Of a stretch of DNA of 64,000 nucleotides, positions 1 to 64,000 are shown piece after piece. Under the pieces are notes generated by a model. It ran no database searches, was not told the DNA's origin, and was given only the letters and a program-made list of their open reading frames with translations. The position numbers and the translations under genes are program-made. Numbering within the stretch: the stretch's first letter is position 1; every line of letters starts with the position of its first letter. The stretch covers positions 1 to 64,000 of IMG/VR virus record IMGVR_UViG_3300030673_000004; one strand, given 5' to 3'.

Positions 1-60
1 ACAAGCCATTTTTATTTCCTTCATCTGTTGTTTACCCCCCCCCCCATGTTGAATTAACAG

Positions 61-291
61 TTACTTTTCAGAAAACCACTTACCCGTAAGATTTGGGCTC
101 CTGCCGTTACGAACCTCTTCCTGCATACGGCGAGAATCCAAGTCAAACAACCGAGCACAAGCACAAGAAAACGGTACGTCGTGGTCAACACCCATGTGCC
201 TACACGTGAAGCCACAGCTCTGCTTAAACGGGCACACGGTATGAGCGGGAATCCTACCTTCTACCAGATTAGTCTTCACTGTGGTTTCCAT
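61..291 (-). CDS. small Cys-rich hypothetical protein
   Basis: ORF 61..324 with start moved to ATG at 291, just downstream of the AAGGAG SD in the repeated promoter cassette. Confidence 0.55.
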   Translation of the reverse strand: METTVKTNLVEGRIPAHTVCPFKQSCGFTCRHMGVDHDVPFSCACARLFDLDSRRMQEEVRNGRSPNLTGKWFSEK

Positions 292-297
292 TAGAGT

Positions 298-352
298 AAC
301 TCCTTGTTGAGGTGACAAGAACAAATATACATTAATTTTGTATGTTTGTCAA
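298..352 (-). promoter_or_regulatory. repeated sigma70 promoter-leader-SD cassette, copy 1
   Basis: Minus strand TTGACA(352-347)-17 nt-TATATT(329-324)-short stem-AAGGAG; 55 bp identical to 8694-8748. Confidence 0.85.
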
Positions 353-364
353 CACAATAAGTAG

Positions 365-391
365 AAAAATAGGGCTGGAGGCAGCCCTATT
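365..391 (-). terminator. intrinsic terminator after glycosyltransferase
   Basis: AATAGGGCTG/CAGCCCTATT stem followed by a T run on the minus strand. Confidence 0.7.
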
Positions 392-398
392 AGAATAG

Positions 399-1529
399 TT
401 ACTTCAACCAATCATACCAAGTAGCAGCAGACTCCGCGACATACTGCCTAAGCGTAGCTCTATTTGTAGATACGTTGTTGAACGGATTCTCTAGAGCATC
501 CCCAATAGCCTCTACAATACTAAAAACAGATGTAGGGTCTGCAGTACCTTCTGTTGCAAACGGTACCTCGGTAGATGTTACAATAGGGGTCCCGGCACGA
601 AGAGCATCAGCACTAACTAGATTAAATGTCTCCGTAAAGGATACTTGAAGAGAAACATCCATCTGCGCTAGAACCGCAAGAAAATCCTCAGAACTGCACC
701 AAGGTATCTCAATAAGCTCGGCATCTGACAGAGGATCAAAGAAGGAGCGCAAATTCTTTAACGTGTTCAAACCAGACATCTCAATGCGACCAGCGTTAAT
801 ATAAAACTTTAGATATTTTCCCTGTTGATGCGCATAAGCATAAGCAGCGATAGCCTGAGTTAACTGGTTCTTCAAAGGACGAATAGCACCAAAGCACCCA
901 ATACTTAAAGTATCTTCCAAATCCAGAGTACGCTCATCTGGTAATTCCTTCAAATTAACAGGGTAGCTATTAGGCAAAAAAGCTACCAAGGAAGGATCAA
1001 AACCTTGACCTAGTGCAAAGATAGATAAATCCGCAGAGTTACGAGGACTATTACCAGCTACATAAACACCACGAGCTAAATAGCCAGATGTCCATGCCAG
1101 AGCGATTCCTTCCCCAGCTAAAAATGCAATCTCTGAGTGACAGCGCACAACCCACGTTACACCAGGATGCAACTGCTTCAAAATATCAAATTTCTCGGGC
1201 ACAACCCAATAACCCTCAATGAAAACATGGGTTGCTTGGAACTGAGATACTTCACGATCTATGTCATTATTATCAGTAACAACAATAACCTTAGTAGCGG
1301 CACCATGCGCTGTAAGCATATCAGCAACATAGCCAGCAGAGTGCCACATACCAGTAGCAACTGTCTTTTCATGAAAGTTAGAAAGATCTACACTATAGTC
1401 TTCCCTACGCTTCAGAATAAACAGAGCACGAACATTCCGCAAGGATTTCGTGTCAACAGGTTTATGCTCATGGTGACTATGTCCATAGCCAACAGCAGCA
1501 CGAATATGATTAACTAAACGACTAAGCAT
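399..1529 (-). CDS. GT-B (GT4-like) glycosyltransferase
   Basis: GCFGAIRPLKNQ and SFTETFNLVSADALRAGTPIVTS (E-x7-D nucleotide-sugar motif). Confidence 0.75.
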   Translation of the reverse strand: MLSRLVNHIRAAVGYGHSHHEHKPVDTKSLRNVRALFILKRREDYSVDLSNFHEKTVATGMWHSAGYVADMLTAHGAATKVIVVTDNNDIDREVSQFQATHVFIEGYWVVPEKFDILKQLHPGVTWVVRCHSEIAFLAGEGIALAWTSGYLARGVYVAGNSPRNSADLSIFALGQGFDPSLVAFLPNSYPVNLKELPDERTLDLEDTLSIGCFGAIRPLKNQLTQAIAAYAYAHQQGKYLKFYINAGRIEMSGLNTLKNLRSFFDPLSDAELIEIPWCSSEDFLAVLAQMDVSLQVSFTETFNLVSADALRAGTPIVTSTEVPFATEGTADPTSVFSIVEAIGDALENPFNNVSTNRATLRQYVAESAATWYDWLK

Positions 1530-1530
1530 G

Positions 1531-1572
1531 GTAAAACTCCCTTAGGAAAACAGTTCCTAAAAGAAGTTTTAC
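1531..1572 (-). promoter_or_regulatory. hairpin occluding the SD of the glycosyltransferase gene
   Basis: GTAAAACTTCTTTTAGGAA-CTGTT-TTCCTAAGGGAGTTTTAC ends 1 nt before the ATG. Confidence 0.6.
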
Positions 1573-1630
1573 TACTCATGCTAGCTTAAAACAGGTTAAC
1601 GTATTAAAAATACGTTAAGTTTTGTTAGTT

Positions 1631-2089
1631 TCAAAAGCTACCAGGAAATAGCTGATGCACACGTGGATTAAACTGACGGTATGTAACAAAAGCGTCACGA
1701 ACACCAGGCCAAAGACTCGGATCAAAGCCGGGAACACTTTTGTCCTCAAAAATAAGATTGTAGTAAAACTTTATATCAAAGCATCCGGTTTTTGTATTAG
1801 GCACTTCAGGATTTTCGTTGAAGTACTTAATATCTATATCATGTTCGCGAAACAGCTTGAAATACGCTGCATAGTCTTTAGGATGACAGCAGCTATACAG
1901 AATGATACACACCTCAGGAAGATGGGATATTACCTGCAACGGTTGAATGGCCACGGAATACAAAGAGTGAGATACATGCAGATAATCACTATCGGCAACA
2001 GTGCCATGTATATCTAAGGCTAAGTACATCCGGCCAAATGATTTCAAATTAAATTGATCATAAGCATGCCGAATAGATTCAAAACTCAC
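1631..2089 (-). CDS. HAD-superfamily hydrolase-like protein
   Basis: N-terminal LALDIHGTV (degenerate DxDGT), ILYSC, FEDK. Confidence 0.6.
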   Translation of the reverse strand: MSFESIRHAYDQFNLKSFGRMYLALDIHGTVADSDYLHVSHSLYSVAIQPLQVISHLPEVCIILYSCCHPKDYAAYFKLFREHDIDIKYFNENPEVPNTKTGCFDIKFYYNLIFEDKSVPGFDPSLWPGVRDAFVTYRQFNPRVHQLFPGSF

Positions 2090-2526
2090 GGCGTGCCACC
2101 AAGATCTGTGATATGCTTTGCTTCGGATAAAGCATTGTCCAGAGAACGCTTAGCTGCTGCTGTATGATCGCATGTAGCTTGAACGCTGGTTGCCATCTTT
2201 GCCATCTGGGCTTGCTGAGCAGCGTTAGCCGCATATTCTGACATCTTACTGCGGGCCGCTCGAATACGGGCGTCATCTAAGACAAGGGAACCACCAAAGG
2301 GAATAGAGCTAATACCACTGATACCTGGAGTCGGTGTAGAACTTGTAGCCTGAAGCAATTCATTTTGCAATGAATCAACAACAGCCTCAACAGAATCTGC
2401 CTCCAACAAAGCAATAGCAGCCTTTTGCTCATCCGTTGGACCAAAGCAGCTACGGATATTATCCAGACCATAACCACTGAGAATCAAGGCACCAAAAGCA
2501 CCGCAAACCTGTTTCTTCCAATCCAT
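2086..2526 (-). CDS. hypothetical protein
   Basis: 146-aa ORF with GGGG SD; stop overlaps the next start. Confidence 0.55.
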   Translation of the reverse strand: MDWKKQVCGAFGALILSGYGLDNIRSCFGPTDEQKAAIALLEADSVEAVVDSLQNELLQATSSTPTPGISGISSIPFGGSLVLDDARIRAARSKMSEYAANAAQQAQMAKMATSVQATCDHTAAAKRSLDNALSEAKHITDLGGTP

Positions 2527-2545
2527 TTTGAAAACCCCCTAAGGA

Positions 2546-2754
2546 TCAAAAAAGCACAATGTCTTTCAAAATAGTATCCTTACTATCTGTAAGAGACAAC
2601 TTACTACCAGGCGTTTCAGCTAATGTAGTTGATAGTACCTTATACGTAAAGATAGATCGCTTAATCATCTCTGACCAGAGATCCCGCGAGATACCGCCAA
2701 AGTACTCAGGAACTCCTCTATCTTAGGTGCAAGCTCAACTGTGTACTGGGACAT
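2546..2754 (-). pseudogene. small ribbon-helix-helix-like protein with a 1-nt frameshift near 2676
   Basis: MSQYTVELAPKIEEFLSTLAVSRGIS continues in another frame as SEMIKRSIFTYKVL...ILKDIVLF*; fills the gap between neighbours and is absent from the ORF track. Confidence 0.5.
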
Positions 2755-2756
2755 AG

Positions 2757-3773
2757 TTAGACCTCATGAGTAAAACAGGAACGGTAGTTTCTCAATTCAT
2801 CAGCAGCATGCTGGATATAAAGATCATCCAGCCAATCGGACCAAAACGTATAATCAGGCGCAGGCAGATTGTTTGGAATCTCACGAACTCGAAGAATCTC
2901 ATCAGCAATCCACGCCTCAATGAATGGCCGGGACCACTCATTAGCACGAACGCGAAGCAACTCAGCACGACGAGGAGATGGGAGAGTAATACGCCCCGTC
3001 GTCAGATACTCCTCAAGTTCCCACACAACACGAAGAGCATGGTAATAAGCTTTAAGATCCGTTCCATCAGCAGCGGCTGCAGCTTTTGCACGGTCCCCGA
3101 AAGCATTCAATTTATTCACAAGAATAGGATACACTTCAGCCAAACTACGTCCCAGGGGGAAGGCACAATCAGGACCATACAGGTACATCTCACCAGCCTG
3201 AGCACCACGACGAGGTTCTACCGAGAAATGAGTCAGCCCCTCAAAGACACCTGTGTCAACAAACGACTTGAGTTTAAGGTTCACGTGATCACCTTGCGTG
3301 AACGAACCTGTATAAGACAAACAAGCATCCTGCACATGAAGCAATTCGTTGTACTTTTCACCCTTAGCAGAATACTTAGCGGCCTGACCTCGACAGTAAC
3401 CAATGAAGGGCATTACGATATTCGTCTGCAGCTTTTCACGATGCTCTAAAATGTAGTCCCACACAAAAGACGTGAAGATCAGACACGACTTTGGAGCATG
3501 CAGCAACTCCAGAACATAAGTCTGGCCACCAAGAGCCTGTTTGATGAAATGCCGCAAATCATAACACTTATCGTCCACGTCTGACGCGGTATTCTTCGTC
3601 GCCTTATTCGTGCCGTCTTCACGAGCAGGTACATACAAGTGATTAATCAACCGGCGCGAGTCTGCCATGAAGATATTGACAAAATCCGTGTCACTCTCAG
3701 GTGTGTTAGTTCCAAACAAGCGGGATCCGAAGATTACCTTTGAGATAGTACGGCCAAGAGGTAAGTTTTCCAC
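2757..3773 (-). CDS. DNA polymerase beta-superfamily nucleotidyltransferase (T4 NrdC.11/RlaP-like)
   Basis: FGSRLFGTNTPESDTD (GS...DxD) and DLKAYYHALRV; GTG start after the cassette SD. Confidence 0.8.
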   Translation of the reverse strand: MENLPLGRTISKVIFGSRLFGTNTPESDTDFVNIFMADSRRLINHLYVPAREDGTNKATKNTASDVDDKCYDLRHFIKQALGGQTYVLELLHAPKSCLIFTSFVWDYILEHREKLQTNIVMPFIGYCRGQAAKYSAKGEKYNELLHVQDACLSYTGSFTQGDHVNLKLKSFVDTGVFEGLTHFSVEPRRGAQAGEMYLYGPDCAFPLGRSLAEVYPILVNKLNAFGDRAKAAAAADGTDLKAYYHALRVVWELEEYLTTGRITLPSPRRAELLRVRANEWSRPFIEAWIADEILRVREIPNNLPAPDYTFWSDWLDDLYIQHAADELRNYRSCFTHEV

Positions 3774-3780
3774 GAAGTGC

Positions 3781-3832
3781 TCCTTGTTGAGGTGACAAGG
3801 AACAATATACATTAATTATGCTTAGCTGTCAA
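3781..3832 (-). promoter_or_regulatory. repeated sigma70 promoter-leader cassette, diverged copy
   Basis: TTGACA(3832-3827)-17-TATATT(3809-3804) with the same CTTGTCACCTCAACAAGGAG leader. Confidence 0.8.
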
Positions 3833-4048
3833 GTCTTTGCGCTTACCATACAAAGAAATTATAGTATCAAACTGAGCAAGCATATCCTCGTCAGGAATGA
3901 ATCCCGAAGCATCACGATTATTTATCAGATAGTAATCAGGCATACGAAAAGTTAAACAGCGCTTCGTATGATATCTGACTAACAAATGCTGCTGATATTC
4001 ATAAATTGTCTGTGACTGATCAAGACTTCTGTGAGAATCTCGTGTTAC
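3812..4048 (-). pseudogene. coaE: detached 3' end of the dephospho-CoA kinase domain
   Basis: Start-less frame VTRDSHRSLDQSQTIYEYQ...PDYYLINN...*; joins RRVVT at 6219 in frame when the insertion is removed. Confidence 0.7.
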
Positions 4049-4241
4049 TTCAACAAGGCTTCGATTTCGGGTGGCACGTCTTTGTTTTCGGGATTATTTT
4101 CCGCCATCCACCCTGGCCTGTGCTCTGCCACCCACGCAGGATGTATGCAGCCAGCCACTCGGGCTTGAATTTTACCATCCACTCGGGATTGTTCTTGGCT
4201 AAGATCATGCACTGCTTCTCGGTCAAATCACTGATTTTCAT
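4045..4241 (-). pseudogene. cargo gene with 8-aa P-x-W repeats and a 1-nt frameshift near 4142
   Basis: NNPEWMVKFKPEWLAAY continues in another frame as HPAWVAEHRPGWMAENNP...EALLK*; AGGAG SD upstream. Confidence 0.55.
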
Positions 4242-4345
4242 GGTCTTATTCTCCTGTGTTACTTGTCTGTGTTCTCATGTACGTTGTGTAAACTCAGCAC
4301 ATTCTTAATATAATCAAACATTAACTTTTGTCACTACTTCTTTGC

Positions 4346-4915
4346 ATGAAGATTAAACTTAGTACTTACGCAAAGAATAACGGCATCCACTATCAGACAG
4401 CTTGGCGGTGGTTTCAGAAAGGTTTAATTCCGGGTGCTACTCAAGCACCAACAGGTACTGTCTTCATAGAAGAGCCAGCAACAGCAACAGCATTAAAGCC
4501 TGTAGTTGTTTGTTACTGTCGGGTATCTAATCAAAGTAGGCGTAAGGAGCTACAGTATCAAGTAGATAGGTGTCTCTCTTATTGCGCTGCTAAAGGCTAC
4601 GCTGTTGATAAAGTGTTCAAAGAAGTTGCTTCCGGCATGAATGACAACCGAAAAGAACTATGGGCAGCTATCAATGCAGAACCAACTATAATTGTGGTTG
4701 AGAATAAAGATCGACTTACTAGATTTGGTTTTAATTACATAGAAAAGTTACTTCTCCCTAAATGTACTATCGAAGTTATATCTCCAGCACAGACAGATGA
4801 ACAAGACCTAATCAAAGATATGATTTCTGTAGTCACATCCTTCTGTTGTCGATTATATGGCTTGCGTAGAGCAAAAAATAAAGTTAATGCTGTAAAAGAA
4901 GCTCTTGAGTTATGA
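4346..4915 (+). CDS. tnpA: IS607 serine-recombinase transposase
   Basis: N-terminal MerR-like HTH (GIHYQTAWRWF), YCRVS catalytic Ser, VVENKDRLTRFG, SFCCRLYGLR. Confidence 0.93.
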   Translation: MKIKLSTYAKNNGIHYQTAWRWFQKGLIPGATQAPTGTVFIEEPATATALKPVVVCYCRVSNQSRRKELQYQVDRCLSYCAAKGYAVDKVFKEVASGMNDNRKELWAAINAEPTIIVVENKDRLTRFGFNYIEKLLLPKCTIEVISPAQTDEQDLIKDMISVVTSFCCRLYGLRRAKNKVNAVKEALEL

Positions 4916-6189
4916 CTTCATTTATTCGCACAAGTCAGCATAGCTTAAAAGACCTTAATAAATGTAAAGCATATGAGCTAAACCTGTTTATCCGTGCTTA
5001 CAGAGAAGCTGTAAATGTTTATGTTGATTTTCTGTGGAATACTAGAATTGAATTTAATACTACTGTTCTTGATGTAAAAGAACATCAGTACAATGTACCA
5101 AAGTTTATACCTAAGCTACTAGAAAATTTTAATACGCTACTAACGTCTAGGGCGTTGAAGTGTGCCTCTACGCAGGCTTGTGGGGTAGTTGCCTCTGTTT
5201 TAGATAAAAGACAGAAAGATGAGAGTAAATTAGAGTGGTTTTATTCTCAAGGTAAAAAGCCATCAGCCGCACTAATTGAAAGATTATCGAAACCACCTGT
5301 ATGTCCTAACACACAAAATATAAACTGCGAACTGAATAGTATTATAGTCAGTGTTGGTGCAGAAATTAATAGTTTTGATTTATGGCTTAATTTTTCAGCG
5401 TTGTTCAAAAGTAAACGAGGTTTTAAGCTGGCTGTGCCCGCTAGGCATCATAGGCAATCTCGGAAATGGCAGGCAAGAGGAAAGTTACTTACATCTATTC
5501 TTTTGAATGAGCACCAATTTAATCTACGTTGGGACGTTGAAGAGCCTAAGAAGCGTACTTCTGGTACTATCGTAGGTGTAGATCAAGGGATTACGGATTT
5601 ATTAACAATATCAAATAATCAAGAGTTTCCAATAGACATTCATGGGTACACACTTACCTCTATTTTGCATAAGATAGCTAGAAAACGTAAAGGGTCTCTA
5701 GCCTTTGCTGCTGCCCAGCAGCACAGAAAGAATTATATTAATTGGTATGTCAAGAAACTTGATTTAGCTGATGTAAAAGAGGTAAAACTCGAAAAGATAA
5801 CAAATATAGGCTACAGAAGAACATCCAGTAGATTTCTTCGTGGCTTTACAAATACGTTGATTAGAGATTCACTAGAACGCCTATGTTTGGAAAGCGGTGT
5901 CCGTTTTTCGCTCATTGACAATGAATTCAATAGTCAACGTTGCAATAAATGCGGTTGGACACAGAAGAGTAATAGAAAAGGTAAGTTGTTTCTTTGTAAA
6001 AACTGTAAGCATGAAGCAGATGCTGATGTAAATGCTTCATGTAACATTTTAATCAGGGATAGCTTAATTCTACTACCTTTTGGGTTCCGTGCTAAAAAGT
6101 TAAACATTAACGGGTTCTTTTGGACTCAAGAACATGTTGCTTTGAAGTACGGGGAAGAGCTTACAGTCCTTCTTAACCGAGAAACTTAA
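4912..6189 (+). CDS. tnpB: TnpB RNA-guided RuvC nuclease
   Basis: RuvC-I VGVDQG, RuvC-II KLEK, Zn ribbon CNKCG..CKNC, RuvC-III DADVNASCNI; ATGA overlap with tnpA. Confidence 0.9.
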   Translation: MTSFIRTSQHSLKDLNKCKAYELNLFIRAYREAVNVYVDFLWNTRIEFNTTVLDVKEHQYNVPKFIPKLLENFNTLLTSRALKCASTQACGVVASVLDKRQKDESKLEWFYSQGKKPSAALIERLSKPPVCPNTQNINCELNSIIVSVGAEINSFDLWLNFSALFKSKRGFKLAVPARHHRQSRKWQARGKLLTSILLNEHQFNLRWDVEEPKKRTSGTIVGVDQGITDLLTISNNQEFPIDIHGYTLTSILHKIARKRKGSLAFAAAQQHRKNYINWYVKKLDLADVKEVKLEKITNIGYRRTSSRFLRGFTNTLIRDSLERLCLESGVRFSLIDNEFNSQRCNKCGWTQKSNRKGKLFLCKNCKHEADADVNASCNILIRDSLILLPFGFRAKKLNINGFFWTQEHVALKYGEELTVLLNRET

Positions 6190-6240
6190 AGTTTATAAAT
6201 ACTTATACTTTAAGTAACTGTTACAACACGTCGCATACAA
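6100..6240 (+). ncRNA. putative TnpB omega RNA (boundaries approximate)
   Basis: Inferred from position at the tnpB 3' end and element right end; hairpin TTAAAGT...ACTTTAA at 6186-6213. Confidence 0.4.
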
Positions 6241-7337
6241 GAGTTCATACTTTCACCGGACTCAACACAAAACCGAAGAGAACAACGATTCCACACAGAG
6301 GGCACGGAAACCATTGGTACCATCTCAAGAATCGTCGGTACATCCGAAACAACACGATCTAAAGCAGATAGCAGAAAAGGTAAGTTCATCGTATTAAACT
6401 TATTCAGCACTTTCCATGGATTGTACCAAGCACCACGAGTAAACAACAAGGAGGTCATTGCTTCAGAATTGTACGAGCCATTAGGAGCAAGAACAGAAAT
6501 ACCATACGGCTCAAAAAAGGCGCAAAGAGCGTCTTTATATGAATCCAACGGACGAACGTACTCTTTGAATACATAATCCGCGCTCACGTATACATAGCCA
6601 CAAGTACTAGCAACTAATCTGGCAAAGTAACTCTTACCGCTGCCAATAGTACCAAAAACTCCAAGGAGATTACGGCAAGTAGCGAGTGACATACCAAATA
6701 AACGAAGTTGCCTAATAGCAGAGCTTGAAATATACGAAAGTTCGGGTGAGCTCACAAAAAAAGTATAAGGCAAAGTCTTTTCTGCTAAGTCAAAAACAAA
6801 CTGCCGCTGCACAAGTTCAGACTTTAGATCCCCTACATCGCGCAAGCCGCGTATAATACTGACTTGATACGAAGGTATAGAGGAGTAATGCTGAAAAACA
6901 TCTGCAAGAGTACCTCTGAACTTAACAGTTTCATAAGACGAGGGAACACCAGGAATAGAAAAAGGGAAAACAGAGAATCCCGATGAAAAAACAGACGAAG
7001 CATTAAGTTTATCTGGATTCTGTCCAATAGCAACAATCACCTTATCAAAAGCATGAGTTGCTTGCTTCACGATATCCAAATGACCTTTATGAAAAGGATT
7101 AAATGAACCAGCGTAGATACCGACACGAAGTGTTTTCTTCTTTAAGCATGCCTCATACGCATCAATTCGTTTGCTATGCTGTCCTTGAAGCAGAGCACGA
7201 ACCAACGAAATATGTCCAGAAACAAACTCAGCATAAGGAAGAAAAGAATACTCAGCATAAATTTTATCGCTATACGATAGTAGGTCCGGAAGATCAGACT
7301 GCAAGACAGAACGATCATACTTATTAAACTTATGCAC
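6210..7337 (-). pseudogene. coaD: HD C-terminal half + phosphopantetheine adenylyltransferase + dephospho-CoA kinase N-terminal part, truncated by IS607
   Basis: YAGSFNPFHKGHLDI, IIRGLR, YISSSAIR (CoaD); GVFGTIGSGKS..SAD (CoaE P-loop). Confidence 0.8.
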
Positions 7338-7362
7338 ATAGGAAGGTGTATCCGGTGTTGCA

Positions 7363-7749
7363 TTAACAAGCTTCGAGCTCGGTCACAAGATCTTGCAAAT
7401 AAGCAGGGACATAGGCATCATTTTCCTTTGACATCTGCTGCATCAGAGCAACAGACGCCTCCTCGTTGTCATTCCGACGAGGATCATAAACTACATCATG
7501 AAACAGGGCTGCCCAGTACATGGCAGTACGAACACACTCAGTAAACATCTGAGTATCCGGTGAGTTTATCTGATCCGCAATGGAATACACGTGTTCCATT
7601 GTATGAAAATGACGATGAGGCTGCGCGTAAGCCTCCTTAAAAAAGGAGCGCCATGCTGGCAGCGCATTCACATAATCAAAAACAAAGTGCTCAGAAGCCA
7701 GGACAAACCTTTCAGCTAGACACACTAAATATACATTAATTTTGTACAC
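7363..7749 (-). pseudogene. HD phosphohydrolase N-terminal half, out of frame with 6210..7337 (start uncertain)
   Basis: YAQPHRHFHTMEH, AALFHDVVYDP, NEEAS motifs. Confidence 0.7.
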
Positions 7750-7756
7750 GTGTCAG
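7728..7756 (-). promoter_or_regulatory. sigma70-type promoter
   Basis: CTGACA-17-TATATT with the AAAATTAATG spacer shared with the cassette. Confidence 0.6.
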
Positions 7757-8047
7757 CTAAGCAGGGAAATTAGCAAAAATAATCTGATCAAATTCTGGTG
7801 TCATTCGCTTAATCTTACCAAGGGATACTGCTCTCCAAGCGTCTCTTAGAGCATACGCATAAGGACTTTGATCGTTGTCCATAAAAGCTTTTTCACAAAG
7901 AATCCGATACAACGGATGGATCCCGATGTCAGACTTAAGCATATCCTCAAACCCAAAGTGCTTAATGAGTATTAGCTCTGCAGCGCTAATTTGCGTACCG
8001 TACCGCATAGTATCACATCCCCAAGTAATCATAAGCAAGCGTGTCAT
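7757..8047 (-). CDS. hypothetical protein
   Basis: ORF packed in a minus-strand gene run. Confidence 0.5.
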   Translation of the reverse strand: MTRLLMITWGCDTMRYGTQISAAELILIKHFGFEDMLKSDIGIHPLYRILCEKAFMDNDQSPYAYALRDAWRAVSLGKIKRMTPEFDQIIFANFPA

Positions 8048-8252
8048 TAATCAGATCTTGGGCAATCCTCACCCAGTTCTCCTTCGTTACTTGTTGAGGC
8101 AGTGCATCGCAGCACACCCGAACTAAGCCATTGCGGAGAAGCTCTTTCTGGGCATAGGCAAAAGCCTTTGCCTTATAGTCTACAGGAGCACTGAGATTAA
8201 CAGACATATCAGGCTTCTTGCGAGTCAAGCGAGAAAGATCAAACAATTCCAT
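8013..8252 (-). CDS. hypothetical protein
   Basis: AAGGAG SD, 79 aa. Confidence 0.55.
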   Translation of the reverse strand: MELFDLSRLTRKKPDMSVNLSAPVDYKAKAFAYAQKELLRNGLVRVCCDALPQQVTKENWVRIAQDLINDTLAYDYLGM

Positions 8253-8264
8253 AGCAAAAACTCC

Positions 8265-8690
8265 TTAGAAAATGGTTTCAATACCCAAAGACTCTTTGGT
8301 TTGCCAATCAGGTTCTGTGATTCCTGAAAGCAAAACAAGCTTTTGACGAATATTGTTATTCCGGGAGAACGAACTCGATACAGGGATAAGATAAGTAGGA
8401 CGGCGATCTTCACTGAGATCAGCCAAATAGTCCAACACAGAATCAAATCCGCCGTCAAGATACACAAGGTCATACTTCTGCATCCCCAAAGCCTTCTGAG
8501 CTGCAAAAATGTCACAAGCGATATCTACAGTGTATGAACCATGCTTCTGTAGAAGCAACGATTCAAGCTTAGCATACTCGCCCTCGAACGAGTAACTCCC
8601 TTTAATTCGGAGATAATGAATACCACCAAAAGAACCCTCATCCTGACACATATTAGCATCGTCATCAATGATCAAAATCTTAAAAGGCAT
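8265..8690 (-). CDS. stand-alone receiver (REC-like) domain protein
   Basis: KILIIDDD ... KYDLVYLD; start moved to ATG at 8690. Confidence 0.6.
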   Translation of the reverse strand: MPFKILIIDDDANMCQDEGSFGGIHYLRIKGSYSFEGEYAKLESLLLQKHGSYTVDIACDIFAAQKALGMQKYDLVYLDGGFDSVLDYLADLSEDRRPTYLIPVSSSFSRNNNIRQKLVLLSGITEPDWQTKESLGIETIF

Positions 8691-8693
8691 TGG

Positions 8694-8748
8694 AACTCCT
8701 TGTTGAGGTGACAAGAACAAATATACATTAATTTTGTATGTTTGTCAA
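8694..8748 (-). promoter_or_regulatory. repeated sigma70 promoter-leader-SD cassette, copy 2
   Basis: Identical to 298-352. Confidence 0.85.
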
Positions 8749-8749
8749 G

Positions 8750-9907
8750 TTATCTTAATGTAGCCACAAAAGAAATTAAAGATGCCTTATCTGACAACAG
8801 AGAACGAGCATAGATTGCATCTAGCAGCTTACGCTGAACAACACCACAAGAAGCACCGGAGAATCCCAGGGAAACAAGATCACCACCAGTAAGAGCCAAT
8901 TCCTTAGGGAACAACGGAATATCTTGAGTTGATTTATTCAAGCAACGTGCCTCAAAATAGGATGGCGGACAACAAAAACAGCGCAAAGTTAGAGACACAT
9001 AATTGTATAACTCCCGAGAGCGCACAAGAGAATGCACAGCCTTGGTACTAACACCTGCAGTATAAGAGCGAAAAGCCTGCAGTGCAGATAACTGAATAGA
9101 TGTAGGTGAAACATACGATAAATCTGGCTTACCTGACGCAAATAAGGAGACAAATCCAACAGCATCACGATCAGACAAGGATAGACCTTGAAGATCAACT
9201 GGTTTTGGATCAAAATCTACACCAAACAGAGAAGTACCGATAGTTGTTCGGAGCAACCCACAAAGAACTTCAGTATTGAATGACTTAATAAACGCCTTAT
9301 GCAACTCTGCTTGAATACGCTCAGGTGAGCAACTAAGCAGCGTAGAACTCATCTCAAGTGCCGCCACAAACGTAGTGTCATCAATACTAAACCCGAGACG
9401 ACTCGCAAACTGAACTGCACGAAGAATCCGAAGAGGATCTTCAGTGAACCGATCCCGAGCATCACCCACAGCACGAATCACACCAGATTGCAAGTCAGCG
9501 GCACCGCCAAAGGGATCAATTGTTACACCGCACTCGACATCATAAGCGATAGCATTAATTGTAAAGTCCCGCCGAGCTAAATCATCAACAACAGACAAGT
9601 TACTATCCAGTAGAACTTCAAAGTCACGATGACCGGCACCTGTAGACTGCTCTGTCCGAGGAAGAGCAAAATCATAAGAGTCACCGTCAATGAGAGCAGT
9701 CACAATGCCAAAACTACGTCCTACCTCAGATGCGTGCCCGAGAGAAGATACTGCTTGCTGAACCTGTTCTAGAGATAAGCCAGTAACAAGATAATCAATA
9801 TCCTTTGGAACAAGGCCAAGCACAGCATCTCGCACACAACCACCAACGCGGTACAGGCGACCACCTTGTTGCTCAATGCTAGCTAGAATCTTATGTTCAG
9901 TCTTCAT
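8750..9907 (-). CDS. cca: class II CCA-adding tRNA nucleotidyltransferase
   Basis: VGGCVRDAVLG..KDIDY, DLARRDFTINA, FTEDPLRILRAVQF, SPERI. Confidence 0.88.
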   Translation of the reverse strand: MKTEHKILASIEQQGGRLYRVGGCVRDAVLGLVPKDIDYLVTGLSLEQVQQAVSSLGHASEVGRSFGIVTALIDGDSYDFALPRTEQSTGAGHRDFEVLLDSNLSVVDDLARRDFTINAIAYDVECGVTIDPFGGAADLQSGVIRAVGDARDRFTEDPLRILRAVQFASRLGFSIDDTTFVAALEMSSTLLSCSPERIQAELHKAFIKSFNTEVLCGLLRTTIGTSLFGVDFDPKPVDLQGLSLSDRDAVGFVSLFASGKPDLSYVSPTSIQLSALQAFRSYTAGVSTKAVHSLVRSRELYNYVSLTLRCFCCPPSYFEARCLNKSTQDIPLFPKELALTGGDLVSLGFSGASCGVVQRKLLDAIYARSLLSDKASLISFVATLR

Positions 9908-9914
9908 ACCAACA

Positions 9915-9943
9915 AATATACATTAATCTTGTATATTTGTCAA
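9915..9943 (-). promoter_or_regulatory. sigma70 promoter; predicted leaderless cca mRNA
   Basis: TTGACA-17-TATATT-7 nt-ATG(9907). Confidence 0.75.
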
Positions 9944-10210
9944 CTATAATACACCATGTGCGTGTATCACATAAAACAGCAGCGAACAAAATCCTGTGAA
10001 CAAAAAACAAAGAAACAAAACAAAAGTGATGACTAGAGAGAACGCATTATCGCCATGAACACAAGCGGTAAACAATTCAATCTCGGTAGCATCCTGTGAA
10101 GGAAACTCATTAAGATCATCCGAGGAGTGATAGCGTTGACAAATTGTGCCTATACAAAGCAACAGAAAAACAAAGCTAGCAGCACCCGAAAGAATAGTAA
10201 AAAATTGCAT
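9944..10210 (-). CDS. small two-TM membrane protein
   Basis: Two hydrophobic segments. Confidence 0.5.
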   Translation of the reverse strand: MQFFTILSGAASFVFLLLCIGTICQRYHSSDDLNEFPSQDATEIELFTACVHGDNAFSLVITFVLFLCFLFTGFCSLLFYVIHAHGVL

Positions 10211-10227
10211 AAAGGCCCTTAAAGAGA

Positions 10228-10521
10228 TTAAGGCAACCAGCCACTGGGAACTTCTGCAAGTGAAATGCCATAGGCAGTCTCCAGATCACCTTTACCATAC
10301 TGAGAGCGCGTGTAATCACGCATGGTTGTCTCAACAAAACACCGGACTGCTGTCTGTAACATAATAAGGCGCGTCTCTACCGTGGAGGGTACATGGGACG
10401 CCTCTAAGGCAGCACGCAGCATTCCTTTGCCATACTGGGCCTCTGTATAGTTTTGCATGCTCTCTAACCACACAGCAACAGCATGCTGTAAGCCTGCAAG
10501 ACGATCCGCACACTGGGACAT
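10228..10521 (-). CDS. hypothetical protein with internal duplication
   Basis: LQHAV..NYTEAQYGKGML and LQTAV..DYTRSQYGKGDL; start moved to 10521. Confidence 0.55.
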   Translation of the reverse strand: MSQCADRLAGLQHAVAVWLESMQNYTEAQYGKGMLRAALEASHVPSTVETRLIMLQTAVRCFVETTMRDYTRSQYGKGDLETAYGISLAEVPSGWLP

Positions 10522-10546
10522 TAAGAACCTTTCAAAAAGACCAAAC

Positions 10547-10575
10547 TTGACATCAAAACAAAGATACTTTATATT
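10547..10575 (+). promoter_or_regulatory. sigma70 promoter; predicted leaderless mRNA
   Basis: TTGACA-17-TATATT-7 nt-ATG(10583). Confidence 0.75.
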
Positions 10576-10582
10576 AGGTAGT

Positions 10583-11071
10583 ATGCCAAGCAAAAATGAT
10601 ACAAATAAGAAAATTGTCTACATAGACATGGATGGTGTTTTAGTAGACTTCGAGTCTGGTGTAAAATACGAAACGCTGCATGCGCCATTTATGGACATTC
10701 AACTGTATCAGGACAGATGGGAAGACTATCCTGGTATCTTTGCTCGCATGAATCCTATGCCTGGAGCCATCGACGCATTTATGCGCTTAGCGGCTAATCC
10801 CCAGCTAGATGTATACATTCTAAGCACAGCGCCATGGGATAACGAATCTGCATGGCTAGATAAAATACGATGGGTGAAACGCTATCTTGGTGATGCCGCA
10901 AAGAAAAGACTGATATTATCACATCATAAAAATCTAAACATAGGTGATTTCTTGATAGATGATAGACTGAAGCATGGTGTTCCAGACTTCCAAGGAAAAC
11001 ACATACATTTCGGGCAGGCCCCATTTGAGACATGGAATAAAGTCGTAACCTACCTAGAGCAAAATATATAA
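10583..11071 (+). CDS. 5'(3')-deoxyribonucleotidase (NT5C, HAD)
   Basis: YIDMDGVLVDF, ILSTAPW, GDFLIDDR. Confidence 0.88.
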   Translation: MPSKNDTNKKIVYIDMDGVLVDFESGVKYETLHAPFMDIQLYQDRWEDYPGIFARMNPMPGAIDAFMRLAANPQLDVYILSTAPWDNESAWLDKIRWVKRYLGDAAKKRLILSHHKNLNIGDFLIDDRLKHGVPDFQGKHIHFGQAPFETWNKVVTYLEQNI

Positions 11072-11133
11072 TACGCAAAAGGCCCGCACCGAGATATAAT
11101 CAGTGCGAGCCTAATTCATTTCTTGTCCCTGTC

Positions 11134-11742
11134 TCAGATCACGTGAGATGCTACGGCATAATCACGATCTCCACGGAGAACGAGATGGTAAGTAACCGGC
11201 TCAGAACTTCTCTCAATATGCTCAACAACCTGAGAAAAAGTAATTTTCTGATTGTTGTCATCAACAACAACCGCATCAAACTCAGGAGTTGCTTCAGCAT
11301 ACGTATGTGCCTTCTCAAACAAGAGAATAGCATTTCGCAGCCGATTGGGTGTCGCGATAGGCTCAGAAGCGGCAACAGAGGCTGCAGGAGTAGGGACATA
11401 AGACGCAAGACTTGCGCTATACTTCCGCCAGTACTCTGATACAACAGCGTTGCGAACATCTGCCATGATCGGACCAGTCAGCGAAGCGAATTCCATGAAA
11501 CGACCGTTCTCACGGGCCTTCCCTGGAAACGAGATGAAGATTCCACCATTGGTGTTCCGAATAACGTGGATACCACGAAGTGCAATAGTGCCATACGAAA
11601 CACCTGTGGGCAAAGACCCCAGAAGCAACGAGACACAAGCACGAGCCACACTCTGATGGGTGGAATTTGGATCACGAGGAGGAAGCTTATTGAGATAGAC
11701 TTCAACAGAGGAGACAGAAATGATCGGGTTGTCGGTAGGCAT
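11134..11742 (-). CDS. spoVG: SpoVG-family nucleic-acid-binding protein with C-terminal extension
   Basis: LRGIHVIRNTNGGIFISFPG...VRNAVVSEY. Confidence 0.7.
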   Translation of the reverse strand: MPTDNPIISVSSVEVYLNKLPPRDPNSTHQSVARACVSLLLGSLPTGVSYGTIALRGIHVIRNTNGGIFISFPGKARENGRFMEFASLTGPIMADVRNAVVSEYWRKYSASLASYVPTPAASVAASEPIATPNRLRNAILLFEKAHTYAEATPEFDAVVVDDNNQKITFSQVVEHIERSSEPVTYHLVLRGDRDYAVASHVI

Positions 11743-11810
11743 GATGGGTTTCCTTTATACTGGGTTAATACAGGAGCACCGGGTTAAGTTAAGCACTCTC
11801 TGCACTAACA

Positions 11811-11839
11811 AATATACTAAGGAATATATCCTATGTCAA
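11811..11839 (-). promoter_or_regulatory. sigma70 promoter for the spoVG-like gene
   Basis: TTGACA-17-TATATT. Confidence 0.7.
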
Positions 11840-12407
11840 GGTCTTTACCAGATTTAGCTAATGATACCTTTGCTCGCTCAAGCACTTGACGAGCTCCCTC
11901 TCGGGTAAGGTGATAAATATCCTTGATATCATCTAGCAGTAGATCCGACAAAAATCGTAACTTAACAATTTTCAGATCACGCGCCGACAAATTACTGTGC
12001 AACAACAGACTGGATACTTCGTCCACGTATTCAACCTGACACATGTTCGCCCCATCAGTATCATCTATCAGTATATCCGCATACAAAGATATGTCATCAT
12101 TAAGACAATCATACTTATGAGATTTGCGAAAAGTACATAAAGCACCCCGGATGTAGTAAGTCACCCAATTATTAAGGGATCCTTTCAATGGGTTATATGT
12201 TTTAATTGCTAATGGTATCTTAGATAGTGCATACGAGAACATGTCATCTTGCCATACCCACAAATTGTAACCACGACATGTCTTAAGGGCAAACCAATGA
12301 ATCAAGGGCACGTAAGATTGAATAATAAAGTTTAAGGCGCAAGCATCCCCTGCCTGTGCCTTAGAAATAGTTGTTGGATGAATCTCGGTCTTAGTAGTCC
12401 TAGCCAT
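11817..12407 (-). CDS. small sigma70-family sigma factor
   Basis: AQAGD..ALNFIIQSYVPLI, AIKTYNPLKGSLNNWVTYYIRG (region 2); LSARDLKIVKLRF..TREGARQV (region 4). Confidence 0.8.
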   Translation of the reverse strand: MARTTKTEIHPTTISKAQAGDACALNFIIQSYVPLIHWFALKTCRGYNLWVWQDDMFSYALSKIPLAIKTYNPLKGSLNNWVTYYIRGALCTFRKSHKYDCLNDDISLYADILIDDTDGANMCQVEYVDEVSSLLLHSNLSARDLKIVKLRFLSDLLLDDIKDIYHLTREGARQVLERAKVSLAKSGKDLDIGYIP

Positions 12408-12446
12408 GTACGATATATAGTAAAAATCTACTGCACAAACAAGCCG

Positions 12447-13214
12447 TTACAGCAAAGAACCTTGAAAAACACACTGACGAGTAGGTTTACTACCACGCAA
12501 GAAGGACAAGGCATAGGAGTCACTAAAGGCATAAGCAAACCTATGCTTAAACATACGGCCAAAGTTCGACAGATCAATCGGGCCGCGAAGAGCTTCATAA
12601 GCACCATGAACATCACGCATAGTAAAGGTATTGTCCTTAGGGCTCACAGCCAGCCCACGCAGGATGTCTTCATCCCACGCATGCTTTTGCAGATGAGCGA
12701 GCATCTCAGACAAAATAGTATGGTGATCAAAAGCCAGTGTACCAGCAAGAGCAGTAGAGACAGTCACCCACTGAGCAGTAGCTGCGTCATCATTTGCTTT
12801 AATTGGTAATGAATCTGCCTGATCGTGGTGCAGCAAACAGAAATAGGATACATCTGCGGTGTACCACCGAGGATCCCGATCATAGGAAGCATATGTCTTA
12901 AACTGATGAAGAGGCACAGTACCCATAGGAATACTGGTTTCTTCTTCCAACTCACGCAATGCTGCGTGGTCTACACTCTCCTTGTCCTGAATGTTAACAA
13001 AACCACCAGGAAAGGCAAAGCAACCAGCGTAGGGAGCAAACTTCCGTTCAATCAACAGCACCTGCAGCCGATCCAGGTTCCGAGTGCTCGGATCCAATCG
13101 GAAAATCACAATATCAGCGGTAAGCGTAGGACGTTCAAACACGGTTGGGTCGTAACCAGAATCCGGGTAAAGGTCCAAATACGATCCGTGCTTTCCAGAA
13201 ATACGTTCAGTCAT
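12447..13214 (-). CDS. nrtR: NrtR-type Nudix (ADP-ribose) + winged-HTH regulator
   Basis: PGGFV..ESVDHAALRELEEET, RDPR, LAFDH; C-terminal FTMRDVHGAYEAL...SNFGRMF...RGSKP. Confidence 0.8.
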   Translation of the reverse strand: MTERISGKHGSYLDLYPDSGYDPTVFERPTLTADIVIFRLDPSTRNLDRLQVLLIERKFAPYAGCFAFPGGFVNIQDKESVDHAALRELEEETSIPMGTVPLHQFKTYASYDRDPRWYTADVSYFCLLHHDQADSLPIKANDDAATAQWVTVSTALAGTLAFDHHTILSEMLAHLQKHAWDEDILRGLAVSPKDNTFTMRDVHGAYEALRGPIDLSNFGRMFKHRFAYAFSDSYALSFLRGSKPTRQCVFQGSLL

Positions 13215-13809
13215 TGTAAAGCCCCAATTTGTAACAAAGTTTAACCGTTTCCGGTGCCATTAATTTAAGTAACTCACTATCTGGTGCCTTAGCAGCAAAA
13301 GATTTACGAGCTTGTGTTGAAGATATACTCTGAAAATCAGCAGGAAGAGCAGGTAACAGCGTGTGGAAACTGGATTTAAGCCATGGCAAGGATACACTGG
13401 AACCCATGCCACGAGGGAGCACAATAATAGAGAACTCCCGAATGAGAGATTTTCCATTAATCCAATGATCCTCAATCTGTTCAGCTTGGTCTTGACCAAC
13501 AATCAAAGAAACAGCATCCACACCAGGAGACATCTTAGCATAGTTAAGGAGTTCATAGGTACTCCCAGTGCTACTACTAAGCTCAGACTCAAGCAGACTT
13601 ACATGAGTGCAAGGAATACGCTGAAAAAGACTCTCACACAAATGCATACGAATGCTGTAGTCAACCAGATCTTTGCCATAAGCATGTTTAAGAACGGGAA
13701 TGATCCAAACCCTATCCACATTTGGACAAGTGGCAAGGGTTTGACACACTACGGCGCGATGCGCTAGTGTTGGAGGATTAAACGACCCACCGTAGAGTGC
13801 CACACGCAT
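13207..13809 (-). CDS. nadD: nicotinate-nucleotide adenylyltransferase
   Basis: ALYGGSFNPPTLAH, LIVGQD..W, ISSTQAR. Confidence 0.88.
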   Translation of the reverse strand: MRVALYGGSFNPPTLAHRAVVCQTLATCPNVDRVWIIPVLKHAYGKDLVDYSIRMHLCESLFQRIPCTHVSLLESELSSSTGSTYELLNYAKMSPGVDAVSLIVGQDQAEQIEDHWINGKSLIREFSIIVLPRGMGSSVSLPWLKSSFHTLLPALPADFQSISSTQARKSFAAKAPDSELLKLMAPETVKLCYKLGLYND

Positions 13810-14627
13810 TAGCCAAACACCTTACCCTGCAGAACACTCTCTACGGTAGCAACAGTGCAGCCTTGCTTAGCCATGTTCTCAAGAAAACGAATCCCTTGCT
13901 CTTCATAGCCGGTGACATCCGACATACAATCTTCCAAGAGCACGATCTTCTTCAGATCAAAACCCAAGTTGTAGTCTTGAATGCGCTGAACCATCTGCTC
14001 AACCGAGCACCGAACACAATGCGAACGAGCCTCACCACCAACGACGATGGGCAGATTACCGAAAAGGAGATTTCCAAGCAGATTGTCATTGAAATCTGCC
14101 AAGATATTCCCATGCCCTTTATACTCCGGCTCAAAAATGCCAAAGCTCTCCAAGTCCTGATGGTATCCCTTCTTGGCCATAGTGGCAATACGGCCCGGAC
14201 CACTGTTCTCCCACGAATGCACAGCAGCAACAAGGTTGTTACTCAGTTCATAGCTCTGTGTGCCAGGAACACAATGAACAGGCCAAATCATGCTACCACG
14301 AATCGGATCAATGTAACGCTTTGCGTATTCCTGCTTTTTCGGATCGGCAGCTTGAATAGCACCACTCTCAAGAGCAAGAAGGTTAACTAGGGTAAAGGGC
14401 TCTGGAGAAACCCCTTCCGAAGTCAGCCACCAACCAGGATGACCAATGTGAGCAATAGGGTGCTGATCTACAGTAAGAAAAATATCAACAATATCCTCCT
14501 CTGCCTCCGTAATGAAATTCGAGAATCGAACGACATCCTCAAAAGCACCAGCAGGGCACAGCGGCTCGCCAGGGCAAACAAATGCCTTCTGAAAATCAAT
14601 TCCAAAAACCTTAAACGGTGTACCCAT
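13809..14627 (-). CDS. pncA: nicotinamidase (isochorismatase family)
   Basis: IDFQKAF, DQH, WPVHCV, KG, GEARSHCV; start at 14627 after AAGGAG. Confidence 0.85.
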   Translation of the reverse strand: MGTPFKVFGIDFQKAFVCPGEPLCPAGAFEDVVRFSNFITEAEEDIVDIFLTVDQHPIAHIGHPGWWLTSEGVSPEPFTLVNLLALESGAIQAADPKKQEYAKRYIDPIRGSMIWPVHCVPGTQSYELSNNLVAAVHSWENSGPGRIATMAKKGYHQDLESFGIFEPEYKGHGNILADFNDNLLGNLLFGNLPIVVGGEARSHCVRCSVEQMVQRIQDYNLGFDLKKIVLLEDCMSDVTGYEEQGIRFLENMAKQGCTVATVESVLQGKVFG

Positions 14628-14654
14628 CAGAAATCTCCTTCTCAGTGAATGCAC

Positions 14655-16715
14655 TTAACCAACAGTCAATAACTTAGCCTTGAGCTCCTTGTATGCCTTA
14701 GTGTAGTAAACACCACCAATAGCTTCTCGAAAATCGAACCCATAAGCTCTACGGCTCACGACAAGTACAGGCGGAGCCTGAACACGCTTCACAATGCCCA
14801 TGCCCTTAAACAAGCCCCACCAACGTTCAAGATCTGCAACGAAATCTTCCGCTGTTGGGAAAAGATACTTAAACTCTGTATATTTGTCAACATCAATCTC
14901 AAGATGTTCCAAAAGATCACCCATAATATAATGATTAAGGGTATCCTCAACATTATCGCGATTCCATGGCTCAACCCACGAAGCAAATAGCTTGTCGTGG
15001 TACCAGTAGGTGATAGGATCACCCTTACCTGCATCAACATTCTGATCAGCACTCAACTCCGCCGAGGGCTTAAGTGTGTACAAGGAGTCAGGAATGATCT
15101 TATGATCAAAAGTGTTCTCCACAGCACGAAGAGTTTCATAAACTTCATGCTTCCAGAGATCCGCTAGAGGAGCAAAATACCCCATGTGATCACCGCCCAT
15201 AGTGCAGTAACCAACAGTAAGCTCAGCTTTGTTTCCATTGTTGGGAAACACCGCATGAAACCCAGCAGCCAACATAGCCTGAACACCAGCACCACGCATA
15301 CGAGCCTGGATATTCTCCGTATCATCCCAGAACTCCGTGGCCTTAACGTCCGACTCCCACAGCCCAACATGAACACTGGTCATGAAGTCCGTAACAGACT
15401 TCCCAATAGGAATCTCCAAGTAGCGAATACCCAAATTATCTGCAATTGTTTTTGCAATACCCTTGGTTGTTTCGCTATTAAATTCAGTAGGCATATTAAC
15501 AGCGATCACGTTTTCAGCACCAAGAGCCTTTACATGAAGCAACGTGGACAGTGCCGAGTCCACACCACCACTCAACCCAATCACAGCACGCTTGATGCCA
15601 CCCTGCTCACAAAACTTCTGGATGCCGTAAGCCAAAACGTCATGAAGTTCTGGGTCTTGCTGCTCAGTCTGCCAAGGCGACTCAGCAGCCACTTGGACAC
15701 TCGTAGGAGTAACAGTAACCAAACCCATGCATTCCCTGAGAGGGGGTAGCGCACAGATAACAGCACCGTCCATATAAACAGTAGAGCTCCCGTCAAAAAC
15801 AAAAACATCCTTACCGTTGTTCTGAATACCAACACTGTTGACATAGATCAGAGCATTAAACTCTTGCGAATGCTGAGCAAAACGACGATTGCGAGCACCA
15901 TTCTTGCCTTGAGTAAATGGTGAGCAACTCAAGTTTACATGCACATGCATCTTCCCTGGAGCCGACACGCTGCGACCCCGGCAGTTATGAATAGGCTTAG
16001 TAGCATAATCATCATCCCAACCATCTTCACAGATCGACGGTGTGATATACAAATTGTCTTCACTGTAGATAGACATTATGGGTGTATGAGCAGTGCCGCT
16101 ACGAAAATAACGCTTATCTTCAAACTCACGATAGTTTGGCAGATTCGTTTTATGGTACTCCATAGCGTACCTGCCTAGGATTACAGCGCTATTAAAACGC
16201 TCCCTGCGACCATCTTCGTAATTCGTATCACCCAAGGTCACAGAACCTAAAATAGCAGTAATACCAAGTTCCAGAGCAACAAAGGAAATATCCTGTTTTA
16301 GGTACCCCAGACAATCCTTAAGGAAAGCTGCATCCTCCCAGTCATCACCTACCATGTAGCCAGGAAGAGCCATTTCAGGAAAAACAGCAACCTGAGCACC
16401 AGCATCCTTGGCAAGGTGCAGGTACTTAATGATCTTAGCGGCATTCAAATCAGGGCGCTTTGCAACAACCTCAATCTGACAGATAGCGATAGTCTTTGCA
16501 GTAGTAAGCATTTCGTCGTCCTCTAATTCGTCGTTAATTCCACAAAGCTTAACCTGGTCCCATAGCAGATAATCTTCCTCAGCATCATCTGCCACATGGA
16601 GAAACCCACAGGTACCATTTGCGTGCTTTGGCTTTTGTGCATCTAATCCCCAGTAAGGACATTTGCCTCTGCCATCATAGCAATAGATACCTGTAGGAAT
16701 TTCCAGATGGCACAT
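14655..16715 (-). CDS. nadE: glutamine-dependent NAD+ synthetase with a 68-aa Cys-rich N-terminal extension (alternative start 16511)
   Basis: Nitrilase domain FPEM, KTNLPNYREFEDKRYF, ICED; synthetase GLSGGVDS, ENIQARMR, NKAELTVGYCT, PSAEL. Confidence 0.92.
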   Translation of the reverse strand: MCHLEIPTGIYCYDGRGKCPYWGLDAQKPKHANGTCGFLHVADDAEEDYLLWDQVKLCGINDELEDDEMLTTAKTIAICQIEVVAKRPDLNAAKIIKYLHLAKDAGAQVAVFPEMALPGYMVGDDWEDAAFLKDCLGYLKQDISFVALELGITAILGSVTLGDTNYEDGRRERFNSAVILGRYAMEYHKTNLPNYREFEDKRYFRSGTAHTPIMSIYSEDNLYITPSICEDGWDDDYATKPIHNCRGRSVSAPGKMHVHVNLSCSPFTQGKNGARNRRFAQHSQEFNALIYVNSVGIQNNGKDVFVFDGSSTVYMDGAVICALPPLRECMGLVTVTPTSVQVAAESPWQTEQQDPELHDVLAYGIQKFCEQGGIKRAVIGLSGGVDSALSTLLHVKALGAENVIAVNMPTEFNSETTKGIAKTIADNLGIRYLEIPIGKSVTDFMTSVHVGLWESDVKATEFWDDTENIQARMRGAGVQAMLAAGFHAVFPNNGNKAELTVGYCTMGGDHMGYFAPLADLWKHEVYETLRAVENTFDHKIIPDSLYTLKPSAELSADQNVDAGKGDPITYWYHDKLFASWVEPWNRDNVEDTLNHYIMGDLLEHLEIDVDKYTEFKYLFPTAEDFVADLERWWGLFKGMGIVKRVQAPPVLVVSRRAYGFDFREAIGGVYYTKAYKELKAKLLTVG

Positions 16716-16716
16716 A

Positions 16717-18009
16717 TCAGGCAGCCAACCCGTAAGTGCGCTGCAGGATGTCTTCGTGACGGCTCTCGTTGAAGTAGTCACCTACCATGTAGGTACGCTT
16801 CAGAGCATCTTCATGCACAGCGTCCTCACACATAGCCTTACCAGCAGTGTCGCTAACCTTTGCCACTGGACGATCATTGACTTCAACAGCCTTCATCACG
16901 AGTTGAAGTGCCTTTACACCCAAGTCATTAGTGAAGTCCGTACCAATGCCAAACGATACCTTAGCACGACCAGCAAACACCTTGAGCAGATTCTCACAAG
17001 TATCTGGATTAAGGCCATCCGAGAACATCAGCACCTTCGTCTTAGGATCAATGTGGAGTTTCTCGTAGTGCCGAATAATCTTCTCACCCCAAATGAACGG
17101 ATCGCCCGAGTCATGACGAGCACCAATGTAACTCTGTGCCAAGAGCATGTCAAAGTCACGAAGGAAAGCATCAACACCAACGATATCCGAAAGAGCAATG
17201 CCCGTCTTGGCACGGTAAAAATGCTGCCACAGATCAAGCATATACTTATTCGAGCTGCCAAGCGTCACATTATCCAGAGCCTGACCGACCTCCAAGAACT
17301 CGTGGGCCATTGTGCCACTGAACGGCGTCTTAAACTCGACAGCCATCTGAACATTCGACGTGCCCAAAAAGACACCAGGAATATCAGCAAACTCCTTGAC
17401 AAGATTTTCAACCACGTAGTGCTGCCAAGCAAACGATGCACGACGACGAGTACCAAACTCGCTGAACGTAAATGCATACTGCTTAGCCAGATCCTTATAA
17501 CGCTTGATCTTGTCCTCAAGTCGCTGCATGCCCTCGTACAGATCCAAATCCTTGTACACATCCCGGAAATATGCTTCCTGCGTCATGGTCATGGCATGGA
17601 TCTCAAAATTGGTATTGTACCGAGCTGGACCATGCGTCCGGATGTCCAAAAGATCACCATTGGGCTCAATCGTGATGAAGTCACGGTTGAGCTGAGCCAA
17701 GCGCAGAAATTCAAGGTAAGGACGAGTCATATAAGGAACAGCGTGCAAACGAGCAAGTGTCCCTGGACTCATGCGACGAGTACAAGCCAAGTCCATCTGG
17801 TTGCTCACCTCAGCAGCGTACTTTGCCAGGTTGACACCAGTAGTACGATTGTGAAACTTCTTCGACATCGTAACATGAGGAAGAAGCGCATCATAAACCT
17901 GACCCATAGTCAGGAAGTAGAAGTCGATGTCATCGAAGGCATGGTTCCGCCCCGCAAGCTTCGACTGATGCTTCTGTGCGAATTCTTCCAAAGTAATATG
18001 TTCTGCCAT
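16717..18009 (-). CDS. pncB: nicotinate phosphoribosyltransferase
   Basis: DFYFLTM, EFGTRRR, GTSNV, GTMAHE, RHDSGDP, FSDGL, FGIGT, KVSD. Confidence 0.9.
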   Translation of the reverse strand: MAEHITLEEFAQKHQSKLAGRNHAFDDIDFYFLTMGQVYDALLPHVTMSKKFHNRTTGVNLAKYAAEVSNQMDLACTRRMSPGTLARLHAVPYMTRPYLEFLRLAQLNRDFITIEPNGDLLDIRTHGPARYNTNFEIHAMTMTQEAYFRDVYKDLDLYEGMQRLEDKIKRYKDLAKQYAFTFSEFGTRRRASFAWQHYVVENLVKEFADIPGVFLGTSNVQMAVEFKTPFSGTMAHEFLEVGQALDNVTLGSSNKYMLDLWQHFYRAKTGIALSDIVGVDAFLRDFDMLLAQSYIGARHDSGDPFIWGEKIIRHYEKLHIDPKTKVLMFSDGLNPDTCENLLKVFAGRAKVSFGIGTDFTNDLGVKALQLVMKAVEVNDRPVAKVSDTAGKAMCEDAVHEDALKRTYMVGDYFNESRHEDILQRTYGLAA

Positions 18010-18029
18010 GATTGAATCTCCTACTTGGG

Positions 18030-18050
18030 TTAGAGTAACTTTTACTCTTT
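18030..18050. promoter_or_regulatory. candidate NrtR operator
   Basis: AGAGTAA-CTT-TTACTCT inverted repeat with a GT-N7-AC core, between the GTAAAT element (18058-18063) and the pncB SD. Confidence 0.65.
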
Positions 18051-18057
18051 AAGTAGA

Positions 18058-18110
18058 ATTTACTACAAAATTCTAAAAAAACAAGAGGTCATGTACAAAA
18101 AACCGTAAAT
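18058..18110. promoter_or_regulatory. divergent pair of GTAAAT promoter elements
   Basis: ATTTAC 18058-18063 facing pncB; GTAAAT 18105-18110, 7 nt before the helicase ATG at 18118. Confidence 0.55.
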
Positions 18111-18117
18111 CGTGAGC

Positions 18118-19764
18118 ATGGAGCAAGAAAAACCTATCGCATATCTGGACTACCGACTGTTTGTACCAACAAAAGCGGTTAACCAAGATATGATGGATGC
18201 CTTTGAAGACATCATCCCTGACTTCTTTTCACCTGTTGATGAAAACGGAGATCTTCGAGATAACCGAGACCTAAGACTTATCCACTACAAAAAGCATGAT
18301 GAGGGTTGGGTATCTTTTTCGCGAGGTGATCTTGCAAAGATCAAAGACATCATTTTCCCCTACGTCAGCATCTCGGACTGTCGCGCCGTTCGCCCGCTAG
18401 CACTGCAGCCAAAATGGCTTGGAGTTAAAAAAGATAATGGTGAACTTGTTCCTCTGTATGATAATCAGATAGAAACAATCGCAAGAACTCTCCACACGGG
18501 GTATGGACAACTACAAGCACCACCTAGATATGGTAAGACTGTATGTATGTCTAACATGATAACGCAATTGCAACAGAAAACACTGGTTCTTGCACATCAA
18601 GTAGAATTGTTGATACAATTTGAAGAACGCTTCCGTGCTTGTACAAATATAGAAGAGCTTGAACGCAAAGCAGGTCACAGACTTGTTGGCATATGTGACA
18701 AGATGGAAGAATTTGATCAATATCTTGTTTGTGCTGCTACCTGGCAAGGATTCTTAGCCGGAAATGCGAATCATAGTTTACTGCCAAAGTTGAAAGACTC
18801 CTTTGGTTGTGTTATGGTTGATGAAGCACACAGAGCAGCATCTGAATGTTTCTCAAAAGTTGTAGCACAATTCAACCCACGCTTCAGGTTTGGCTTTACA
18901 GCAACGCCTGAAAGAAAAGATGGTCTAGAGGCAGTTGTCAATAACATCATCGGGCCTGTAGTTGCATCCGGCGACGTACCCCAACTACCAATGAGAATCC
19001 GCCCAGTTTATACCGGATTCAAACCTGTATTTGAGCGCTGGTATGCATATGAACGACAAATACGAGATGCGAGCCCACGAAACAAACTTATTCTAAAACT
19101 CGTAGTAGATGATGTAAACAAGGGGCACTCTGTTCTTATTGTATGCACACGTAAAGAACATATAAAGAACCTAGTTGATACATTAAATCGCAAGTTCAAC
19201 GTGCCCGCTGAGGGTTGGTACTCTGATGTCAAAGATAGGTCCGGTGTTTTAGGCCGAGCTAAAGCAGGAGCTACAAAAGTCATTGTCGCAATGAGATCCA
19301 TGCTCCTCGGTCTAAATGTACCACGTTGGAGCAGTATTCATATTGTTGTTCCCAGTAACAACCCCTTCAATTTCTATCAAGAATTCGCACGTGTACGTAC
19401 ACCAAACGAAGGAAAAAAGTATTGTGTTATCCGGGATTATATTGATAACCACAAAGCTGCCATAACCTGCTTTAAGACACGCTTTGGTGTATATACTAAT
19501 CCAATGTATGCACCAGCATATTTTGAAGATGAGCATGGAAATCTAGTAAACCCACCAACAATGAGGATGATACAAGAACTTGCAAAAAGAGATCCAGATG
19601 AAATAAATCTAGAATCCATACCTAATGAAGCACGACGTGCCAGAAACATTTTTCAAAGCAAACCAACCTATGATGATACACCTAAGGAAGACATCGCACC
19701 TCTGGGATTAAGTAAGTTTGAAAAAATCAAAGCACACAAAACAGCTCTCGGAAATGACCTCTGA
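18118..19764 (+). CDS. SF2 DExH helicase (UvsW/Rad25-like)
   Basis: APPRYGKT, VDEAH, GFTATP, QEFARV. Confidence 0.85.
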   Translation: MEQEKPIAYLDYRLFVPTKAVNQDMMDAFEDIIPDFFSPVDENGDLRDNRDLRLIHYKKHDEGWVSFSRGDLAKIKDIIFPYVSISDCRAVRPLALQPKWLGVKKDNGELVPLYDNQIETIARTLHTGYGQLQAPPRYGKTVCMSNMITQLQQKTLVLAHQVELLIQFEERFRACTNIEELERKAGHRLVGICDKMEEFDQYLVCAATWQGFLAGNANHSLLPKLKDSFGCVMVDEAHRAASECFSKVVAQFNPRFRFGFTATPERKDGLEAVVNNIIGPVVASGDVPQLPMRIRPVYTGFKPVFERWYAYERQIRDASPRNKLILKLVVDDVNKGHSVLIVCTRKEHIKNLVDTLNRKFNVPAEGWYSDVKDRSGVLGRAKAGATKVIVAMRSMLLGLNVPRWSSIHIVVPSNNPFNFYQEFARVRTPNEGKKYCVIRDYIDNHKAAITCFKTRFGVYTNPMYAPAYFEDEHGNLVNPPTMRMIQELAKRDPDEINLESIPNEARRARNIFQSKPTYDDTPKEDIAPLGLSKFEKIKAHKTALGNDL

Positions 19765-20447
19765 TGCCTAGACAGCAATCTATATCACCAATAGACTTAC
19801 CAACAGCACCAAAGATGGTGAGTCAACCATCCCCAGATGAACGAAGGACTAACCTAGAGCCACCAATCCAATTTGGACAAATGCTCGGTAAAGTAGCCGC
19901 TCAATCACTGGATGAAACAATTTGTTCAGATCCTATCATCCAAAATGCAAACCACACAGCAGATACTATACCACTATCCAGCGAACTAGAACAACGCATT
20001 CTATATTATGCAATAAGAACATTAGAACTATCAAAAGGTCAGTTTGACTTCAAAGTGAACTTTAGATTTGAAAACCCAAGACAAGATCTAGCTAATGCCG
20101 CAGAGGGTGTTCTTTATGTGCAAGGATATCGAGATAGATTATGTGAGATAGAAATCCAACTACGCCAAGCTAGAAAACAGCTTGACTCAGCTTATGATAC
20201 AGGCGTAGCATACCTATTTGAACACTATCCTCAAAAAATGGATACATTTAATAGAGATAGCCTCTTACGAAATATATTTATAAGTAAGGTATTCAAACCA
20301 CTAGATGAAAAACGAAAAGATATCAAATCTCTACTAGAACAAGTAGCTAGTGCTTTAGATAACTTAGATAAAGCACATTTTGCTTACAAGACAGTTGTTG
20401 ATGTAGGTAAAACAATACTAGATAGAGTAGAAGGACGCGCAGGATGA
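19764..20447 (+). CDS. helical hypothetical protein
   Basis: TGATG coupling to the helicase; coiled-coil-like. Confidence 0.65.
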   Translation: MPRQQSISPIDLPTAPKMVSQPSPDERRTNLEPPIQFGQMLGKVAAQSLDETICSDPIIQNANHTADTIPLSSELEQRILYYAIRTLELSKGQFDFKVNFRFENPRQDLANAAEGVLYVQGYRDRLCEIEIQLRQARKQLDSAYDTGVAYLFEHYPQKMDTFNRDSLLRNIFISKVFKPLDEKRKDIKSLLEQVASALDNLDKAHFAYKTVVDVGKTILDRVEGRAG

Positions 20448-21184
20448 CTGATAACCCAAACCAAGCACCAAAAGATCTTCCAAAAAAGACAGAGGCCGAA
20501 GAAGTCAATGATGTACAGTCCATTCTGGATAGAATGGCCCGCTTACCTGCGGGTGGTCTGCACAAAGATACTATCCCCAATGACCTACCAGAAGATTCAG
20601 CATTCTCTAAAATGGTGCAGCACTGGAAATTCATTCAACGGGATTGGGCCAGAAAACATCATGGGGATGTTGAAGAATCTGCCGTGGTACAACCAGAGCC
20701 GGATGTTGAACTCTTCCATAAACTCAGTATCTCGCTACTAAACCACATTGAACGCCAAGCCGCTATTCGATATGCCGCCCTGGATGCAGGATTCAACATC
20801 ATACGACGAGGCGTCCAAGCCGACCTCGATATCAGACACTTAAATAAGTATCTAGATGAGTTAGAAGGTCTACGTCTATCAGGAGAGCTAATATCACTAT
20901 TTGATCTCCATGAATATAAAAATGAAATAATGCTTCGAGAGATTGATCGTGTATTCGGAACAGCAACATCTCTTGAATCAGAGCATCGCAAAAAAGAATC
21001 TGATGATAATCAGTATAGACAAGATATGCTGGACTTAGCGGTACAGACAGCGCAGGGTGTAAAAGATATGGGTGCTACACTGAGAAATTCTACTGGACCG
21101 TCTCCGCGAAGAGGACAAACCTCTTTAAGAAAGCGGAGGCACGATGGCCAGCAGTCAGAACCCGACGGGGACGCCAACAGTTAA
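20444..21184 (+). CDS. hypothetical protein
   Basis: ATGA overlap, 246 aa. Confidence 0.65.
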   Translation: MTDNPNQAPKDLPKKTEAEEVNDVQSILDRMARLPAGGLHKDTIPNDLPEDSAFSKMVQHWKFIQRDWARKHHGDVEESAVVQPEPDVELFHKLSISLLNHIERQAAIRYAALDAGFNIIRRGVQADLDIRHLNKYLDELEGLRLSGELISLFDLHEYKNEIMLREIDRVFGTATSLESEHRKKESDDNQYRQDMLDLAVQTAQGVKDMGATLRNSTGPSPRRGQTSLRKRRHDGQQSEPDGDANS

Positions 21185-24100
21185 CGAATTAAGAGGTCTT
21201 GGTAAAGACTACCAGGGCGCGGCTATACGTTGGAGAGACTTTCCCAGTACCGACACTACTACAGGTGCTGCGTACCAAGATATAATAATGGCTTGTGGTT
21301 TTCGGCTATTCATAATGGGTGTTGAAGTAACGCCGCATGTAATGGGATCTATATCCTGGGATCGACATGGACGCGATGGATCCAATTCCCTGAACTTTAC
21401 TCTAGATAATAACAATAGTAAATTTGTTTATACTAATACAGATTTAGGTGGAAGTTCTAAATTTGATACTGCCTATATCGGTGATACATTAACGTCTACA
21501 TCAGATATACCATTAAACAATATGGTACCTAAGTTAGATGCAAAAATATCTAGCAAGTCTAACGAATCAGATATACCAGATGCTGACAACTTAACATGGT
21601 ACATCCCAGCAGCAGATGTAAAAGACAAGTTTGTTTTTGACGAAGTGCCTAAAAAATACTTTTATAAGTACAAGTCAAAGCTAGGCATAAAAACACCAGC
21701 AACAGGAAATGACTATAAAGCACGTTATGATTTAACCCCAGGGGCTTGTGCTATCAATTTAATGGACCATGTTCGCTTATTCATCATGGATCCAAATGAA
21801 GATACCGTTCTTTTGTCCGACACGAAGTGGAAACCCGAGTTTACAGGTTTTGTTACATCGGCCAATGTAACAAATAACCCACTAACCGGTGAATCAACCT
21901 TATCAATAACATGTAATGATATCAGGCATCTAATGCGAAAGATGCGATATATCACTAATTTGAATGATATAAGCATCTTAAGCTCTCTTATATCCTTTAC
22001 TGACTCAGATGAAGTACAAGATGGGGCAGGTGTATTCAACGATCTTCTGATTGCAAGTTCCGATCCTAAGTGGTCTAATACACTAGCAGAGTCGTCTGCA
22101 GACTCCGTTATTCGGGCGATAACAGTAGGTGACGACCTAGCCGCCTTAGCAGCAACCACAGGTCAGCCCAATCGCGTAGCCGATCAAGAAAAAACACAGG
22201 ATGCACTGTATCCGAAGTTCACAGACGCGGTGGACCAAGATACGTTAGAAACACAGTATACCCGTAAAATAGATGCAGTACAAGCTATAAAAAGTAGTTC
22301 TACAGGACAACGCTTTTCTCCAATTGGTACATACACGCTAGGTCTATATAAAGGATATGACCCACCAGCAGACGGGGCGGACAACTCAAGCCAAATTTCA
22401 AAACTTGAAGAATGGATGGATATTCTCAATTTCGGAATAGCGCGTCAGTGGTTGGACTATGATACGGTCACACTAATTGGACAAAACACAAAACCATCGC
22501 TTGGAGTAGACAGAGGGGCTACGGATGACCAATCTGCCTTTTCCGCTCTCAATGGATTTGTCCATATATTATGCCCAGCAGGAGGATTATCTGTATCTAA
22601 TGTCTGGGATCGCGTATTTGTAACGTTTGATGGGTCACCCACAATGAGTAATAGGATGGAAGTCCTAGAGCAGATGTGTAACACAATAGACTACCAAATA
22701 CAAGTTAACGCAATGGGTGATTTATGTTTTGAATTTCCTATGTATGACTTCTATCCAGAAGAATTTGGTAAGTACAAATACACTATGGCCCTTTCAGATT
22801 CAATAAAACATTATGATTTTAATGATGAAGGTGATGGAAATCCCATAACAGGCTTACGTGTTTTTGGACAATATAAAGCAGAAGACCAATATAACGAAGA
22901 TGATTCTTGGTTACAACATAACCTATATTCTATATACATAAAATCAGATTACATGGCATCTAAATACGGAGTACTTGTAGAAGAGCTTGGAATACCTTGG
23001 GCTATGAACGCATGGGGAAATACAGACGCAGAAAACAAAGAAAAACTTGGAGCTCTAGCATCTTTCGGAATTATTGAATTTATGAAAAGAATGTCAAAGA
23101 TGTCAAGCATGTCTTTGAATAGTACATATAATCCATTTCTCTGGCCAAACAAACCCATAATCAACAGAGATGCCAGACGAATGGGCCTGATGAATAGTGT
23201 CAATAATTCAATGCAAATTAATGGTCTTTGCACAACAGGTATTGGATGTGAGTATATACGTAAAGCTGATACAGATGGAACGTTCTTGAATCTATGTGGC
23301 GCACAAAATACACCATTCAGCTATGCAAATCGAGGCGGCTTATCACTGTTTCCAAATAAAACAGCAGTAGCTGGAGATAAAGAATTACCCTTTCTCCAGA
23401 ATAACAGCCTGATATACACATTCAATAATGGTTTTGGTATTGAGATAATACAACCTGACGAAACAATGATTTATTCCTTATTCGCTAAATATGGTATAAA
23501 TGGAACTCCAGTATCACATCAAGGAGCTATGGGTAAAAAAACCTACTCGGATCCCCAAAAATGCTATAATGCTTTCAGGAGACTACCCCAAAACCAGCAA
23601 GATGCCCTAGAAGCTGTAGCAAATAAACTATGCCACGGTAGAGGTACACTCAGAGGATGGCAAATTTACCAGTATATGCAATCTGAATCTGGATATCAAC
23701 TAACAAAAACAAACAGCAATGGTGGGGCTGTAGGCTTAATCCAGTACATACCGTCAACACTGGTACATTTATACGGCAAAGGAGCATTAGAGGGGGCTCC
23801 GTCAGGAATGACATCAGCACAATTACAGCAATGGTTCAGAAACAGCCAATACTGTACAGGACCTAATGCATATGTTAATCAAATAGCTCTTGCAGGTACA
23901 TATCTAGCACTTAATAGCGGCGGAACTGTTGCTAATATGGATCAGCTAAATAGAACAATATATATGCCCGGAGCTGTAAAAGATACATCTGTACCCTTCG
24001 CGAGTTCAGCACAGCCTGCAAGCGTAAGAGCTCGGGCATCTAAAACAGACGGAAACTCCGTATCTTTAGATGATCTTTTATACAGAGTAAAAGGTATTGA

Positions 24101-24584
24101 TAGTAATGAAACAACGGATAATGAAACACTTGAAAAAGCATACCTAGCAGGAAAAGGATCTTCAGCAAAAACAGCAACGGCAGCAACGACGCAGGTAATA
24201 AAAAGCGGTACTAATGCAGCATACACGCAAGGCACTACCATCGCAGACAAGGCAGCAAAAGCTGTATCATCTACAGCATCGGGAGTTGTTAATTCGGTAG
24301 CTTCATGGATGCTAGGTAACTCCGTAAGTAAAGTAGGCACAGCCGTATCCAGCAGTGCAAACGCTACCACAGGTAAGCTTAATAATACAGCAGCAACTGC
24401 GGCGACACAAGCAAGCCAGGTAGTAGACGTAAAAGGAACAGTAAATGATGTTACAAACAGTACCCTAAATCAAGTAGGAACAAATGTCAGTAACACCAGT
24501 GTACTTGGATACAAACCTCTAAAGGGTGGTGGCTTTGCAACAACACCGGGGTTAACAGCAGGAACTTCAGGATCTAATAACTAA
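21144..24584 (+). CDS. putative baseplate hub with lytic transglycosylase domain
   Basis: Hub-like FTGFVT..ITCND and GDLCFE segments; SLT motif QSESG...AVGLIQY; upstream of a spike gene. Confidence 0.65.
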   Translation: MASSQNPTGTPTVNELRGLGKDYQGAAIRWRDFPSTDTTTGAAYQDIIMACGFRLFIMGVEVTPHVMGSISWDRHGRDGSNSLNFTLDNNNSKFVYTNTDLGGSSKFDTAYIGDTLTSTSDIPLNNMVPKLDAKISSKSNESDIPDADNLTWYIPAADVKDKFVFDEVPKKYFYKYKSKLGIKTPATGNDYKARYDLTPGACAINLMDHVRLFIMDPNEDTVLLSDTKWKPEFTGFVTSANVTNNPLTGESTLSITCNDIRHLMRKMRYITNLNDISILSSLISFTDSDEVQDGAGVFNDLLIASSDPKWSNTLAESSADSVIRAITVGDDLAALAATTGQPNRVADQEKTQDALYPKFTDAVDQDTLETQYTRKIDAVQAIKSSSTGQRFSPIGTYTLGLYKGYDPPADGADNSSQISKLEEWMDILNFGIARQWLDYDTVTLIGQNTKPSLGVDRGATDDQSAFSALNGFVHILCPAGGLSVSNVWDRVFVTFDGSPTMSNRMEVLEQMCNTIDYQIQVNAMGDLCFEFPMYDFYPEEFGKYKYTMALSDSIKHYDFNDEGDGNPITGLRVFGQYKAEDQYNEDDSWLQHNLYSIYIKSDYMASKYGVLVEELGIPWAMNAWGNTDAENKEKLGALASFGIIEFMKRMSKMSSMSLNSTYNPFLWPNKPIINRDARRMGLMNSVNNSMQINGLCTTGIGCEYIRKADTDGTFLNLCGAQNTPFSYANRGGLSLFPNKTAVAGDKELPFLQNNSLIYTFNNGFGIEIIQPDETMIYSLFAKYGINGTPVSHQGAMGKKTYSDPQKCYNAFRRLPQNQQDALEAVANKLCHGRGTLRGWQIYQYMQSESGYQLTKTNSNGGAVGLIQYIPSTLVHLYGKGALEGAPSGMTSAQLQQWFRNSQYCTGPNAYVNQIALAGTYLALNSGGTVANMDQLNRTIYMPGAVKDTSVPFASSAQPASVRARASKTDGNSVSLDDLLYRVKGIDSNETTDNETLEKAYLAGKGSSAKTATAATTQVIKSGTNAAYTQGTTIADKAAKAVSSTASGVVNSVASWMLGNSVSKVGTAVSSSANATTGKLNNTAATAATQASQVVDVKGTVNDVTNSTLNQVGTNVSNTSVLGYKPLKGGGFATTPGLTAGTSGSNN

Positions 24585-25864
24585 TGTCAACGACACAATC
24601 AGCAAATAGGATAAAAGAAGCCTCAAAAAATAATGATGATTATGTTACGTCAGTCATTACAGCAGTTGCGTTAGATACAGAAACAGCAACGGTTGCTCAT
24701 TATGGTACTATCCCTATCCCCCAACCACTAGTGTTTGGATCGTCATGGATACGAAGTTTCCCTACGTCCGGCCAGGGCATCAAATTGATGCGCAACCCCA
24801 AAAAGCAAACATATGAAGCTGTCGGTTATGAACAACCCTCAGACACACAGACAAAGCTAACTAATTACAGTAACAAAGAAGGACTGTACCGACCGCTGAG
24901 AGAAGGCGAGCATGAAATACTGTCTAGCAGCGGCGCTGTTTCTTTCTGGGGCTCTCAACCATTCTTGGAACACAGAGTTGGACCTATTAGACACACCTTA
25001 GACGCCATAAAAATGGAAGCCAGGTACAAGGCACCAACACATGTTATTAAGTTGCACGCATCCAGAACAGACGAAATAGGAGATGAAATCCGTTTTGGCG
25101 TTGTTAAGCGGCCTACATCAGCGAACACAGAAGCCTATGCCCTAAAAACACCATTCTCTAATCCACTATTAGAAACATATCAGTACGGTAAAGAATTCCT
25201 GCTGAATATAAAAGATGATGTTAGTGGAAGTGCCTTAATAGATGTGCGCTGTGGTGATGTTTTTGATGATCAGCTACTACCAGGATACCCATTTTCATTA
25301 CAGAAATTTGGAGATAACAGTCTACCTCTGCGCTACTGGGCACGTTTTTACGATTCAATCGAACCAGGAACGCTATCTGTACCAGATCAAATGACAGAAG
25401 TTCAAGTCGATAGCCTAGGCAATGTAGTAGTTAACTTAAGTAAACTAAGCGTGCTCGGCTTTTCTATGAATGTACCACTAGGTAAAATAGCCATGTCTTG
25501 CGGATTAGACATGGCACTTGATGCTAAATTAGGCGTTACAATAACAGCACTAAAAGATGTTACAATAAAAGGAACAGCCGGTGTTACAATATCATCCCCG
25601 GCAAGCATCAGCATTGAAGGAACATCAGGTGTTGATATCAAATCATCTGCATCTATAACAATTAATGGTGCATCTGGTGTTGAGGTAAAATCAGCAGCTA
25701 CTGTTAAAATAACAGGCACATCTGAAATAGATCTCAAGTCATCAGCATCAATAAAAGTATCAGCCCCTATGATAGAATTACAAGGATCAGTTAATAGCTT
25801 ATCAAAACATATAGACTATACAACAGGTGTACCCTTATTCCCTGATGGGAAGATATTACTATAA
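24584..25864 (+). CDS. baseplate spike (gpV/gp5-like)
   Basis: C-terminal 8-residue beta-helix repeats (VTIKGTAG VTISSPAS ISIEGTSG VDIKSSAS). Confidence 0.7.
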   Translation: MSTTQSANRIKEASKNNDDYVTSVITAVALDTETATVAHYGTIPIPQPLVFGSSWIRSFPTSGQGIKLMRNPKKQTYEAVGYEQPSDTQTKLTNYSNKEGLYRPLREGEHEILSSSGAVSFWGSQPFLEHRVGPIRHTLDAIKMEARYKAPTHVIKLHASRTDEIGDEIRFGVVKRPTSANTEAYALKTPFSNPLLETYQYGKEFLLNIKDDVSGSALIDVRCGDVFDDQLLPGYPFSLQKFGDNSLPLRYWARFYDSIEPGTLSVPDQMTEVQVDSLGNVVVNLSKLSVLGFSMNVPLGKIAMSCGLDMALDAKLGVTITALKDVTIKGTAGVTISSPASISIEGTSGVDIKSSASITINGASGVEVKSAATVKITGTSEIDLKSSASIKVSAPMIELQGSVNSLSKHIDYTTGVPLFPDGKILL

Positions 25865-26679
25865 TGAGTACACTGCTTTCATTAAAAAGTTCATTCCTAT
25901 CAACATGGAAAGCTGGGTTACCTAGCAAAGAATTACCTGTTACACAAGTTCTATCAGATAGATTAGAAAGTATAGCTACAGCTATATTAACTGCCGGTGA
26001 TATAACAATAAAATCAACTGTAATCAACGGTGGACTAATTACCGGCGGTGCCTCAGCATCTGGGGGTCCTGTTGCTGGTGCTATCTTGAACATAGCCACA
26101 GGCGGTGTTGTAAGCTCAACTAAGTGGGCAGGGAAATCTGTCTATGTACCACCAACCACAAAAATAGGCGATAGTACCGTTCAATACACAGCTTGGCTAA
26201 AAACACTACAAGAAACCATAAGTGATGCTATCTCAGATTTCTGGGATTCATGGTACCCAACATGGATGTGTACTGGAGCGGTAGCACTTGGCGGTGTCTC
26301 TGCGTGGGTTGCAACATCTGTACCCCCGGTACCTGGACCATGGACTCTAGGAACAATCACGCCATTCAGCCTTGTCGGAGCTCAGGGGATAAATCCATCA
26401 CCAGCACTAACACTACTCAAAACCAAATTAGTCACTACAGCTAAAGCTACCGCAATCGCAACATGGAACAATCAAATATCAACTTTAATACCAGCACAAA
26501 ATGGTGATATAATACAAGGAACTATTGAATCATTCTGTGATGCATTTTCAAGCACATTTCAAACATGGACAGCTACAGCCATGGTAACAGATCCAACGGG
26601 CGCAGGTGCCACAGGTATCGCAGCACCACCAACAGGGTTAATTACAACGGGCACGATAAACGGTTTAACTATAATCTGA
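25864..26679 (+). CDS. putative virion/baseplate protein
   Basis: G/T/A-rich, coupled to the spike gene. Confidence 0.5.
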   Translation: MSTLLSLKSSFLSTWKAGLPSKELPVTQVLSDRLESIATAILTAGDITIKSTVINGGLITGGASASGGPVAGAILNIATGGVVSSTKWAGKSVYVPPTTKIGDSTVQYTAWLKTLQETISDAISDFWDSWYPTWMCTGAVALGGVSAWVATSVPPVPGPWTLGTITPFSLVGAQGINPSPALTLLKTKLVTTAKATAIATWNNQISTLIPAQNGDIIQGTIESFCDAFSSTFQTWTATAMVTDPTGAGATGIAAPPTGLITTGTINGLTII

Positions 26680-26688
26680 GGCTACATC

Positions 26689-26955
26689 ATGACAAATGAA
26701 ATTCCAGAACTTGGATCTACCGAACCAAATCACTCTTGGCAAGAAAAACAAGATTTCATAGTTAGATTTATTGATGAACTTGGAACATTTATTGAACATA
26801 AGTGCGCAGAATTTGAACTACCACCTGTAGTTATAATTGGAGCACTAGATGTATTAAAAAACGAATGGTTAAATCCCGTCTTCACACAAGAAACAAATGA
26901 AGACGAGGACGACGTAGATGGAGATATAGATAATGATTCAGAACAAAACATATAA
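26689..26955 (+). CDS. acidic hypothetical protein
   Basis: GAGG SD, 88 aa. Confidence 0.55.
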   Translation: MTNEIPELGSTEPNHSWQEKQDFIVRFIDELGTFIEHKCAEFELPPVVIIGALDVLKNEWLNPVFTQETNEDEDDVDGDIDNDSEQNI

Positions 26956-27081
26956 AATAGGATACCGCTTTAGTATAGTACACTAAATATAATAAATCGT
27001 ATAAAATGTACAGCTAACGGATTGGCACTGTATTTGATATACTAATGTATATCCAAACCACAACCACCGAAAGGATACGTA

Positions 27082-27402
27082 ATGTCATACGCTAAAAACA
27101 TACGCGCAACACAAAAGATAGAAAATAACAACTATATTGTTGAAGCAGAAATTCCTGGGTACAAGAAGGCATCATTAGAGCTAAGTATACAAGGAACATT
27201 ATCAGGATACACAGTAATCACAGGAAAAGCCAGCAAAACATTAGATGCTGTACAAGACAAAGATGTGCTAACATTAGTTCTAGATATCAATCCCCAAAAG
27301 CTAGACTTAAATTCAGCCGTAGCAACATTAGAAGACGGGCTCTTGCTTATCAAGATACCCGTAAAATCAACATGGACAAAAAAGACAATTAAGCTACTCT
27401 AA
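27082..27402 (+). CDS. small heat-shock protein (Hsp20/alpha-crystallin)
   Basis: YIVEAEIPGYKK ... ATLEDGLLLIKIP. Confidence 0.8.
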   Translation: MSYAKNIRATQKIENNNYIVEAEIPGYKKASLELSIQGTLSGYTVITGKASKTLDAVQDKDVLTLVLDINPQKLDLNSAVATLEDGLLLIKIPVKSTWTKKTIKLL

Positions 27403-27430
27403 TAACCAAATTATGCTAGTGACACAAACA

Positions 27431-27461
27431 AAGGAGCTACTGAAGTAGCTCCTTTTCTTTT
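27431..27461 (+). terminator. intrinsic terminator
   Basis: AAGGAGCTAC-TGAA-GTAGCTCCTT followed by TTCTTTT. Confidence 0.8.
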
Positions 27462-27519
27462 AACCAAAACTAAGAACAACTTATGAACAAAATATAAACA
27501 TAACTGTAAATCAAGAAAC

Positions 27520-28164
27520 ATGCGATTACTAACACTAGATACAGGTAAAAGTCACATCGCATATGCCACAACATGTATAACAGACGAAATTCACCTTGAG
27601 TCACTAGGCACCATCCCAGCCGTAGATGATCTAACGCAAGATGGAATACAACAAAACATAGCGGTGTATGATGAGGCACTCAGTTCTATATGCAACACCA
27701 TTGATGTCATAGTGTTTGAACGAGTGATACAACGACCGGGACGAGTATCCGGTTCATCTGTTGAATACATCGGTGTAAGCGTTGGAGTTCTCCTAGCAAG
27801 AAGTCACGACAAGCACATCAGGGTGATCCCAACTATGGCATCTACTTGGAAGACAAAACTCAGAAAAATCAAACCATGGACAACGTCATCGGAACTCTTT
27901 GATTTCCCACCTATAGTAAAAACAAGAAAATCTAACATTATAGCAGATCATGAATTTGATGCAACTAGTATTGCCTTATGGTTTATCCAGAAGAATAATC
28001 TACAAGATACAGAAAAAGCCTTAAAAGCTTTTACTGAGCAATTACACGAAATAGACCAAGCAAGGAGAGACAGCAATGTCCAGCAAGTTCATCCGAGACA
28101 TGATATCGCTACCAGCAGAACAAAAAAACAAACTAAAAGTGGACCTCAACAGCATACCTGTTGA
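27520..28164 (+). CDS. RuvC-like Holliday junction resolvase
   Basis: LTLDTG, IVFE, STWK, HEFDATSIA. Confidence 0.7.
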   Translation: MRLLTLDTGKSHIAYATTCITDEIHLESLGTIPAVDDLTQDGIQQNIAVYDEALSSICNTIDVIVFERVIQRPGRVSGSSVEYIGVSVGVLLARSHDKHIRVIPTMASTWKTKLRKIKPWTTSSELFDFPPIVKTRKSNIIADHEFDATSIALWFIQKNNLQDTEKALKAFTEQLHEIDQARRDSNVQQVHPRHDIATSRTKKQTKSGPQQHTC

Positions 28165-28897
28165 CGGCAGCGAGAGCTATATTGTATGTGATATATTAGA
28201 TTGTAGATTACTAGACGCATGCTCTCTAAAAAAGTGCCCATATCACATAAAAGATGCAAAGAATCACAACTGCATTAAACAGCTAAAAGCTAGTGACACA
28301 AGAAAATTAACACAGGCCGTCGCTGCAGAAGCACTTAATGTATCTGTAGATATACTGAGAGACACGGTAGCATCCGCTCTAACAAAGATAAGAAAAGAAT
28401 CGTTAAGAGAACGACTGCATGAAGAAGAGAAAATAAACTCTTTTTCCTATGTTACTAATGCTCATGTTTGTGCAGCCTGTGCAGCACAAGTTGAAAACGA
28501 TAACCATAAGCACGAAGTAGCCCCTGGTGAGTACATATACTACTGCTCACGATCTTGTGAAGCACGCCGCCCTGTCTCTCAAATTAGAATTGAAATGGAT
28601 TATGGTACAGACGTTGGAGAGGTCCTCCTGATTGCAAAAAAGACATTTCACAAGCTGGATATTATTCAACCAACACTAGGAGTAAAAAAGACAAGCCTTC
28701 TGCAGTGGTATAGTAACCTGCTAGGCATACACCCGCACGAATTTGGCTTTGATGCTGCCTCCTCTGTAGATGTTCTACGCAAGAGCACAAATATAGCCCC
28801 GGAAGACAGCTTTGTATCTATACTAGCGGTAGAAAAGACCAACAGATGGTGGGCTGAGTATGATGCTAGAATACAAAACTCCCTAATGAGCATTTGA
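28076..28897 (+). CDS. Cys-rich protein with a sigma region 4-like HTH and a TRASH-like Zn finger
   Basis: LTQAVAAEALNVS..ASALTKIR; CAAC...YCSRSC. Confidence 0.5.
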   Translation: MSSKFIRDMISLPAEQKNKLKVDLNSIPVDGSESYIVCDILDCRLLDACSLKKCPYHIKDAKNHNCIKQLKASDTRKLTQAVAAEALNVSVDILRDTVASALTKIRKESLRERLHEEEKINSFSYVTNAHVCAACAAQVENDNHKHEVAPGEYIYYCSRSCEARRPVSQIRIEMDYGTDVGEVLLIAKKTFHKLDIIQPTLGVKKTSLLQWYSNLLGIHPHEFGFDAASSVDVLRKSTNIAPEDSFVSILAVEKTNRWWAEYDARIQNSLMSI

Positions 28898-28922
28898 CAA
28901 ACAGACACACTTAGTGTATTAT
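28894..28922 (+). promoter_or_regulatory. sigma70 promoter
   Basis: TTGACA-17-TATTAT. Confidence 0.7.
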
Positions 28923-28955
28923 TTAGATTGAGACACCTCCTTCAAAGGACCTACT

Positions 28956-29495
28956 ATGCCTGTAACTATTCTAGTAACATCGGACCCTTGGTCCAACAAT
29001 GGTAAAATTCCAGAAATCTGTGAAGCAGCTCGGGAACATATCAAAACACTAGCTCTAGAGCTAGTGGGAGCCGAAAACTCCACACCGGAGACAGTAGAGG
29101 CCGGATTACGCAAAGCTGTGAGAGCTTGGTCCACAAAACAAGTGGTTGAATCAATGGTCGTAAAGGATCTGACCGTCTCCTCCTTTAGCAACAACCCAGA
29201 AGAAGCCATCTGGGGAACACAGGATCAAAACAAGAATATCTATACAAAAAAGGGTATTCTCTATGTATCAGAACCATCATACGGTTCCAGTTACAACTAT
29301 GGTCGCAGCTACTATGGACGAATGTTGCACGAAGAGGATTTTGATGATGACTATCCCCTAATTACATCATACGGCAACAAACAGCACAATAGTACAGCAG
29401 CAGTACAGGGCAGACACGCTAACTATGATGACATGACTGAAGAAGAAATTTTTGAACTCTTCTATACGCATGGTGATGTATCTACACTCATGTAG
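28956..29495 (+). CDS. hypothetical protein
   Basis: AAGGA SD after a sigma70 promoter. Confidence 0.6.
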   Translation: MPVTILVTSDPWSNNGKIPEICEAAREHIKTLALELVGAENSTPETVEAGLRKAVRAWSTKQVVESMVVKDLTVSSFSNNPEEAIWGTQDQNKNIYTKKGILYVSEPSYGSSYNYGRSYYGRMLHEEDFDDDYPLITSYGNKQHNSTAAVQGRHANYDDMTEEEIFELFYTHGDVSTLM

Positions 29496-29541
29496 GCTAA
29501 AGACCTAGAAGTTCTACCCAGCTCTCGTGTAAATGAGAAGG

Positions 29542-30159
29542 GTGGACATCCAAGTAAACAGAAACAGTCTCTGGCACGGCCTCTCTGAACACCAACAATT
29601 TTGTGTAAAGAGGGGCCTTCCTATTAAATACCTGGGCATGTCTCTTCGAGATGAGTCCCTTAAATTCGTAGACTATGAAATACCTCAAGGTTTTGCTCCC
29701 CTAACCGTATCAGGTATCACGCAACTTCGTTGGCTCCAAGCTCTTAAAAGTAACCTAAGTCCTGCAAAATATCCTGTAGGAATCATAGGTATACATAGCG
29801 CACCTACAGACTACAGCGCTTTCAAAGTAGGTGCTACTGTATTTGAGCTTGCTGTACATCGTGGATTAGTCTGCTATGCTTTGAGCATCACGCAGATCAA
29901 AGAGCACCGACTCTATGAATTACCACAAGCAGATGTTTACCTTATCCATGGACTCACAGATGAAGTGGTTTCTTCATATACATGGCCTCTGCGAGACTTC
30001 CTGCGGAGTAAATCAACAGCACTGAGACTTCTCCTGATGACATCACCAACGGTCGGTGGTGGCTTACAAATGCAAAGGGATACGTTACGGATGCGTGATA
30101 TAGATGTTACAGTTTGCTTAGAAGATTCCGAAGATCAACCAGGCTTAAGGTATACCTAA
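29542..30159 (+). CDS. hypothetical protein, possibly a degenerate helicase loader
   Basis: GLPIKY segment and alpha/beta pattern, no intact Walker A; coupled to dnaB; GTG start 7 nt after GTAAAT. Confidence 0.45.
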   Translation: MDIQVNRNSLWHGLSEHQQFCVKRGLPIKYLGMSLRDESLKFVDYEIPQGFAPLTVSGITQLRWLQALKSNLSPAKYPVGIIGIHSAPTDYSAFKVGATVFELAVHRGLVCYALSITQIKEHRLYELPQADVYLIHGLTDEVVSSYTWPLRDFLRSKSTALRLLLMTSPTVGGGLQMQRDTLRMRDIDVTVCLEDSEDQPGLRYT

Positions 30160-31595
30160 TGCCTTTCACGCAGCAACCTGTACAAGTTATCCGTGCCCCA
30201 AAAAATCTAGATAAATCACGCGAAGAGCTTCGAGCACTTTACAGTATCTGCAGCATGGAAGATCCGGCTGAGAAGATCAAGCGCCTTGATTCTCTCCACG
30301 AAGATTGGTTCTCCTCAGAGACTACCAAAGCACTATATAGACGAGTACGGGCATCTAGATCGCAAACAGGAGAAGTACCGACATTTGCGTCACTAGCTGA
30401 CGACACCAGCCTGCCTCCCGAGAGTCAAGAAATAGCTAGAGTCATACAACGCTCAGGTGCTCATTACAGTATGAATGGTGCCGACTGGGCAAGCTTCACA
30501 GAAATGCTGCGCAACAACTTCAAATTGCTGCAATACTGGCAAATGCATCTGGAAGTAACTGAACGCCTGCAACTACTAGATCCCAGCCTTCTCGGTTCCA
30601 TTGAAGCTACAATTTCATCGTATCAAGCAACTATAGCAAAGCATGTATCTCAACGTAAAAATCCAATACGTATGGGATCTGGTGCAACAGACAACCAAGC
30701 ACTACTCGCAGGTATATTAAACCCGCACCGAGCCGAAAACAGAATCAAAATGGGTTTCAGGGAGTTTGATACCAGAACAGGTGGATTACTTCGTGGAAAC
30801 GTAATGCTCATCATGAGCAAATATGGTGGTGGTAAATCCGCGCTTGCTCTTACAGCAGGCGTCAATATGGCCAAAAATGGTTACCATGGCGCTTACATAT
30901 CCTTTGAACTGGGCGATGAAGAACTATTTGAACGGTTTATCACTAATGTATCTGGAGTAGACGGCAACAACATCCGATTAGGCGGTGAACATCTGTCCGA
31001 TAGCGATAAAGCTCGCATCCAAGCGCAATATGCAAGCTTTAATGAGGGTGAAGGTTCATTGACACTCATCTGTCCAAATACTATATCATCTGGTGGTTGG
31101 GATATAAATGATACCCTCCACATAATTGAAGGATGTGGCTATGATTTTGTCATCTTTGACTATCTAGGTCTAATACAGTATCACAAAATTGAAGGTATTT
31201 CCTCGTCGAGAGAAGATCAAATCCTCTCAGATATGGCACGCAAGATAAAGATCCACGCAGAATCTCATCAGTATGCAGCACTTGTACTGCATCAGATGAC
31301 GGATGAAGGTAAAATAGCCAATGCACGAGCTATTGGAGCACATGTTGACTTCATCTGGAAGTGGGAAGTAAAAGAAGAAGATAGAGATCGGGGATGGGTA
31401 ACTATCTCACAGGACAAAGCACGAGGAGCACCCGTCTACGATATGATCTTTACATTAGCCTTCAACTTCATGCAAATGCAAAATGTACGTGAGCCACCAA
31501 CTGTTGATTTTGGACAAGCACAAGGGCCACACTCGCATCAAGCCGGACCAACACGTCCATCACCCTTAGCCATGGATATAACACAGTTTCACTAA
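30159..31595 (+). CDS. dnaB: DnaB-like replicative helicase
   Basis: GGLLRGNVMLIMSKYGGGKS, ISFEL, IFDYLGLI, LHQ, KARG. Confidence 0.85.
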   Translation: MPFTQQPVQVIRAPKNLDKSREELRALYSICSMEDPAEKIKRLDSLHEDWFSSETTKALYRRVRASRSQTGEVPTFASLADDTSLPPESQEIARVIQRSGAHYSMNGADWASFTEMLRNNFKLLQYWQMHLEVTERLQLLDPSLLGSIEATISSYQATIAKHVSQRKNPIRMGSGATDNQALLAGILNPHRAENRIKMGFREFDTRTGGLLRGNVMLIMSKYGGGKSALALTAGVNMAKNGYHGAYISFELGDEELFERFITNVSGVDGNNIRLGGEHLSDSDKARIQAQYASFNEGEGSLTLICPNTISSGGWDINDTLHIIEGCGYDFVIFDYLGLIQYHKIEGISSSREDQILSDMARKIKIHAESHQYAALVLHQMTDEGKIANARAIGAHVDFIWKWEVKEEDRDRGWVTISQDKARGAPVYDMIFTLAFNFMQMQNVREPPTVDFGQAQGPHSHQAGPTRPSPLAMDITQFH

Positions 31596-31596
31596 T

Positions 31597-32811
31597 ATGC
31601 CTACACAAAGACGCACAAAAGCCGCAGTAGCCACCCAGCCAGTTGAAGTACCAACTATTCCAAACACGGTATGCTTTGCTCTAGAGCAGGCTAAGAGCCA
31701 GCTAGAGACACTAAAAAAGCTCACAGAGATAGTACCTAAAGGAACGGGTGAAACAGACGCGCCCGCCTGGATTCAAACAACAGAAACAGGTATTCGTGTC
31801 ACTTATGGTCATTTCGGTTACGGAGGCTACGTTGACATACCCGCAACAGTATCTGATATACAACTCAATCACAGTTTACCCTTACAGGTATTAACAAATC
31901 TGCAAAATGCGGATATTGTTAAACTTAGTCTAATCCAAGACGGGACAGCCCTAGCAGTCATGTCGGAAAGAACTCGATTAAACACACTACTAGATGATGC
32001 TGAAATTGTTCAACGACAAATTCCAGATTTCCTAGAAGACTGCTATGAATCATTCCGTCTAACAGATGCGCAATTTTCAGGTCTACTACGGCAAATTGTA
32101 TTCAAATCAACAGACTTATCAGTACGAGGCACAGGCTTACCTGTACAAATACGCTCGGATAGAACTAATAACTGCTACCATGTGATAGCACGTGACTCAG
32201 CTTTTGGTATTATAAAAACATTTAGTGCGGAGATTACCAATGATGTTGATGTAACTCTGACGCACCAGTTTCTTAAAGTCGTATCAGACACGCTCAAGAG
32301 CACAGATACAGTAGTATTCAGCTTCAGTGAAGATATGACATCCTGCAAAGCTAGTATTGGTGATCATACAGTTGTTTGGGTACCTGTACCTATTTATGAA
32401 GAATACGATTTGCTCACTTGGCACCAACAAACATTAGCAGAAGGTGCAGTGCTAGCAGAATTCAATGTATCATTCAATGCTTGGTTAGATGCCTTAGCTG
32501 ATATGATACCACATTTTAAGATTGATAGTCAAACAAACAATATCACCATCTCCTTTGATACAACTGTAACGCCACCAGAGATGCGCATGGTCTTTTCTAG
32601 CACACGAATAGCGGTAGCTGGTAGAGTACCTTATCAAACTGTGGTAGAATGCCATGAAGAAGACATTGTTACAGATGGTTTACGTATGTACTCTTTCCTA
32701 AAATGTGGAAAACAAACACGAGACCAATTAGCTAATACTAAACTAATTGGTAATCATATGTTTGTAAATATACCTGAAGCAAACTTGGATTTCATTCTAC
32801 CATTAAGGTAA
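31597..32811 (+). CDS. putative beta sliding clamp-like protein
   Basis: About 400 aa with a repeated alpha/beta pattern, next to dnaB, with a DnaX gene in the window; highly divergent. Confidence 0.5.
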   Translation: MPTQRRTKAAVATQPVEVPTIPNTVCFALEQAKSQLETLKKLTEIVPKGTGETDAPAWIQTTETGIRVTYGHFGYGGYVDIPATVSDIQLNHSLPLQVLTNLQNADIVKLSLIQDGTALAVMSERTRLNTLLDDAEIVQRQIPDFLEDCYESFRLTDAQFSGLLRQIVFKSTDLSVRGTGLPVQIRSDRTNNCYHVIARDSAFGIIKTFSAEITNDVDVTLTHQFLKVVSDTLKSTDTVVFSFSEDMTSCKASIGDHTVVWVPVPIYEEYDLLTWHQQTLAEGAVLAEFNVSFNAWLDALADMIPHFKIDSQTNNITISFDTTVTPPEMRMVFSSTRIAVAGRVPYQTVVECHEEDIVTDGLRMYSFLKCGKQTRDQLANTKLIGNHMFVNIPEANLDFILPLR

Positions 32812-32814
32812 TAG

Positions 32815-33183
32815 ATGCCTGATATTCAAACAACAAAAACTGTGGAATTTTCTTTGGACTCCAATATCCAAGGAACTTTCCAGGGACCTAAGTTCCGAAT
32901 GCTCCGTGAACCTGGGCATGTAGTTGTCTATTATGATTCATCTATATACACCCCTAGATGCATAGGTGATTCAGGTATTATCCTCTATGACAAGAATGCT
33001 CAGTACAAAACAAACTTTGATGTTGTTTCTAAAAGTGACTCTCAGATTCTATATCACAGAGATAATGTTATGATATGTGCTACAGAACAACGCACAGAAG
33101 ATCTACAAGCAGTATATTATGTAATTATGGCAGACAAATTTACACCTATAAATAATCTATATGTAAATACGGAGTCTCGCTAA
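32815..33183 (+). CDS. hypothetical protein
   Basis: ORF within the operon. Confidence 0.55.
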   Translation: MPDIQTTKTVEFSLDSNIQGTFQGPKFRMLREPGHVVVYYDSSIYTPRCIGDSGIILYDKNAQYKTNFDVVSKSDSQILYHRDNVMICATEQRTEDLQAVYYVIMADKFTPINNLYVNTESR

Positions 33184-33184
33184 T

Positions 33185-33766
33185 ATGAGATCAATTGCAT
33201 TTATGGGGCCATCCCGTGGAGGTAAGTCCTCTATCGCTAAAGAAATTGCCAGACAACTAGATCCCAATGTTTACGGAAACATTGGGATGCTATCCTTTGC
33301 GGACACATTAAGAGAAATAGCAAGTACACGCTTTGGGTGGACAGGTGAAAAGACCCCAAAGCAACGAGACATAATCCAAAAAGCCTCAGAATCCTGGAAA
33401 CGACAACACGGTGAAGATATCTTTGCAATAGACTTACTGGTCCGTGCAAAATGTAAACCAGCTTGCTACGATACTATTATAATTGATGATCTGAGACATG
33501 GCTGCGAACTAGGAGCCCTACGCAATAACACACAGGCAACAATACTGTGTATAGATGAAGAGCAAGCGGAACACGTCTGGGCTCAGGCATTCAGCGCACA
33601 TAAAACAGTAGATGATGAATTCTCATGGGCGGTACATAGGTCAGAGCTAGAATGGCGAGGCTTTCGACATTTGTACCAACATATAAATAATGATAAAACT
33701 TCGCCATATGGTTTTGACATATCTGTAAATAAAATCATGCAGATCTTACATCAGGGAGATAACTAA
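33185..33766 (+). CDS. deoxynucleoside monophosphate kinase-like P-loop kinase
   Basis: GPSRGGKS, SFADTLR, IIDDLRH, HRSE. Confidence 0.75.
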   Translation: MRSIAFMGPSRGGKSSIAKEIARQLDPNVYGNIGMLSFADTLREIASTRFGWTGEKTPKQRDIIQKASESWKRQHGEDIFAIDLLVRAKCKPACYDTIIIDDLRHGCELGALRNNTQATILCIDEEQAEHVWAQAFSAHKTVDDEFSWAVHRSELEWRGFRHLYQHINNDKTSPYGFDISVNKIMQILHQGDN

Positions 33767-34881
33767 TGCCGGAAGACATGCTAAACATTGGAGACTTTGA
33801 CGACATCCTAGCAGATGCTCCGGTCCAAGAAGCTCCTATTGAGGACACCGCACCACATGCCCTAAAAATAGGCTTCATCGGTGCAGGACAAGCTGGATGC
33901 AATCTAGCTAATACGTTCTGGGATACCTGTGGATATCGTCGTGTTATTCTGTTTAATACTACAGGAAACGATGTCCGTGGTTCTGCTGTCCCAGAAGATC
34001 TTCAAGTGATTGCAGAAGGATTTGATGGGGCTGGTAAAAATCGAGATGTTGGACAGAGAGCAGCCGAACAAAGTGCAACAAAGCTGCTTGCAACCATGTC
34101 TAAGCGGTTTGGTTCGGACACAGACTACATCATCGTCCTGGCATCTGGTGGCGGTGGAACAGGGTCTGGGGCGGCTGTAAAACTAGCCGAATACGGGCGT
34201 CAATATCTATGCTCCAAAGGACTTTCGCCGGAAGAAGCAGTTAAAAGAGTTGGTTTTATCATCATGCTGCCTACAGATTCAGAAGGATCCGTATCCAAAA
34301 GTAATGCCCTCTCGCTAGTAAATGATGTAACCACATTTGGTGGTTCACCCGTAATGTACATTGATAATGGACGAGTTTCATCACTTGTCAAGAGTACACT
34401 GGGCGGGTGGTACTCACAAGCAAACACCATGATTGCACGCCTATTTGATATGTTCAACTTCCTAGCAAGCAAGGATTCCAGTCGGCAAGCTTTTGACCCC
34501 CAAGATTATCGAACGGTTCTATCGTCGGGTTTGGTAAGTGTTGGGCTCACACGCCTAAACAGATACACTAACGACATGGATCTAGCTAATGCCCTACAGC
34601 AGAATCTTAAAACAAGTTTGCTTGTTGATGATGTTGGCTTGTCTTCCGGGACTCATGCAGCTATTATAGTCCTAGGTGATGATGCTACACTTAATGAGAT
34701 TCCTATGACAGCACTAGATAATGTACGAACGGTCATCTCATCTCTTCTAGGATCTGGTCCAAGTAAACCTGTTACCATTCATACCGGTATCTATGCAAAC
34801 AAGTCACCTGTTATTCAAGTATTCTCTATGCTGGGTGGCCTAAGTTTTCCAGCATCCAAACGAAGGAAATTAGGGGGTTGA
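33766..34881 (+). CDS. tubulin/FtsZ-family GTPase (PhuZ/TubZ-like)
   Basis: GFIGAGQAGCN, FNT, DGAGKN, GGGTGSG signature, IDN. Confidence 0.88.
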   Translation: MPEDMLNIGDFDDILADAPVQEAPIEDTAPHALKIGFIGAGQAGCNLANTFWDTCGYRRVILFNTTGNDVRGSAVPEDLQVIAEGFDGAGKNRDVGQRAAEQSATKLLATMSKRFGSDTDYIIVLASGGGGTGSGAAVKLAEYGRQYLCSKGLSPEEAVKRVGFIIMLPTDSEGSVSKSNALSLVNDVTTFGGSPVMYIDNGRVSSLVKSTLGGWYSQANTMIARLFDMFNFLASKDSSRQAFDPQDYRTVLSSGLVSVGLTRLNRYTNDMDLANALQQNLKTSLLVDDVGLSSGTHAAIIVLGDDATLNEIPMTALDNVRTVISSLLGSGPSKPVTIHTGIYANKSPVIQVFSMLGGLSFPASKRRKLGG

Positions 34882-34895
34882 CACTCTCTTAACCT

Positions 34896-34927
34896 AAGGG
34901 GTGGCAAATGCCACCCCTTCTCTTTTA
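34896..34927 (+). terminator. intrinsic terminator
   Basis: AAGGGGTGGC-AAAT-GCCACCCCTT followed by CTCTTTT. Confidence 0.75.
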
Positions 34928-34947
34928 TTAAACAAAGGAACAACAAA

Positions 34948-35181
34948 GTGTCAGAGTTTGAAACAATGGCCTCACGTCTAAAAGCGCAAGGTATCAAAGC
35001 AACCATTGTAGAAGCGACGGATACGGCACGTGAGCCAATCTTCATTACCGTAGACTATCAAGGAAAACAGGCCAAACTCAAATTTATACCAACGCAGTAT
35101 AGCCCGACACAAACAGGTCAAGACCTAGTAAATACACTGCAACAAACATTAAAAGGCTCATTACAAGCAGTGAGTTCCTAA
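34948..35181 (+). CDS. hypothetical protein
   Basis: AAGGA SD, 77 aa. Confidence 0.55.
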   Translation: MSEFETMASRLKAQGIKATIVEATDTAREPIFITVDYQGKQAKLKFIPTQYSPTQTGQDLVNTLQQTLKGSLQAVSS

Positions 35182-35184
35182 GAC

Positions 35185-35222
35185 AAAAAAAACGAGACTT
35201 ACTTTGGTCTCGTTTCTTATTT
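35185..35222. terminator. bidirectional terminator between convergent blocks
   Basis: A8-CGAGAC...GTCTCG-TTTCTT. Confidence 0.6.
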
Positions 35223-35594
35223 CAGATCTAATAGAGATGGCGGAGAAAATGGATGATTCTGCAAGTTCAGCATGTTCACTAGCAGAGCTTGCTGTCTCTT
35301 TGTGATACCAATCTTTGTACGTAAAGAAACAATCTCAGCATTTCTCCTATTAGCCTCTCTACCAGCAATTGGATCAGAGTTAAGCATACCGCTTTCTTGC
35401 AGATAGAAAAATACACGCACCCGATTAACTAAGGCTAATGCGTCTGAGCGCAGTGATGAATCTAGCCACTCAGGCCAGGTCAACATGTTTCTGCTCCATC
35501 GCAGCAACCAACAAATCATACTCAGTACAAAACAGAGCACCAAGCTGCTCTGACGACAAACTGGCGTGACGAGCCGCATTAACCTTGGCCACAA
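35217..35594 (-). CDS. hypothetical protein (true start probably downstream)
   Basis: ORF fills the gap; 5' part overlaps the upstream gene. Confidence 0.4.
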   Translation of the reverse strand: MWPRLMRLVTPVCRQSSLVLCFVLSMICWLLRWSRNMLTWPEWLDSSLRSDALALVNRVRVFFYLQESGMLNSDPIAGREANRRNAEIVSLRTKIGITKRQQALLVNMLNLQNHPFSPPSLLDLK

Positions 35595-35796
35595 GAGCAG
35601 TCATGTCAATATGCATGTTGACACGAGACAAAATATGCCCAACAGCAAACTGGAGCACATCAGAGTAGGCACGACCGGCAACAGAACGCCACAGATTAGC
35701 ATCCTCCGAATCTTTTGCCACCTCCTCTAGATGATCAGCAAGATCAGACAAAAAGGACTTTTCATCCTCGCAGTACACAACTTTAGACATAGTCAC
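35470..35796 (-). CDS. hypothetical protein
   Basis: GGAG SD. Confidence 0.55.
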   Translation of the reverse strand: MTMSKVVYCEDEKSFLSDLADHLEEVAKDSEDANLWRSVAGRAYSDVLQFAVGHILSRVNMHIDMTALVAKVNAARHASLSSEQLGALFCTEYDLLVAAMEQKHVDLA

Positions 35797-35820
35797 ATCT
35801 CCAACCTAAGTTAAAAGTAG

Positions 35821-36018
35821 TCAAAGCTCATCAGAACTTTTGACGCGAGTACCTTCACAAGTCATGCGAACTATGCAAGTACCACGATGACTGCATTTTC
35901 TGTTATCCAGCCTAGCCTGACATTCTATGACGGTTATAGTTTTGTATTCTCCTGTACTTCCACCGGAGTCTAACCGTAATCTCAAATCAGGACAAGCATT
36001 TCCATAGGAATCACTCAA
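35821..36018 (-). CDS. small Cys-containing hypothetical protein
   Basis: GGAGG SD, TTG start. Confidence 0.45.
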   Translation of the reverse strand: MSDSYGNACPDLRLRLDSGGSTGEYKTITVIECQARLDNRKCSHRGTCIVRMTCEGTRVKSSDEL

Positions 36019-36041
36019 AGTAACCTCCCTGTTATTTGTAG

Positions 36042-36470
36042 TTAAACAATAGAATACATAAGCAACAGACTGTTAAATGGAAGAGTGTACCACCAAATAC
36101 GAGCCCAAAACTCACGAAGATCTCGCCCGTACTCCAAGATATGCTGCTGACGAATTGAAATAGTACTATCATCAGTACCACGAATAACCGTAGCACCAAG
36201 CAAACCAAAAAAGTTAATAGCTACATAATTCCACATATACTTGTACGTCCAGTCAGCAGGACGTACAAGAATCCAGAAAAAAGCAACAACCAGAGGCAAC
36301 AACAAATACGAAAGGGTCACAACAAAAAGGAGAGGCTTCAACACCGAAATTTGAGAGTGAAACGACAACATATCTGCCGTAGAAAATACTCCGTTATGCT
36401 GAGACAAATAATCAGTAACCAAGGTATCAAAAGGGACCTGTGCAACGCGAGACGATGAGTAGAAGTCCAT
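36042..36470 (-). CDS. membrane protein
   Basis: Hydrophobic segments; GGAGG SD; promoter TTGACT-17-TATATT at 36521-36549. Confidence 0.55.
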   Translation of the reverse strand: MDFYSSSRVAQVPFDTLVTDYLSQHNGVFSTADMLSFHSQISVLKPLLFVVTLSYLLLPLVVAFFWILVRPADWTYKYMWNYVAINFFGLLGATVIRGTDDSTISIRQQHILEYGRDLREFWARIWWYTLPFNSLLLMYSIV

Positions 36471-36545
36471 GCTCAAACCCCTCCAAGTAAAAGAAAAGCA
36501 GGCCACCCTGACCTGCTCTAAATATACATTTACTTTGTATAAAAG

Positions 36546-38264
36546 TCAAGTATCTATGCTAGAAAGTTTCTTCTGGATACAATTTTCTGCTAAGGCCCGA
36601 GTAGCATTACTAGAATGATCTACATAGGGAAACAACCAAGGGAGGTATTTACTGACCAAAGCCGCCACCTCACAGGTAATAGTTCGATATGAAATATGAC
36701 CAGAGGGCTGAGATCTAAGTTCTGTTAAATAGACTAGCTGCCGAAGTGAACATGTATATGTCCAAAGCACAGGATGACCAAGCAATCTTAAATAAGCAGA
36801 AGAATTCGATTGACGAGGAACGTCACTTTTTAAGCAAGCAGAATATTCTGCATTTTTAAGACCTGTAAGGGCACTAACAGCATTACGACACAGTACTTGT
36901 AATGACATAGGCATCTCATCAAACCCAGGAAATTCAATCACACCAACAGAGTCTAAGAAGCTTACTATATCCTGTTTGCCTGCCCGATGACGCTGCAAAT
37001 CACGATAAGCACCGTAATCCATGAGCACATCAAGTGTCACATGAATATGATCTAAGTACCGGGGAACATCCTTATGATAATCAGTGCGAACATTTTTGTA
37101 ATGCTCTTCTGCAACAGCTAAAATATTATCAAGCTCCGGCTCATCAGCACTAGAATGCAACTGAACGAGATTAGTACTTAAACTATCTGTAATGCCACAA
37201 ATAGGTCTAAAATAGCCAGGAACAGATCGCTTAGCATAGAAAGCAATAAATGAAGCAGCAGTACGTTGGCGCAAATCCTTTGGAAGCGTAACTTGCACAG
37301 TAGCTCCAACAGAAGAACACTTGGAAGTCAACACAAGGGCATGTTCTAAGTCTTCAACTTGGCCTAAAGAGGTACGCCTAGGTTCTGGCCAGAAACACCC
37401 AGACGTTTCAATAGGATCAAATCCATCAAACGAAGTATCAGGTCCGACATGCGTAAACAAACCAGGATTAATCTTAAATACTTCGAATAGCAGATCCTCG
37501 GCCAAAGAACGAACTTCGCTAAGAGGATGTGCAAGTAGTCTAGAGATTAATCTAGATGTCTCACGTGTTGGGATAGTAGCACCAAAGGAAGTCTTAACAC
37601 ACACAGGGAGATAATAGCGAGCCTTATCAAACGCCTGAGCTTTTGTTGTTCTACGACGAGCCGCGTCATTAACAAACTGTGCTGGATCTGACTCCTGAAA
37701 ATGTCGATCAGACCAATAAGCAAGCAGTTGCTCATAAGCAGTAAACACTTGAGTAAACACATCACGATATTTAGGCAGTAAACAACCTGCCGAGTCAAAA
37801 CAGTTGAGAGGCAGAGCCAAGTCATCAACAGATGCTACACTAAAGGGCAGATATCGTGTGGATTTCTCCTGATAGGCACCAAGCTCCGAATCTTCAAATG
37901 CTTTAGCTGCCAAAATAGAACAGCCCTCAATAGCAAAACGATCTATAGAAGAGTCTTTTAATGAGTTATGCCCATACTCAACTGCCCACTTACGCAAAAA
38001 AGATTCCGCCTTACCCAGAGCATGACCCAGGTAAGCAGAATTAGAATCACGTATTGCAGTAGCAAATTCAGACACAGTTAAACCGGAGTCTCTAAATAAA
38101 GACACCAACAACCGCTGCCTTATTGGCTCATGAGAACGAGAATAGGAACCAACAAGGTATGCCCACAGAGATGATGGCATATTATCAGTAGCACAAGCAA
38201 CACGACTATCAGTAGTTGTGAAAAAGTAAAGAACAACAGTCTGCTCATCTTCTGTAAAGATCAT
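36546..38264 (-). CDS. thyX: flavin-dependent thymidylate synthase, long two-domain form
   Basis: YGHNS, YQEKSTRY, ARYYLP, YRDLQRHR, ELRSQPSGHISYR. Confidence 0.85.
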   Translation of the reverse strand: MIFTEDEQTVVLYFFTTTDSRVACATDNMPSSLWAYLVGSYSRSHEPIRQRLLVSLFRDSGLTVSEFATAIRDSNSAYLGHALGKAESFLRKWAVEYGHNSLKDSSIDRFAIEGCSILAAKAFEDSELGAYQEKSTRYLPFSVASVDDLALPLNCFDSAGCLLPKYRDVFTQVFTAYEQLLAYWSDRHFQESDPAQFVNDAARRRTTKAQAFDKARYYLPVCVKTSFGATIPTRETSRLISRLLAHPLSEVRSLAEDLLFEVFKINPGLFTHVGPDTSFDGFDPIETSGCFWPEPRRTSLGQVEDLEHALVLTSKCSSVGATVQVTLPKDLRQRTAASFIAFYAKRSVPGYFRPICGITDSLSTNLVQLHSSADEPELDNILAVAEEHYKNVRTDYHKDVPRYLDHIHVTLDVLMDYGAYRDLQRHRAGKQDIVSFLDSVGVIEFPGFDEMPMSLQVLCRNAVSALTGLKNAEYSACLKSDVPRQSNSSAYLRLLGHPVLWTYTCSLRQLVYLTELRSQPSGHISYRTITCEVAALVSKYLPWLFPYVDHSSNATRALAENCIQKKLSSIDT

Positions 38265-38280
38265 TCGTTTCTCCCAAAAC

Positions 38281-38305
38281 AAAAAGGCAAGAGTTTCCTC
38301 TTGCC
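38281..38305 (-). terminator. intrinsic terminator
   Basis: GGCAAGAG-GAAA-CTCTTGCC-TTTTT on the minus strand. Confidence 0.7.
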
Positions 38306-38331
38306 CTATTTACAAGTTTGAGAGTTATGTA

Positions 38332-38952
38332 TCAGAACTGATCAACAATACGCTCAATGTTCGGATCTTCCGGTTCACTCTCTGCTACCGCAGGAACGAC
38401 TACAGGAGCATCCTCACCAATGGGACTCAGAAGACCATTGTCAGGAACCTGAACTTCAACAGAAGGCTCATCAGCAACAAGAGCAGACAGAGCAACAGTC
38501 GTCAAAGCAACAGCCTCAGCACGGTACTTGACGAGATCTTCCTCCGTCCAAGTAATAGGCCGAGAGCGCACACCAGCATCAATGTCAGCGACAATCTGCG
38601 CACGATGTGCAGCCCAGCGAGCAGAGCGACCATCCTTATGCGGTTCCTTAGCAGAAGCAGCAGCAGCAGCAGCAACTCCTGCGTGAGAGCGACGAGTACG
38701 CTTGACAGTAGGGGTCGCCAAAGGGGCAGGTGTCTCATCGGGCGGAACGCTCGCGTACACGGTAGGCGGAGTAGGCAAAACAGGATGTTCAACAAAGAAT
38801 TCCGTCACGGGAACCATGTTCTGTGGGACTTCTTCGCCCGCCTCACGAACACGCAGCAGTTCTGCCTGGATCATATTGCTGATCGACAGCACCGTAGCGA
38901 CGGCAGTATTGAGCTTGATGCTCAGCTTTTCAAGTTCGTTCGTAGCAACCAT
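38332..38952 (-). CDS. hypothetical early protein, Pro/Ala-rich
   Basis: AGGAGG SD; promoter TTGACA-17-TATTAT at 39007-39035. Confidence 0.65.
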   Translation of the reverse strand: MVATNELEKLSIKLNTAVATVLSISNMIQAELLRVREAGEEVPQNMVPVTEFFVEHPVLPTPPTVYASVPPDETPAPLATPTVKRTRRSHAGVAAAAAASAKEPHKDGRSARWAAHRAQIVADIDAGVRSRPITWTEEDLVKYRAEAVALTTVALSALVADEPSVEVQVPDNGLLSPIGEDAPVVVPAVAESEPEDPNIERIVDQF

Positions 38953-39045
38953 GATATATCCTCCTAAGTGATGTGATTTTAGTAGTGAAGTTAACCGGAC
39001 AAACAAATAATACACTTAAATTGTGTGGATGTCAAGTACATATAC

Positions 39046-42000
39046 TTAAAAGCCTTCAGCTACCTCGTCAAACGAAGGATCAGATTCATCTAAACCAACA
39101 CAGGACGACCACCCATGAGACAAGTGCTTTTCCTTGAACTCGGCGCAACCGCAGGGTACTTCCTCTGTCGTACCATCTGCATTTGTAGTCTTCTTCTTTT
39201 TAGTGCAAATCGTTGGATGCTCCGACCATTGATAGGCAGTACCACAGTGCTTACAGACCCACTGCTTTCCTTGACTTACATCCATATCAATGTCTAAGGG
39301 CACGGACATCTTATGCCCGAACAATTCTTCAATAACCTGAGGCGTCTTAGTAACAAAAATATAGCGAGTTAGTCTAGCAATATACCTAAGATCCTCTGCC
39401 GTATTTGGGCACTCTATAAGGACAGAGTCATGCACAGCATTCACTAACTTGTACACCTCATGTACACCCTGATTATACAGCTCTTCAAACAGAAGAGATG
39501 TAGCAAGAGAAGCATAATCACCCGTGGCGGACTGAATAGGTGTATTAACCGCCCTACGAAAATCACGCTGCATCAATGAACGATTATTAGAGTACACATT
39601 ACGAAGCCAGCGTCGTCGTCCAAAAAATGTCTCAACATAGCCATGAGCTTTAGCAAATTCCACACGATCATCAAGCCAAGCCTTACCAACAGAAAACTTA
39701 GAATAGAAACTTTGGCACAACTCCTCAGTCTCCTCTACCGTCTTACCAATTTGTGCCGCAATGCTAGGTGTACCTCTAACATACATCAAACCAAACGTAA
39801 TTGATTTTGTTGCTGTTCGGAGTGTCTTCTCAACCTTCTGACCTTCAGGTACCCCAAACATCAAACGAGCATTCTGCACATGAATGTCCGACATAGCATC
39901 AGACTTAGCTTTTATCTCAGGCTGCGGATCCTTAAGAAAAGCACATTTCATTGCATAAGCGTCAATAAAATTCTGCACAAGACCAGGATCTCGTGACATT
40001 TCGGCCCACATACGAACTTCAGCGGCACAGAAGTCTGCCTGAAAAATGACTTTTCCTGGAGGTGCTATAAAGATATTCTTAATAGCCTTTTTTTCAATAC
40101 CATCACCACGGGGAACCTGCTGCATATTTGGATCTACACAATTATGGACGCACAACTCACCGGCAAAAAAGTTATGGTGATCCTCTACAGTGATGTCATA
40201 AACAGGTACAGAAACATTTAAGCGTTCAACACGAATAATCTTATGATTATTAGGTACAGTATTTTTTAGTATAGCAGTATGGTAACTGATATGCTCATGG
40301 GCTGTGAGCATAGAAAGGTTACTAGGATTGTTATTATAGTGATCCCAATCCTTATGGTGGATATGATAACCCTTAGGAATTTTTACCTTATTAGCATGCT
40401 CAAACACAAAACGATGATCGGCGTACTCCTCATGAACTCCAGTAAACAGTAAAGAACCTTTACGAATACGCTGAAGAGCATAAACACTAGTACCCACAGC
40501 TAAAGCACTTGCAGGCACCCACCCCTGATCTACGGTCTTTACTAAATGATCATCAGTAAGATCTAAATAACCATAATTTACACTTTTACCGGTGTGTCCA
40601 GATTTCCAGTGCAGTCGAATGATCTCACGAACACCTGTTTGCCAGGCTTTTGTAACACGTGAAAGTGTAGGTTTATTGTCAGATGTCAAGCAGTAAGCAA
40701 TATCACCAACTTGCACCTGTTCAATAGGTATACCCTTAGGATTTAAGTTGAGATTTCGGACAATCTCAACCAAAGTACCTTTAGCAATACAACTCAAACG
40801 ACCAGTCTGGGTACCGTGTAAAAGAAACTTTCCATGAATACGCCCATCTACATAATCTGTCTTACCTGGATTTGTAAAACTAGCATTAAATTTGCGGATG
40901 TACGACGAATCCAGCTTTTGCAGACCTTGATACTCAGAAAACAAAGCTACAACAGGATTTCCGATGTTCTCTTCCTGAAAATCAGAATCGGCAGAATAAT
41001 TACCCTCATCATTAGCGGGATACTTAAAACCATTATCACTTGTGAAAAACAGAGCCGTCTTGTGAGTGTGAGAATTTAGATCAAGCACCCAGGGCATAGT
41101 AAACGTTGTCTGCACACCAACACTATTAGTCAATAGCTCCCTATTAACCGCCTGACATACAGGATCCTTCTTAAGCTCAGTAGAGATATCACGCACTCTC
41201 TTCAGAATAGGAGAAGCAGGTGATCCCAACTGGATAAGATGTCGCAAATCAGCCATCATACCAAAATGAGTCATAGCACTATAGCATTTGGTTTTACGAC
41301 TATCAGATACAAGCAACATAGTCATGAACTCGTTTTCAATGCCTAGATTACGTGCTTGTGCAATTAAAGCATGCAATCCGCGCAATGTAGCATACGGATC
41401 CATACCGGAGTAAGAGACAAATTTCGGTAAAGGTAACCCTAGAAGAGTGCCATCTTTACGGGCATCCAACATCTCCTGATCATAGTGGTGAAACCCAAGA
41501 AACTCTACTACAAGCTGTTTTAGACCATTCGGTGCCTGACCACGCATGGTATAAACACGGTCTTTTCTAGCCGAATCCAAAAAATGCATACCAAGCATTG
41601 TATCAACAACAGGACGACGAGGCATAACATGATACTTACAATAGAACTGAGCATTATCAAACTGTGCATTATGTAGAGTCCAATAGGAAATCTTAGAAGA
41701 ACCATCATCTAATAAATCATGCACCATCTGATCAATCTGGGCATTCTCATCTATTGAGAAAGGATTATCATCATGCTGTCTTAATAAGACATAGCCATGA
41801 TTCGGATCATGCGCAAACTGGATAGAAGCTAATTGTGTATTATGGGCATAGTTCAAATTACCTGTTTCAGTATCAAGACCAACAGGACCAGCGTGCTCAT
41901 ATCTAAGAAAATCTAAGTACTCTTTAACAAGCTTAAATGTATCTAAATTTATCTCCTCACCCTTAAGATGATAAGGATTGTTTATAAGAAACCTTACCTT

Positions 42001-42447
42001 AGTAAGATTTTCACCAAGAAACAAAAAATCCTCCACACGTGCATAGATAGCACGATATGTAGGAAAGCAATGAACAGGAACGGAACCCATACCATAGTCA
42101 AATGTATGTATTGACCACTGGATTTCATAGTTCTCCCATTTACCTATCGAGGGTACCAAGAATTTTGACATCCATGGACCTAAAGCAACAAGAGATCGTG
42201 GTTTATACTTACGAAAAGCCTCTAATAAGGCAGCACCGTTTGCACGAGCAACAGCCATAAGGTCGTCAACTTCACCAACCTGATCAGCAAGTGTAATAAT
42301 TACAAAGCTATCCAAGTAATGAGATAGATCATTTATGAACTTGATACCAACAGGATCGTTAAGATTCGCGACTTTTTCTTGGGGCTGTATTAAGATAGCC
42401 TGTACTCTGCCGTCCAATGCTTGTCCAAGTTTTTCGTACACTAACAT
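39046..42447 (-). CDS. polA: family A DNA polymerase with 3'-5' exonuclease and intein
   Basis: LDTET, HNAQFD, YSGMD (exo); TGRLS, ADFCAAEVR, RTATKSITFGLMY, NTPIQS, VHDS. Confidence 0.93.
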   Translation of the reverse strand: MLVYEKLGQALDGRVQAILIQPQEKVANLNDPVGIKFINDLSHYLDSFVIITLADQVGEVDDLMAVARANGAALLEAFRKYKPRSLVALGPWMSKFLVPSIGKWENYEIQWSIHTFDYGMGSVPVHCFPTYRAIYARVEDFLFLGENLTKVRFLINNPYHLKGEEINLDTFKLVKEYLDFLRYEHAGPVGLDTETGNLNYAHNTQLASIQFAHDPNHGYVLLRQHDDNPFSIDENAQIDQMVHDLLDDGSSKISYWTLHNAQFDNAQFYCKYHVMPRRPVVDTMLGMHFLDSARKDRVYTMRGQAPNGLKQLVVEFLGFHHYDQEMLDARKDGTLLGLPLPKFVSYSGMDPYATLRGLHALIAQARNLGIENEFMTMLLVSDSRKTKCYSAMTHFGMMADLRHLIQLGSPASPILKRVRDISTELKKDPVCQAVNRELLTNSVGVQTTFTMPWVLDLNSHTHKTALFFTSDNGFKYPANDEGNYSADSDFQEENIGNPVVALFSEYQGLQKLDSSYIRKFNASFTNPGKTDYVDGRIHGKFLLHGTQTGRLSCIAKGTLVEIVRNLNLNPKGIPIEQVQVGDIAYCLTSDNKPTLSRVTKAWQTGVREIIRLHWKSGHTGKSVNYGYLDLTDDHLVKTVDQGWVPASALAVGTSVYALQRIRKGSLLFTGVHEEYADHRFVFEHANKVKIPKGYHIHHKDWDHYNNNPSNLSMLTAHEHISYHTAILKNTVPNNHKIIRVERLNVSVPVYDITVEDHHNFFAGELCVHNCVDPNMQQVPRGDGIEKKAIKNIFIAPPGKVIFQADFCAAEVRMWAEMSRDPGLVQNFIDAYAMKCAFLKDPQPEIKAKSDAMSDIHVQNARLMFGVPEGQKVEKTLRTATKSITFGLMYVRGTPSIAAQIGKTVEETEELCQSFYSKFSVGKAWLDDRVEFAKAHGYVETFFGRRRWLRNVYSNNRSLMQRDFRRAVNTPIQSATGDYASLATSLLFEELYNQGVHEVYKLVNAVHDSVLIECPNTAEDLRYIARLTRYIFVTKTPQVIEELFGHKMSVPLDIDMDVSQGKQWVCKHCGTAYQWSEHPTICTKKKKTTNADGTTEEVPCGCAEFKEKHLSHGWSSCVGLDESDPSFDEVAEGF
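40141..40791 (-). mobile_element. 217-aa intein with HNH endonuclease in PolA
   Basis: GRLS|CIAKGT ... VYDITVEDHHNFFAGELCVHN|C; HIHHKDWDHYNNNPSNL. Confidence 0.9.
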
Positions 42448-43192
42448 TTGAAGAAACCTCAGGTTGTTCTACCGCAGGCGAAAATTCAGGAGGCTTATTT
42501 ACAGCAGCCTCCTGAATTTGAACCAACTGGGTAGTCATTAATTTTGCATGCGGCACCATATCTGCCTTATGGACCGTAGATGGAGACTGAATAAGAGGCG
42601 CTCCAATTACGTCTCCCATCAATTTTACATAGTCGCGTAGAACACTTGTTAGTGTTCCAGCCATATCCTTGGCCATAACAAACACTTGAGATATTGGCAA
42701 CTTATAGGAATGCAAGCGCAAGGCAGGACGCAAAATCTCAAGGGAAGGAAAGCCTGAAAATGTATCAAAAACAGCGTCGGAGGGGACTAAAACACCAGCA
42801 TATTCAGGCCCAGAAGCCAACACAACAGGAGCTAACCAACGAGGAACTAGATACCAAAGTTCTTGTGGAGCTGTTGTCATCTTACCCATAATCCTAAGCA
42901 ACAATGTCTTACGATGTGGCTTTTCTGCATCATGCAAAAAATCAGACTTTGATACCTTGATCTCAATCTCAATCAAACGACGGCTAGAATCCAAGCCTAA
43001 AACATCTGGAAGCTCTTTCGTATTCCAAGGAGATCGTTCAAAACAGACTAACGTGCAATTTCGTGTGTATCTTAACCAGGAAGCGGCTAAGGCACGATAT
43101 GCACGAGCATCCTCAGGAACAAGAGAGTGACCCTTACCACGACGTGGCGCTGATGATCTACGAGCCCCTGACGAAACCGATCTACTAGACAT
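42359..43192 (-). CDS. PD-(D/E)xK nuclease, MmcB-like
   Basis: PDVLGL...IEIEIKVSKSDFLHD, WYLVP, YAGVL. Confidence 0.7.
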   Translation of the reverse strand: MSSRSVSSGARRSSAPRRGKGHSLVPEDARAYRALAASWLRYTRNCTLVCFERSPWNTKELPDVLGLDSSRRLIEIEIKVSKSDFLHDAEKPHRKTLLLRIMGKMTTAPQELWYLVPRWLAPVVLASGPEYAGVLVPSDAVFDTFSGFPSLEILRPALRLHSYKLPISQVFVMAKDMAGTLTSVLRDYVKLMGDVIGAPLIQSPSTVHKADMVPHAKLMTTQLVQIQEAAVNKPPEFSPAVEQPEVSSNVSVRKTWTSIGRQSTGYLNTAPRKSRES

Positions 43193-44262
43193 CAGGTTAA
43201 TCCTAATTTATCAATAATAGCAACAACCATATCGACACCTTCACGCTGCTCCTCTTCTGAATGGCCTAGTTCAGCTAGATAGGAGGGTAATTGTGTAACT
43301 GCTTCAGCCTTACACTCAGATGAGACAATATCGGTTACAGCAGAAGACACATCTATTGCCTTATAGTTAGGATCAACTATAATGTTTGTAGGCAACATAG
43401 CAGCATTTTCAAGCTTCTCAGAACCAACGTAAACAACAATATCCGGAGAATGTGTTTCTGCTGCTGATACAACATCGTTAGCATCAGATGTAACCTTAAA
43501 TTTAGGAGCCTTATCTAAGGCTATCACCTTAGGCGACGAGCCAGACCACAAGAGAATACCCGTGTCTAAAGGCTCATCCCGCTTTACCTGAACAGTAGAG
43601 CCACAGTACCATGTCTTTGATCCAAAAGACTGTCGCACATGGATATCACCCAGCAGGTAACCATCAATGTCAGGATCCTCCTCAATAACCAAAGCCTTTG
43701 ATATACGTACAGCAGCACCACGCGGATCATGCGCAGATGAAATAGCTTCATGAATAACGACATAGCGCAAACCCTGCTTAGGACCAGCTTTCTCACGAAG
43801 TAAGGCAACGGTACGAATCACATCGGCAGTATCCCTCTTTTGTGTGCAGGGCAAGCAAAAGAACTGCACAGTACCAGATGCCCTAGTTTCTATTGAAACA
43901 ACATCCGGATCACCAGCAACAACAAAATAACGAGGTATAACAGAAGCCCAGTGAGCTTGAGAATGAATCATGGTCAAACCTGTCTCATCAACAAACTCAT
44001 GATTTCCCAAGCTCTGAACAACAAAAACACCGGCAGCTAAGATAGTTGATAAAAACCACGTACCTAACAAGCGCTCTTGCTCAGTTATATCAACCCTATC
44101 CCAAAAGTCCCCACCGATGACAAGTATTTTGTCATCGGCAGGGTTAGTTGTAACAGCCTCCAAGATATCTTCCAGCATCAACCGAGTACGCTGCAAATAA
44201 TTAGGAACCCAACGATAAGCACCGATATGGTAGTCAGCCGAGTGGAAAATACCTAAAGACAT
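43192..44262 (-). CDS. sbcD: SbcD/Mre11 (gp47-like) nuclease
   Basis: ADYH, GGDFWD, GNHE, LGDIH, YCGS. Confidence 0.85.
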   Translation of the reverse strand: MSLGIFHSADYHIGAYRWVPNYLQRTRLMLEDILEAVTTNPADDKILVIGGDFWDRVDITEQERLLGTWFLSTILAAGVFVVQSLGNHEFVDETGLTMIHSQAHWASVIPRYFVVAGDPDVVSIETRASGTVQFFCLPCTQKRDTADVIRTVALLREKAGPKQGLRYVVIHEAISSAHDPRGAAVRISKALVIEEDPDIDGYLLGDIHVRQSFGSKTWYCGSTVQVKRDEPLDTGILLWSGSSPKVIALDKAPKFKVTSDANDVVSAAETHSPDIVVYVGSEKLENAAMLPTNIIVDPNYKAIDVSSAVTDIVSSECKAEAVTQLPSYLAELGHSEEEQREGVDMVVAIIDKLGLT

Positions 44263-44265
44263 AGA

Positions 44266-46887
44266 TTACCCGGCCTCAACAATGTTAGAGTCATCAAGCA
44301 CAGGCTCAGGAAGTCGTCCCTCCGCACGATCAATCATCTCCTGCTCAATCTCAAAAGCAAACCCGGAACGTATCTGGCGAAGACAATGCTTCCAAAGCCC
44401 CTGCTTATTTTCCGGCGCTTCAATGATGTTCTTCAACGTCATATAAGGCATTGCGGAATCAACAAAATTAGTACCAAAAATAGAAGGCTTTGGGGCATCG
44501 GGAGCGACACCACGAACTTCCAACTTGTACTTTCCGTTGGATGCCTTAAGCAACTGACCTGTGGCATCCAAGTACTGAAGCACATCATATGTCTGATCAA
44601 TACCATCGCCAGGATGTCCTTCATGCTCCATACGGATACGAATAGCCCCCTCACGATAGGGTGTATACATCTTATTCTTAGTATTTTTCAACTTTGAATA
44701 TGTGTACTTATCTGTACCACCGTTAATAGAAGGCTCTTCATTGTAAGTAGCACCACCTTCAGTACGCTTAGCACCAGCAGTACTCGGAGATACCCTACGA
44801 ACCTGAAAACGAGCATCTGTGTAAAACTTAAGAGCCTCACCTCCGGGCTCAACTTCCGGACTGTTATGCACAATAAAACCATTACATGGATTACCTGCCA
44901 TGTAATTGTGATTATCTTCCACAGTAATGTCGTACTTGGTCCGCAACCTAAACATCCGAGCAGACCCACGAGTAATAGAAAGAACAGGAACATCTACATG
45001 AGTATATTCCGGTGTAGACGATAATACGTAATCATGAAATCTTCCTTGATATGCGGCTGGTAGTTTATACCACATACACGCAGGAACATAGGAAACAATC
45101 AAATCAAAAAATTTATACACAGCAGCAGCGGTAATAACAAAAGAACCCCCATGGCGAACAACGTGCTCAATCCCGTAACGAGCAAAAACAGAAGAGAGAG
45201 CAGCCAACTCATCGGGACAATTACGAAAACGCTTAGCCGAAATTGTTATTCTGTACGACCCGGACGAACGAAGAGCCAAATTACCGTCATCCATGTACCA
45301 AACAGCTAAACTAAGTGCGGTCATACGAGAAGCAACATGAAGAGCACTACGAGTGTGCCCAGATTGTTTTGATGCTTTTACCCAGCACCCAAGCTCGTAA
45401 GTAGAGTTTGATACGTAACTAACACGACCACAACTATCAATACGCCTGAAAGAGAAATAAGGTGACAGCAAAGACATTTTCCACTGCAGATACTTATCAT
45501 TCTCAGAATCAGCCAAGCGAAAGAAGCCGTTACTGGACCGAGCATCCTGCTGCAAAGCAATATCACCAACGGACATACCAGCAAACAACTCTAACAAAGT
45601 ACCATTAAACTGAGACAGATACTGTGTCCTAACAAGATCACCAACCTTGATATCTTCGGCAGGCACCCACGTACCATTCGCAAATATCTCATGATTTGGT
45701 GTAACGGTAACACCAGCAACGCCGTTTGGTGTATCAATTGCGGCTGTCTTAATACTCACCCAATCGTCTGGAGAATTAACAACACCATTATTGTGCCAAC
45801 TTACAATGCTTTTAGGCTCTAAAGTACCAGTAGTTTCGTTTAGAGACCACACCTGACCGGTAATACGCTGTTCTACAATCTCACGCATGGTAAAAGATCG
45901 GCCATCTACAAAGGGAATCTTAACATCAGAATGAAGACAACCCATCGCCATAGGCTTCATGCGGATCTGATTATTACCCAAAAGAGTACACCGGCGACTA
46001 GTAAGTGCCGCTTTAACCTTCTTCAGGTTATCCGAGAACATTCGTGCTTGAATACCAATAGCACCACTCTTATCACCCTTTTCCTGCAAACTTTCTTGTA
46101 CAAGTTCAGGTAGCATTGCAGGAAAAGAATCAATCAAGAACAGATACTGAGGAGCACCAGCCGCAGCCGATTCTGCCCACTGGCCTTCAGGAACACGCTC
46201 CCACCACTGCCCATTAGGGTCCTGCTTGATCTCAGGCAGAGCTAGCAGAATACCAGCTATTGCATTGAATATATCTTCCCCAATATGGTGATTAGTGTAT
46301 CTAACCATAGGAAGAATGTCCCAATGCTTGCCATCTTTGGAACGTCGTCCTTGGATATCAAGTAGAGACATATCAAAACGATTGAAAATACGCTCTGCAT
46401 AAGTTGGATCTCGGGCAGACTCCGGGTCAAACCAATAAACAGGGATGTTTGAATTAACAAACCAAGGAACAAGGGTGTTAAACAGTGTGGATTTTCCAGA
46501 CTGCTCAGGTCCAGCATTACTAATGAATTTACCAATAGGTAGACCACCACCCATAGCAAAGTCATAACTCAAGCACCCCGTAGGAACACTATCTTCAATG
46601 TATCCACCAATATTATGCTGCTGCGCAAAAAAGTCCAACCGCTTCTCAATAGCGTCAACATTATCCTGCAGTTCGTGAAACTGCTTAGTCATCATAATTG
46701 ATGGCAATAAAATACGACCAGATTTAACAGAAGCAGGAATACCAGGAGCTTCAATTTCACCCTCAGTAGCTACGGGGATTTCGGTAATATCAATAGATGG
46801 ATCAGCATCTAGCCAAGCAAGAGCTGGACGAACTAACTGTTCACTAGGAACAATAGTATCTTGTTTTGGTGTAGCTTTACGCGGCAT
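44266..46887 (-). CDS. recA: RecA/UvsX recombinase with intein
   Basis: GPEQSGKST, LIDS, QARMFS, NQIR, GGEALKFY, KNK. Confidence 0.9.
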   Translation of the reverse strand: MPRKATPKQDTIVPSEQLVRPALAWLDADPSIDITEIPVATEGEIEAPGIPASVKSGRILLPSIMMTKQFHELQDNVDAIEKRLDFFAQQHNIGGYIEDSVPTGCLSYDFAMGGGLPIGKFISNAGPEQSGKSTLFNTLVPWFVNSNIPVYWFDPESARDPTYAERIFNRFDMSLLDIQGRRSKDGKHWDILPMVRYTNHHIGEDIFNAIAGILLALPEIKQDPNGQWWERVPEGQWAESAAAGAPQYLFLIDSFPAMLPELVQESLQEKGDKSGAIGIQARMFSDNLKKVKAALTSRRCTLLGNNQIRMKPMAMGCLHSDVKIPFVDGRSFTMREIVEQRITGQVWSLNETTGTLEPKSIVSWHNNGVVNSPDDWVSIKTAAIDTPNGVAGVTVTPNHEIFANGTWVPAEDIKVGDLVRTQYLSQFNGTLLELFAGMSVGDIALQQDARSSNGFFRLADSENDKYLQWKMSLLSPYFSFRRIDSCGRVSYVSNSTYELGCWVKASKQSGHTRSALHVASRMTALSLAVWYMDDGNLALRSSGSYRITISAKRFRNCPDELAALSSVFARYGIEHVVRHGGSFVITAAAVYKFFDLIVSYVPACMWYKLPAAYQGRFHDYVLSSTPEYTHVDVPVLSITRGSARMFRLRTKYDITVEDNHNYMAGNPCNGFIVHNSPEVEPGGEALKFYTDARFQVRRVSPSTAGAKRTEGGATYNEEPSINGGTDKYTYSKLKNTKNKMYTPYREGAIRIRMEHEGHPGDGIDQTYDVLQYLDATGQLLKASNGKYKLEVRGVAPDAPKPSIFGTNFVDSAMPYMTLKNIIEAPENKQGLWKHCLRQIRSGFAFEIEQEMIDRAEGRLPEPVLDDSNIVEAG
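44863..45939 (-). mobile_element. 359-aa intein with LAGLIDADG-type endonuclease in RecA
   Basis: MAMG|CLHSD ... TPNH ... GMSVGD, LAVWYMDDG ... IVHN|SPE. Confidence 0.9.
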
Positions 46888-48643
46888 TATTTTCCTCCAA
46901 GGAAAGGATTGGGAGCAAAGAAATAGGTTGCATGAAGGAGCACTTCACACATTTACACACTGTCGAAAAGTTTGCAGACAGCACAGTTAAAGCTTTTGTA
47001 TGTCCGCAAGAAGGACATAAAAAATCTACAAGAGCACCAGTTTTAATAGGCACAACTTGCCCAGAGTACAAGGCCACTCCAAATGTATCTGACTCTGAAT
47101 GAAGACACATAGTTGTCGTATCTATGTCAATTCCGGAGGAGCTACTGGGAAGAAGAGAAGCCAACTCAACGGGAAGAACATCATGAAATATCGCGGATAC
47201 TTGTGCCAACAAAGCACTAACATCCACGCAAGAATCTACCATAGTATGCAAAGACAGTAGGTCGAGCGACTTATCAAAGCACAAAGATGATTGAGATATA
47301 AGAGAGTAATAGAGATAGCCAAAAACAGATAATGATATTTGATTGTCTACATAAACAGCACCACACTTATCCAAATAGTAAAGAGCCGTAAGTATCTCAC
47401 GTGATGGCATACCATAATCAAAGAGAGCATTAAAAATAGAAGCAAAAGACACAGTAAAATGAGGACAGTATTTCACAGTTACAGGAAGAGTTGTCCATGT
47501 AGGGAGAATTCGCAAATTAACAGCCTCTTCGGCATCAGACAAAGCCCACCAATCACCAGGAGTACCATCAACGGTGGATATAGCTAACGGTATCTGCTGA
47601 TCCTGTATTGATAGAACAAGATTATTACAAATCAACTTTTCTTGTATTGATCCACAATATGCTTGCAACGTTCTACGCACAAGATAATCATAAATCTGAG
47701 TAACATATGCAGTACAGCCAGAAGGAAGTTCTTTACCTGTTACATAAACACAAGGACACACAGGACCCAAGGTTATATTACTGGGATCTACACTATACTC
47801 AGATACTAACGTTGAAACCGCCCATGTATGGACATCGCTAGGTACAATAGAATCTGTTTCGTAACATGAAAGACAGCCACACGAATATAGTATGTCTAAA
47901 GATTTGCCAACAACTAGAATAGGCAGATCAAGATCTTTAAGTATATCTGACACAACAGTCCGAGACTGTAACACAGGAGCAGGGTATACAACAGTATCAA
48001 TACAGGATGTTTGTTTAGATTCTATTAAAGCACTATCTACATAAGAAAACGAAGCTAAATCCAGGAGTTTTAAGATTCCAGGAGTATTTTTCAAATACAC
48101 GCTAAAATGTGCGGTACTATCAGTAGATACTTGCTCATACATCCGAGCAAGAACACCAAGAACGCAAAGCACAGATCTACGATACATAGGTTTAGGACAC
48201 ATGAAGTAGTAAGTACTTAGCAAAGCCTGTAGATCATGCTCTATTAAATGATCACAAGCATATAAAATAGAATTATTAGAACTTGGAGGTTCTAATAGAG
48301 GCTCAACATCTAAACCATAAACAAGGTCAGAAGGAAAAAAGAAAAAAATCTGTAAAGGAATACCAATAAGAGCTTTTTTAACACCCCAAGCAACGTCATA
48401 CCAAAAGGACACAGGTGGAAATACAACAAAAACTGTGTCATAACGAGTTGCAAGTTTACGTAACTCAGCAACATGCTTCGCCACAGCAGACAGCTTCGGA
48501 TAACCAGATGCGTTCAAAGCTATGTCGGTACGTGTTAACGTGTACAAAGGAAGAGGAACATCACGCACAGTGATGTCCTCCCCAAAAGCACACCTAAGCA
48601 CAGCACCATTACGAGGGTTGTCCGTAAGGACAAGAACACCCAT
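46877..48643 (-). CDS. degenerate type IA topoisomerase-like protein
   Basis: TOPRIM-like VAELRKLATRYDTVFV; LYSCGCLSCYETDS versus typical LYE.GLITYMRTDS; IYDYLVRRTL; C-terminal Zn ribbon. Confidence 0.55.
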   Translation of the reverse strand: MGVLVLTDNPRNGAVLRCAFGEDITVRDVPLPLYTLTRTDIALNASGYPKLSAVAKHVAELRKLATRYDTVFVVFPPVSFWYDVAWGVKKALIGIPLQIFFFFPSDLVYGLDVEPLLEPPSSNNSILYACDHLIEHDLQALLSTYYFMCPKPMYRRSVLCVLGVLARMYEQVSTDSTAHFSVYLKNTPGILKLLDLASFSYVDSALIESKQTSCIDTVVYPAPVLQSRTVVSDILKDLDLPILVVGKSLDILYSCGCLSCYETDSIVPSDVHTWAVSTLVSEYSVDPSNITLGPVCPCVYVTGKELPSGCTAYVTQIYDYLVRRTLQAYCGSIQEKLICNNLVLSIQDQQIPLAISTVDGTPGDWWALSDAEEAVNLRILPTWTTLPVTVKYCPHFTVSFASIFNALFDYGMPSREILTALYYLDKCGAVYVDNQISLSVFGYLYYSLISQSSLCFDKSLDLLSLHTMVDSCVDVSALLAQVSAIFHDVLPVELASLLPSSSSGIDIDTTTMCLHSESDTFGVALYSGQVVPIKTGALVDFLCPSCGHTKALTVLSANFSTVCKCVKCSFMQPISLLPILSLEENNAA

Positions 48644-48661
48644 AACGTACTCCTAGTTGTA

Positions 48662-48937
48662 TTAAAACTGATGCTCGATCAAAGATAGAATTGAGTCAGT
48701 ACCTACAGCAGCAGCCGTCTCTACACCATCTACATTATATAGAAGAAGAGCTGGAACACGTATACGCTGAAAGCATTCACATGTCGCTGTATTAGCAGGA
48801 ACTTCCATATAGGAAACTTCCGTATTGATCCTGATCCGATCCAATGCCTGACGAAGAGCATCCGAGGGTTTTTGACTGTACAAAAAGACTACGGAAGGGA
48901 ACATCTTCTCAGATGCCCCCTTAGCATGCACTTCCAT
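48662..48937 (-). CDS. small thioredoxin-like fold protein without CxxC
   Basis: IRVPALLLYNVDG resembles the thioredoxin cis-Pro loop. Confidence 0.35.
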   Translation of the reverse strand: MEVHAKGASEKMFPSVVFLYSQKPSDALRQALDRIRINTEVSYMEVPANTATCECFQRIRVPALLLYNVDGVETAAAVGTDSILSLIEHQF

Positions 48938-48940
48938 TAA

Positions 48941-50098
48941 TCAAAAACCAGATGTCTCAGGACGACGACCCTGCGGCGGCTGCGGCACAGGGAAATCACT
49001 ATCAGACATAAAAGAGGGCAAAGACGCGCCACCAAAAGCAGATGCACCCGAATCACCACCGAAAGTAGGCACAGAAGACTGTGCGTCACCAAAAGTAGGT
49101 ACGGATGCATTCTCATGACCAAAAGCTGGAACAGAATCATCTGCACCAAATGTCGCAATTGAAGCTGCCGGGGTGCGCTGTGAGGGTACAGACGACGGAG
49201 GTGCATCAAAACCAGCCGTTGGGATAGATGAAGGAAGAGAACCAGCAGAAGCCCCACTAAAACTACCACCAAAACCACCATCAGATGGATTCTGATGCTG
49301 AATGCCTATATTAGTGTCTCGGAGCAACTCCGGATACTTCCAGAAAGCCAAAGAGCGCGAAATGTCAGCAGGATCCTGAAGACTTTCGCGATAAATCTCC
49401 TCCAGTGGCTTAATGCTGCTAGAAACAAAGTTACGCATATCTTGGGGCAAGGGAAAAGCATTACCACGCTGAACCGTATACATCTTAGCCGGAATAGCAC
49501 TAGGGTTATACTTTACAATGATGGTACCGCCATTATCGTAATCCGCAATGTCTACCATCTTATTCCCAGTAGCATCTGTCATAATGTCAAGCGCTTCTTG
49601 CAAACCCTCAGCAACAGTTTTAGGAAACCGAAAAACCTTCAGTTCCGGCACCCACTGTTGGGTCTTAGGATTTTTATACAAGCACCAAGCAAAATACTGC
49701 AGACGATCCTTTACATAGTCATAGTAAGTACCACAGCAATCACAAGAATGCACACCTGTCTCAGGGTTTGGATACGACTTCTCGTCAATAAAATCAAAAT
49801 CGGGACAGACAACATCAAAAGCTTTTGCATTCTGTGGAATAGCTGCGGGTGCCTTATCAACTTGACGATCACGATTATGCCAACGCTTAAGCTCACGAGC
49901 ATGATCAAGAGCCAAGTATACAGTATGCAGCTTATGACAAAACGGTGAACCTACAGGACGAATTTCTACAGGCAAACCCGGAAAATCATGAAGAGCAAGA
50001 ATAGGCAACTGGGCATCCCAGCGAGGCTTAGCTGTCTGCTTGGGAGCCATGCCAGAAAATGTCTTTACACGGGGGGATGAGTTGGATGAAGAGTACAT
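48941..50098 (-). CDS. putative gp32-like single-stranded DNA-binding protein
   Basis: His/Cys metal ligands (HTVY, CPD, CDCC), DIADYDNG..IIV, long acidic G/S/F tail; recombination gene neighbourhood. Confidence 0.6.
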   Translation of the reverse strand: MYSSSNSSPRVKTFSGMAPKQTAKPRWDAQLPILALHDFPGLPVEIRPVGSPFCHKLHTVYLALDHARELKRWHNRDRQVDKAPAAIPQNAKAFDVVCPDFDFIDEKSYPNPETGVHSCDCCGTYYDYVKDRLQYFAWCLYKNPKTQQWVPELKVFRFPKTVAEGLQEALDIMTDATGNKMVDIADYDNGGTIIVKYNPSAIPAKMYTVQRGNAFPLPQDMRNFVSSSIKPLEEIYRESLQDPADISRSLAFWKYPELLRDTNIGIQHQNPSDGGFGGSFSGASAGSLPSSIPTAGFDAPPSSVPSQRTPAASIATFGADDSVPAFGHENASVPTFGDAQSSVPTFGGDSGASAFGGASLPSFMSDSDFPVPQPPQGRRPETSGF

Positions 50099-50108
50099 GA
50101 GAACCTCG

Positions 50109-50147
50109 ATGAGTTAGAATGGGTTAGAATGAGTTAGAATGAAGTAG
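50109..50147. repeat. 10-bp tandem repeats upstream of the SSB gene
   Basis: GAGTTAGAAT GGGTTAGAAT GAGTTAGAAT GAAGTAG. Confidence 0.8.
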
Positions 50148-50240
50148 AGATACGTTTTGTTGTACTCCCGAGGGAGTACACAAAGAAGTTCTTCCACTGA
50201 CTCAAGATTTACAGCACACAACCCAAATTCTCAAAATTCT

Positions 50241-51413
50241 TCAGCCAAGGACGAAAGAAAGCTGCCGAAATGTCTCATACTCAAGATCCTCGGGATCTAT
50301 ACACAACTTATCAACAGGAATAGACTCATAATCATAAAACAGGAACAAAACCAACCGCTCCATAGCTGTAAGTTCTGCAGTATAATGAGCTAACTGCTGC
50401 GACATATCAACAGTTTCTCTATCCTGCTCCAGAGCCACATCAGTGTAAGCCTCAGGCTCATCACCTTCTTCATCCAGATCATCAATCAAAGATGCAACAT
50501 TCTGCATGTCATGTAGAGCAACAGCATTCTCCACTAGACGTATGTCTACACCCTCAAGCATACTTATCTCGTCTAATGTCGCGTTAGGGTTCTTCTTACG
50601 ACGCCGATCAACAGCAACACGCAGCTTATACATACGATCAGGTATACGGATGAATGAATTACTCTGCTTAATAGAGTAAATCATCCTGTTATTGACCCAC
50701 ATGTTAACCTGACTAGCAAAAGAACCGTACTCTGAGTCATACTTGCTTAAAGCTATAGCTACACCTTCATACCCATGCTGGTAGTGATCCATGAATACTT
50801 CAGGCTCTCTAGAGAAAGATCTAGCTAACGTACCAACACGACGCAAAAAAGGTACAGACACACGGCGCTCAATATCTTTTATACGAGGCCAGTTAGCTTT
50901 AAGGCTATTCAGTATTCCCCATATACGATGATATGCTACCGAGGAGGAAACCCCAAAGAGTAATAACTTAACAGGAACACGATCATCTAAAGGAATATCA
51001 GACTGAGCTGAAACTTGAAATTCCAACTGAGGTATCTGATCGTACAAATCCGATAAAACACTCAACCAGTACGCACGATAAACGCGAGTATACCGCCTAA
51101 CAGCGTACAGCCAGTCAGGCTCACCGATAGCATGAACAAAACTACATAAGTAAACGTCGTTTACTGTAGAAAATGTCTTTTTTGTACCTTTACGGTATGC
51201 ATGATACACCAAATTAAGATAAAAAGACCGCACTAAAGAACACTCAGCATCAATCACAGCTAAGCTATCATAAATAAGGTCATCCATCAAGTTAACTAAG
51301 TAAGCAGCATCAGCATTATCTAAAAGACAAAACTTAAAACTCTCATTAAGAGTATCCGTAGCCTGAGCAAAAGACCTGTCATTGACATTATTAGAAGTCA
51401 AATAATCAGACAT
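50241..51413 (-). CDS. RpoD-like sigma70-family sigma factor
   Basis: LRRVGTLARSF, DHYQHGYEGVAIALSKYD, FASQVNMWV, FIRIP. Confidence 0.8.
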   Translation of the reverse strand: MSDYLTSNNVNDRSFAQATDTLNESFKFCLLDNADAAYLVNLMDDLIYDSLAVIDAECSLVRSFYLNLVYHAYRKGTKKTFSTVNDVYLCSFVHAIGEPDWLYAVRRYTRVYRAYWLSVLSDLYDQIPQLEFQVSAQSDIPLDDRVPVKLLLFGVSSSVAYHRIWGILNSLKANWPRIKDIERRVSVPFLRRVGTLARSFSREPEVFMDHYQHGYEGVAIALSKYDSEYGSFASQVNMWVNNRMIYSIKQSNSFIRIPDRMYKLRVAVDRRRKKNPNATLDEISMLEGVDIRLVENAVALHDMQNVASLIDDLDEEGDEPEAYTDVALEQDRETVDMSQQLAHYTAELTAMERLVLFLFYDYESIPVDKLCIDPEDLEYETFRQLSFVLG

Positions 51414-51452
51414 AAAGACACCTCTTAGTAGTTAGATGGTCGCTATAGCCTA

Positions 51453-51476
51453 ATTTACACAATAAAAACAGTAAAT
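51453..51476. promoter_or_regulatory. divergent pair of GTAAAT elements
   Basis: ATTTAC 51453-51458 and GTAAAT 51471-51476 between divergent genes. Confidence 0.55.
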
Positions 51477-51525
51477 AAACATATAAGTAACATTTTATGA
51501 ACAATCTATCAACAAGAGCTGACAC

Positions 51526-52380
51526 GTGGTAAACCTAAAAGTCATTGTGCAGAAAACACCTGTTAAAATTCACAGGAACTCGCTCCCATGTAGAGCAAGG
51601 ATATCTTCTGCTACAATGAATGCAGATGGTTTTGGTGTTTACCACCTATTTAAGGGTAGGGTAATAGACCCAACAACAACGCGAACACCCTACCCCCAGA
51701 TTGTTAAAATCTATACGGACAGACGGGGTGTACTACCAGATAACCCAAAAATCTTCTGCTGGTGTGGCTGTGCCTGGTTCAAATACAACTGTGAGGTTGC
51801 TTTAGCTATTAGAGGGTCCTCGGCAATCATCTCAACCAATGGAGCCTTACCAAAAATAACAAACCCAACCAGCAGACCGCAAGTATGCAAACACATGCTA
51901 ACATTCTTAAAATCATGCTGGAAAGCAAAAGAACGTATTGATACAAACAGAACACAAGCAAATGATCAAGGCTTAAACCGGCTTGAAAGCGTTGTTAATA
52001 GAAAAGCACGACGGGCCAATACACAGACTAAAAAACAATTAGATGAATTGCAAAACCCACCAGCTCCGCAGACAAGAGCACCACAACAACACCAACAGCA
52101 AACAAGGCAAACACAGCAAAACAGACAACAAGTACAGCAGCCACGAGGTCCTGTCTCGGGAGTAACCAACAGCAGAACAGGACAAAATACAAGTAATCGC
52201 ACTCAACAAAACCAGCCGCAGCAGACACAAGTACCCACAAGACCAGCACAGAACAACGCAGGGCAAGCAGGTAGTGCGGGACAGGCTGGTCGGGCAGGTG
52301 GATCCCTAGGACCAGCAAACAGACAACCACCCACAGGAAATCCCACAGGTGGTAATCAGCAGCAAAATGTACAGCTATAA
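51526..52380 (+). CDS. SWIM-like Zn-finger protein with a Gln/Asn/Gly-rich tail
   Basis: CWCGCAWF ... VCKH; low-complexity C-terminus. Confidence 0.6.
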   Translation: MVNLKVIVQKTPVKIHRNSLPCRARISSATMNADGFGVYHLFKGRVIDPTTTRTPYPQIVKIYTDRRGVLPDNPKIFCWCGCAWFKYNCEVALAIRGSSAIISTNGALPKITNPTSRPQVCKHMLTFLKSCWKAKERIDTNRTQANDQGLNRLESVVNRKARRANTQTKKQLDELQNPPAPQTRAPQQHQQQTRQTQQNRQQVQQPRGPVSGVTNSRTGQNTSNRTQQNQPQQTQVPTRPAQNNAGQAGSAGQAGRAGGSLGPANRQPPTGNPTGGNQQQNVQL

Positions 52381-52381
52381 C

Positions 52382-53014
52382 CTAGTTGCTATAGCGAGGA
52401 AACAAACTATCCTCGTCAGAAGGCATGCCAAATTGATCCAAAGCTGCATCTAACTCCGTCGCACAACTTGGATCTGGATCTACAGTAACAACTTCAGAGA
52501 TAGCCGAAAAATGTGTAATAAATTCCTGATGTGTCAGAATATTGGTAATCTTCTTAGAACCACGAGGACCAACAAAAGTAATACACACTTTCCACATAGG
52601 ATCAGGTAGGTCTTCTGGATCAAAAGTAAGTTCCTCATCACTAAAGGGCTGATCTGGATCAGTGTCTTCCGGTGAATAGGAGACATTAAAGGCATGACAC
52701 GAAGCAGAGAACTCAGCAGTAACAGCTAAATCACGAAGAAAAGCATTTCGCTGCATCGTTATGTCGGAACGAAGACCATGAACCTGATCTTCCAAGTCAA
52801 TACGCTCAGATACCAAATGAGAGCCAACAGACTCAAGCATAGTGTAGATTATATCTGTATTTGCAACTAAGTGCCGTGGTGTCATCAACTCCTTAGGAAG
52901 ATTTTTCCAATAGGGCACCCAAATAGTAGAAACTGCGTTCTTCAAAGCAGCATCCATGTCATTGATCCCCAACAGAAGCCCAAAATCTTCTTTCCGTGTG
53001 TCAAGATCAGACAT
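52382..53014 (-). CDS. hypothetical acidic protein
   Basis: GGAGG SD; promoter TTGACA-17-TATATT at 53032-53060. Confidence 0.65.
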   Translation of the reverse strand: MSDLDTRKEDFGLLLGINDMDAALKNAVSTIWVPYWKNLPKELMTPRHLVANTDIIYTMLESVGSHLVSERIDLEDQVHGLRSDITMQRNAFLRDLAVTAEFSASCHAFNVSYSPEDTDPDQPFSDEELTFDPEDLPDPMWKVCITFVGPRGSKKITNILTHQEFITHFSAISEVVTVDPDPSCATELDAALDQFGMPSDEDSLFPRYSN

Positions 53015-53056
53015 AACGCACCTCCAACTTAAATATACATTACATTTGTATACATG

Positions 53057-53533
53057 TCAAGTAGATTCGGCAATCATATCAGATAAGCCATCATCAAACT
53101 CACTGTCGGCATCCAAGGAGGACCAAGTACTCTCCAAGTCACTGTCAACCTGTGTTGATATTGGTGGAGTAGCTTTAGGCATCTCTGTAGTAAAGGAACT
53201 ACGAAAATTATCAATATCAACAAGAACCTGATCCAGGAGGTAAACCAGTTTTGTATAAGCAATTAAACAATCGGGTCCATCAGACGAGAGACGTATCATA
53301 TAGGAGTTCAACTGCATCAACTGCGGCTCTAAGTGCTCTGATATGATGTAATTGCTGATAAATAAATTTAAGGCACGAGAACCAACAATAAGAGCAGCAC
53401 GAGCATCCGATGAGGCCACAAAAGATTTAGCATTCTGACCATCACGAATAACAGCGGACTTTAGATCCTGAAAGATAGCCTCTAATGCTGAAATACGATC
53501 AAGAACACAAACTGCAGATTTAGGTAGCATCAT
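53057..53533 (-). CDS. hypothetical protein
   Basis: ORF within the operon. Confidence 0.55.
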   Translation of the reverse strand: MMLPKSAVCVLDRISALEAIFQDLKSAVIRDGQNAKSFVASSDARAALIVGSRALNLFISNYIISEHLEPQLMQLNSYMIRLSSDGPDCLIAYTKLVYLLDQVLVDIDNFRSSFTTEMPKATPPISTQVDSDLESTWSSLDADSEFDDGLSDMIAEST

Positions 53534-54509
53534 TTGAAATACCTCTAAAGACTATATCTAAGTCAAGTTTTTTATTAGAACCAAAACACAAATTATTATG
53601 AGGGCAATGCGGCCTAGAGTCCGCATTAGGACAAATACCGATTAACCTATCCCACATGCGATGCTGTATCAAGTAATCAGTAACAGCATGAGCTTCAACC
53701 TCACGCTCAAAAACAGAAGGATTAAAAGGAACAACAATAGGCTCATTATTACTTATATCAGCCCGATCAAAATACCAAATGACCATGTAGTCATGAAATT
53801 GATCTGAAGGTATACTAAGATACTTAGGAATAGTATACCTGTAAGAATTAACTTGATGATAATGTTCCAATATAGGTAAGTTCTTAGATCGTATATCCCT
53901 AAGAGCAGATGTTGTCTTTGTCTTGATCTCCAAAACAAGATACTTATTATCTATCTTCAGGATACCGTCACAGTGACCTGAGAAATTCACATCTACCTGC
54001 TCATCAGCCACTTTAACACGAAATTTACAGGTAGGCTCAATCTCTACATATTTCATGGGATAACCACAATGAAACTGGGGTCCAAGCAAAACTTGAGTAG
54101 CATCTGTAGGGGATGGAAGCACAACAGAACAACCAGCGTCCCCGGTGTGCTCTTCTCGGGCACAACACCACCGACCAAGTAGTATACCAGAAATACCTAG
54201 CCACTTCTGCAGGTGTTCATGTATAGCAGGACCCTGTGCAGCAAAGGAATCCATAATAAAGGAAGTTTCTTCTGTACGAGGACTCTGTTTCAAAGAACAA
54301 GCGGCATCAATTCCAGCCATTAATGGGCAGTGTGGTATGCTAGAACCACGAAACAAAATAGGTTTTGATGGCAGGGTAACAGAAATTGGAGATCTAGGAC
54401 GAGTTAACGATCTCAAATGAGAAGTCAGCTCAGTTTTTAGCTGAGTCGCCTGTGTACCACCCCGAGCATCTGTAACAAGCGAGGGAGGTACATAAACAGA
54501 TGAAGACAT
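53520..54509 (-). CDS. Cas4-like PD-(D/E)xK exonuclease
   Basis: HCP, GPAIHE, GHCDG, LEIKT, QVNSY, C-terminal Cys cluster. Confidence 0.75.
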   Translation of the reverse strand: MSSSVYVPPSLVTDARGGTQATQLKTELTSHLRSLTRPRSPISVTLPSKPILFRGSSIPHCPLMAGIDAACSLKQSPRTEETSFIMDSFAAQGPAIHEHLQKWLGISGILLGRWCCAREEHTGDAGCSVVLPSPTDATQVLLGPQFHCGYPMKYVEIEPTCKFRVKVADEQVDVNFSGHCDGILKIDNKYLVLEIKTKTTSALRDIRSKNLPILEHYHQVNSYRYTIPKYLSIPSDQFHDYMVIWYFDRADISNNEPIVVPFNPSVFEREVEAHAVTDYLIQHRMWDRLIGICPNADSRPHCPHNNLCFGSNKKLDLDIVFRGISNDAT

Positions 54510-55459
54510 TAGACAACCAGCTTCTGATAAAAATGAGACATACTTAATACATTATTACGCAAATACTCCATGTTACGACAGAGCAGACTCAAGCTACTCG
54601 GATCACAATTAGACTCATATAAAGCACGACCTTCCGGAATGCCAGATAAAACCTTATAGTAGCCATAAATAGCATAAGGCGCATATTTTGAATGCAACCA
54701 CTCAGACAAGAGAGTTAAAGCACTATTTGTGTGCTCCTCAAAAGAAAACCCCTCTACTAAGATAGGGCGACCTTTAGTCAACTCAGAAATATCAGCGTGC
54801 GCCCGCTGTAAGCAAAGAGATTCAGCAGAAGACCAAGCATTAGACGCAAAAGCATCTTGAAAAGACTGCAAAGTAAAATCATGAAGATATGAGAAATAGC
54901 CACTATCTAAGAAAAGAAAATAGGACAATATCTTACGATACGTCCTAATCTCATTGTTATGGCCACACATATCTAGTATCTCTTTGATACCCTGACGTAA
55001 AGAACTACCAGCCAGGAAAACAGGACTAGTATCTTTCTTTTTCTTCCCTTGAGTCTTCTTAACCTCGCGAGAAAATAAAGTCTCAGGATCATTAGGTCTA
55101 TTATGCAAATACGAAACTATAGCAGTGTCTAAAACGGTATCCCGGCTCCGTAACAGATTTACTAAATCTAAAATTATGTTCACAGATGAAGCCGCCCGAC
55201 AACTATCAAGTATAGTAATATTAGCTGCATTTAATGATGCTATATCTGAAAAGAAGATATGAATAAATGAATCAACTTGACTATAGTCTGTAGCACTGAA
55301 AGCAGACAAATTTTCCCAAAGAAGAACTTGAATATCAGATCTACGAGCAGCCTCTAAAGAATCCATAGGTGTTCTTATAATAAAACACTTAAACCCAGAT
55401 AACTCAAGCCCGTATCTGACAGCAACTGGTGCATAAAAACTAAAACCATAAGCTGACAT
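54509..55459 (-). CDS. hypothetical protein
   Basis: 316-aa ORF with stop/start coupling. Confidence 0.6.
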   Translation of the reverse strand: MSAYGFSFYAPVAVRYGLELSGFKCFIIRTPMDSLEAARRSDIQVLLWENLSAFSATDYSQVDSFIHIFFSDIASLNAANITILDSCRAASSVNIILDLVNLLRSRDTVLDTAIVSYLHNRPNDPETLFSREVKKTQGKKKKDTSPVFLAGSSLRQGIKEILDMCGHNNEIRTYRKILSYFLFLDSGYFSYLHDFTLQSFQDAFASNAWSSAESLCLQRAHADISELTKGRPILVEGFSFEEHTNSALTLLSEWLHSKYAPYAIYGYYKVLSGIPEGRALYESNCDPSSLSLLCRNMEYLRNNVLSMSHFYQKLVV

Positions 55460-55468
55460 GTGAAATCC

Positions 55469-58003
55469 TCAAGCAGTTCGTAAGTTTTTTAACTGAAGTG
55501 TTGAACAAGCACGCTGCTTAGTAATAGCAAGCTCTTTATCAAAATCGGAACTTAATGGAATCTGATGAGACACAAAGAATATAGTACTCCTACGTGCAGC
55601 CAAATTACGAATAAGGTGATTAGACATAAGAGTTAACGCATTCTTATCCATGTGACGATCAACTTCATCAAGTATAGCTATATTACATTTACGTTCTTCT
55701 GCCACAATATCAATCAATGTTAGCATAATGCATATAGCCAGCTTACTTTCCTCACCACCAGACAACTCAGCAACATCGTAGACTTTCTCTACTAGAGTAC
55801 CATCACCAGTAGGATCAGATATCTGATGTGCGACCAAATTAAGTTGATCATCATCATCACCAGCAACATCAACAAAGAAATTACGCTCGGTAAACAAAAT
55901 AGAAGTCCAAACAGGAAGCTTCTCCCGAATTAATTCAAGCAATTGTCGCAACTTAGCCTTTTTGAAACCCTTTTTATCATAAGCGCTACGAACATCACGA
56001 ACCAAATTGAACTGTCTGACAGAATCAGCGTAAGCAGCATTCAATGTAGCTAACCTATCTAATTCTGTCTTAGCTAGTTCTATCTGATGAACTTTATGCT
56101 CGTTCAGATTGATACCTGAAATCAAACAAGTCTTCTCCGAGCTTATATGCTGCATCTTATCCCTTAAAGATACCACAGTAATCTCATGCTGCTTAACGTC
56201 TTGTGCTGTCTGTGTCAGATCTTTATCTGTATAGGATAAAATGGTATAAGCATGCTGTTGGTCTGCTGTCGCCTTACTTACAATAGCGTGTAATTCTTGT
56301 AAACGTAATTCTGCAGTAGAAGCGTTAAAGGCTATAACATCAACAGGTATCATACGATACTTATCAGATACCTCTTTTGCTCGTTGTATCGCTTGATATA
56401 AAGACTCCCGCTGCGCTAAATCTGCGGAGCATGTAACAAGTTGATTTTTTAGTGTATCCCTATCGGAAGCAAGGGATGCGGGAAGATTATCTAAAGCACA
56501 CATACCCGTAACGTAATTACTTAATGCCTGCTCATACTGAGAACTGAGAATCTTCTGCTGCTGAGCAGCCACAAGCAAAGGACGCAAACGAGATAATTCA
56601 GAACTAACATGAGCAGAATCTAGGGGATTACCACAAGTAGGGCACGCACCACCAAGAGAAGCTAATCGTTGAAATTCAACTACTTTACTTTCCAATACAG
56701 CAAGCGCACCCACAATATCAGCATGGTTAGATCTAACAAGCAATAGAGCACTAGATGCGGCTGTGCTTGATACAAGATCTGATTGTTGACTACCTAAATT
56801 CATTAAAACAGGATATAAAGAACGCAAATTCTTTACTAAGGTATCCCGCTGCAGAACATCTTTGTCTGCCTTAGAAATCTTACCCTGCAACTCAGACCGG
56901 AGTACACGCAGATTAGAAATCTCAGATGTGAGTCGATTTAATAAATCTGAATCATCCAGAGCCAGTTTTATATCTAAAGGCAAAGCCTCATATAGCATAA
57001 TAACAGAGTGCATCTGAGCATAGGATCTCTTTAGTTGCTCCAACGTCGATTTCTCAGATAAAGCGTCTGAAAGAAGTTTTTGACTTTGTTCAATTGTGAT
57101 TTTTGCTTGCGTGAAACCGGTCTCCAAGGACACACCGAGAGCCAAAAATTGCTCACGTGTTCGACACGACTCTTGCGCCCGAACTAATAAGTCATCCTCC
57201 ACATGCATCTGATCAGTAGTATCACGTTCTTGCTGCTGTAAAGTTACTAACGAAGATCTTGCGACTTTAAGCGATTCCTGCAAAACAGCCGCGTCACCCA
57301 GGGTAGCAAAAGTCTGCTTTGCTTGTGTATAAGCACCAACAAAAGGTAAGTAGTCCTGCTGCTTAGCTTTCAACGCTTCATAAGAAGAATCTAACTCAGC
57401 ATGAATCATATCATACTTAGTTAAGCCAAATAAACTGCTTAACCAAGCAATTCTCTCAGAAGGTGTACCTTGGATTAAAACATGTCCGTGCCCCTGCTTC
57501 CAAACAACGGTACCTAAAAACTCATCTAAGGGCCTGTTTGTAGACGCAGAGATTTCAGCCTGCAAGGCACCTTTCTTATTTTTAGCACCAATAGGCTCCC
57601 ACGAAGACTCATCTAAAGATGAGTTCTTAAAAAAGGATAATGTAGATGCGGATCTACGACCAGCCTCTTCCCTAACTTTGTAATAAACACCGTCTGACCA
57701 GTAGAGCAACTCGTAAAAACCACCACTACCATCTGCAGGCCATATAGCACTAACAGCTTCGCTCTTGCCCAAGGATTCACGACCATAAAGAGCACGAGGT
57801 ATCAGAGAGAATAGACGAGACTTACCCGCACCGCTAGATGATGGCTCTTGGGTGTCTAAATTATGACCTGTTACATAAACAAGACCTTGTTGATCTAAAG
57901 GTAGTTCAAAGTAATCACGATATGTATAAACAGCTTGACCACGAAGCAACAGTAACTTTAAGCCACGTTGTTCCTCTATTGCTATATCAGGCATGTAATG
58001 CAC
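55469..58003 (-). CDS. sbcC: SbcC/Rad50 (gp46-like) SMC ATPase
   Basis: GAGKS, CPTCG zinc hook, LSGGE, ILDEVD, VSH. Confidence 0.9.
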   Translation of the reverse strand: MHYMPDIAIEEQRGLKLLLLRGQAVYTYRDYFELPLDQQGLVYVTGHNLDTQEPSSSGAGKSRLFSLIPRALYGRESLGKSEAVSAIWPADGSGGFYELLYWSDGVYYKVREEAGRRSASTLSFFKNSSLDESSWEPIGAKNKKGALQAEISASTNRPLDEFLGTVVWKQGHGHVLIQGTPSERIAWLSSLFGLTKYDMIHAELDSSYEALKAKQQDYLPFVGAYTQAKQTFATLGDAAVLQESLKVARSSLVTLQQQERDTTDQMHVEDDLLVRAQESCRTREQFLALGVSLETGFTQAKITIEQSQKLLSDALSEKSTLEQLKRSYAQMHSVIMLYEALPLDIKLALDDSDLLNRLTSEISNLRVLRSELQGKISKADKDVLQRDTLVKNLRSLYPVLMNLGSQQSDLVSSTAASSALLLVRSNHADIVGALAVLESKVVEFQRLASLGGACPTCGNPLDSAHVSSELSRLRPLLVAAQQQKILSSQYEQALSNYVTGMCALDNLPASLASDRDTLKNQLVTCSADLAQRESLYQAIQRAKEVSDKYRMIPVDVIAFNASTAELRLQELHAIVSKATADQQHAYTILSYTDKDLTQTAQDVKQHEITVVSLRDKMQHISSEKTCLISGINLNEHKVHQIELAKTELDRLATLNAAYADSVRQFNLVRDVRSAYDKKGFKKAKLRQLLELIREKLPVWTSILFTERNFFVDVAGDDDDQLNLVAHQISDPTGDGTLVEKVYDVAELSGGEESKLAICIMLTLIDIVAEERKCNIAILDEVDRHMDKNALTLMSNHLIRNLAARRSTIFFVSHQIPLSSDFDKELAITKQRACSTLQLKNLRTA

Positions 58004-58007
58004 ATCC

Positions 58008-58868
58008 TTAAAATGTTGCAGGTGTATGAGTTTTTGTTGCTATTAATAAACCATTTACAGTATCAACATACGTATAGCCGGAACGTGATAAAACACTATG
58101 ATACGTTTGGCTTGCTCTGATGTACGGACCATACTGAACTTTATCGTCAACTGTAACTTCTCTACTATTTTTAGGCAGATCTAAAATTACAGGAGAACCA
58201 ACTTTCAGAATTAACCAAATATCAGTGAGTAGTCGCTCTATATCAGAACTCATAATGTAACCTAGGCAGGAAACAAAAATAACGTCAAAAAACTCACGAG
58301 AAAATGCATATAAGGAACATAAAGCATCACCCCAAATAATCTTAGACTGTAAAACATCAGGCACATGAGCTATAAAACAAGGATCAATCTCAATACCGTA
58401 AGAATCAAAACCATAGTGTATATAACGCAAAAGAGATCCCCCACAGCAGCAACCCAAATCAAGAAGCTTTAAGCCCTCAAAATCTGTGTATATACGCTGT
58501 AGTAACCCTATTTTAGATGCCATAGGAGCACATATTGTATCCCAAGATTCACGATACGTACCATGTAGAGCATAGTTATTCCACTGATTAGAATCCCATA
58601 AAGGGATACTCCTAATCCTAAGCCGCTCACTCAAAGCATTGGGTGTCACACGTGTACTAGTAATACCCCAAGGAGTCCACAACAGATCTTGATATAGTTC
58701 AAAGTCCGAGGCTGGACGGTAAGACCAAGAATCTCTAGGACAAGCAACAGCTAATCTCTTAATCGCGTGCTGAATAGCATACGAAGTTACTCCAGTTGCT
58801 GCATGATGCACACCAAAACCAGATTGATCATAATGAAATGTTATCCCAGATATGTCAAGCTGCTGCAT
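58008..58868 (-). CDS. class I SAM-dependent methyltransferase
   Basis: LLDLGCCCG, YGIEID, GDA, FDVIF, LKVG. Confidence 0.75.
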   Translation of the reverse strand: MQQLDISGITFHYDQSGFGVHHAATGVTSYAIQHAIKRLAVACPRDSWSYRPASDFELYQDLLWTPWGITSTRVTPNALSERLRIRSIPLWDSNQWNNYALHGTYRESWDTICAPMASKIGLLQRIYTDFEGLKLLDLGCCCGGSLLRYIHYGFDSYGIEIDPCFIAHVPDVLQSKIIWGDALCSLYAFSREFFDVIFVSCLGYIMSSDIERLLTDIWLILKVGSPVILDLPKNSREVTVDDKVQYGPYIRASQTYHSVLSRSGYTYVDTVNGLLIATKTHTPATF

Positions 58869-59973
58869 GAGGAGCGACTTCTTTAAGCGCTATACTAAAA
58901 GCTACGGACCACTCAAGGACAAAGTTGTTAAGCAGTATGCTATCATCCACAGCAAACGTCTGCATACGCTCACAAAGCTTCTCAAGAGCTGGCAAGAACT
59001 GCAAAAACATCCTAGTCCAAACAGGCCGAGGCACGCCTGCAACAAGACTACAATAATCAGCAATCTCATAACTACGCAAACCAACACCAGAAACGAAATA
59101 CACCGCTAGTTTACTAGAAAACAACAAAAGTGTCTTTATGATCACACGATAATCATCAGATTTAGATATCTCCGTAAGAGCATCACGAGGATTCCCGCAA
59201 ACAATAGCCCGCAACGTATTAGCAGCAATAGTAGTTGGAGACTGAGATACAAAAGATGCAACAGATGCTGGATCAGTTAACCCACCCGACGATATACCAC
59301 AATGCAACATGTGAAGAGCATCACGATAGTGATACCCGGAAGCACGAGCAATTTCGGTAAGAACTTCAGCCGAAACAGTAAGACCTTCAGCCGAAATAAC
59401 ACGAGTAAGCAACGTAAGAATGTCTGCAAGAGAAGGAAGCTCGGTCTTAACTTGAACACACCTAGAAATAAGCTCAGGTGCCAATCCAGAAATATGATTT
59501 GAGGAAAAGACCCAAATTATATGGGGCGCTGGTGGTGTCTCAACAGGTATCAACAACTGAGATTGTGCTGCTGGTGTTAAAGTATGAGCTTCATCTAGAA
59601 CAGTAACACGATGTGCCGAAATACGTGGTCGAAATTTAACCGATTCAATAAGATCACGAGCTTCGGCTACTCCGATACTGCGACTATTCTTATACTGATA
59701 ATCGCTATTAGCTGTAAGCTGACAAGTACACGCAGGACATACCCCACAAGGAGTACCATCCGGCTGAGGTGTTTTGCACAATAAATGCCTAGCTAAAATA
59801 GCAGCAACAGTTGTTTTTCCGCAACCATATGGGCCGGATATCATAACTGCCTGAGGCGTTTCACCATTAGCAATCATACGTGAAAGAGCTTTAATAGAAG
59901 GACTAGGATTAACTAAATCCCCAAAAGTAGTAGGTCTATAGAGTGTTCCCAAATTATGAGCTTCTATAGGCAT
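58855..59973 (-). CDS. dnaX: clamp loader gamma/tau-like subunit
   Basis: YRPTTFGDLV, GPYGCGKTT, PCGVCPAC, LDEAH, SRC. Confidence 0.88.
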   Translation of the reverse strand: MPIEAHNLGTLYRPTTFGDLVNPSPSIKALSRMIANGETPQAVMISGPYGCGKTTVAAILARHLLCKTPQPDGTPCGVCPACTCQLTANSDYQYKNSRSIGVAEARDLIESVKFRPRISAHRVTVLDEAHTLTPAAQSQLLIPVETPPAPHIIWVFSSNHISGLAPELISRCVQVKTELPSLADILTLLTRVISAEGLTVSAEVLTEIARASGYHYRDALHMLHCGISSGGLTDPASVASFVSQSPTTIAANTLRAIVCGNPRDALTEISKSDDYRVIIKTLLLFSSKLAVYFVSGVGLRSYEIADYCSLVAGVPRPVWTRMFLQFLPALEKLCERMQTFAVDDSILLNNFVLEWSVAFSIALKEVAPHAAA

Positions 59974-59975
59974 CG

Positions 59976-60164
59976 TTATTTAACCACCTTATAGTCAGGA
60001 GACCACTTATGCACAAAAACTATACCTTTAGTAGTTAGCTTCAAGGCCCCATCCGCATCAGGACAAAGTAAACCCTTACGCTGAGCATCTACAGCATAGT
60101 CCGTATCACCTGTGGTTAAAAAACGCACAAGATCAGAAGCAAGATCGCAATTTACGTGTGCCAA
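59976..60164 (-). CDS. small hypothetical protein
   Basis: ORF fills a gap in the operon. Confidence 0.45.
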   Translation of the reverse strand: MAHVNCDLASDLVRFLTTGDTDYAVDAQRKGLLCPDADGALKLTTKGIVFVHKWSPDYKVVK

Positions 60165-60167
60165 GTC

Positions 60168-61211
60168 TTATTCTTTCGAGTACTTAGAAAGTATAGTATT
60201 GATAGTATCCAAACTATTTTGCTTCTGCTGTTCCAAAGAAGCAAGATGAGCCAACTCATCGTCAAGATGAGTTCTATCTAAAGGATTTACCGTAACAGGT
60301 AAGAAAATGCGTAAAGCCTCAGAAAGAATAGTAGCAGGAGACGCCGCCTTATACGTTTTTGTACTAAGCACAACAGCAGGTACCGGATCCGTCCTGAGTA
60401 AGGAAGACTGAGAGCAAAACCAGTAAATATTGTTGTTTCGAGACTTGAACAACACCTGTAGAGGAGCATCAAAACAAGGATGATACATAGTAACATCAGA
60501 AAGTTTAACACAGTACAAACCAGAAAACGGCTTGTTAGCAACTAAACACAAAAAACAAGGCTCAGAAGGAGCACCAGAAACGAGACCAAAAGCATTAAGA
60601 GCAGCAACCACATAGGCGGTGGGAAACGTTAGGCAATCCACAGAAGCAGACAAAACGCCCTCCCCTAAACCCAGACTGGAAGCGGACACGCTGGTAGTGG
60701 AACAAACACAACCGCCGCCCTTCTTTCCGCTTACAGGATAAAACTCAGCTTCAGAGCTAAAGCAATATATACCAGAGGGCACATGATTAATACCAGGATT
60801 AATCTCATTCTTGTATGGAACATAAGTCTCTGTTGAATACAACGATTCAATACTAGCTTCCGATAAATCATCACAAGCACCAAAGGTACCATCAGGTGCC
60901 ATAAAAGCAGGAGCAGAAGGCACGTCTAAACCAGTATCAGACCCAGATAAAGAACCAAGATCTGCGATAGAAAATCCAGAAAATAAACTACTCTGAATTC
61001 GCTCCAATGCAGCAGCCTCTTCCTCAGAGGGCGGTGGCAATCTAAACGCCTCAGGTGTCTCTGCCAGAGGAAGATCTAAAATATGAGCCAAAGGAACACC
61101 CCCAGCAAATGGAGGTGGTGCATCTGTAGCTACGTCAGAAGATGTATCTAAGGTAGTACTCACAGCAGATAGTAAACTGTCAAGGCGCTGAGCCAACTTG
61201 TCTTGGGACAT
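60168..61211 (-). CDS. hypothetical protein
   Basis: 347 aa; ATG 7 nt after GTAAAT. Confidence 0.6.
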   Translation of the reverse strand: MSQDKLAQRLDSLLSAVSTTLDTSSDVATDAPPPFAGGVPLAHILDLPLAETPEAFRLPPPSEEEAAALERIQSSLFSGFSIADLGSLSGSDTGLDVPSAPAFMAPDGTFGACDDLSEASIESLYSTETYVPYKNEINPGINHVPSGIYCFSSEAEFYPVSGKKGGGCVCSTTSVSASSLGLGEGVLSASVDCLTFPTAYVVAALNAFGLVSGAPSEPCFLCLVANKPFSGLYCVKLSDVTMYHPCFDAPLQVLFKSRNNNIYWFCSQSSLLRTDPVPAVVLSTKTYKAASPATILSEALRIFLPVTVNPLDRTHLDDELAHLASLEQQKQNSLDTINTILSKYSKE

Positions 61212-61257
61212 AGCTGAAATTTACAGCAAACAGGGCAAACTGTCAGTAGAAATAAAC

Positions 61258-61290
61258 AAAAAGCGAAGACCCCATAAAGGTCTTCGCTTT
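61258..61290 (-). terminator. intrinsic terminator
   Basis: AAAGCGAAGACC...GGTCTTCGCTTT with a T run on the minus strand. Confidence 0.7.
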
Positions 61291-61314
61291 GAATTGAAAT
61301 GTCCAGAGGTTACA

Positions 61315-62127
61315 TTACCAGGCGCTATCCGAGGTAGCAGCGGCACGTTCCAGTGCATTGGAGTGTTCCTGCTCAGGAGACACATCTTCCGCCTCAGGCT
61401 CACACGATTCACACGTACAGTCAGAAGCGGAAACAGGAGTGGCAGCACAGCCCCCATCGAAGTCCGGACTGTCAACCAGATGATCTAAAGGAGCAGATAC
61501 AGGCTCCGCAACAGAAAGAAGATACAACTTAGTCGTATTGCTAGTCCGACCCTGAGAAGCAACGGAATGTCCTTCCCTGATATCGCGAGCAACAAAACCC
61601 GTGTTGCTCAGAGCTTCAACGTAGGATTCACGCTCGGTACCCGTGGCCGTAGCATATACCGTGTGATCGGACTCCAAAAGAGCCAGAGCTGTAGTGATGA
61701 TCAGTTCATAGAACTCGCGCAACTTGAATTCGTCAACAGCGCGAACCCAGTTCAGAGCGTAAGCAGCATCAACGTTGACAGAGAATGCGTCATTCACACG
61801 ATGACGATAGCCGCGAGCATCGCGACGGATAGATGCACAACCAACAAGGTTCCCGGATTCGTCAAAAGCCAAGAAGATACCCTTAGCAGCGCGCACACGA
61901 TCCCAAAGTCCTTCCGGGCGAATGGAATGACCGCGCTGAATCAAACCCAGAAGAGCTTCGGGCAGATCCGGCTCAGTTGCCTGCGGATAAGTGTCACGAA
62001 TACTGCTCAACTCGTTGCCCGACACACAGACAAGAGCAGCCAGATTGGGAACCGCATCAAACACAATCTCCATCGCGTCGATGGTATTGTTGCGAGAACA
62101 GTTCCGGCTGCGAATGATCTTGACCAT
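61315..62127 (-). CDS. GNAT-fold-like protein
   Basis: FLAFDESGNLVGCASI ... LNWVRAV ... ALSNTGF; AGGAG SD; promoter TTGACA-17-TATCTT at 62181-62209. Confidence 0.5.
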   Translation of the reverse strand: MVKIIRSRNCSRNNTIDAMEIVFDAVPNLAALVCVSGNELSSIRDTYPQATEPDLPEALLGLIQRGHSIRPEGLWDRVRAAKGIFLAFDESGNLVGCASIRRDARGYRHRVNDAFSVNVDAAYALNWVRAVDEFKLREFYELIITTALALLESDHTVYATATGTERESYVEALSNTGFVARDIREGHSVASQGRTSNTTKLYLLSVAEPVSAPLDHLVDSPDFDGGCAATPVSASDCTCESCEPEAEDVSPEQEHSNALERAAATSDSAW

Positions 62128-62226
62128 TAGATATCTCCTAAATGCTTAAGGTTGAACAAAGTAGACTAACCAACAACCAAAAGATAACCAATATTTGTAT
62201 AGATGTCAAGGTCCTGCTTGCTAATT

Positions 62227-64000
62227 CTACAGTTTTGGTGCATCTAAAGACCATACCTGAGAAATTCCACCAGCAGCCAGAGCCTCTAAAACAGAGGATC
62301 CCTTAAGGAAAGCACGCCGACCGGACTCGTAAGCCACGAGGTTTCTGCTGCCAACAGACAAAAGATCTGCAGAACTAAAAGAACTAAGAGATGCTTTTGA
62401 AACAAAAGCACCAGAACGAGACATCAACTTATCCCCGTCATGATACATATAGACAGAAGACGGAATAAACTTAAACAGACGGGTACCGCGACCATTTCTA
62501 CGATTCTCGGGGATATCTTTAACAAGCACACGGTGTGCTTGCCCAGCAGTATCCCACGCAACAAGAGTAGAACTATCTTGAGCGCTGAAGGCATAGCGTA
62601 AGCCTGTTTTTGCTAAAGGGTAGTCAGAGCCACGAGCAGACAAAGCAACCTTCACCACAAAACCATCCTCAGTCACAGCCACAATATACGAAAAAGCATG
62701 GGACGCAATCCCTACAATGTTCCTAAATGTTTTGCTTTGAACGCCAGAAGCATCACTAGACACATTTAGAGCAAGACCCGAAGCATCAACCAGAGTTATC
62801 CCAGAATACGATCCAACAACATACATATCCGAAGTTGTTGTTGTACGAATTGGTTGGATATCACTAAAAACACGACCGTCACGTGTGACGCCAAATGCAA
62901 GGGTGTCCCCTTGAGAGACTAAAGCTGCGACAGGTGCAGCATCCGGGCGAATCTGTGTTCGACGGGCATCTTGATATTTCCGAAGCGCCTGTAACTCCCT
63001 AATAACAACCGCAGCTAAATTAGCTTTATCTGCAGTTACAGAAGCAAGAGATGCCTCCAGCTTAACAATACGACCCCTCTGTACTGTTAGGTCAGCACGA
63101 CGTAAATCACGCAAACGCAGATCTAAAATAAAACGAGCGGCCTCCTTCGTACATTTAAGAACACTACATAATTCATCTATTGATGATGATACATCACCAT
63201 CGGTAGCAAGAATCTTAACAAGGACAGAAATATTCAACATAGCAAGTAATCGAGCATTCTCAATCATCAAATCATGTTCAATCTTATCACCCTGTAGACC
63301 AAGCAGCTTGGCTTCCTCACCCTCCCGCCAAGAGATCCAAGACTTAAGCAACGTGAGAAGATTTGTCGGACGAAAAGCTATATCATCGACACTGTTACGT
63401 ACTGTAATGTTCAAGTTATAAGAACTACGCGAATGCAGAGATTTGATAACAGCATCTAAAGCAGGTTTATTATCAACACCCACATGTATCTCTTTAATCG
63501 TACCATTATTCTCATCATAAATCAAATCAAACGAACGGATCATCCGAGCTTCAGTTAAAGCTGGAATTGTCTTTTCGGCAAATTTAGTAACTCGCCAGCT
63601 ATCAGGCCAACCTACAATTTTTATAGACGTAATCTTGGGGTCAAAATCATCAGGACCCACGGTATAGTCACAAGCGTATTCTAATCGACCAGACCCGCGT
63701 TCGTAAAGAGAATAAACATCATCAGGGGATGATAAAAGAATACCACCAGAAATACAGTCAGGTCCCTGTATATGCTTAAGAACAGTACGAAGTGTTGCAG
63801 ACTCACCAGATCTAGCTACATAAATCAAAGCATCAATCACTTCTTTCAGATTATGTGATGGTAGTGTGTTTTTTAGACCAACAGCAATACCGTCAGAACC
63901 ATTAAGTAGGATCAGTGGTAGGCGTGAGCTGAAAATCAAAGGTTCTTTCAATTCATCTGAGTAGTTAGGAACCATAGGCGCAACAGACAAACAAGAAAAT
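62227..64000 (-). CDS. gyrA: type IIA topoisomerase subunit A (GyrA/ParC), 5' end outside the window
   Basis: PNY..KEP..LPLILLNGSDGIAVG..PSHNLKEV, GPD, ILDLRLRDL, degenerate pinwheel CTD. Confidence 0.88.
   Translation of the reverse strand, partial: FSCLSVAPMVPNYSDELKEPLIFSSRLPLILLNGSDGIAVGLKNTLPSHNLKEVIDALIYVARSGESATLRTVLKHIQGPDCISGGILLSSPDDVYSLYERGSGRLEYACDYTVGPDDFDPKITSIKIVGWPDSWRVTKFAEKTIPALTEARMIRSFDLIYDENNGTIKEIHVGVDNKPALDAVIKSLHSRSSYNLNITVRNSVDDIAFRPTNLLTLLKSWISWREGEEAKLLGLQGDKIEHDLMIENARLLAMLNISVLVKILATDGDVSSSIDELCSVLKCTKEAARFILDLRLRDLRRADLTVQRGRIVKLEASLASVTADKANLAAVVIRELQALRKYQDARRTQIRPDAAPVAALVSQGDTLAFGVTRDGRVFSDIQPIRTTTTSDMYVVGSYSGITLVDASGLALNVSSDASGVQSKTFRNIVGIASHAFSYIVAVTEDGFVVKVALSARGSDYPLAKTGLRYAFSAQDSSTLVAWDTAGQAHRVLVKDIPENRRNGRGTRLFKFIPSSVYMYHDGDKLMSRSGAFVSKASLSSFSSADLLSVGSRNLVAYESGRRAFLKGSSVLEALAAGGISQVWSLDAPKL

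What the first reader, a model, noticed from the sequence alone, without database searches (positions are those of the whole stretch)
3812..7749. Reconstructed HD-CoaD-CoaE triple fusion for the last two steps of CoA synthesis
Seen: three fragments (7363-7749, 6219-7382, 3812-4048) join into one protein with HD hydrolase, phosphopantetheine adenylyltransferase and dephospho-CoA kinase domains. The HD break is an imperfect tandem CGAGCT/CGAAGCT; deleting 7 nt gives VTELVNAT in frame. Known: bifunctional CoaD-CoaE is the layout of eukaryotic CoA synthase, while bacteria usually keep the enzymes separate. Inference: a second cofactor-rebuilding module beside the NAD operon, possibly countering CoA depletion. 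It is disrupted in this genome.
Basis: partly seen in the sequence, partly recalled or inferred. Interest (0 to 1): 0.6.

Follow-up and report, generated by a model that had tools for sequence, protein, structure and literature searches.

The report
Broken phage CoA-synthesis gene pair
A giant phage from peat carries the last two enzymes of coenzyme A synthesis (one fused to an uncharacterised HD hydrolase), but as two overlapping genes now wrecked by three separate mutations, so the "triple fusion" is a by-product of decay, not a designed enzyme.

Summary
The three fragments and their domains are real. On the minus strand they are an HD hydrolase, a phosphopantetheine adenylyltransferase (PPAT/CoaD-like, clearly not NMNAT-like) and a dephospho-CoA kinase (DPCK/CoaE-like).

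The 2.17-kb gap is an insertion carrying an IS607-family element (TnpA + TnpB), flanked by a 6-bp repeat.

The single reading frame running from CoaD into CoaE is itself a lesion. Two relatives and a variant contig from another peat sample carry 4 more bases just before the CoaE ATG. With them, HD-CoaD ends in the family's normal tail (..GKDVTRYLP*), and CoaE starts inside that tail in another frame.

The ancestral layout is therefore two overlapping genes, HD-PPAT and DPCK, as in two other phage contigs, one of them from a 345-kb phage. The window copy has three lesions: a +1 frame break in HD, the 4-nt deletion, and the IS insertion. The two closest relatives have each deleted HD-PPAT independently.

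HD-PPAT is a widespread, uncharacterised phage fusion that usually lacks a phage DPCK. The same HD family is fused as CoaD-CoaE-HD in Gracilibacteria and Absconditabacteria.

I found no evidence for a role against CoA depletion. Interest is moderate to low.

The parts
7363..7749 (-). N-terminal fragment of the HD domain (128 codons, ends TAA 7365-7363). Carries the family motifs PHRHFHTMEH and FHDVVYDP..NDNEE.
7366..7382 (-). Zone of the net +1 frame break inside the HD domain. Contains CGAGCT/CGAAGCT at 7381-7369. The size of the lesion (1, 7 or 10 nt) is not resolvable.
7128..7382 (-). C-terminal part of the HD domain in the second frame (LVNAT.., KYDRSVL, YAEYS motifs of the family).
6693..7127 (-). 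PPAT (CoaD-like) domain, with GSFNPFHKGH, NPDK, IRGLRD..D..SE and ISSSAIR. It lacks its native last 8 codons and stop.
6692..6693 (-). Site of the 4-nt deletion (AAAG/AAGA present in L023, L030 and the X7 contig). The deletion puts CoaD in frame with the CoaE ATG at 6692-6690.
6219..6692 (-). CoaE (DPCK-like) N-terminal 158 codons, with P-loop GTIGSGKS and SAD. 78% identical to residues 1-157 of intact relative P0002.
6219..6224 (-). Copy 1 of the 6-bp direct repeat GTAACA at the insertion border.
4049..6218 (+). Inserted block of 2170 bp, absent from relative L023.
4049..4282 (+). Left 234 bp of the insertion. It holds short direct repeats and a 63-codon ORF with no family hit. It is not part of the identical IS pieces seen in run X5. 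No Rfam hit and no unusual RNA structure. Whether it belongs to the IS is unresolved.
4328..4915 (+). IS607-family serine-recombinase transposase TnpA.
4912..6189 (+). TnpB (RNA-guided nuclease family, Cas12f1-like TNB domain).
6060..6218 (+). Right end of the IS with terminal hairpin 6184-6195/6204-6215. Folds better than shuffles (z -2.2). Probably the omega-RNA scaffold (inference).
4043..4048 (-). Copy 2 of the 6-bp direct repeat GTAACA.
3812..4048 (-). CoaE C-terminal piece (VTRDSH...KHN, stop 3814-3812). 73% identical to residues 157-233 of P0002.
8694..8752 (-). Conserved promoter-like cassette (TTGACA-17-TATATT plus AAGGAG leader) upstream of the 151aa-79aa-96aa-HD-CoaD-CoaE gene string. 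A second copy at 3838-3780 overlaps the CoaE stop and serves the next gene (RlaP).

Best explanation
The locus is a decaying two-gene module of a 375-kb peat phage.

**Ancestral state**
- Gene 1 encoded an HD-family metal-dependent phosphohydrolase fused to a phosphopantetheine adenylyltransferase (4'-phosphopantetheine + ATP -> dephospho-CoA).
- Gene 2 overlapped the end of gene 1 in another frame and encoded a dephospho-CoA kinase (dephospho-CoA -> CoA).

**Three independent lesions in the window genome**
- A net +1 frame break in the HD domain.
- A 4-nt deletion that removes the last 8 codons and the stop of gene 1 and welds it in frame to gene 2.
- A 2.17-kb insertion in gene 2 carrying an IS607-type TnpA/TnpB element.

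The apparent triple fusion is a by-product of the second lesion.

**What is shown and what is inferred**
- Shown: the lesions, the ancestral layout and the domain families.
- Inferred: when intact, the module raises CoA from the host's 4'-phosphopantetheine pool as an auxiliary metabolic function. The HD domain acts on a phosphoester linked to this pathway; its substrate is unknown.
For: **Domains**
- PPAT.
- DPCK: intact relative P0002 passes the Pfam CoaE cut-off (30.8 against 27). All significant PDB sequence hits are DPCK. The 15 best fold matches of its model (pLDDT 83) are DPCKs at E 1e-9 to 5e-7.
- HD: invariant H, HD and D in 48 homologues. The model has pLDDT 87 and an HD/PDE fold.

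**The 4-nt deletion**
- An X7 contig is identical over 6656-6880 except for 'TCTT put in behind 6691'.
- L023 reads GGTAAAGATG..CCGTAA, and L030 reads ..SSSAIRQLTELGKDVIQYLP* overlapping MSFSTC.
- The simulated variant gives ..LRLFGKDVTRYLP*, matching the family tails ..GADTTRYL* and ..DQFLP*.

**Separate adjacent genes elsewhere**
- L026: 8001-9029 and 9029-9658.
- L007: 5608-6645 and 6614-7273.

**Insertion**
-.

**Decay in the clade**
- L023 and L030 deleted most of HD-PPAT with different end points but keep CoaE.
- The phage has no second PPAT-like gene or CoaE.

**The lesions are real**
- 100% identity in independent assemblies at about 100x depth.
Against: - The variant carrying the extra 4 nt in this same phage rests on one 229-nt contig at depth 3.5. 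The support from L023 and L030 comes from relatives at 76-88% DNA identity.
- No enzyme activity was measured.
- PPAT and DPCK both score below NCBIfam's equivalog cut-offs (77 against 103.3; 24 against 65.55).
- The in-frame PPAT-DPCK product could have been functional for a time.
- The 375-codon ORF might still yield an active PPAT if translation starts at GTG 7337.
- The order of the three lesions is unknown.
Confidence: 0.85

Rival explanations
1. One reading: a native single HD-CoaD-CoaE protein, a second cofactor-rebuilding module beside the NAD operon that counters CoA depletion by host defence, recently broken by two lesions.
For: - One open frame runs from CoaD into CoaE in the window.
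- All three domains are linked elsewhere, as CoaD-CoaE-HD in CPR bacteria and as adjacent genes in L007 and L026.
- An NAD salvage island lies 5 kb away.
Against: - The continuity depends on a 4-nt deletion that three comparators lack. It also removes the conserved CoaD tail.
- The word search over lengths 206-656 aa found no same-order triple fusion.
- No literature on a CoA-depleting defence was found.
- 19 of 21 HD-PPAT phage records have no CoaE at all.
- Relatives have deleted HD-PPAT.
Confidence: 0.07
2. The 4-nt deletion created a working bifunctional PPAT-DPCK (with the HD domain at its front). This was selected for a while, like the PPAT-DPCK order of eukaryotic CoA synthase and the bacterial CoaD-CoaE fusions. 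Only later was it hit by the frameshift and the IS.
For: - Natural CoaD-CoaE fusions of about 375 aa exist (P0054, P0056, P0059).
- The fusion point falls in a linker-like tail.
- No further stops have accumulated. The HD-PPAT part read through the break still scores about 290 bits against the family HMM.
Against: - The order of events cannot be told.
- The conserved tail ..YLP, nearly invariant in the family, is lost.
- Only this genotype shows the fusion.
Confidence: 0.1
3. The adenylyltransferase is not a PPAT but acts on another substrate (NMN/NaMN, FMN or a sugar phosphate). The HD and kinase domains would then serve a different nucleotide pathway.
For: - The score is below the coaD equivalog cut-off (77 against 103.3).
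- The Tyr of the D..YE motif is Ser in this subclade.
- The neighbours are nucleotidyltransferases of RNA repair and NAD salvage.
Against: - Full-length profile matches go only to PPATs (E 2e-29). NMNAT, CCT and GCT hits are limited to the HxGH motif at E 6e-4 or worse.
- The RGLR and ISSS motifs are conserved.
- The phage has a distinct NadD-like gene (TIGR00482 71 bits against coaD 19.7 bits).
- The partner kinase is DPCK-like by sequence and fold.
Confidence: 0.06
4. The gene is still expressed whole, by programmed frameshifting at the HD break and by removal of the insertion at the RNA level (an IStron-like self-splicing element).
For: IS605/607-type elements joined to group I introns (IStrons) are known (own knowledge).
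Against: - There is no slippery site at 7382-7366.
- TnpA and TnpB lie antisense to CoaE.
- No intron or other Rfam family was found on either strand at E <= 1.
- The extra 234 nt shows no unusual structure (z +0.8).
Confidence: 0.02

Closest known systems
Bacterial phosphopantetheine adenylyltransferase (CoaD/PPAT, TIGR01510; e.g. E. coli 1b6t, T. thermophilus 1od6)
   Same: - Full-length profile match (E 2e-29).
- Shares the HxGH, NPxK, RGLR, D..E and ISSS motifs.
- About 150-residue Rossmann-type domain.
   Different: - Fused behind an about 190-residue HD domain.
- Scores below the equivalog cut-off.
- Tyr of D..YE is replaced by Ser in this subclade.
- In the window the native tail is lost.
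Dephospho-CoA kinase (CoaE, PF01121/TIGR00152)
   Same: - P-loop GxIGSGKS and the following acidic motif.
- Best sequence and fold matches are DPCKs.
- Lies directly after PPAT.
   Different: - Divergent: 30.8 bits for the intact relative.
- About 30 extra C-terminal residues.
- In the window it is split by the insertion.
Phage-annotated coaD/coaE auxiliary metabolic genes (Brevundimonas/Caulobacter jumbo phages, Microcystis phage MaAM05; snow viromes, PMC11097641)
   Same: Phage-borne PPAT, mostly in large genomes. coaD and coaE are reported among abundant viral auxiliary metabolic genes.
   Different: Most cultured-phage hits in the list match only the PPAT part. The HD-PPAT fusion is known only from database entries; none of my searches of the held library found a paper on it.
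CoaD-CoaE-HD proteins of Candidatus Gracilibacteria / Absconditabacterales (P0055, L034-L036)
   Same: - Same three domain families in one protein.
- The C-terminal domain matches the phage HD profile at 89.6 bits.
- Intact 593-codon ORF under table 25.
   Different: - Domain order is CoaD-CoaE-HD.
- Cellular, probably housekeeping salvage enzymes.
- 25% identity to the window ORF.
Eukaryotic CoA synthase (COASY) and bacterial CoaD-CoaE fusions (P0054/56/59)
   Same: PPAT followed by DPCK on one chain.
   Different: In the window this order on one chain is produced by a 4-nt deletion. It is not an inherited architecture.
Class I cyclic-nucleotide phosphodiesterase catalytic domain, and YedJ/YpgQ-type HD hydrolases
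   Same: - Best structural matches of the HD model: PDEs at Z 13-14.6 over about 200 residues; 2pq7, YhaM, YedJ and YpgQ at Z 8.6-11.
- Shares the HxxxH..HD..D metal motif.
   Different: - 11-18% identity.
- The Z range is one that helical folds can reach by chance.
- Substrate unknown.
IS607-family insertion sequences (TnpA serine recombinase + TnpB)
   Same: TnpA passes the IS607 equivalog model (163 bits). tnpA and tnpB overlap. There is a structured right end.
   Different: - A 6-bp repeat flanks the insertion; IS607 elements are not expected to make target duplications (own knowledge).
- 234 extra bp sit at the left end.

Membership tests
PPAT / CoaD | HxGH nucleotidyltransferase motif near the N-terminus of the domain | tested here: met
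   GSFNPFHKGH in the window. Nearly invariant in 47 aligned sequences.
PPAT / CoaD | Full-length similarity to solved PPATs rather than to other HxGH transferases | tested here: met
   Profile E 2e-29 to 5e-21 for 34 distinct PPAT sequences covering residues 5-146 of 159. NMNAT, CCT and GCT reach only E 6e-4 or worse, on the motif region alone. The single sequence gives E 1.4e-11.
PPAT / CoaD | Score over the curated equivalog cut-off (TIGR01510, 103.3 bits) | tested here: not met
   77.1 bits for the window and 74.2 for P0004. It is the best-scoring family but below the cut-off.
PPAT / CoaD | Catalyses 4'-phosphopantetheine + ATP -> dephospho-CoA | not testable with these tools
   Needs an enzyme assay.
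DPCK / CoaE | P-loop GxxGxGKS/T at the N-terminus, followed by an acidic substrate-binding motif | tested here: met
   GTIGSGKS and VSAD in the window. G/I/GSGKS is nearly invariant in A3.
DPCK / CoaE | Pfam PF01121 gathering score (27 bits) | tested here: inconclusive
   Window fragment: 25.6 bits, or 27.4 in the six-frame search. Intact relative P0002: 30.8. L007 CoaE: 82.6. TIGR00152: 24.4 against 65.55.
DPCK / CoaE | Fold closest to solved DPCKs among P-loop kinases | tested here: met
   The model is of relative P0002, not of the window protein. Ranks 1-15 are all DPCK (E 1.4e-9 to 5e-7, TM 0.5-0.62). Cytidylate and adenylate kinases rank below.
HD superfamily | H...HD...D metal-binding residues on an all-helical fold | tested here: met
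   Invariant H56, H85, D86 and D147 (P0005 numbering). Helical model with pLDDT 87. HD/PDE folds are the top matches. Pfam HD score is 18, below the cut-off of 22.
AcpH (ACP phosphodiesterase, PF04336) | Sequence or profile similarity to AcpH | tested here: not met
   hhalign probability 0.1% against E. coli AcpH. PF04336 finds nothing in the phage genome at E <= 10.
Native HD-CoaD-CoaE single-chain enzyme | Intact homologues with the same order on one ORF | tested here: not met
   None among 60 hits of length 206-656 aa. Relatives have a stop and a frame change between CoaD and CoaE. The exhaustive representative search was not run.
IS607 family | Serine-recombinase TnpA passing the IS607 model, with an adjacent TnpB | tested here: met
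   NF033518 at 163.2 bits against 110. TnpB hits PF07282 at 51 bits against 26.3.
IStron (group I intron + IS) | Group I ribozyme in the sense of the interrupted gene | tested here: not met
   No Rfam match at E <= 1 on either strand. z +0.8 for the spare 234 nt.

The most novel reading that the evidence does not exclude
The HD family fused to PPAT in over a hundred phage proteins, and to CoaD-CoaE in Gracilibacteria and Absconditabacteria, is an undescribed enzyme of CoA salvage. For example, it could be a phosphodiesterase or pyrophosphohydrolase that frees 4'-phosphopantetheine from holo-carrier proteins or CoA-derived molecules (an AcpH-like job done by an unrelated HD family). Large phages would then strip a host pool and channel it into dephospho-CoA/CoA.
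Probability: 0.2. Interest if true: 0.7.

Novelty: new variant of a known kind. Interest (0 to 1): 0.35.

Why it matters
- **For this genome:** the locus should be annotated as two pseudogenes plus an IS607 element, not as a new trifunctional enzyme.
- **More broadly:** the HD domain is repeatedly linked to PPAT in many large phages, usually without a phage kinase. The same HD family is joined to CoaD-CoaE in bacteria with reduced genomes. Together these point to an unassigned reaction next to the last steps of CoA synthesis. That reaction can be tested directly with intact homologues.
- **Method:** an open frame across two domains can be created by decay, so fusion calls need comparison with relatives.

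Tried and rejected
- **Cultured-phage DNA searches** found nothing for the region or the IS, in near or distant mode.
- **Sizing the HD lesion with a family HMM** failed. Removing 1, 7 or 10 nt scores equally.
- **AcpH membership of the HD domain** was rejected.
- **Foldseek on the HD model** gave only weak PDE hits (E about 0.01). VIA-align gave Z 13-14.6 to PDEs, which for helical folds is only suggestive.
- **IStron, ribozyme or recoding rescue** was rejected.
- **Assembly artefact** was rejected.
- **A second intact CoaE or PPAT-like gene, or a phage ACP, elsewhere in the genome:** none.
- **CoaE next to HD-PPAT as a rule:** no. It is adjacent in 1 of 21 IMG/VR loci (L007) and present anywhere in only 2 of 21 records, and in 0 of the 3 records that are at least 90% complete.
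- **Literature** on phage PPAT/DPCK function, HD-PPAT fusions or CoA-depleting defence: nothing specific beyond lists of auxiliary metabolic genes.
- **The short 'joint' 4311/7490 in runs X6 and X7** is an 18+18-nt match inside an unrelated contig, not an empty site.
- **Not run:** the exhaustive representative protein search was skipped because of its cost and because the fusion question was settled by direct comparison.
- **Limit of the read data:** the runs were available only as contigs, so minor genotypes, RNA ends and expression could not be seen.

Full report
**Setting.** The window is the first 64 kb of a 375,537-bp virus record with direct terminal repeats. The same phage, carrying the same 375-codon ORF, occurs on five contigs of about 375.6 kb. 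One of them (L024) is 100% identical to the window over 9 kb. Four peat metagenome runs hold the stretch completely, and a Logan contig at about 100x depth shows no difference over 3600-7900. What follows is therefore real sequence of the dominant genotype.

**Anatomy (minus strand).**
- ORF 7749-7363 has 128 codons and carries the front half of an HD domain. It ends ..VTELEAC-TAA.
- A second frame opens at 7382 and runs to 6210. It holds the rest of the HD domain, a complete cytidylyltransferase-like domain and the P-loop half of a CoaE-like kinase.
- Then come 2170 bp carrying two plus-strand genes. One is an IS607-family serine-recombinase transposase (NF033518, 163 bits against a cut-off of 110). 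The other is a TnpB.
- The last 77 codons of the kinase follow at 4048-3812.
- The insertion is bordered by the 6-bp repeat GTAACA at 6224-6219 and 4048-4043.
- The two kinase pieces cover residues 1-157 (78% identity) and 157-233 (73%) of the intact 234-residue relative P0002, without gaps. The uninterrupted gene therefore had one copy of the repeat.
- Identical pieces of the IS (4283-5703) occur in a freshwater run without the phage flanks. The IS core thus starts near 4283. The left 234 bp (4049-4282) are extra inserted DNA with short direct repeats. They have no Rfam hit and no unusual fold.

**What the domains are.**
- *Adenylyltransferase.* It is PPAT-like. TIGR01510 scores 77 bits over 2-139 of 155, against at most 32 bits for NMNAT models on the motif only. 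The first 34 PDB sequence hits are all PPAT. A profile of 47 family members hits PPATs at E 2e-29 over full length, with NMNATs at 6e-4 or worse.
- The phage has a separate NadD/NMNAT-like gene at 13207-13809 (TIGR00482 71 bits, coaD 19.7 bits) inside an NAD salvage island of NAPRTase, NadE and Nudix.
- *Kinase.* It is DPCK-like. P0002 passes the Pfam CoaE cut-off. Its significant PDB sequence hits are DPCKs. The 15 best fold matches of its model (pLDDT 83) are DPCKs.
- Both enzymes score below NCBIfam equivalog cut-offs, so activity is inferred, not shown.
- *HD domain.* It belongs to a family with invariant H, HD and D and only a weak Pfam HD score. A model (pLDDT 87) resembles class I cyclic-nucleotide phosphodiesterase catalytic domains best (Z 13-14.6). 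Next come HD hydrolases such as 2pq7, YhaM, YedJ and YpgQ (Z 8.6-11). This range is only suggestive for helical folds.
- The HD domain is not AcpH-like.

**The fusion is a lesion.**
- The closest relative contig (L023, 76-88% DNA identity) has a stand-alone CoaE that starts MSLATCRNLL. These are exactly the residues that follow CoaD in the window.
- Just before that ATG, L023 reads GGTAAAGATG...CCGTAA. A second relative (L030) reads ..SSSAIRQLTELGKDVIQYLP*, overlapping MSFSTC in another frame.
- A 229-nt contig of peat run X7 is identical to the window over 6656-6880 except for four extra bases at 6691/6692.
- Putting those four bases into the window gives ..SSSAIRQLRLFGKDVTRYLP*. This is the normal C-terminus of the family, as in ..LGADTTRYL* and ..DQFLP*.
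- The ancestral state is therefore HD-PPAT with its own stop, and CoaE starting inside its last codons in another frame.
- The same two-gene layout is seen in L026 (8001-9029 and 9029-9658) and in L007, from a 345-kb phage contig (5608-6645 and 6614-7273).
- The window genotype has lost 4 nt. This deletes the CoaD tail and welds the frames together.

**The HD break.** The frame must shift by +1 between 7382 and 7366. Removing 7 nt gives VTELVNAT, which lines up without gaps with homologues. However, removing 1 or 10 nt scores the same against the family HMM (289-291 bits). There is no slippery site.

**Decay in the clade.**
- L023 and L030 have each deleted most of HD-PPAT, with different end points. 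L023 keeps about 10 terminal codons and L030 about 27. Both keep CoaE intact.
- The window keeps all parts but has three lesions, and there is no second copy in the genome.
- Read through the break, the HD-PPAT part has no further stops and still scores about 290 bits. The inactivation is therefore recent.

**Wider family.**
- HD-PPAT fusions of 300-385 residues are common in large phage contigs. The word search gave 49 such proteins, IMG/VR gave 21 loci, and an ESM Atlas cluster has 105 members, 73% of them viral.
- Only 2 of 21 such records encode a CoaE anywhere, and none of the three records that are at least 90% complete does. HD-PPAT is the conserved unit and the kinase is optional.
- The same HD family (89.6 bits) forms the C-terminus of CoaD-CoaE-HD proteins of about 593 residues in Absconditabacterales and Gracilibacteria. 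These are open only under their table 25, with no ORF of 100 codons or more under table 11.
- An Atlas cluster of 63 such proteins, about 598 residues long, exists.
- This is a Rosetta-stone link between the HD domain and the end of the CoA pathway.

**Mechanism.**
- *Shown:* the domain families, the layout and the lesions.
- *Inferred from established CoA biochemistry:* the intact module would turn 4'-phosphopantetheine into dephospho-CoA and, where the kinase is present, into CoA.
- The role of the HD domain is open. AcpH shows that an HD-family enzyme can release 4'-phosphopantetheine from holo-ACP (PMC8557913). The present family is unrelated to AcpH by sequence, so this is an analogy only.
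- Phage coaD and coaE have been listed as abundant viral auxiliary genes without a known purpose (PMC11097641).
- No paper on HD-PPAT fusions or on a CoA-depleting defence was found.

**Verdict.**
- The window copy is a pseudogenised pair.
- The uncharacterised HD-PPAT family is the part worth following up.

Noticed in passing
window 337-305, 3838-3780, 8752-8694, partial 9946-9911 (minus strand); several copies in L023: A conserved intergenic cassette of about 60 nt: a sigma-70-like promoter (TTGACA, 17 nt, TATATT) followed by a fixed leader ending in AAGGAG. It implies that the RlaP gene starts at GTG 3773, not ATG 3812. It also implies that the 151aa-79aa-96aa-HD-CoaD-CoaE string is one transcription unit.
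   Followed up: partly
window 12447-18009 (minus strand): NAD salvage island: NAPRTase (16717-18009), glutamine-dependent NAD synthetase (14655-16781), an unknown 281-aa ORF, a NadD/NMNAT-like gene (13207-13809) and a Nudix/NtrR-like protein (12447-13214).
   Followed up: partly
window 8750-9907 and 2757-3773 (minus strand): A CCA-adding/poly(A) polymerase-type nucleotidyltransferase and an RlaP-family (RNA repair pathway) nucleotidyltransferase flank the CoA module. The same neighbours appear in L023 and L030.
   Followed up: no
L034, L035, L036 (Absconditabacterales and Gracilibacteria MAGs): A conserved CoaD-CoaE-HD protein of about 593 aa, open only under table 25 (40 TGA codons in L035). 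It is probably the sole end-pathway CoA enzyme of these reduced genomes.
   Followed up: partly
window 4049-4282: 234 bp at the left of the insertion, with direct repeats (4054-4092, 4104-4191) and a 63-codon minus-strand ORF that has no family hit. It is present with 4 differences in run X7 but is not part of the IS copies in run X5. Its origin is unclear.
   Followed up: partly
window 8265-8720 and 7757-8047 (minus strand): Two small ORFs (151 and 96 codons) upstream of HD with no family hits. The first is absent from L023, and the second is truncated there by the same deletion that removed HD-PPAT.
   Followed up: no
window 6184-6215 and 6060-6235 (plus strand): A terminal hairpin and a moderately stable fold (z -2.2) at the IS right end, likely the TnpB omega-RNA scaffold. 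Its guide would read into the CoaE target.
   Followed up: no

What the first reader, a model, noticed from the sequence alone, without database searches (positions are those of the whole stretch)
4042..6224. IS607/TnpB element appears to have captured a passenger gene between repeated cores
Seen: the insertion in coaE is bounded by TGTTAC at 4043-4048 and 6219-6224, and deleting 2176 bp restores RRVVT-RDSH. GTGTTACTT occurs at both 4042-4050 and 4256-4264, bracketing a 214-bp unit that holds one small gene with its SD; its corrected stop codon lies inside the outer core. The right end read inward (GTTACTTAAA) mirrors the outer left end (GTTACTTCAA). Inference: the original left end is near 4260, and the serine transposase used a look-alike site 214 bp further out, carrying a neighbouring gene along. 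Alternatively the 214-bp unit is a cassette that TnpA can integrate or excise.
Basis: partly seen in the sequence, partly recalled or inferred. Interest (0 to 1): 0.7.

Follow-up and report, generated by a model that had tools for sequence, protein, structure and literature searches.

The report
IS607 element carrying captured flanking DNA
A small jumping gene (IS607 family, with a TnpB nuclease) has landed in a giant phage's coenzyme-A gene and brought 240 bases of another phage-like genome with it, including a now broken small gene; this is a natural case of a serine-recombinase transposon picking up neighbouring DNA.

Summary
A 2176-bp insert splits the CoaE part of a CoaD-CoaE gene in a 375-kb phage. 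A related phage carries the intact CoaE, colinear across the break.

Related IS copies in several contexts give ends GT|GTxAA...AACT|GT. That places the IS proper at 4286-6221, not at about 4260.

The extra 240 bp (4046-4285) is foreign: its GC is 0.50, against 0.37 for the IS and 0.43 for the phage. Public metagenomes show two of the expected states:
- the same IS, 100% identical, without the 240 bp (freshwater runs);
- the 240-bp sequence without the IS, running straight through 4256-4290 (wastewater runs).

The inner GTGTTACTT is therefore donor sequence, not an old IS end.

The small gene belongs to an unnamed phage family with RPxWMAxN octapeptide repeats. This copy is frameshifted.

Best model: the IS sat beside this gene in a donor phage or prophage. 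TnpA then joined the right end to a look-alike GT site (GT-TACTTCAA) 242 bp outside the true left end, and the larger circle integrated at a GT in coaE. The donor intermediate was not seen.

This is a new variant of a known kind and of moderate interest.

The parts
6225..7337 (-). N-terminal 371 codons of the interrupted CoaD (PPAT)-CoaE fusion gene. As it stands, the ORF runs on into the IS right end and stops at 6210.
   Evidence: Pfam CTP_transf_like and CoaE. Residues 216-371 are 78% identical to residues 1-156 of the intact CoaE P0170.
3812..4048 (-). Severed C-terminal 78 codons of CoaE.
   Evidence: 73% identical to P0170 residues 157-233 and contiguous with the N part. Flanking DNA is colinear with the empty site of related phage L048.
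4044..4045 (+). Left crossover dinucleotide GT of the 2176-bp composite. It lies inside TGTTAC (4043-4048) and GTGTTACTT (4042-4050). The following TACTTCAA mimics an IS end motif (pseudo left end).
   Evidence: Sequence. The frame of the restored CoaE fixes the exchange inside TGTTAC. The family right end finishes in AACT-GT. Donor-type contigs become alike from 4042.
4046..4285 (.). 240-bp captured (transduced) donor segment. It holds one small gene with its SD and about 45 bp of its upstream region.
   Evidence: GC 0.50 against 0.37 for the IS and 0.43 for the phage. Absent from 100%-identical IS copies in runs X5 and X9. Present without the IS in wastewater runs X12, X21, X23 and in X22.
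4045..4241 (-). Passenger small gene, frameshifted. The N-terminal 33 codons are in the frame of ATG 4241 (4143-4241). The C-terminal 32 codons plus TAA are in the other frame (4045-4143). The open frames as they stand are 4050-4241 (63 aa) and 4045-4212 (55 aa).
   Evidence: HMMER finds 47 relatives for the N-terminal part. Both halves align to full-length family members and to the phage's own paralog. A wastewater homolog reads ..KPEWMAKY-NPENKDVPPEIEALLK* in the second frame.
4256..4264 (+). Inner GTGTTACTT. It is part of the small gene's 5' UTR in the donor and is not an IS end.
   Evidence: IS-less contigs span it without a break: X12 4237-4290, X23 4200-4290, X21 4212-4266 and 4225-4273.
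4286..6221 (+). IS607-family insertion sequence proper (1936 bp counting GT at both ends). Left end GT-GTAAACTC.., right end ..AAGTAACT-GT.
   Evidence: A relative seen in 3 contexts has ends GTGTCAAATC...TTTAACTGT. The L036 relative has GTGTAATTTC...CTAACTGT. Spacing from the left end to the tnpA ATG is 60 nt, and from the tnpB stop to the right end 32 nt, against 61 and 34 in the relative. X5 and X9 copies are alike from 4283.
4346..4915 (+). tnpA, a serine transposase of 189 aa. The N-terminal 59 residues precede the catalytic domain.
   Evidence: Pfam Resolvase on residues 60-190 of the 195-aa ORF that starts at TTG 4328, i.e. 54-184 of the 189-aa protein. 3791 homologs, the best non-self at 65% identity.
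4912..6189 (+). tnpB, an RNA-guided nuclease homolog of 425 aa. Its start overlaps the tnpA stop (ATGA).
   Evidence: Pfam Cas12f1-like_TNB. 50% identical TnpB genes in viral contigs.
6219..6224 (+). Right-junction TGTTAC. GT at 6220-6221 is the right crossover dinucleotide, and TAC at 6222-6224 is coaE sequence. GTTACTT (reverse complement of 6212-6218) is the terminal right-end motif.
   Evidence: Sequence. Flanks vary after AACTGT in relatives and in the ~88% variant of this IS.

Best explanation
The insert is a normal IS607-family insertion sequence (tnpA serine transposase plus tnpB, 4286-6221) that uses GT as its crossover dinucleotide. On its left side it carries 240 bp (4046-4285) from its previous home.

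Proposed history:
1. The IS inserted at a GT just upstream of a small octapeptide-repeat gene in a donor genome, most likely another phage or a prophage with GC near 50%. The target was ..GTACGTT-GT-GTACGTTGTGG...
2. In one excision, TnpA paired the true right end (..AAGTAACT-GT) with a look-alike site 242 bp further out (GT-TACTTCAA, at the stop codon of the small gene) instead of the true left end. That site shares GTTACTT with the terminal right-end motif. The result was a 2176-bp circle with junction ..AACT-GT-TACTTCAA...
3. This circle integrated at a GT in coaE of the jumbo phage (..CTCGT-GT-TACAACACG..). There was no target duplication. The result is the TGTTAC seen at both junctions.

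Shown: the IS ends, the empty site, the foreign nature of the 240 bp, the two separate states (IS alone, unit alone), the family and frameshift of the passenger.
Inferred: the donor intermediate, the use of the pseudo-end by TnpA, and GT as the exchanged pair.
For: - IS identity: Pfam Resolvase and the TnpB TNB domain.
- IS boundaries: one relative in three different contexts and a second relative give GT|GTxAA at the left end and AACT|GT at the right end, with variable flanks. The ~88% variant of this IS has GTGTTAACTTCA.. and ..TTTAACTGT|AAC.
- The same IS without the unit: in X5 and X9, pieces of 4462-5703 have 0 differences, likeness starts at 4283, and an unrelated flank lies before it in two studies.
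- The unit without the IS: X12 4237-4290 (0 differences) and X23 4200-4290 (1 difference) run on as CGTTGTGGTGTGTTATATGCC. Likeness on the other side starts at 4042, preceded by the start codon and SD of another paralog.
- Composition: 0.50, 0.37 and 0.43 for unit, IS and phage.
- Empty coaE in related phage L048.
- IS607-family TnpA is known to exchange at a 2-bp core shared by both ends and the target, via a circle and without a target duplication (PMC6188088; bioRxiv 10.1101/2023.11.20.567912).
Against: - The donor intermediate (unit-IS-GTACGTTGTGG) was not found in any collection.
- All 'native' evidence rests on short Logan contigs of 50-250 bp.
- In the Clostridium botulinum IStron (CboIStron), efficient excision needs about 40 bp of the left end with several motifs. 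The pseudo-end has only one motif, and its register differs by 2 nt from the true left end.
- The sequences fit a two-step cassette or recombination route equally well.
- Only one such composite is known.
- No raw reads were available to look for circle junctions.
Confidence: 0.6

Rival explanations
1. Two separate events in the phage. The plain IS first inserted at the GT in coaE. Later the 240-bp segment was placed between coaE and the left end. This could have happened by TnpA integrating a small circle cut out of the donor at two GT look-alike sites. It could also have happened by homologous recombination with an IS copy in a co-infecting donor, plus an illegitimate join at GTGT.
For: The junction sequences are equally compatible: GT at 4044-45, 4286-87 and 6220-21. 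GTTACTT motifs sit at 4044 and 4258. The identical IS and the donor sequence occur together in wastewater run X12.
Against: It needs two crossovers at non-IS sites, or a double recombination with one illegitimate join. A circle of about 240 bp is a poor substrate. No phage copy with the IS but without the unit was seen among 10 contigs.
Confidence: 0.2
2. The 240 bp is an original part of this IS, a long left end with an accessory gene. The shorter copies in freshwater runs would then be truncated derivatives.
For: The TGTTAC hexamer bounds the whole 2176 bp, and the outer end mimics the right-end motif.
Against: The unit occurs without the IS in several metagenomes and continues into unrelated sequence exactly at the left end. 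Three related IS have their left end 60-62 nt upstream of tnpA. GC differs by 13 points. The gene family is a phage family also present as a native paralog at 144 kb in this phage.
Confidence: 0.04
3. Assembly chimera or chance repeats with no biological link between the IS and the unit.
For: The 9-mer pair alone is only weakly significant in a 64-kb window.
Against: Window 4000-6300 is letter-identical in ENA, JGI and Logan assemblies of several samples, with 10 contigs in all. Reading-frame restoration is exact against an intact ortholog.
Confidence: 0.02

Closest known systems
IS607 family insertion sequences (IS607, IS1535, CboIStron): serine transposase TnpA plus TnpB
   Same: - tnpA with the catalytic domain C-terminal to a DNA-binding part.
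- tnpB overlapping and downstream of tnpA.
- No terminal inverted repeats and no target duplication.
- The same dinucleotide at both ends and in the target.
- Short repeated motifs in both ends.
   Different: - The core appears to be GT rather than the GG of IS607 and CboIStron.
- This copy is 240 bp longer on the left because it carries foreign flanking DNA.
- It sits in a jumbo phage gene.
Flank capture by alternative end use in other IS families (ISEcp1 of the IS1380 family with alternative right ends; one-ended IS91/ISCR elements). Named from my own knowledge, not tested here.
   Same: An element moves together with adjacent DNA because the transposase uses a look-alike site beyond its normal end. 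The captured DNA is contiguous with the normal end.
   Different: Those are DDE or rolling-circle (HUH) enzymes, and they usually read past the right or downstream end. Here a serine recombinase would exchange at a 2-bp core, and the left side is extended. I found no description of this for IS607 in the paper library.
Phage small-protein family with RPxWMAxN octapeptide repeats (unnamed; no Pfam or PHROG family)
   Same: The passenger shares three features with the family: the N-terminus MKIxDLTxxQ, the PxW[ML] repeats, and the C-terminal DVPxEIxxLL motif.
   Different: The copy in the window is broken by a frameshift after codon 33. It has only about four repeats, where relatives have 2 to 26.

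Membership tests
IS607 family | Serine recombinase TnpA with the DNA-binding domain N-terminal and the catalytic domain C-terminal | tested here: met
   Pfam Resolvase covers residues 60-190 of the 195-aa ORF, leaving about 59 N-terminal residues for the DNA-binding part. There are thousands of homologs of the same length.
IS607 family | tnpB (RuvC-type RNA-guided nuclease) immediately downstream of tnpA | tested here: met
   425-aa ORF at 4912-6189 overlapping the tnpA stop. Pfam Cas12f1-like_TNB, E = 1.2e-13.
IS607 family | No terminal inverted repeats and no target-site duplication; an identical core dinucleotide at both ends and in the target | tested here: met
   GT lies at 4286-87 and at 6220-21, and also at 4044-45 for the composite. 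The relative in 3 contexts is flanked only by GT. Removal of the insert plus one GT restores coaE exactly.
IS607 family | Short repeated motifs in both ends that bind TnpA | tested here: inconclusive
   TAAACT/TTACTT-like 7-8-mers are shared by the left end (4287, 4321) and the reverse complement of the right end (6197, 6218). Binding was not tested.
IS607 family | Transposition through an excised circle | not testable with these tools
   Only Logan contigs were available, no raw reads. No joints were reported.
TnpB-omega RNA system | Omega RNA encoded at the tnpB 3' end and right end, with its guide read from the right flank | tested here: inconclusive
   No Rfam family matched 3800-6500 at E <= 1 apart from two chance snoRNA hits. 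No model of my own was built.
Flank-transducing IS (functional class) | The captured DNA exists elsewhere without the IS, and the IS exists elsewhere without it | tested here: met
   Unit alone: X12, X21, X23, X22. IS alone: X5, X9.
Flank-transducing IS (functional class) | A donor locus with the IS next to the captured DNA and the donor's own right flank | tested here: not met
   No such contig turned up in the viral, metagenome or genome collections or in the laid runs. Absence from short contigs is weak evidence.

The most novel reading that the evidence does not exclude
IS607-type serine transposases can routinely use any GT that is followed by a single end-like heptamer (GTTACTT) as a substitute left end. 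The three such sites here (4044, 4258, 4286) would then define alternative excisable units. This would be a general route by which minimal TnpB-bearing IS acquire cargo and shuttle small genes between phages.
Probability: 0.15. Interest if true: 0.7.

Novelty: new variant of a known kind. Interest (0 to 1): 0.45.

Why it matters
- IS607 elements are regarded as minimal and cargo-free, with almost no target specificity beyond a dinucleotide. A natural copy that dragged along neighbouring DNA suggests their end choice is loose enough to capture genes. That bears on how TnpB-carrying elements grow into cargo transposons.
- It also shows a route for gene flow between phages. A 375-kb phage received a gene of a phage-typical family from a different genome through an IS.
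- The case is well suited to a simple excision assay, because all three candidate left crossover sites lie within 250 bp.
- Its weight is limited. It is a single event, and the passenger gene is broken.

Tried and rejected
Searches that found nothing useful:
- blastn of the insert against 50,697 phage records: no match.
- Exact left-end pattern in viral contigs: none.
- The same kind of pattern in JGI metagenome contigs: only the phage itself.
- Donor right-flank pattern in viral contigs: none.
- Small-gene N-terminal DNA pattern in genome contigs: none.
- Word-index protein search with the 63-aa ORF: only itself.
- The search for related loci with the 63-aa ORF in viral contigs: no relatives. 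Two further calls failed for query length or conservation.
- PDB phmmer with the 78-aa C-terminal peptide alone: nothing meaningful. This was superseded by the intact ortholog P0170.
- Rfam: no omega RNA family.
- Pfam and PHROGs on the small-protein family: nothing above noise.
- tblastn of the joined CoaD-CoaE against viral loci L010-L030: only the CoaD half was covered.

Readings rejected:
- The inner GTGTTACTT as the old left end.
- TA as the crossover pair. I considered it at first, but the relatives' ends favour GT.
- A second IS copy in the genome: none by DNA or protein.

The X6 'joint' 4311>7490 with GGAG between is an 18+18-nt low-likeness match, and I take it as spurious.
Full report
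SETTING. The window is the first 64 kb of a 375,537-bp virus record with direct terminal repeats, that is, a jumbo phage. The runs that hold it fully are peat metagenomes. The region of the finding holds these minus-strand genes: an RlaP-like nucleotidyltransferase (2757-3812) and a gene with a cytidylyltransferase (CoaD/PPAT-like) domain followed by a CoaE (dephospho-CoA kinase) domain (6210-7337). Between them, on the plus strand, lie a serine-recombinase gene (Pfam Resolvase) and a tnpB gene (Pfam Cas12f1-like TNB domain).

THE OBSERVATION.
- TGTTAC at 4043-4048 and 6219-6224;
- GTGTTACTT at 4042-4050 and 4256-4264;
- GTTACTTCAA at 4044-4053, with its near mirror as the reverse complement of 6209-6218.

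Deleting 2176 bp fuses 6225-7337 to 3812-4048 in frame. The last protein search found P0170, an intact 234-aa CoaE on a 52-kb ENA contig. Its residues 1-156 match the window's residues 216-371 at 78% identity. Its residues 157-233 match the severed peptide at 73%. There is no gap at the junction. The contig (L048) is a syntenic relative of this phage with the gene order NT5C, PolyA polymerase, CoaE, RlaP. Its DNA is 76-81% identical on both sides of the site, and it has neither the IS nor the small gene. The insertion and the empty allele are therefore established. The same insertion, letter for letter over 4000-6300, is present in ENA, JGI and Logan assemblies from several samples, 10 contigs in all. 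It is the only copy of the IS in the genome.

WHERE THE IS REALLY ENDS. The closest non-identical TnpA (P0002, 65% identity) lies on seven short contigs that represent three different insertion contexts. In all of them the common sequence begins at GTGTCAAATC, 61 nt before the tnpA ATG. It ends at TTTATTTAACTGT, 34 nt after the tnpB stop. The flanks are unrelated immediately outside. A second relative (P0003, L036) has GTGTAATTTC at the left and CTAACTGT at the right. The window has GTGTAAACTC at 4286, 60 nt before the ATG at 4346, and AAGTAACTGT ending at 6221, 32 nt after the tnpB stop.

An IS variant about 88% identical to the window's, seen in freshwater and wastewater runs, has GTGTTAACTTCA at the left and TTTAACTGT followed by AAC at the right.

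For IS607-family elements it is established that TnpA exchanges strands at a 2-bp core that is identical at both ends and in the target. The reaction goes through a circle and makes no target duplication. The core is GG for IS607 and for the Clostridium botulinum IStron (PMC6188088; bioRxiv 10.1101/2023.11.20.567912). By the same logic the core of this subfamily is GT, and the IS proper is 4286-6221. This is an inference from comparison, good to about 3 nt.

THREE STATES IN PUBLIC DATA. Contigs of public runs were laid on the region, with these results.
(a) IS without the unit. Two freshwater metagenomes from different studies (X5, X9) hold pieces of the IS with zero differences (4462-5703 in X5) but hardly any phage flank. 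In both, a contig becomes alike at 4283 after the same unrelated sequence ..CATCCTTGCTT. The same IS therefore exists elsewhere without the 240 bp.
(b) Unit without the IS. Wastewater metagenomes X12, X21 and X23, and a run labelled only 'organism B' (X22), hold short contigs that match parts of 4042-4290 with few or no differences. X12 matches 4237-4290 with 0 differences, and X23 matches 4200-4290 with 1. Both then continue as CGTTGTGGTGTGTTATATGCC instead of the IS. At the other side, likeness begins at 4042. In X12 it is preceded by CATGGTCTTGTTCTCCTG.., the start codon and Shine-Dalgarno sequence of another paralogous small gene. In its home the gene therefore sits in a tandem array.
(c) The composite. 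It was seen only in the phage.

The IS-less sequence and the IS share only GTTGTGTA (4283-4290). That is where the IS once entered the donor: target ..GTACGTT-GT-GTACGTT.., IS ..AACT-GT-GTAAAC... The inner GTGTTACTT (4256-4264) is spanned by IS-less contigs, so it is donor sequence (the 5' UTR of the small gene) and not a former IS end.

Base composition agrees: 0.50 for the unit, 0.37 for the IS and 0.43 for the phage.

THE PASSENGER. HMMER with the first 33 residues found 47 relatives among 1.84 billion representatives. They share three features:
- an N-terminus MKIxDLTxEQ;
- a variable number of octapeptide repeats of the form RPxWMAxN;
- a C-terminal motif DVPxEIxxLL.

Neither Pfam nor PHROGs knows the family. 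Members lie in rows of small co-oriented genes on phage-like contigs and on IMG/VR viral contigs of 13-69 kb. They carry 2 to 26 repeats, and two paralogs sit in tandem in L050. The jumbo phage has its own intact 61-aa paralog at genome position 143,995-144,180, with GC 0.37.

In the window the N-terminal 33 codons are in one frame and the last 32 codons, including the C-terminal motif and the TAA at 4045-4047, are in another. Read with an X at the break, the gene aligns over its full length to the family. A wastewater homolog reads ..KPEWMAKY-NPENKDVPPEIEALLK* in the second frame. The passenger is thus a frameshifted copy in every assembly. No phage promoter repeat lies upstream of it.

MECHANISM. 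The simplest history has two ordinary steps and one aberrant step.
1. Ordinary: the IS inserted at the GT upstream of the small gene in a donor genome.
2. Aberrant: in one excision the right end recombined with GT 4044-45 instead of the true left end GT at 4286-87. GT 4044-45 is followed by TACTTCAA. Together they read GTTACTT, the same heptamer that forms the terminal motif of the right end on the other strand (6212-6218) and that resembles the left-end motifs GTAAACT and TTAACTT.
3. Ordinary: the resulting 2176-bp circle (..AACT-GT-TACTTCAA..) integrated at GT in coaE (..CTCGT-GT-TACAACACG..).

This reproduces both junctions exactly. The hexamer TGTTAC arises because the target and the circle junction happen to share T before the core and TAC after it. 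The first insertion shows a similar 6-bp identity (T-GT-GTA). That may hint at a target preference beyond the core, as seen for the TGGG target of the Clostridium botulinum IStron. Two cases prove nothing, though.

WEAK POINTS.
- The donor intermediate was not found.
- The native contexts rest on contigs of 50-250 bp.
- Experiments on a relative show that about 40 bp of left end with several motifs are needed for efficient excision. A single-motif pseudo-end should therefore be rare.
- The register of the pseudo-end differs by 2 nt from the true left end.

A two-step route fits the sequences equally well but needs more unusual events. In that route the IS first inserts in coaE, and the unit is inserted later at the left-end junction, as a TnpA-made circle or by recombination with a donor IS copy. 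I give it 0.2. That the 240 bp is an original part of the IS is practically excluded.

COMPARISON AND NOVELTY. The element is a member of the IS607 family by all features testable here. Carrying flanking DNA through use of a substitute end is well known for other IS families: ISEcp1, and IS91/ISCR (named from my own knowledge). I found no report of it for IS607 in the searched papers. I therefore rate it a new variant of a known kind.

Interest is moderate. The three-state evidence is clean and the case is easy to test.

Noticed in passing
window 298-352, 3780-3834, 8694-8748, 9911-9946; also genome positions near 143957, 145304, 247735, 248745, 267980, 286907, 371644, 372607: A conserved element of about 55 bp that, read on the gene strand, is TTGACA-17 nt-TATATT followed by a fixed leader ending in AAGGAG. 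It looks like a sigma-70-type promoter with its leader. It has at least 11 copies in the genome, and copies in the related phage L048 and in other metagenome contigs.
   Followed up: partly
genome (G000:C1) 143995-144180, plus strand; outside the window: The phage's own intact 61-aa member of the RPxWMAxN octapeptide-repeat family (MKITELTDAQCKKIAQHNPDWMAKNRPAWIAENRPYWMAKHCPEVMAKYTFDVPADILKYL). The family has no Pfam or PHROG entry, is widespread on phage contigs, and carries 2 to 26 repeats.
   Followed up: partly
window 6693-7950 compared with L048 5996-6001: In this phage a CoaD/PPAT-like domain is fused in front of CoaE, and a 128-aa gene follows. The related phage L048 has a stand-alone CoaE at the same place and a separate cytidylyltransferase-like gene elsewhere (L048 579-1181).
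   Followed up: no
left flank of the IS copy in runs X5 and X9 (before window 4283) and L036 3420-3440: Two different IS of this subfamily (65% TnpA identity) both have TTGCTTGTT just outside their GTGTAA left end, in otherwise unlike flanks. It may be a target or TAM-like preference, a homologous target gene, or chance.
   Followed up: no
runs X5, X9, X21 laid on window 4306-4839 and 5873-6192: A variant of the IS about 87-90% identical co-occurs with the identical copy in freshwater and wastewater metagenomes. It has its own left end (GTGTTAACTTCATTAACTCCC) and right end (..CTTTATTTAACTGT).
   Followed up: partly
L033 (Logan contig, equal to window 323-8722): An 8.4-kb Logan contig present in 4 samples ends on both sides inside the promoter-like repeat (298-352 and 8694-8748). 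This shows that the repeats break short-read assemblies of this phage.
   Followed up: no

Follow-up and report, generated by a model that had tools for sequence, protein, structure and literature searches.

Bacterial NrtR proteins (Shewanella oneidensis SO1979, PDB 3GZ5/3GZ6/3GZ8; Synechocystis Slr1690; Rodionov et al. 2008, PMC2330246) combine a Nudix domain of the ADP-ribose (ADPR) pyrophosphatase lineage with a C-terminal winged helix. Their genes are clustered with NAD salvage genes, and their palindromic operators overlap the promoter. A GT-N7-AC core, 21-bp palindromes and ADPR as anti-repressor are described for the family (PMC2330246). SO1979 and Slr1690 have perturbed Nudix signatures and no activity, whereas NuhA of Synechococcus PCC 7002, an NrtR-family member with an intact signature, has high ADPR pyrophosphatase activity (as cited in PMC2330246). 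Enterobacterial NadR is also an NAD-pathway enzyme fused to a DNA-binding domain that represses NAD genes at a palindrome, but the folds are unrelated (NMNAT/RNK plus HTH) and NAD acts as co-repressor, rather than ADPR as anti-repressor. In phages, NAD resynthesis from the products or precursors left after NADase defence has been described as NARP1 (Adps+Namat), NARP2 (Nampt plus NMNAT/Nudix) and NARP3 (PnuC plus NadR-like) (bioRxiv 10.1101/2024.02.11.579819; PMC13464706). 'NAD-jumbo phages' carry pncB-nadD-nadE clusters (Microbiome 2024, PMC11662467).

Here we analyzed a window of 64,000 nucleotides (positions 1 to 64,000 of IMG/VR record IMGVR_UViG_3300030673_000004) from a 375-kb uncultured jumbo phage. 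It encodes the deamidating PncA-PncB-NadD-NadE route rather than a NARP route, and shares its Preiss-Handler gene cluster with the NAD-jumbo phages. The additions here are the pncA gene, an NrtR-like regulator and its putative operators. The NAD-jumbo phage paper does not mention Nudix or NrtR at all, and no dedicated metabolite-sensing repressor came up in what we read of the NARP papers (both abstracts, and term searches of PMC13464706). We found no published phage NrtR, and no paper in the library searched mentions NrtR as phage-encoded.

A predicted nicotinamide-to-NAD operon and its NrtR-like last gene

The operon, pncB-nadE-pncA-nadD-nrtR, is a co-directional, overlapping gene set on the minus strand. 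The first gene (16717..18009) encodes nicotinate phosphoribosyltransferase, PncB (NF003704 391.6 bits, cutoff 379; PF04095 and PF17767). It is followed by nadE (14655..16781), for a glutamine-dependent NAD synthase with CN-hydrolase and NAD_synthase domains (PF02540 3.2e-36, PF00795 1.3e-13, NF010588 299.8 bits). The true start of nadE is probably internal, because the longest ORF overlaps pncB by 65 nt; orthologues are 617-698 aa. The 281-aa product of the third gene (13809..14654) is predicted to be a divergent nicotinamidase of the isochorismatase fold, PncA, and probably starts at the second Met, about 9 codons in. A profile of eight phage orthologues hits the nicotinamidase structures 2H0R (E=6.3e-12) and 2WT9 (4.6e-6). 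Invariant motifs (IDxQ, DxHPxxHIGH, KKG and SHC) resemble the nicotinamidase Asp/Lys/Cys and His-rich sites, and would correspond to catalytic and metal-binding residues. One related locus, L016 (related loci are designated by L numbers), has a Pfam isochorismatase gene at the same position. The fourth gene, nadD (13207..13809), encodes nicotinate-mononucleotide adenylyltransferase (TIGR00482 1.1e-19; PF01467). By annotation only, these genes provide a complete enzymatic route from an NADase product to NAD.

The last gene (12447..13214) encodes a 255-aa protein with a Nudix domain (about residues 28-160), a linker helix and a predicted C-terminal winged helix (about 180-253). The Nudix domain (PF00293 E=3.8e-14) belongs to the ADPR pyrophosphatase lineage. 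It matches 3GZ8, the NrtR Nudix domain with ADPR, at E=2e-15 and with Foldseek TM scores of 0.79-0.80. After NrtR itself, the best Nudix matches are NadM-type (NMNAT/Nudix) and NUDT5-type ADPR pyrophosphatases. A phmmer match to NrtR 3GZ5 (E=2.5e-17) spans both domains (residues 19-221). The AF2 model (pLDDT 85.4) has an alpha-beta-alpha-alpha-beta-beta C-terminal domain consisting of H182-189, a short strand, H199-210, H215-225 and hairpin 226-235/245-253, with pLDDT above 90. The best full-length Foldseek hits are all NrtR-family regulators: 2FML, AraR 5BS6 and S. oneidensis NrtR 3GZ5/3GZ6, the last solved with DNA. Alignment of the C-terminal domain to bona fide NrtR_WHD using hhalign gives a probability of 96% (E=4.8e-9). 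However, Pfam PF21906 (NrtR_WHD) gives no hit even at E<=10, and the NCBIfam NrtR model NF050029 scores 84.6 bits, far below its cutoff of 400, covering model positions 11-188 of 245. The protein is a divergent relative, not an equivalog. Two clade members, L014 and L016, score PF21906 directly. The recognition helix is also divergent from that of bacterial NrtR (SNFGRMFK vs RNFRRKIL).

The E-X7-R-E-L-x-E-E core of the Nudix box, including the catalytic REx2EE, is present and invariant in the clade. The earlier note considered the box to look intact, but it is nearly rather than strictly canonical. Compared with the signature GX5EX7REUXEEXGU, and with NuhA, the protein has G-X7-E instead of G-X5-E and ends in T-S-I, with Ser in place of Gly in the final 'GU'.

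Palindromes in the pncB promoter

The palindrome described in the earlier note is present where it was placed. The perfect 7+3+7 inverted repeat AGAGTAACTTTTACTCT occurs at 18032-18048, between the -10-like TAAATT (18057..18062, minus strand) and the AGGAG Shine-Dalgarno sequence of pncB (18022-18018), whose ATG is at 18009. The -35 element, TTGTTT, is at 18079-18084 (16-nt spacer), and +1 is inferred near 18050. Relatives have TTGACA-N17-TAAATT or TAACTT at the same place, although an automated promoter scan instead lists TGTACA-16-TAGAAT at 18097-18070. As a lone palindrome the repeat is not beyond chance, as the window contains 6 perfect 7-nt-arm repeats with a 3-nt spacer and 121 with spacers of 0-10.

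What exceeds chance is the core AGTA-N5-TACT, which has 4 exact matches in 64 kb against 1.37 expected. Two of these lie 18 bp apart in the 102-bp intergenic region upstream of pncB. The other two (29826 and 48205) are inside ORFs and are treated as chance, as is a hit at 10105 in L002, the closest relative, which is part of a terminator-like hairpin. The extended core GAGTA-N5-TACTC contains the GT-N7-AC that defines NrtR sites (PMC2330246). Operator-like site 1 (18051..18065, core 18052-18064) overlaps the -10 hexamer. The 'GTAAAT element' of the earlier note (18063-18058, minus strand) is part of this second copy of the motif. Operator-like site 2 (18032..18048, AGAGTA-N5-TACTCT) is the palindrome of the note, at about +3 to +19 of the predicted transcript. 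These sites (15-17 bp) are shorter than those of bacterial NrtR and are arranged as a tandem pair.

Megablast of the operon against GenBank phages found no match, and scans of viral and metagenome contigs with the NrtR protein or its alignment returned only the source contig. Relatives were instead reached through the protein database and exact-protein look-ups. The pair of sites recurs in the pncB promoters of five diverged relatives, L002, L005, L013, L017 and L018 (pncB 57-91% identical), where the spacing varies (18, 25, 20, 23 and 25 bp) and the flanks are unconserved. Site 1 is an invariant block in the six-lineage alignment, although part of its conservation could simply reflect -10 function. 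Site 2 is conserved in L005, L013 and L018, but is degenerate in L002 (AGAGTAG-ATC-TTACACC) and in L017. L010 and L011, with pncB 75% identical, lack the motif, but their regulator gene is off the contig. L005 carries the motif again on an internal pncA promoter and on a coaE promoter. The pncA promoter of L013 has AGTA-N4-TACT and resembles the general promoter family, and is left unassigned.

Within the window, the motif is not a general phage promoter element. The other sigma-70-like promoters belong to a TTGACA-N3-ATACAAA...TATATT family that lacks it, and near-matches are not enriched window-wide. The motif is also absent from the fetched loci of L006 and L015, which have orthologous Nudix genes (174 and 185 aa) without the winged helix. 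Only L006 shows an operator-free pncB promoter, as L015 has no intergenic region before pncB; L006 also has no winged-helix remnant. More distant clade members with a Pfam-recognizable NrtR_WHD have different palindromes before their NAD operons (ATTATTGTC-N5-GACAATAAT with a GT-N7-AC core in L016, and TTATCA-N3-TGATAA in L014), and their recognition helices also differ. Nothing convincing was found when we looked for an operator in the AT-rich region near the bona fide NrtR of a 636-kb phage (LR756504.1).

Two other elements of the intergenic region were set aside. The inverted repeat TAGAATTT-N6-AAATTCTA (18054-18075) is not seen in the relatives' upstream sequences and is treated as incidental. 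A GTAAAT at 18105..18110 (plus strand), 7 nt before the ATG (18118) of the divergent helicase gene, is a separate conserved element (an invariant ATTTAC block in the six-lineage alignment) and not part of the NrtR circuit. Site 2 would be transcribed and folds to a 7-bp hairpin of -6.2 kcal/mol, but this is not unusual (z = -1.43). Across the six lineages there are no compensatory changes: 4 of 7 pairs never vary, two are left unpaired in some lineages and one changes on one side only. No Rfam family, riboswitches included, reaches its gathering score in the leader (noise hits only, best E=2.9, far below the gathering scores).

Proposed regulation and alternatives

The interpretation in the earlier note, a switch in which the phage detects host NAD destruction through ADPR and only then induces NAD rebuilding, is supported in part. 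Two of the three conditions that it had named as refuting were examined, and neither refuted the idea: the palindrome is conserved upstream of pncB in related phages, and structure prediction gives an NrtR-type winged helix. A phage NrtR/operator circuit is well supported. ADPR as effector rests only on homology to the ADPR-specific Nudix lineage. Induction only upon ADPR is unlikely, because nrtR is the last gene of the operon that it would repress, so that a virulent phage enters with no phage-made repressor. A link to Thoeris, DSR or SIR2-HerA defenses, also suggested in the note, is plausible but conjectural. A scan of GTDB genomes for the host returned only distant, taxonomically scattered NrtRs (at most 43% identical over a fair stretch).

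The explanation that we favor, with moderate confidence, is autorepression that ADPR relieves. In this view, the operon lets the phage rebuild NAD from nicotinamide (Nam to NA to NaMN to NaAD to NAD) and is probably transcribed at entry from a sigma-70-type promoter. By analogy with the family, the winged-helix domain would then bind, as a dimer, the two tandem operators, one covering the -10 hexamer and the other the first roughly 20 transcribed bases, so that a bound repressor would block RNA polymerase and the operon would be shut down by its own product. It would stay open, or reopen, when the Nudix domain binds ADPR, the product of NAD cleavage. The conserved REx2EE core suggests that the same protein also hydrolyses ADPR to AMP and ribose-5-phosphate. 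That would reset the signal, so expression would follow the rate of NAD breakdown. Our analysis shows the domain architecture, the pathway genes, and the position, conservation and co-occurrence of the operators, whereas DNA binding, repression, ADPR as effector, hydrolase activity and any role against NADase defenses are inferences.

Two alternatives appear unlikely but survive. In the first, the repressor and operators are as described but the effector is not ADPR. NAD itself could act as co-repressor, as reported for Corynebacterium glutamicum NdnR, which binds DNA more tightly with NAD (PMC6800001), or another ADPR-derived nucleotide could be sensed, such as phospho-ADPR or cyclic ADPR isomers from Thoeris. 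The NrtR family also includes the arabinose-sensing AraR, which is among the best structural matches, so ligand identity is not fixed by the fold. Against this are the ADPR pyrophosphatases among the best Nudix matches, and the finding that ADPR was the best anti-repressor for the characterized NAD-linked NrtRs (PMC2330246). In the second, considered equally unlikely, the protein is above all an ADPR pyrophosphatase that feeds ribose-5-phosphate and AMP back into the pathway, like the Nudix half of phage NadM/NatV, and the winged helix only provides ligand-independent autorepression as a timer that switches the early operon off. The invariant REx2EE core is consistent with this, as are the orthologues without any DNA-binding domain that keep the same last position in the operon (L006 and L015). 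However, it does not explain why a ligand-binding regulator family was recruited, and the box departs from the strict signature; the two roles are not mutually exclusive. Least likely is that the palindromes are promoter elements, sites for a host or other phage factor, or an mRNA 5' hairpin affecting stability or translation: although site 1 overlaps the -10 hexamer, site 2 can form a hairpin and such repeats are common in the window, the folding, covariation and Rfam results argue against an RNA element, the same motif also occurs upstream of the transcription start, and it tracks the presence of the winged helix.

It is possible, though tentative, that a virulent jumbo phage uses a virus-encoded metabolite sensor to read host immune NADase activity, through ADPR or a related ADPR-derived signal, and keeps its NAD-rebuilding operon derepressed only while NAD is being destroyed. 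This would be a demand-coupled, self-resetting counter-defense switch, with natural 'sensor-less' variants (Nudix only, no operator) in sister phages. The sister phages that lost both the DNA-binding domain and the operator give a natural comparison.

Phage NAD-reconstitution pathways are a recent and active topic. A conserved phage-encoded NrtR with its own operators would show that some phages regulate such a pathway with a small-molecule sensor borrowed from bacterial NAD homeostasis. It also offers a compact part, a repressor plus a 15-17-bp operator, that may respond to ADPR. The same family also appears next to NadM and NAMPT genes in the 636-kb phage LR756504.1, so phage NrtRs may be more widespread.

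Gene content and the NAD operon

The phage represented by IMG/VR contig IMGVR_UViG_3300030673_000004 is an uncultured jumbo phage of 375.5 kb, and has no close relative in GenBank phages. In the first 64 kb of the contig, five tightly packed or overlapping genes lie on the minus strand between 18009 and 12447. These encode, in order, PncB (NAPRTase; NF003704, 391.6 bits), a glutamine-dependent NAD synthase (nadE), a 281-aa protein with no Pfam hit, NadD, and a 255-aa Nudix protein. A profile built from eight orthologues of the 281-aa gene matches solved nicotinamidases (2H0R at E=6.3e-12 and 2WT9 at 4.6e-6). Motifs resembling the Asp/Lys/Cys and His-rich sites of nicotinamidases, which would correspond to the catalytic and metal-binding residues of that family, are invariant. 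This gene is therefore pncA, and by annotation the operon encodes the whole deamidating route from nicotinamide to NAD.

The surrounding genes form a jumbo-phage replication module that includes a DnaB-like helicase, a tubulin-like protein, ThyX, PolA and RecA with inteins, a topoisomerase IV subunit A homologue and two sigma-like factors. The tubulin/FtsZ-family protein is PhuZ-like (33766-34881). The family-A DNA polymerase carries an intein with an HNH endonuclease and the RecA-like gene carries an intein with a LAGLIDADG endonuclease (39046-42447 and 44266-46887). Also present are a cytidylyltransferase-like plus CoaE fusion (the last two steps of CoA synthesis), a CCA-adding/poly(A) polymerase, an RlaP RNA-repair protein and a TnpB (Cas12f1-like TNB) gene (6210-7337, 8750-9907, 2757-3812 and 4912-6189). 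The sigma-factor gene just downstream of the Nudix gene has its own promoter-like sequence (12408-12446), TTGTTT-N17-TATATA, that ends 6 nt before the ATG in a leaderless-like arrangement. No terminator separates the two genes, so read-through from the NAD operon is possible.

Paired operator-like sites in the pncB promoter

The earlier note drew attention to a palindrome, AGAGTAA-CTT-TTACTCT, and this observation proved correct: the repeat is exactly at 18032-18048. On the minus strand, a -35-like TTGTTT (18084-18079) is followed by a 16-nt spacer, a -10 hexamer TAAATT (18062-18057, overlapping the GTAAAT element of the earlier note), an inferred +1 near 18050, the palindrome at about +3 to +19, AGGAG (18022-18018) and the pncB ATG (18009). 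A consensus scan proposed a different promoter, TGTACA-16-TAGAAT at 18097-18070. We prefer the TAAATT promoter because relatives have TTGACA-N17-TAAATT or TAACTT at the aligned position. Taken alone, the palindrome is not significant, as the 64-kb window contains 6 perfect 7-nt-arm repeats with a 3-nt spacer and 121 with spacers of 0-10.

The core AGTA-N5-TACT, which includes GT-N7-AC, has four exact matches in the window against 1.37 expected. Two of these are 18 bp apart in the same 102-bp intergenic region, at 18034-18046 (site 2) and 18052-18064 (site 1), and the other two are inside ORFs. The upstream copy, site 1, overlaps the -10 hexamer. An 8+6+8 inverted repeat, TAGAATTT-N6-AAATTCTA (18054-18075), also overlaps site 1, but it is specific to this phage and is not seen in the upstream sequences of the relatives.

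Related loci were reached through searches of a protein database and by locating the contigs that encode the exact proteins found. Six lineages share the synteny helicase <- -> pncB-nadE-pncA-nadD-Nudix: the window and the related loci L002/L003, L005, L018, L013 and L017, the PncB proteins of which are 91% to 57% identical to that of the window. Each of these lineages has two copies of GAGTA-N5-TACTC in the pncB promoter, at most one mismatch from that pattern, whereas the expectation per locus is 0.2-0.6. The spacing between copies is 18, 18, 25, 25, 20 and 23 bp. L013 has a weaker third copy. Site 2 is degenerate in L002 and L017 but keeps GTA-N5-TAC. In an alignment of the six intergenic regions, three blocks are invariant, namely the two operator-like sites and an ATTTAC block (GTAAAT on the other strand) next to the helicase start, and everything between these blocks varies.

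The third block corresponds to GTAAAT at 18105-18110 (+) in the window and occurs at the aligned position in L002, L005, L013, L017 and L018, 7-10 nt before the ATG of the divergent helicase gene, with no Shine-Dalgarno sequence. The same GTAAAT-N7/8-ATG arrangement precedes the genes starting at 27520 (+) and 61211 (-). This element may be a phage-specific promoter that gives leaderless mRNAs.

Other sigma-70-type promoters in the window lack the operator-like motif and form a different, early-type family read on the minus strand, TTGACA-N3-ATACAAA-N7/8-TATATT. It includes two identical 39-nt copies 8.4 kb apart (312-350 and 8708-8746), and members were also identified upstream of the genes ending at 11742, 53014 and 62127. 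The operon is being remodelled among the relatives (L005 4907-5926, L017 1541-2701 and L013 16138-17379). In L005, a radical-SAM gene is inserted between nadE and pncA, and an exact copy of the site-1 promoter sits in front of pncA. In L017, a TnpB gene is inserted between pncB and nadE, and L013 has an IS605-type TnpB nearby. A further GAGTA-N5-TACTC-type site in L005 (10093-10107) overlaps the -10 of a coaE (dephospho-CoA kinase) promoter that ends 1 nt before the ATG. The putative NrtR regulon may therefore extend to CoA synthesis in that phage.

The Nudix protein and its C-terminal domain

The 255-aa protein matches Shewanella oneidensis NrtR (3GZ5) at E=2.5e-17 over residues 19-221, and also matches E. 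faecalis 2FML and AraR. The Pfam NrtR_WHD model does not score, and the NCBIfam NrtR model scores 84.6 bits against a cutoff of 400. Nevertheless, three results show that the C-terminal domain is an NrtR-type winged helix. The AF2 model (pLDDT 85.4, pTM 0.83) has a confident C-terminal domain with three helices, a short strand and a beta-hairpin wing. The best Foldseek matches are all full-length NrtR-family regulators, including the NrtR-DNA complex 3GZ6. Finally, hhalign of the C-terminal domains against bona fide NrtR_WHD sequences gives a probability of 96%. More distant members of the same phage clade share the N-terminal NLYPxSxYDPT extension; loci L014 and L016 encode such members, and both score PF21906 directly. 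The catalytic E-X7-REL-x-EE core is invariant across the clade, but in the window protein the loop is G-X7-E and the final Gly is Ser. Hydrolase activity is therefore possible but not assured.

The regulator and the sites vary together. Loci L006 and L015 carry orthologous Nudix genes of 174 and 185 aa, 48-49% identical, that end just after the Nudix domain, and neither locus contains the motif. The L006 pncB promoter is a plain TTGACA-N17-TAGATT, and no winged-helix remnant follows the L006 Nudix gene. As L015 has no intergenic region before pncB, only L006 tests the promoter. L016 has a recognition helix closer to that of canonical NrtR, and its NAD operon is preceded by a 23-bp palindrome, ATTATTGTC-N5-GACAATAAT, with a GT-N7-AC core. 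L014 has TTATCA-N3-TGATAA. Presence of the DNA-binding domain, sequence of the recognition helix and sequence of the palindrome therefore change together. We regard this as the strongest computational evidence available that the palindromes are operators of this protein.

ALTERNATIVES

A proposed NrtR circuit in phages

By analogy with NrtR (PMC2330246), a dimer would bind each operator and occlude the -10 and +1 region, and binding of ADP-ribose to the Nudix domain would weaken DNA binding. The earlier note proposed that NAD rebuilding is induced only once ADP-ribose signals destruction of host NAD, an interpretation that is supported in part and that the gene order modifies. The regulator gene, nrtR, is the last gene of the operon it would control, and a separate promoter-like sequence precedes the downstream sigma gene. 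At entry no phage-made repressor exists, although a host NrtR or a virion-packaged protein acting at time zero cannot be excluded, given that the host is unknown. The operon should therefore be expressed first and then autorepressed, with ADP-ribose from NAD cleavage keeping it open. If the Nudix core is active, the protein would also destroy its own inducer, and expression would then follow the rate of NAD breakdown. The phage NrtR/operator circuit is well supported by the comparative evidence, whereas DNA binding, repression and hydrolysis are inferred, and ADP-ribose sensing and a role in counter-defence are plausible inferences.

Alternatives remain possible, in which NAD acts as a co-repressor, another ADPR-derived ligand is sensed, or autorepression is purely ligand-independent. 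An mRNA hairpin is not supported, as the fold is -6.2 kcal/mol with z = -1.43, there are no compensatory changes (4 of 7 pairs never vary, two are left unpaired in some lineages and one changes on one side only), the same motif also occurs upstream of the transcription start, and no Rfam family matches the leader.

The phage NAD reconstitution pathways NARP1, NARP2 and NARP3 have been described (bioRxiv 10.1101/2024.02.11.579819; PMC13464706), as have jumbo phages with pncB-nadD-nadE clusters (PMC11662467), although the latter paper does not mention Nudix or NrtR. Among the titles examined from a full-text literature search for NrtR together with phage, none concerns a phage-encoded NrtR. The Aravind-lab survey mentions NrtR-like Nudix-HTH factors only in bacterial ARG-containing (ADP-ribosylglycohydrolase) systems that are predicted to counter viral ADP-ribosylation.

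We consider the protein studied here to be a divergent phage form of the NrtR system. A bona fide NrtR (Nudix plus PF21906, 73 bits) was also identified in the 636-kb uncultured phage LR756504.1 (8995-13671), where it sits beside NadM-like and NAMPT genes (NARP2-type), although no operator was identified there. Phage NrtRs are therefore not confined to this clade.

Follow-up and report, generated by a model that had tools for sequence, protein, structure and literature searches.

A five-gene operon of a huge peat phage predicted to encode a deamidating salvage route from nicotinamide to NAD+

Can a huge phage rebuild NAD+ from nicotinamide with enzymes of its own, and what would it gain by doing so? 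This question is raised by a block of genes in a window of 64 kb, the first 64 kb of a 375,537-bp contig from peat that is recorded in IMG/VR as a viral genome (UViG; IMGVR_UViG_3300030673_000004). A preliminary description of this DNA had reported tightly packed pncB, nadE, pncA and nadD genes and had proposed that their products convert nicotinamide to NAD+ through nicotinate, NaMN and NaAD. We found all four genes where they had been placed, on the minus strand and closely packed, together with a fifth gene, which codes for a Nudix protein and shares 8 nt with nadD (Table 1). The block thus comprises five genes at 12447-18009, all on the minus strand in the order pncB-nadE-pncA-nadD-Nudix, with junctions that range from this 8-nt overlap, the tightest, to a 27-nt gap, the widest; nadD and pncA overlap by 1 nt at the pncA stop. 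The packing is close enough for the five genes to form a single predicted unit of transcription and translation, expressed from the region at 18010-18111. No RNA run with the operon appeared among the matches listed.

Table 1. Features of the NAD+ operon in the 64-kb window.
Feature	Assignment	Length (aa)	Position	Strand	Reaction of the named enzyme	Basis or remark
pncB	nicotinate phosphoribosyltransferase	430	16717..18009	-	nicotinate + PRPP + ATP to NaMN	NCBIfam, Pfam, PDB match
nadE	glutamine-dependent NAD+ synthetase	686	14655..16715	-	NaAD to NAD+	CN_hydrolase + NAD_synthase
pncA	divergent long-form nicotinamidase	272	13809..14627	-	nicotinamide to nicotinate + NH3	homologue profile, AF2, Foldseek, invariant residues
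nadD-like	nicotinate-mononucleotide adenylyltransferase	200	13207..13809	-	NaMN + ATP to NaAD	Pfam, PDB, motifs
Nudix	NrtR-family Nudix protein	255	12447..13214	-		Nudix domain + C-terminal winged-helix-like domain
leader	operon leader/promoter region		18010..18111	-		divergent from helicase gene

The PncB protein passed two nicotinate-specific NCBIfam models, NF003704 (391.6 against a cut-off of 379) and TIGR01514 (342.9 against 269.55), and carries the Pfam domains NAPRTase and NAPRTase_N. Its best PDB relative was PncB2 of P. aeruginosa (1yir, 2e-71), all six solved relatives were NAPRTases, and H236, the histidine of the GTxAHE motif, was invariant in the homologue alignment. The curated cut-offs indicate a nicotinate-type enzyme, and an identity as Nampt or Namat was rejected on the same grounds. 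NadE is composed of an N-terminal CN_hydrolase domain (PF00795, glutaminase) and a C-terminal NAD_synthase domain (PF02540). It exceeded the domain cut-off of TIGR00552 (107.9 against 63.65) and did not reach that of the full-length equivalog NF010588 (299.8 against 479), and we consider it, from these scores, a divergent NadE. The best solved relatives were glutamine-dependent NadE proteins (5kha, 3e-48, and 4f4h), with alignments that begin at residue 75 or 76; an additional Cys-rich extension of about 75 aa forms the N-terminus. Comparison with 5kha identified the motifs FPE, NLPNY and ICED and the SGGxDS P-loop (GLSGGVDSA). An ORF of 708 aa with a GTG start was rejected as NadE, and the start was placed at the ATG at 16715, 1 nt past the pncB stop.

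The NadD-like protein matched CTP_transf_like (PF01467; 31.3 against a cut-off of 21). Its best NCBIfam matches were all NaMN/NMN adenylyltransferases and all lay below the equivalog cut-offs (TIGR00482, 71.2 against 112.45; NF006479, 66.6 against 164). The PDB relatives were a NadD-like Vibrio protein and NaMN/NMN adenylyltransferases (3h05, 5llt and 1kam), and the sequence contains GGSFNPPTLAH, in which TLAH represents the (H/T)xxH motif, as well as ISSTQAR (ISSTxxR).

The earlier assignment of pncA could not be checked by routine annotation, because the protein had no match in Pfam, NCBIfam or PHROGs, and none to PF00857 (Isochorismatase) even at E=10. Other evidence upheld it. A profile built from 18 sequences placed only nicotinamidases on top when compared with the PDB, including yeast Pnc1 (2h0r, 5e-20) in an alignment that takes in the DxHP and WPVHCV motifs. 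The AF2 model (pLDDT 94.8) retrieved nicotinamidases at Foldseek ranks 1-10, with target TM-scores of 0.54-0.81. The catalytic triad D20/K162/C213 and the nicotinamidase-specific metal ligands D63/H65/H127 (281-aa numbering) were invariant in the 18 sequences. The protein carries about 70 extra residues, and PF00857 is present in more distant homologues (P0015 and P0017-P0020). Long-form PncA in bacteria adjoins pncB and a glutamine-type nadE, with a Nudix gene, at 46 of 80 loci, and this linkage supports a nicotinamidase function. A tree of PncA places the window clade among diverse viral sequences, apart from a Burkholderiales clade; this unannotated and largely viral long-form clade is a fresh lead. 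Because neither PncA nor the NadD-like protein was recognised at curated cut-offs, nicotinamide and NaMN are predicted rather than assigned substrates.

Family scores, catalytic residues, fold and synteny support the biochemistry that the preliminary description had put forward, and a four-step deamidating route is well supported by these sequence and model comparisons. In this route, PncA would deamidate nicotinamide to nicotinate, PncB would join nicotinate to PRPP with the use of ATP to give NaMN, the NadD-like enzyme would adenylate NaMN to NaAD, and the glutamine-dependent NadE would amidate NaAD to NAD+.

The fifth protein matched the Pfam NUDIX domain and scored 84.6 on NF050029 (NtrR), below the cut-off of 400. 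Its PDB sequence matches included 2fml and S. oneidensis NrtR (3gz5), it aligns over its full length with bacterial NrtRs, and the eleven top Foldseek matches of its AF2 model (pLDDT 84.7) were full-length NrtR-family regulators (AraR, 2fml and S. oneidensis NrtR; 229-256 alignment columns). The model contains the two-domain NrtR architecture, an N-terminal Nudix fold followed by a C-terminal winged helix. A degenerate Nudix signature is typical of non-catalytic NrtR regulators (PMC2330246) and is absent from this protein. Its Nudix box is intact (RELEEETS), and RELxEET is kept in the phage copies, whereas the bacterial NrtRs next to pncA have lost it and read RKLRxKT. Because the box is intact, ADP-ribose pyrophosphatase activity is predicted, as in NuhA, and we expect the protein to be such an enzyme, an ADP-ribose-responsive regulator, or both. 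A second fresh lead is this NrtR-like protein, whose Nudix box is intact.

The leader contains a promoter-like TGTACA-16-TAGAAT at 18097-18070 and an AGGAG ribosome-binding site at 18018-18022. It also contains two palindromes, both single-copy in the window. One, TAGAATTT-N6-AAATTCTA at 18054-18075, overlaps the -10 element. The other, AGAGTAA-N3-TTACTCT (AGAGTAAAAGTTACTCT, 18032-18048), has a GT-N7-AC core and is only partially conserved in an independent relative, L003. By consensus, NrtR operators are palindromes around a GT-N7-AC core that precede the NAD genes under NrtR control (PMC2330246), and we regard this second palindrome as a candidate operator.

The same order, pncB-nadE-pncA-nadD-Nudix, was seen in independent assemblies with PncA identities of 77% and 45%, so the arrangement is no chance juxtaposition; in L003, the flanks are also the same on both sides. 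A fusion of NadD and the Nudix protein in one lineage (L006) ties the two together functionally. Of the 80 best IMG/VR loci with a PncB gene, 38 encode all four enzymes. Among cultured phages, Sinorhizobium phage Phosso (PV764938) has a 6-kb stretch in which the five families are represented by NadE, PncB, Nudix, an NMNAT-like enzyme and an isochorismatase-family "hydrolase". Agrobacterium phage Atu_ph07 (NC_042013) carries four within 6 kb, namely PncB and a Nudix-cytidylyltransferase-isochorismatase trio; no NadE was seen in the 15 kb examined (within 7 kb of PncB), and its genome paper does not discuss an NAD pathway. Gene orders in both phages differ from that of the window operon. Their PncA is short, canonical and detected by PF00857, whereas that of the window is the long, PF00857-negative form, and the Phosso NadE is ammonia-dependent, whereas that of the window is glutamine-dependent.

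The set of five families is that of the bacterial NrtR-regulated salvage pathway I, and clusters in huge phages have already been reported. In P. aeruginosa, the pathway is encoded by PA4916-PA4920 as nadD2-nrtR and pncA-pncB1-nadE (Okon 2017, as cited in PMC6363681 and PMC11535050). ADP-ribose derepresses that module, which is known to make up for NAD+ lost to NADase activity and acts against the NADase toxin NatT (PMC6363681, PMC11535050). The phage operon has the same PncA, PncB, NadD-type adenylyltransferase, NadE and NrtR-family Nudix protein, and it shares with Burkholderiales the long-form PncA adjoining pncB and a glutamine-type nadE. On the other hand, it is unidirectional, whereas the P. 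aeruginosa genes form two divergent operons; it has kept the Nudix catalytic box; its NadE has the extra Cys-rich N-terminus; and its carrier is a 375-kb phage rather than a bacterium.

The preliminary description had also presented the operon as a third phage route to NAD+, a claim that is out of date. NARP3 (PnuC and NadR) was published in 2026 (PMC13464706), and a 2024 survey in Microbiome describes "NAD-jumbo phages" with Preiss-Handler pncB-nadD-nadE clusters, for example Kuafu_71, and mentions phage pncA (PMC11662467). With 375,537 bp and the three genes clustered, the contig falls within that group (>200 kb with pncB, nadD and nadE). Common to both are a huge phage genome and a clustered deamidated route to NAD+. 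The published cluster is described with three genes and a start at nicotinate, and the overlap may be larger; in the window operon, a predicted nicotinamidase, missed by routine HMMs, takes the route back by one step to nicotinamide, and the unit includes a Nudix/NrtR gene. NARP2 (Nampt and Nmnat; NadV/NatV of KVP40) is likewise phage-encoded, with nicotinamide and PRPP in and NAD+ out, and the adenylyltransferase-Nudix fusion of L006 is also found in KVP40-type and NadM enzymes. However, NARP2 takes two amidated steps through NMN and does not require NadE, whereas the window module would take four steps through nicotinate, NaMN and NaAD with a nicotinate-type phosphoribosyltransferase and NadE; membership in NARP2 was ruled out by the PncB-type enzyme and the presence of NadE and PncA. 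NARP1 (Adps and Namat) and NARP3 are likewise encoded in phage operons and restore NAD+ when NADases deplete it. NARP1 was rejected since no Prs-like Adps was present among the scanned window ORFs and PncB passes nicotinate-specific models, and NARP3 since neither PnuC nor NadR was among them. The only nucleotidyltransferase-kinase fusion in the window (375 aa, 6210-7337) was considered as NadR and rejected, because it is PPAT fused to dephospho-CoA kinase (PPAT-DPCK), the last two steps of CoA synthesis.

On balance, we lean towards the reading that the operon is a phage-carried, self-contained copy of salvage pathway I that rebuilds the NAD+ pool of the infected cell. The Nudix protein would most likely split ADP-ribose into AMP and ribose-5-phosphate, the latter would feed PRPP synthesis by the host, and the protein may also regulate the operon in response to ADP-ribose. 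The likely benefit would be an NAD+ pool rebuilt from the two NAD+ breakdown products independently of host gene expression, in a cell drained of NAD+ by NADase defences of the host or by the long, cofactor-hungry replication of the phage itself. A counter-defence role is plausible, and it is the part of this reading that we above all infer; Iyer et al. (2021) had already proposed that NAD synthesis by jumbo phages counters NAD+ restriction by the host (PMC7824862). Set against this explanation, each passage through the four-step route would use up about three ATP as well as PRPP and glutamine, and the route may be too slow to outrun a NADase. As the preliminary description had noted, no PRPP synthetase was present among the window ORFs scanned. 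Removal of nicotinamide could also free SIR2-type or RES-type NADases from inhibition by their product, and nicotinamide itself neutralised NatT (PMC11535050).

A possible, if somewhat unlikely, alternative is that these are auxiliary metabolic genes for general cofactor provisioning with no specific link to NADase defence, supplying more NAD+ to a huge phage whose infection cycle is long and whose enzymes include NAD(P)-dependent ones. The PPAT-DPCK fusion fits this equally well, and together with a CCA-adding enzyme, a ThyX-like protein and a 5'-nucleotidase in the window it fits general self-sufficiency in metabolism rather than a device dedicated to counter-defence. No defence or anti-defence gene was seen adjoining the operon, and the 2024 survey presents such clusters as a means for phages to make NAD independently for their propagation (PMC11662467). 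However, nicotinamide, from which the route starts, and ADP-ribose, the predicted substrate of the Nudix protein, are the two molecules that cleavage of NAD+ releases and redox use does not; ADP-ribose also induces the homologous bacterial module, which acts against a NADase toxin (PMC11535050). Provisioning and rebuilding of the NAD+ pool are compatible and not mutually exclusive.

A more elaborate version of the rebuilding explanation, unlikely with all its parts, is a counter-defence circuit triggered by ADP-ribose. The NrtR-like protein would bind the palindromes over the pncB promoter and let go when a NADase floods the cell with ADP-ribose; this would switch on the four enzymes to rebuild NAD+ from nicotinamide, and the retained Nudix activity would then degrade ADP-ribose, feed PRPP and reset the switch. 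If so, the phage would sense the defence's own product, the long-form nicotinamidases, largely viral and invisible to family models, would be the entry enzymes, and the operon would be a fourth phage NAD+ reconstitution pathway.

It is quite unlikely that the cluster serves a function other than complete salvage, such as a PncA-like protein acting on another amide, a NadD-like enzyme acting on NMN, or clearance of nicotinamide or ADP-ribose as a signal or inhibitor. Such readings draw on the missing PF00857 match and extra residues of PncA, on a fold that also houses maleamate, carbamoylsarcosine and biuret amidases, on the sub-threshold NadD scores and on the intact Nudix box. However, the D-H-H metal triad specific to nicotinamidases is invariant alongside the D-K-C triad, the best profile and ten best fold matches of PncA are nicotinamidases, NadE would be pointless unless NaAD were made, and the four genes are found together time and again in both phages and bacteria.

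The preliminary description had named a non-viral contig as a danger to its proposal; from its context, the contig looks viral. The window encodes a phage replication and recombination module (DNA polymerase, DnaB, UvsX, SbcC and topoisomerase II), a clamp loader, a tubulin and phage-like sigma factors, as well as many ORFs without any family, and no tRNA or rRNA was found in it. An origin as a bacterial island, mis-binned contig or chimeric assembly is extremely unlikely: the 64-kb window holds no virion genes, an IS607-like element lies nearby and Burkholderiales have clear counterparts of the long-form PncA, PncB, NadE and NrtR, but against this stand the phage-type gene content just described, the IMG/VR viral genome of 375.5 kb, the viral placement of PncA in the tree, the flanks kept on both sides in L003 and, in each of two peat runs, a single 91.6-kb contig that spans 12300-18200 with 0 differences.

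The minus-strand interval 12447-18009 is filled by five co-directional genes, which comprise the four NAD genes of the preliminary description, confirmed here, and a Nudix gene by which the operon is longer than first reported. The closest solved structures of PncB are all nicotinate phosphoribosyltransferases, with P. aeruginosa PncB2 first. NadE combines a glutaminase (CN-hydrolase) domain with an NAD-synthase domain, each having its catalytic motifs, and the NadD-like protein scores under the equivalog cut-offs. The pathway that had been assigned to this gene set, from nicotinamide to NAD+ by deamidating steps, is well supported. NadE also carries a Cys-rich N-terminal extension of ~75 aa, possibly a metal-binding module, which is common only to the window and its close relative L003 and is absent from the loci L001, L006 and L015 and from solved NadE structures. 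The extension belongs to no known family, and an ESM Atlas search gave no usable lead. A 67-aa ORF between pncB and nadE of L001 was rejected as its counterpart, as the two did not align.

Features of the NAD operon and of the surrounding window
Feature	Positions	Strand	Remarks
RlaP-type RNA-repair nucleotidyltransferase	2757-3812		
Serine resolvase	4328-4915	plus	followed by TnpB/Cas12f-like gene
TnpB/Cas12f-like protein	4912-6189	plus	TNB domain
PPAT-DPCK fusion	6210-7337	minus	375 aa; phosphopantetheine adenylyltransferase 71-218, dephospho-CoA kinase 225-302
CCA-adding enzyme	8750-9907		
NT5C-type 5'-nucleotidase	10457-11071		
SpoVG-like protein (weak)	11134-11742	minus	downstream of Nudix gene
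Sigma-70/ECF-like factor	11817-12407	minus	directly downstream of Nudix gene
NrtR-family Nudix protein	12447-13214	minus	sequence (HMMER) and fold (Foldseek) matches: full-length NrtR-type regulators
nadD-like	13207-13809	minus	nucleotidyltransferase motifs; relatives are NaMN-adenylyltransferases
pncA, long form (putative)	13809-14627	minus	272 aa; homologue profile, model, fold matches
NadE N-terminal extension	16491-16715	minus	several cysteines
nadE	start ATG 16715	minus	1 base past pncB stop
pncB	16717-18009	minus	scores above the curated cut-off in two nicotinate-specific NCBIfam models
Tubulin/FtsZ-family GTPase	33766-34881	plus	PhuZ/TubZ-like, as in some jumbo phages
ThyX-like	36546-38282		domain inside 578-aa protein
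Family-A DNA polymerase	39046-42447	minus	1133 aa; HNH endonuclease segment ~672-732
Second sigma-like protein	50241-51413	minus	one of two sigma-like factors in window

The weak point of the preliminary description was its pncA call, because searches of Pfam, relaxed to E=10, and of NCBIfam and PHROGs gave no match to the encoded protein. We found 27 homologues, the more distant of which contain PF00857. In an alignment of 18 sequences, the nicotinamidase triad D20, K162 and C213 and the metal ligands D63, H65 and H127 are invariant (numbering of the 281-aa ORF, in which C213 corresponds to C204 of the 272-aa protein), and the top solved matches of the resulting profile are nicotinamidases (yeast Pnc1, 5e-20). 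The ten best Foldseek matches of the predicted model (pLDDT 94.8) are likewise all nicotinamidases. The call is upheld by the invariant catalytic residues, the profile matches and the predicted fold, and we accept the protein as a divergent long-form PncA, a putative nicotinamidase. This form occurs on 122 IMG/VR contigs. One viral contig with the full set (L015/L170, IMGVR_UViG_3300035208_007133) has two copies, the first after nadE and the second ~4 kb away, just before nadD-Nudix.

The short canonical PncA of another viral locus, L221 (8988-9512), matches only PHROG 19305, which is labeled "unknown function", so phage nicotinamidases are likely under-annotated. Because the long form draws no match in the three family libraries and the one short copy tested falls only in this PHROG, annotation surveys under-count these enzymes; therefore, phage clusters reported to start from nicotinate may actually begin with nicotinamide.

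The order pncB-nadE-pncA-nadD-Nudix is kept together with the flanks in a 77%-identical relative (L003-L005). Two lineages that are only 45% identical (L001 and L006) have the order too, with different flanks. L221 holds a compact pncA-pncB-nadD-nadE cluster with phage-like flanks. Neither the operon nor L221 had a Megablast match among 50,697 GenBank phage records. The window PncB is matched in 13 of the 50,697 records, two of which are the cultured jumbo phages Phosso, with all five families inside 6 kb, and Atu_ph07, with four of the five; the genome paper of the latter does not discuss this pathway. PncB relatives are encoded on at least 480 IMG/VR contigs, and in 38 of the best 80 loci PncB, NadE, a PncA-type protein and NadD lie within 10 kb.

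The matches of the Nudix protein include the DNA-bound S. oneidensis NrtR, and its C-terminal domain is still alignable with the NrtR winged helix. The Nudix box is degenerate (RKLRxKT) in bacterial NrtRs adjoining pncA, and an RELxEET box is retained in all phage copies examined, likewise in NadM-Nudix enzymes. Within the NrtR family an intact box accompanies real ADPR pyrophosphatase activity, for example in NuhA (PMC2330246). We consider ADP-ribose hydrolysis the likelier role of the phage protein, with regulation as an interesting possibility. The 100-bp pncB leader contains two perfect palindromes, each unique within the window, one of which overlaps a -10-like hexamer while the other has a GT-N7-AC core as in NrtR operators; both are only partly conserved in L003. 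Promoter and terminator scans showed no enrichment over shuffled sequence; the promoter call for the operon is therefore based on position only, and no terminator-like site was seen between the operon and the sigma-factor gene in these scans. Rfam at gathering thresholds gave no match in the window, neither to an NAD+ nor to another riboswitch. In the 45%-identity relative L006, NadD and the NrtR-like Nudix protein are fused (8780-10183, 467 aa), which constitutes a Rosetta-stone link of the two genes and resembles NadM-Nudix and NadR.

To place the module among bacteria, species-representative genomes were scanned with an alignment of 10 closer PncA sequences, which yielded 409 loci with long-form PncA, mostly from Burkholderiales. 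In 46 of the 80 bacterial loci listed, the gene adjoins pncB, a glutamine-type nadE and a Nudix gene, and in the loci examined a second Nudix ORF of NadM-Nudix size follows nadE. These loci share the architecture of P. aeruginosa NAD salvage pathway I. In this organism, nadD2-nrtR and pncA-pncB1-nadE are repressed by NrtR, and ADP-ribose relieves the repression (PMC6363681). The pathway compensates for NatT, an NADase toxin with a RES domain (PMC11535050). The phage module therefore shares all five families with this pathway, in another gene order. In the PncA tree, the Burkholderiales form one clade (aLRT 99), and the viral sequences, which are far more diverse, fall outside it, with the window lineage in a supported viral clade. 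This topology speaks against recent acquisition from a host, although, with a quick tree rooted at its midpoint, we claim no direction of transfer.

Depletion of NAD+ is among the main strategies of antiphage defense. Experiments have established three phage pathways of NAD+ reconstitution, none of which uses deamidated intermediates: NARP1 and NARP2 were published in 2024, in a paper that does not mention PncA, PncB, NadE or NadD, and NARP3 (PnuC and NadR) in 2026 (PMC13464706). Iyer et al. (2021) had proposed a role of jumbo-phage NAD synthesis against restriction of NAD+ by the host, and the processing of ADP-ribose by Nudix domains; the versions they described were all amidated (PMC7824862). 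A 2024 survey reports 174 "NAD-jumbo phages", with pncB-nadD-nadE clusters among them, and mentions phage pncA (PMC11662467). Consequently, this operon can no longer be called a third route, since NARP3 exists and phage deamidated-route clusters are already catalogued. The literature searched contained no paper on a deamidating route as an anti-defense system and no relevant one on "NARP4" or a phage nicotinamidase; within it, the four-step route in phages is catalogued by annotation only.

NARP1-3 and the effect of the bacterial module on NatT are analogies that make it reasonable to propose that the operon would counter host NADase defense. This reading is weakened because the route is costly and long, because inhibition of NADases by nicotinamide would possibly be relieved, and because the neighboring CoA-synthesis fusion suggests a broad cofactor self-sufficiency of the phage. 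The locus provides two leads of modest novelty. It is also readily accessible to experiment: the five-gene unit is compact and suited to cloning, Phosso and Atu_ph07 are cultured phages with the same families, and a homologous bacterial module that neutralizes an NADase toxin provides a precedent.

The contig IMGVR_UViG_3300030673_000004 (375,537 bp), of which the window is bases 1-64000, derives from peat metagenomes. In each of two runs, one 91.6-kb contig spans the operon and both borders with 0 differences. At low depth, a freshwater run (X5) contained a strain closely related to this phage, for which 24 single-base differences are listed over 12300-18200; close relatives of the phage therefore occur also beyond peat. 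No RNA run was among the listed runs with the operon. Because no virion gene lies within the 64-kb window, the viral assignment is based on window features and IMG/VR. The replication and recombination genes of the window include DnaB, a UvsX-like recombinase, SbcC, topoisomerase II and a clamp-loader subunit. The HNH segment of the DNA polymerase is an intein-like or inserted homing endonuclease. Many window ORFs have no family, and ARAGORN found no tRNA in the window.

The PPAT-DPCK fusion is a single phage protein covering the final two reactions of CoA synthesis, in the manner of the eukaryotic CoA synthase; its reading as a NadR-like enzyme of a second, NARP3-type route was rejected on this domain assignment. 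The RlaP-type, CCA-adding, NT5C-type and ThyX-like genes form a nucleotide and RNA-maintenance neighborhood around the NAD operon. The resolvase-TnpB pair (4328-6189, plus strand) resembles an IS607-type element inserted into the phage genome and coincides with a dip in GC content at 4-6 kb.
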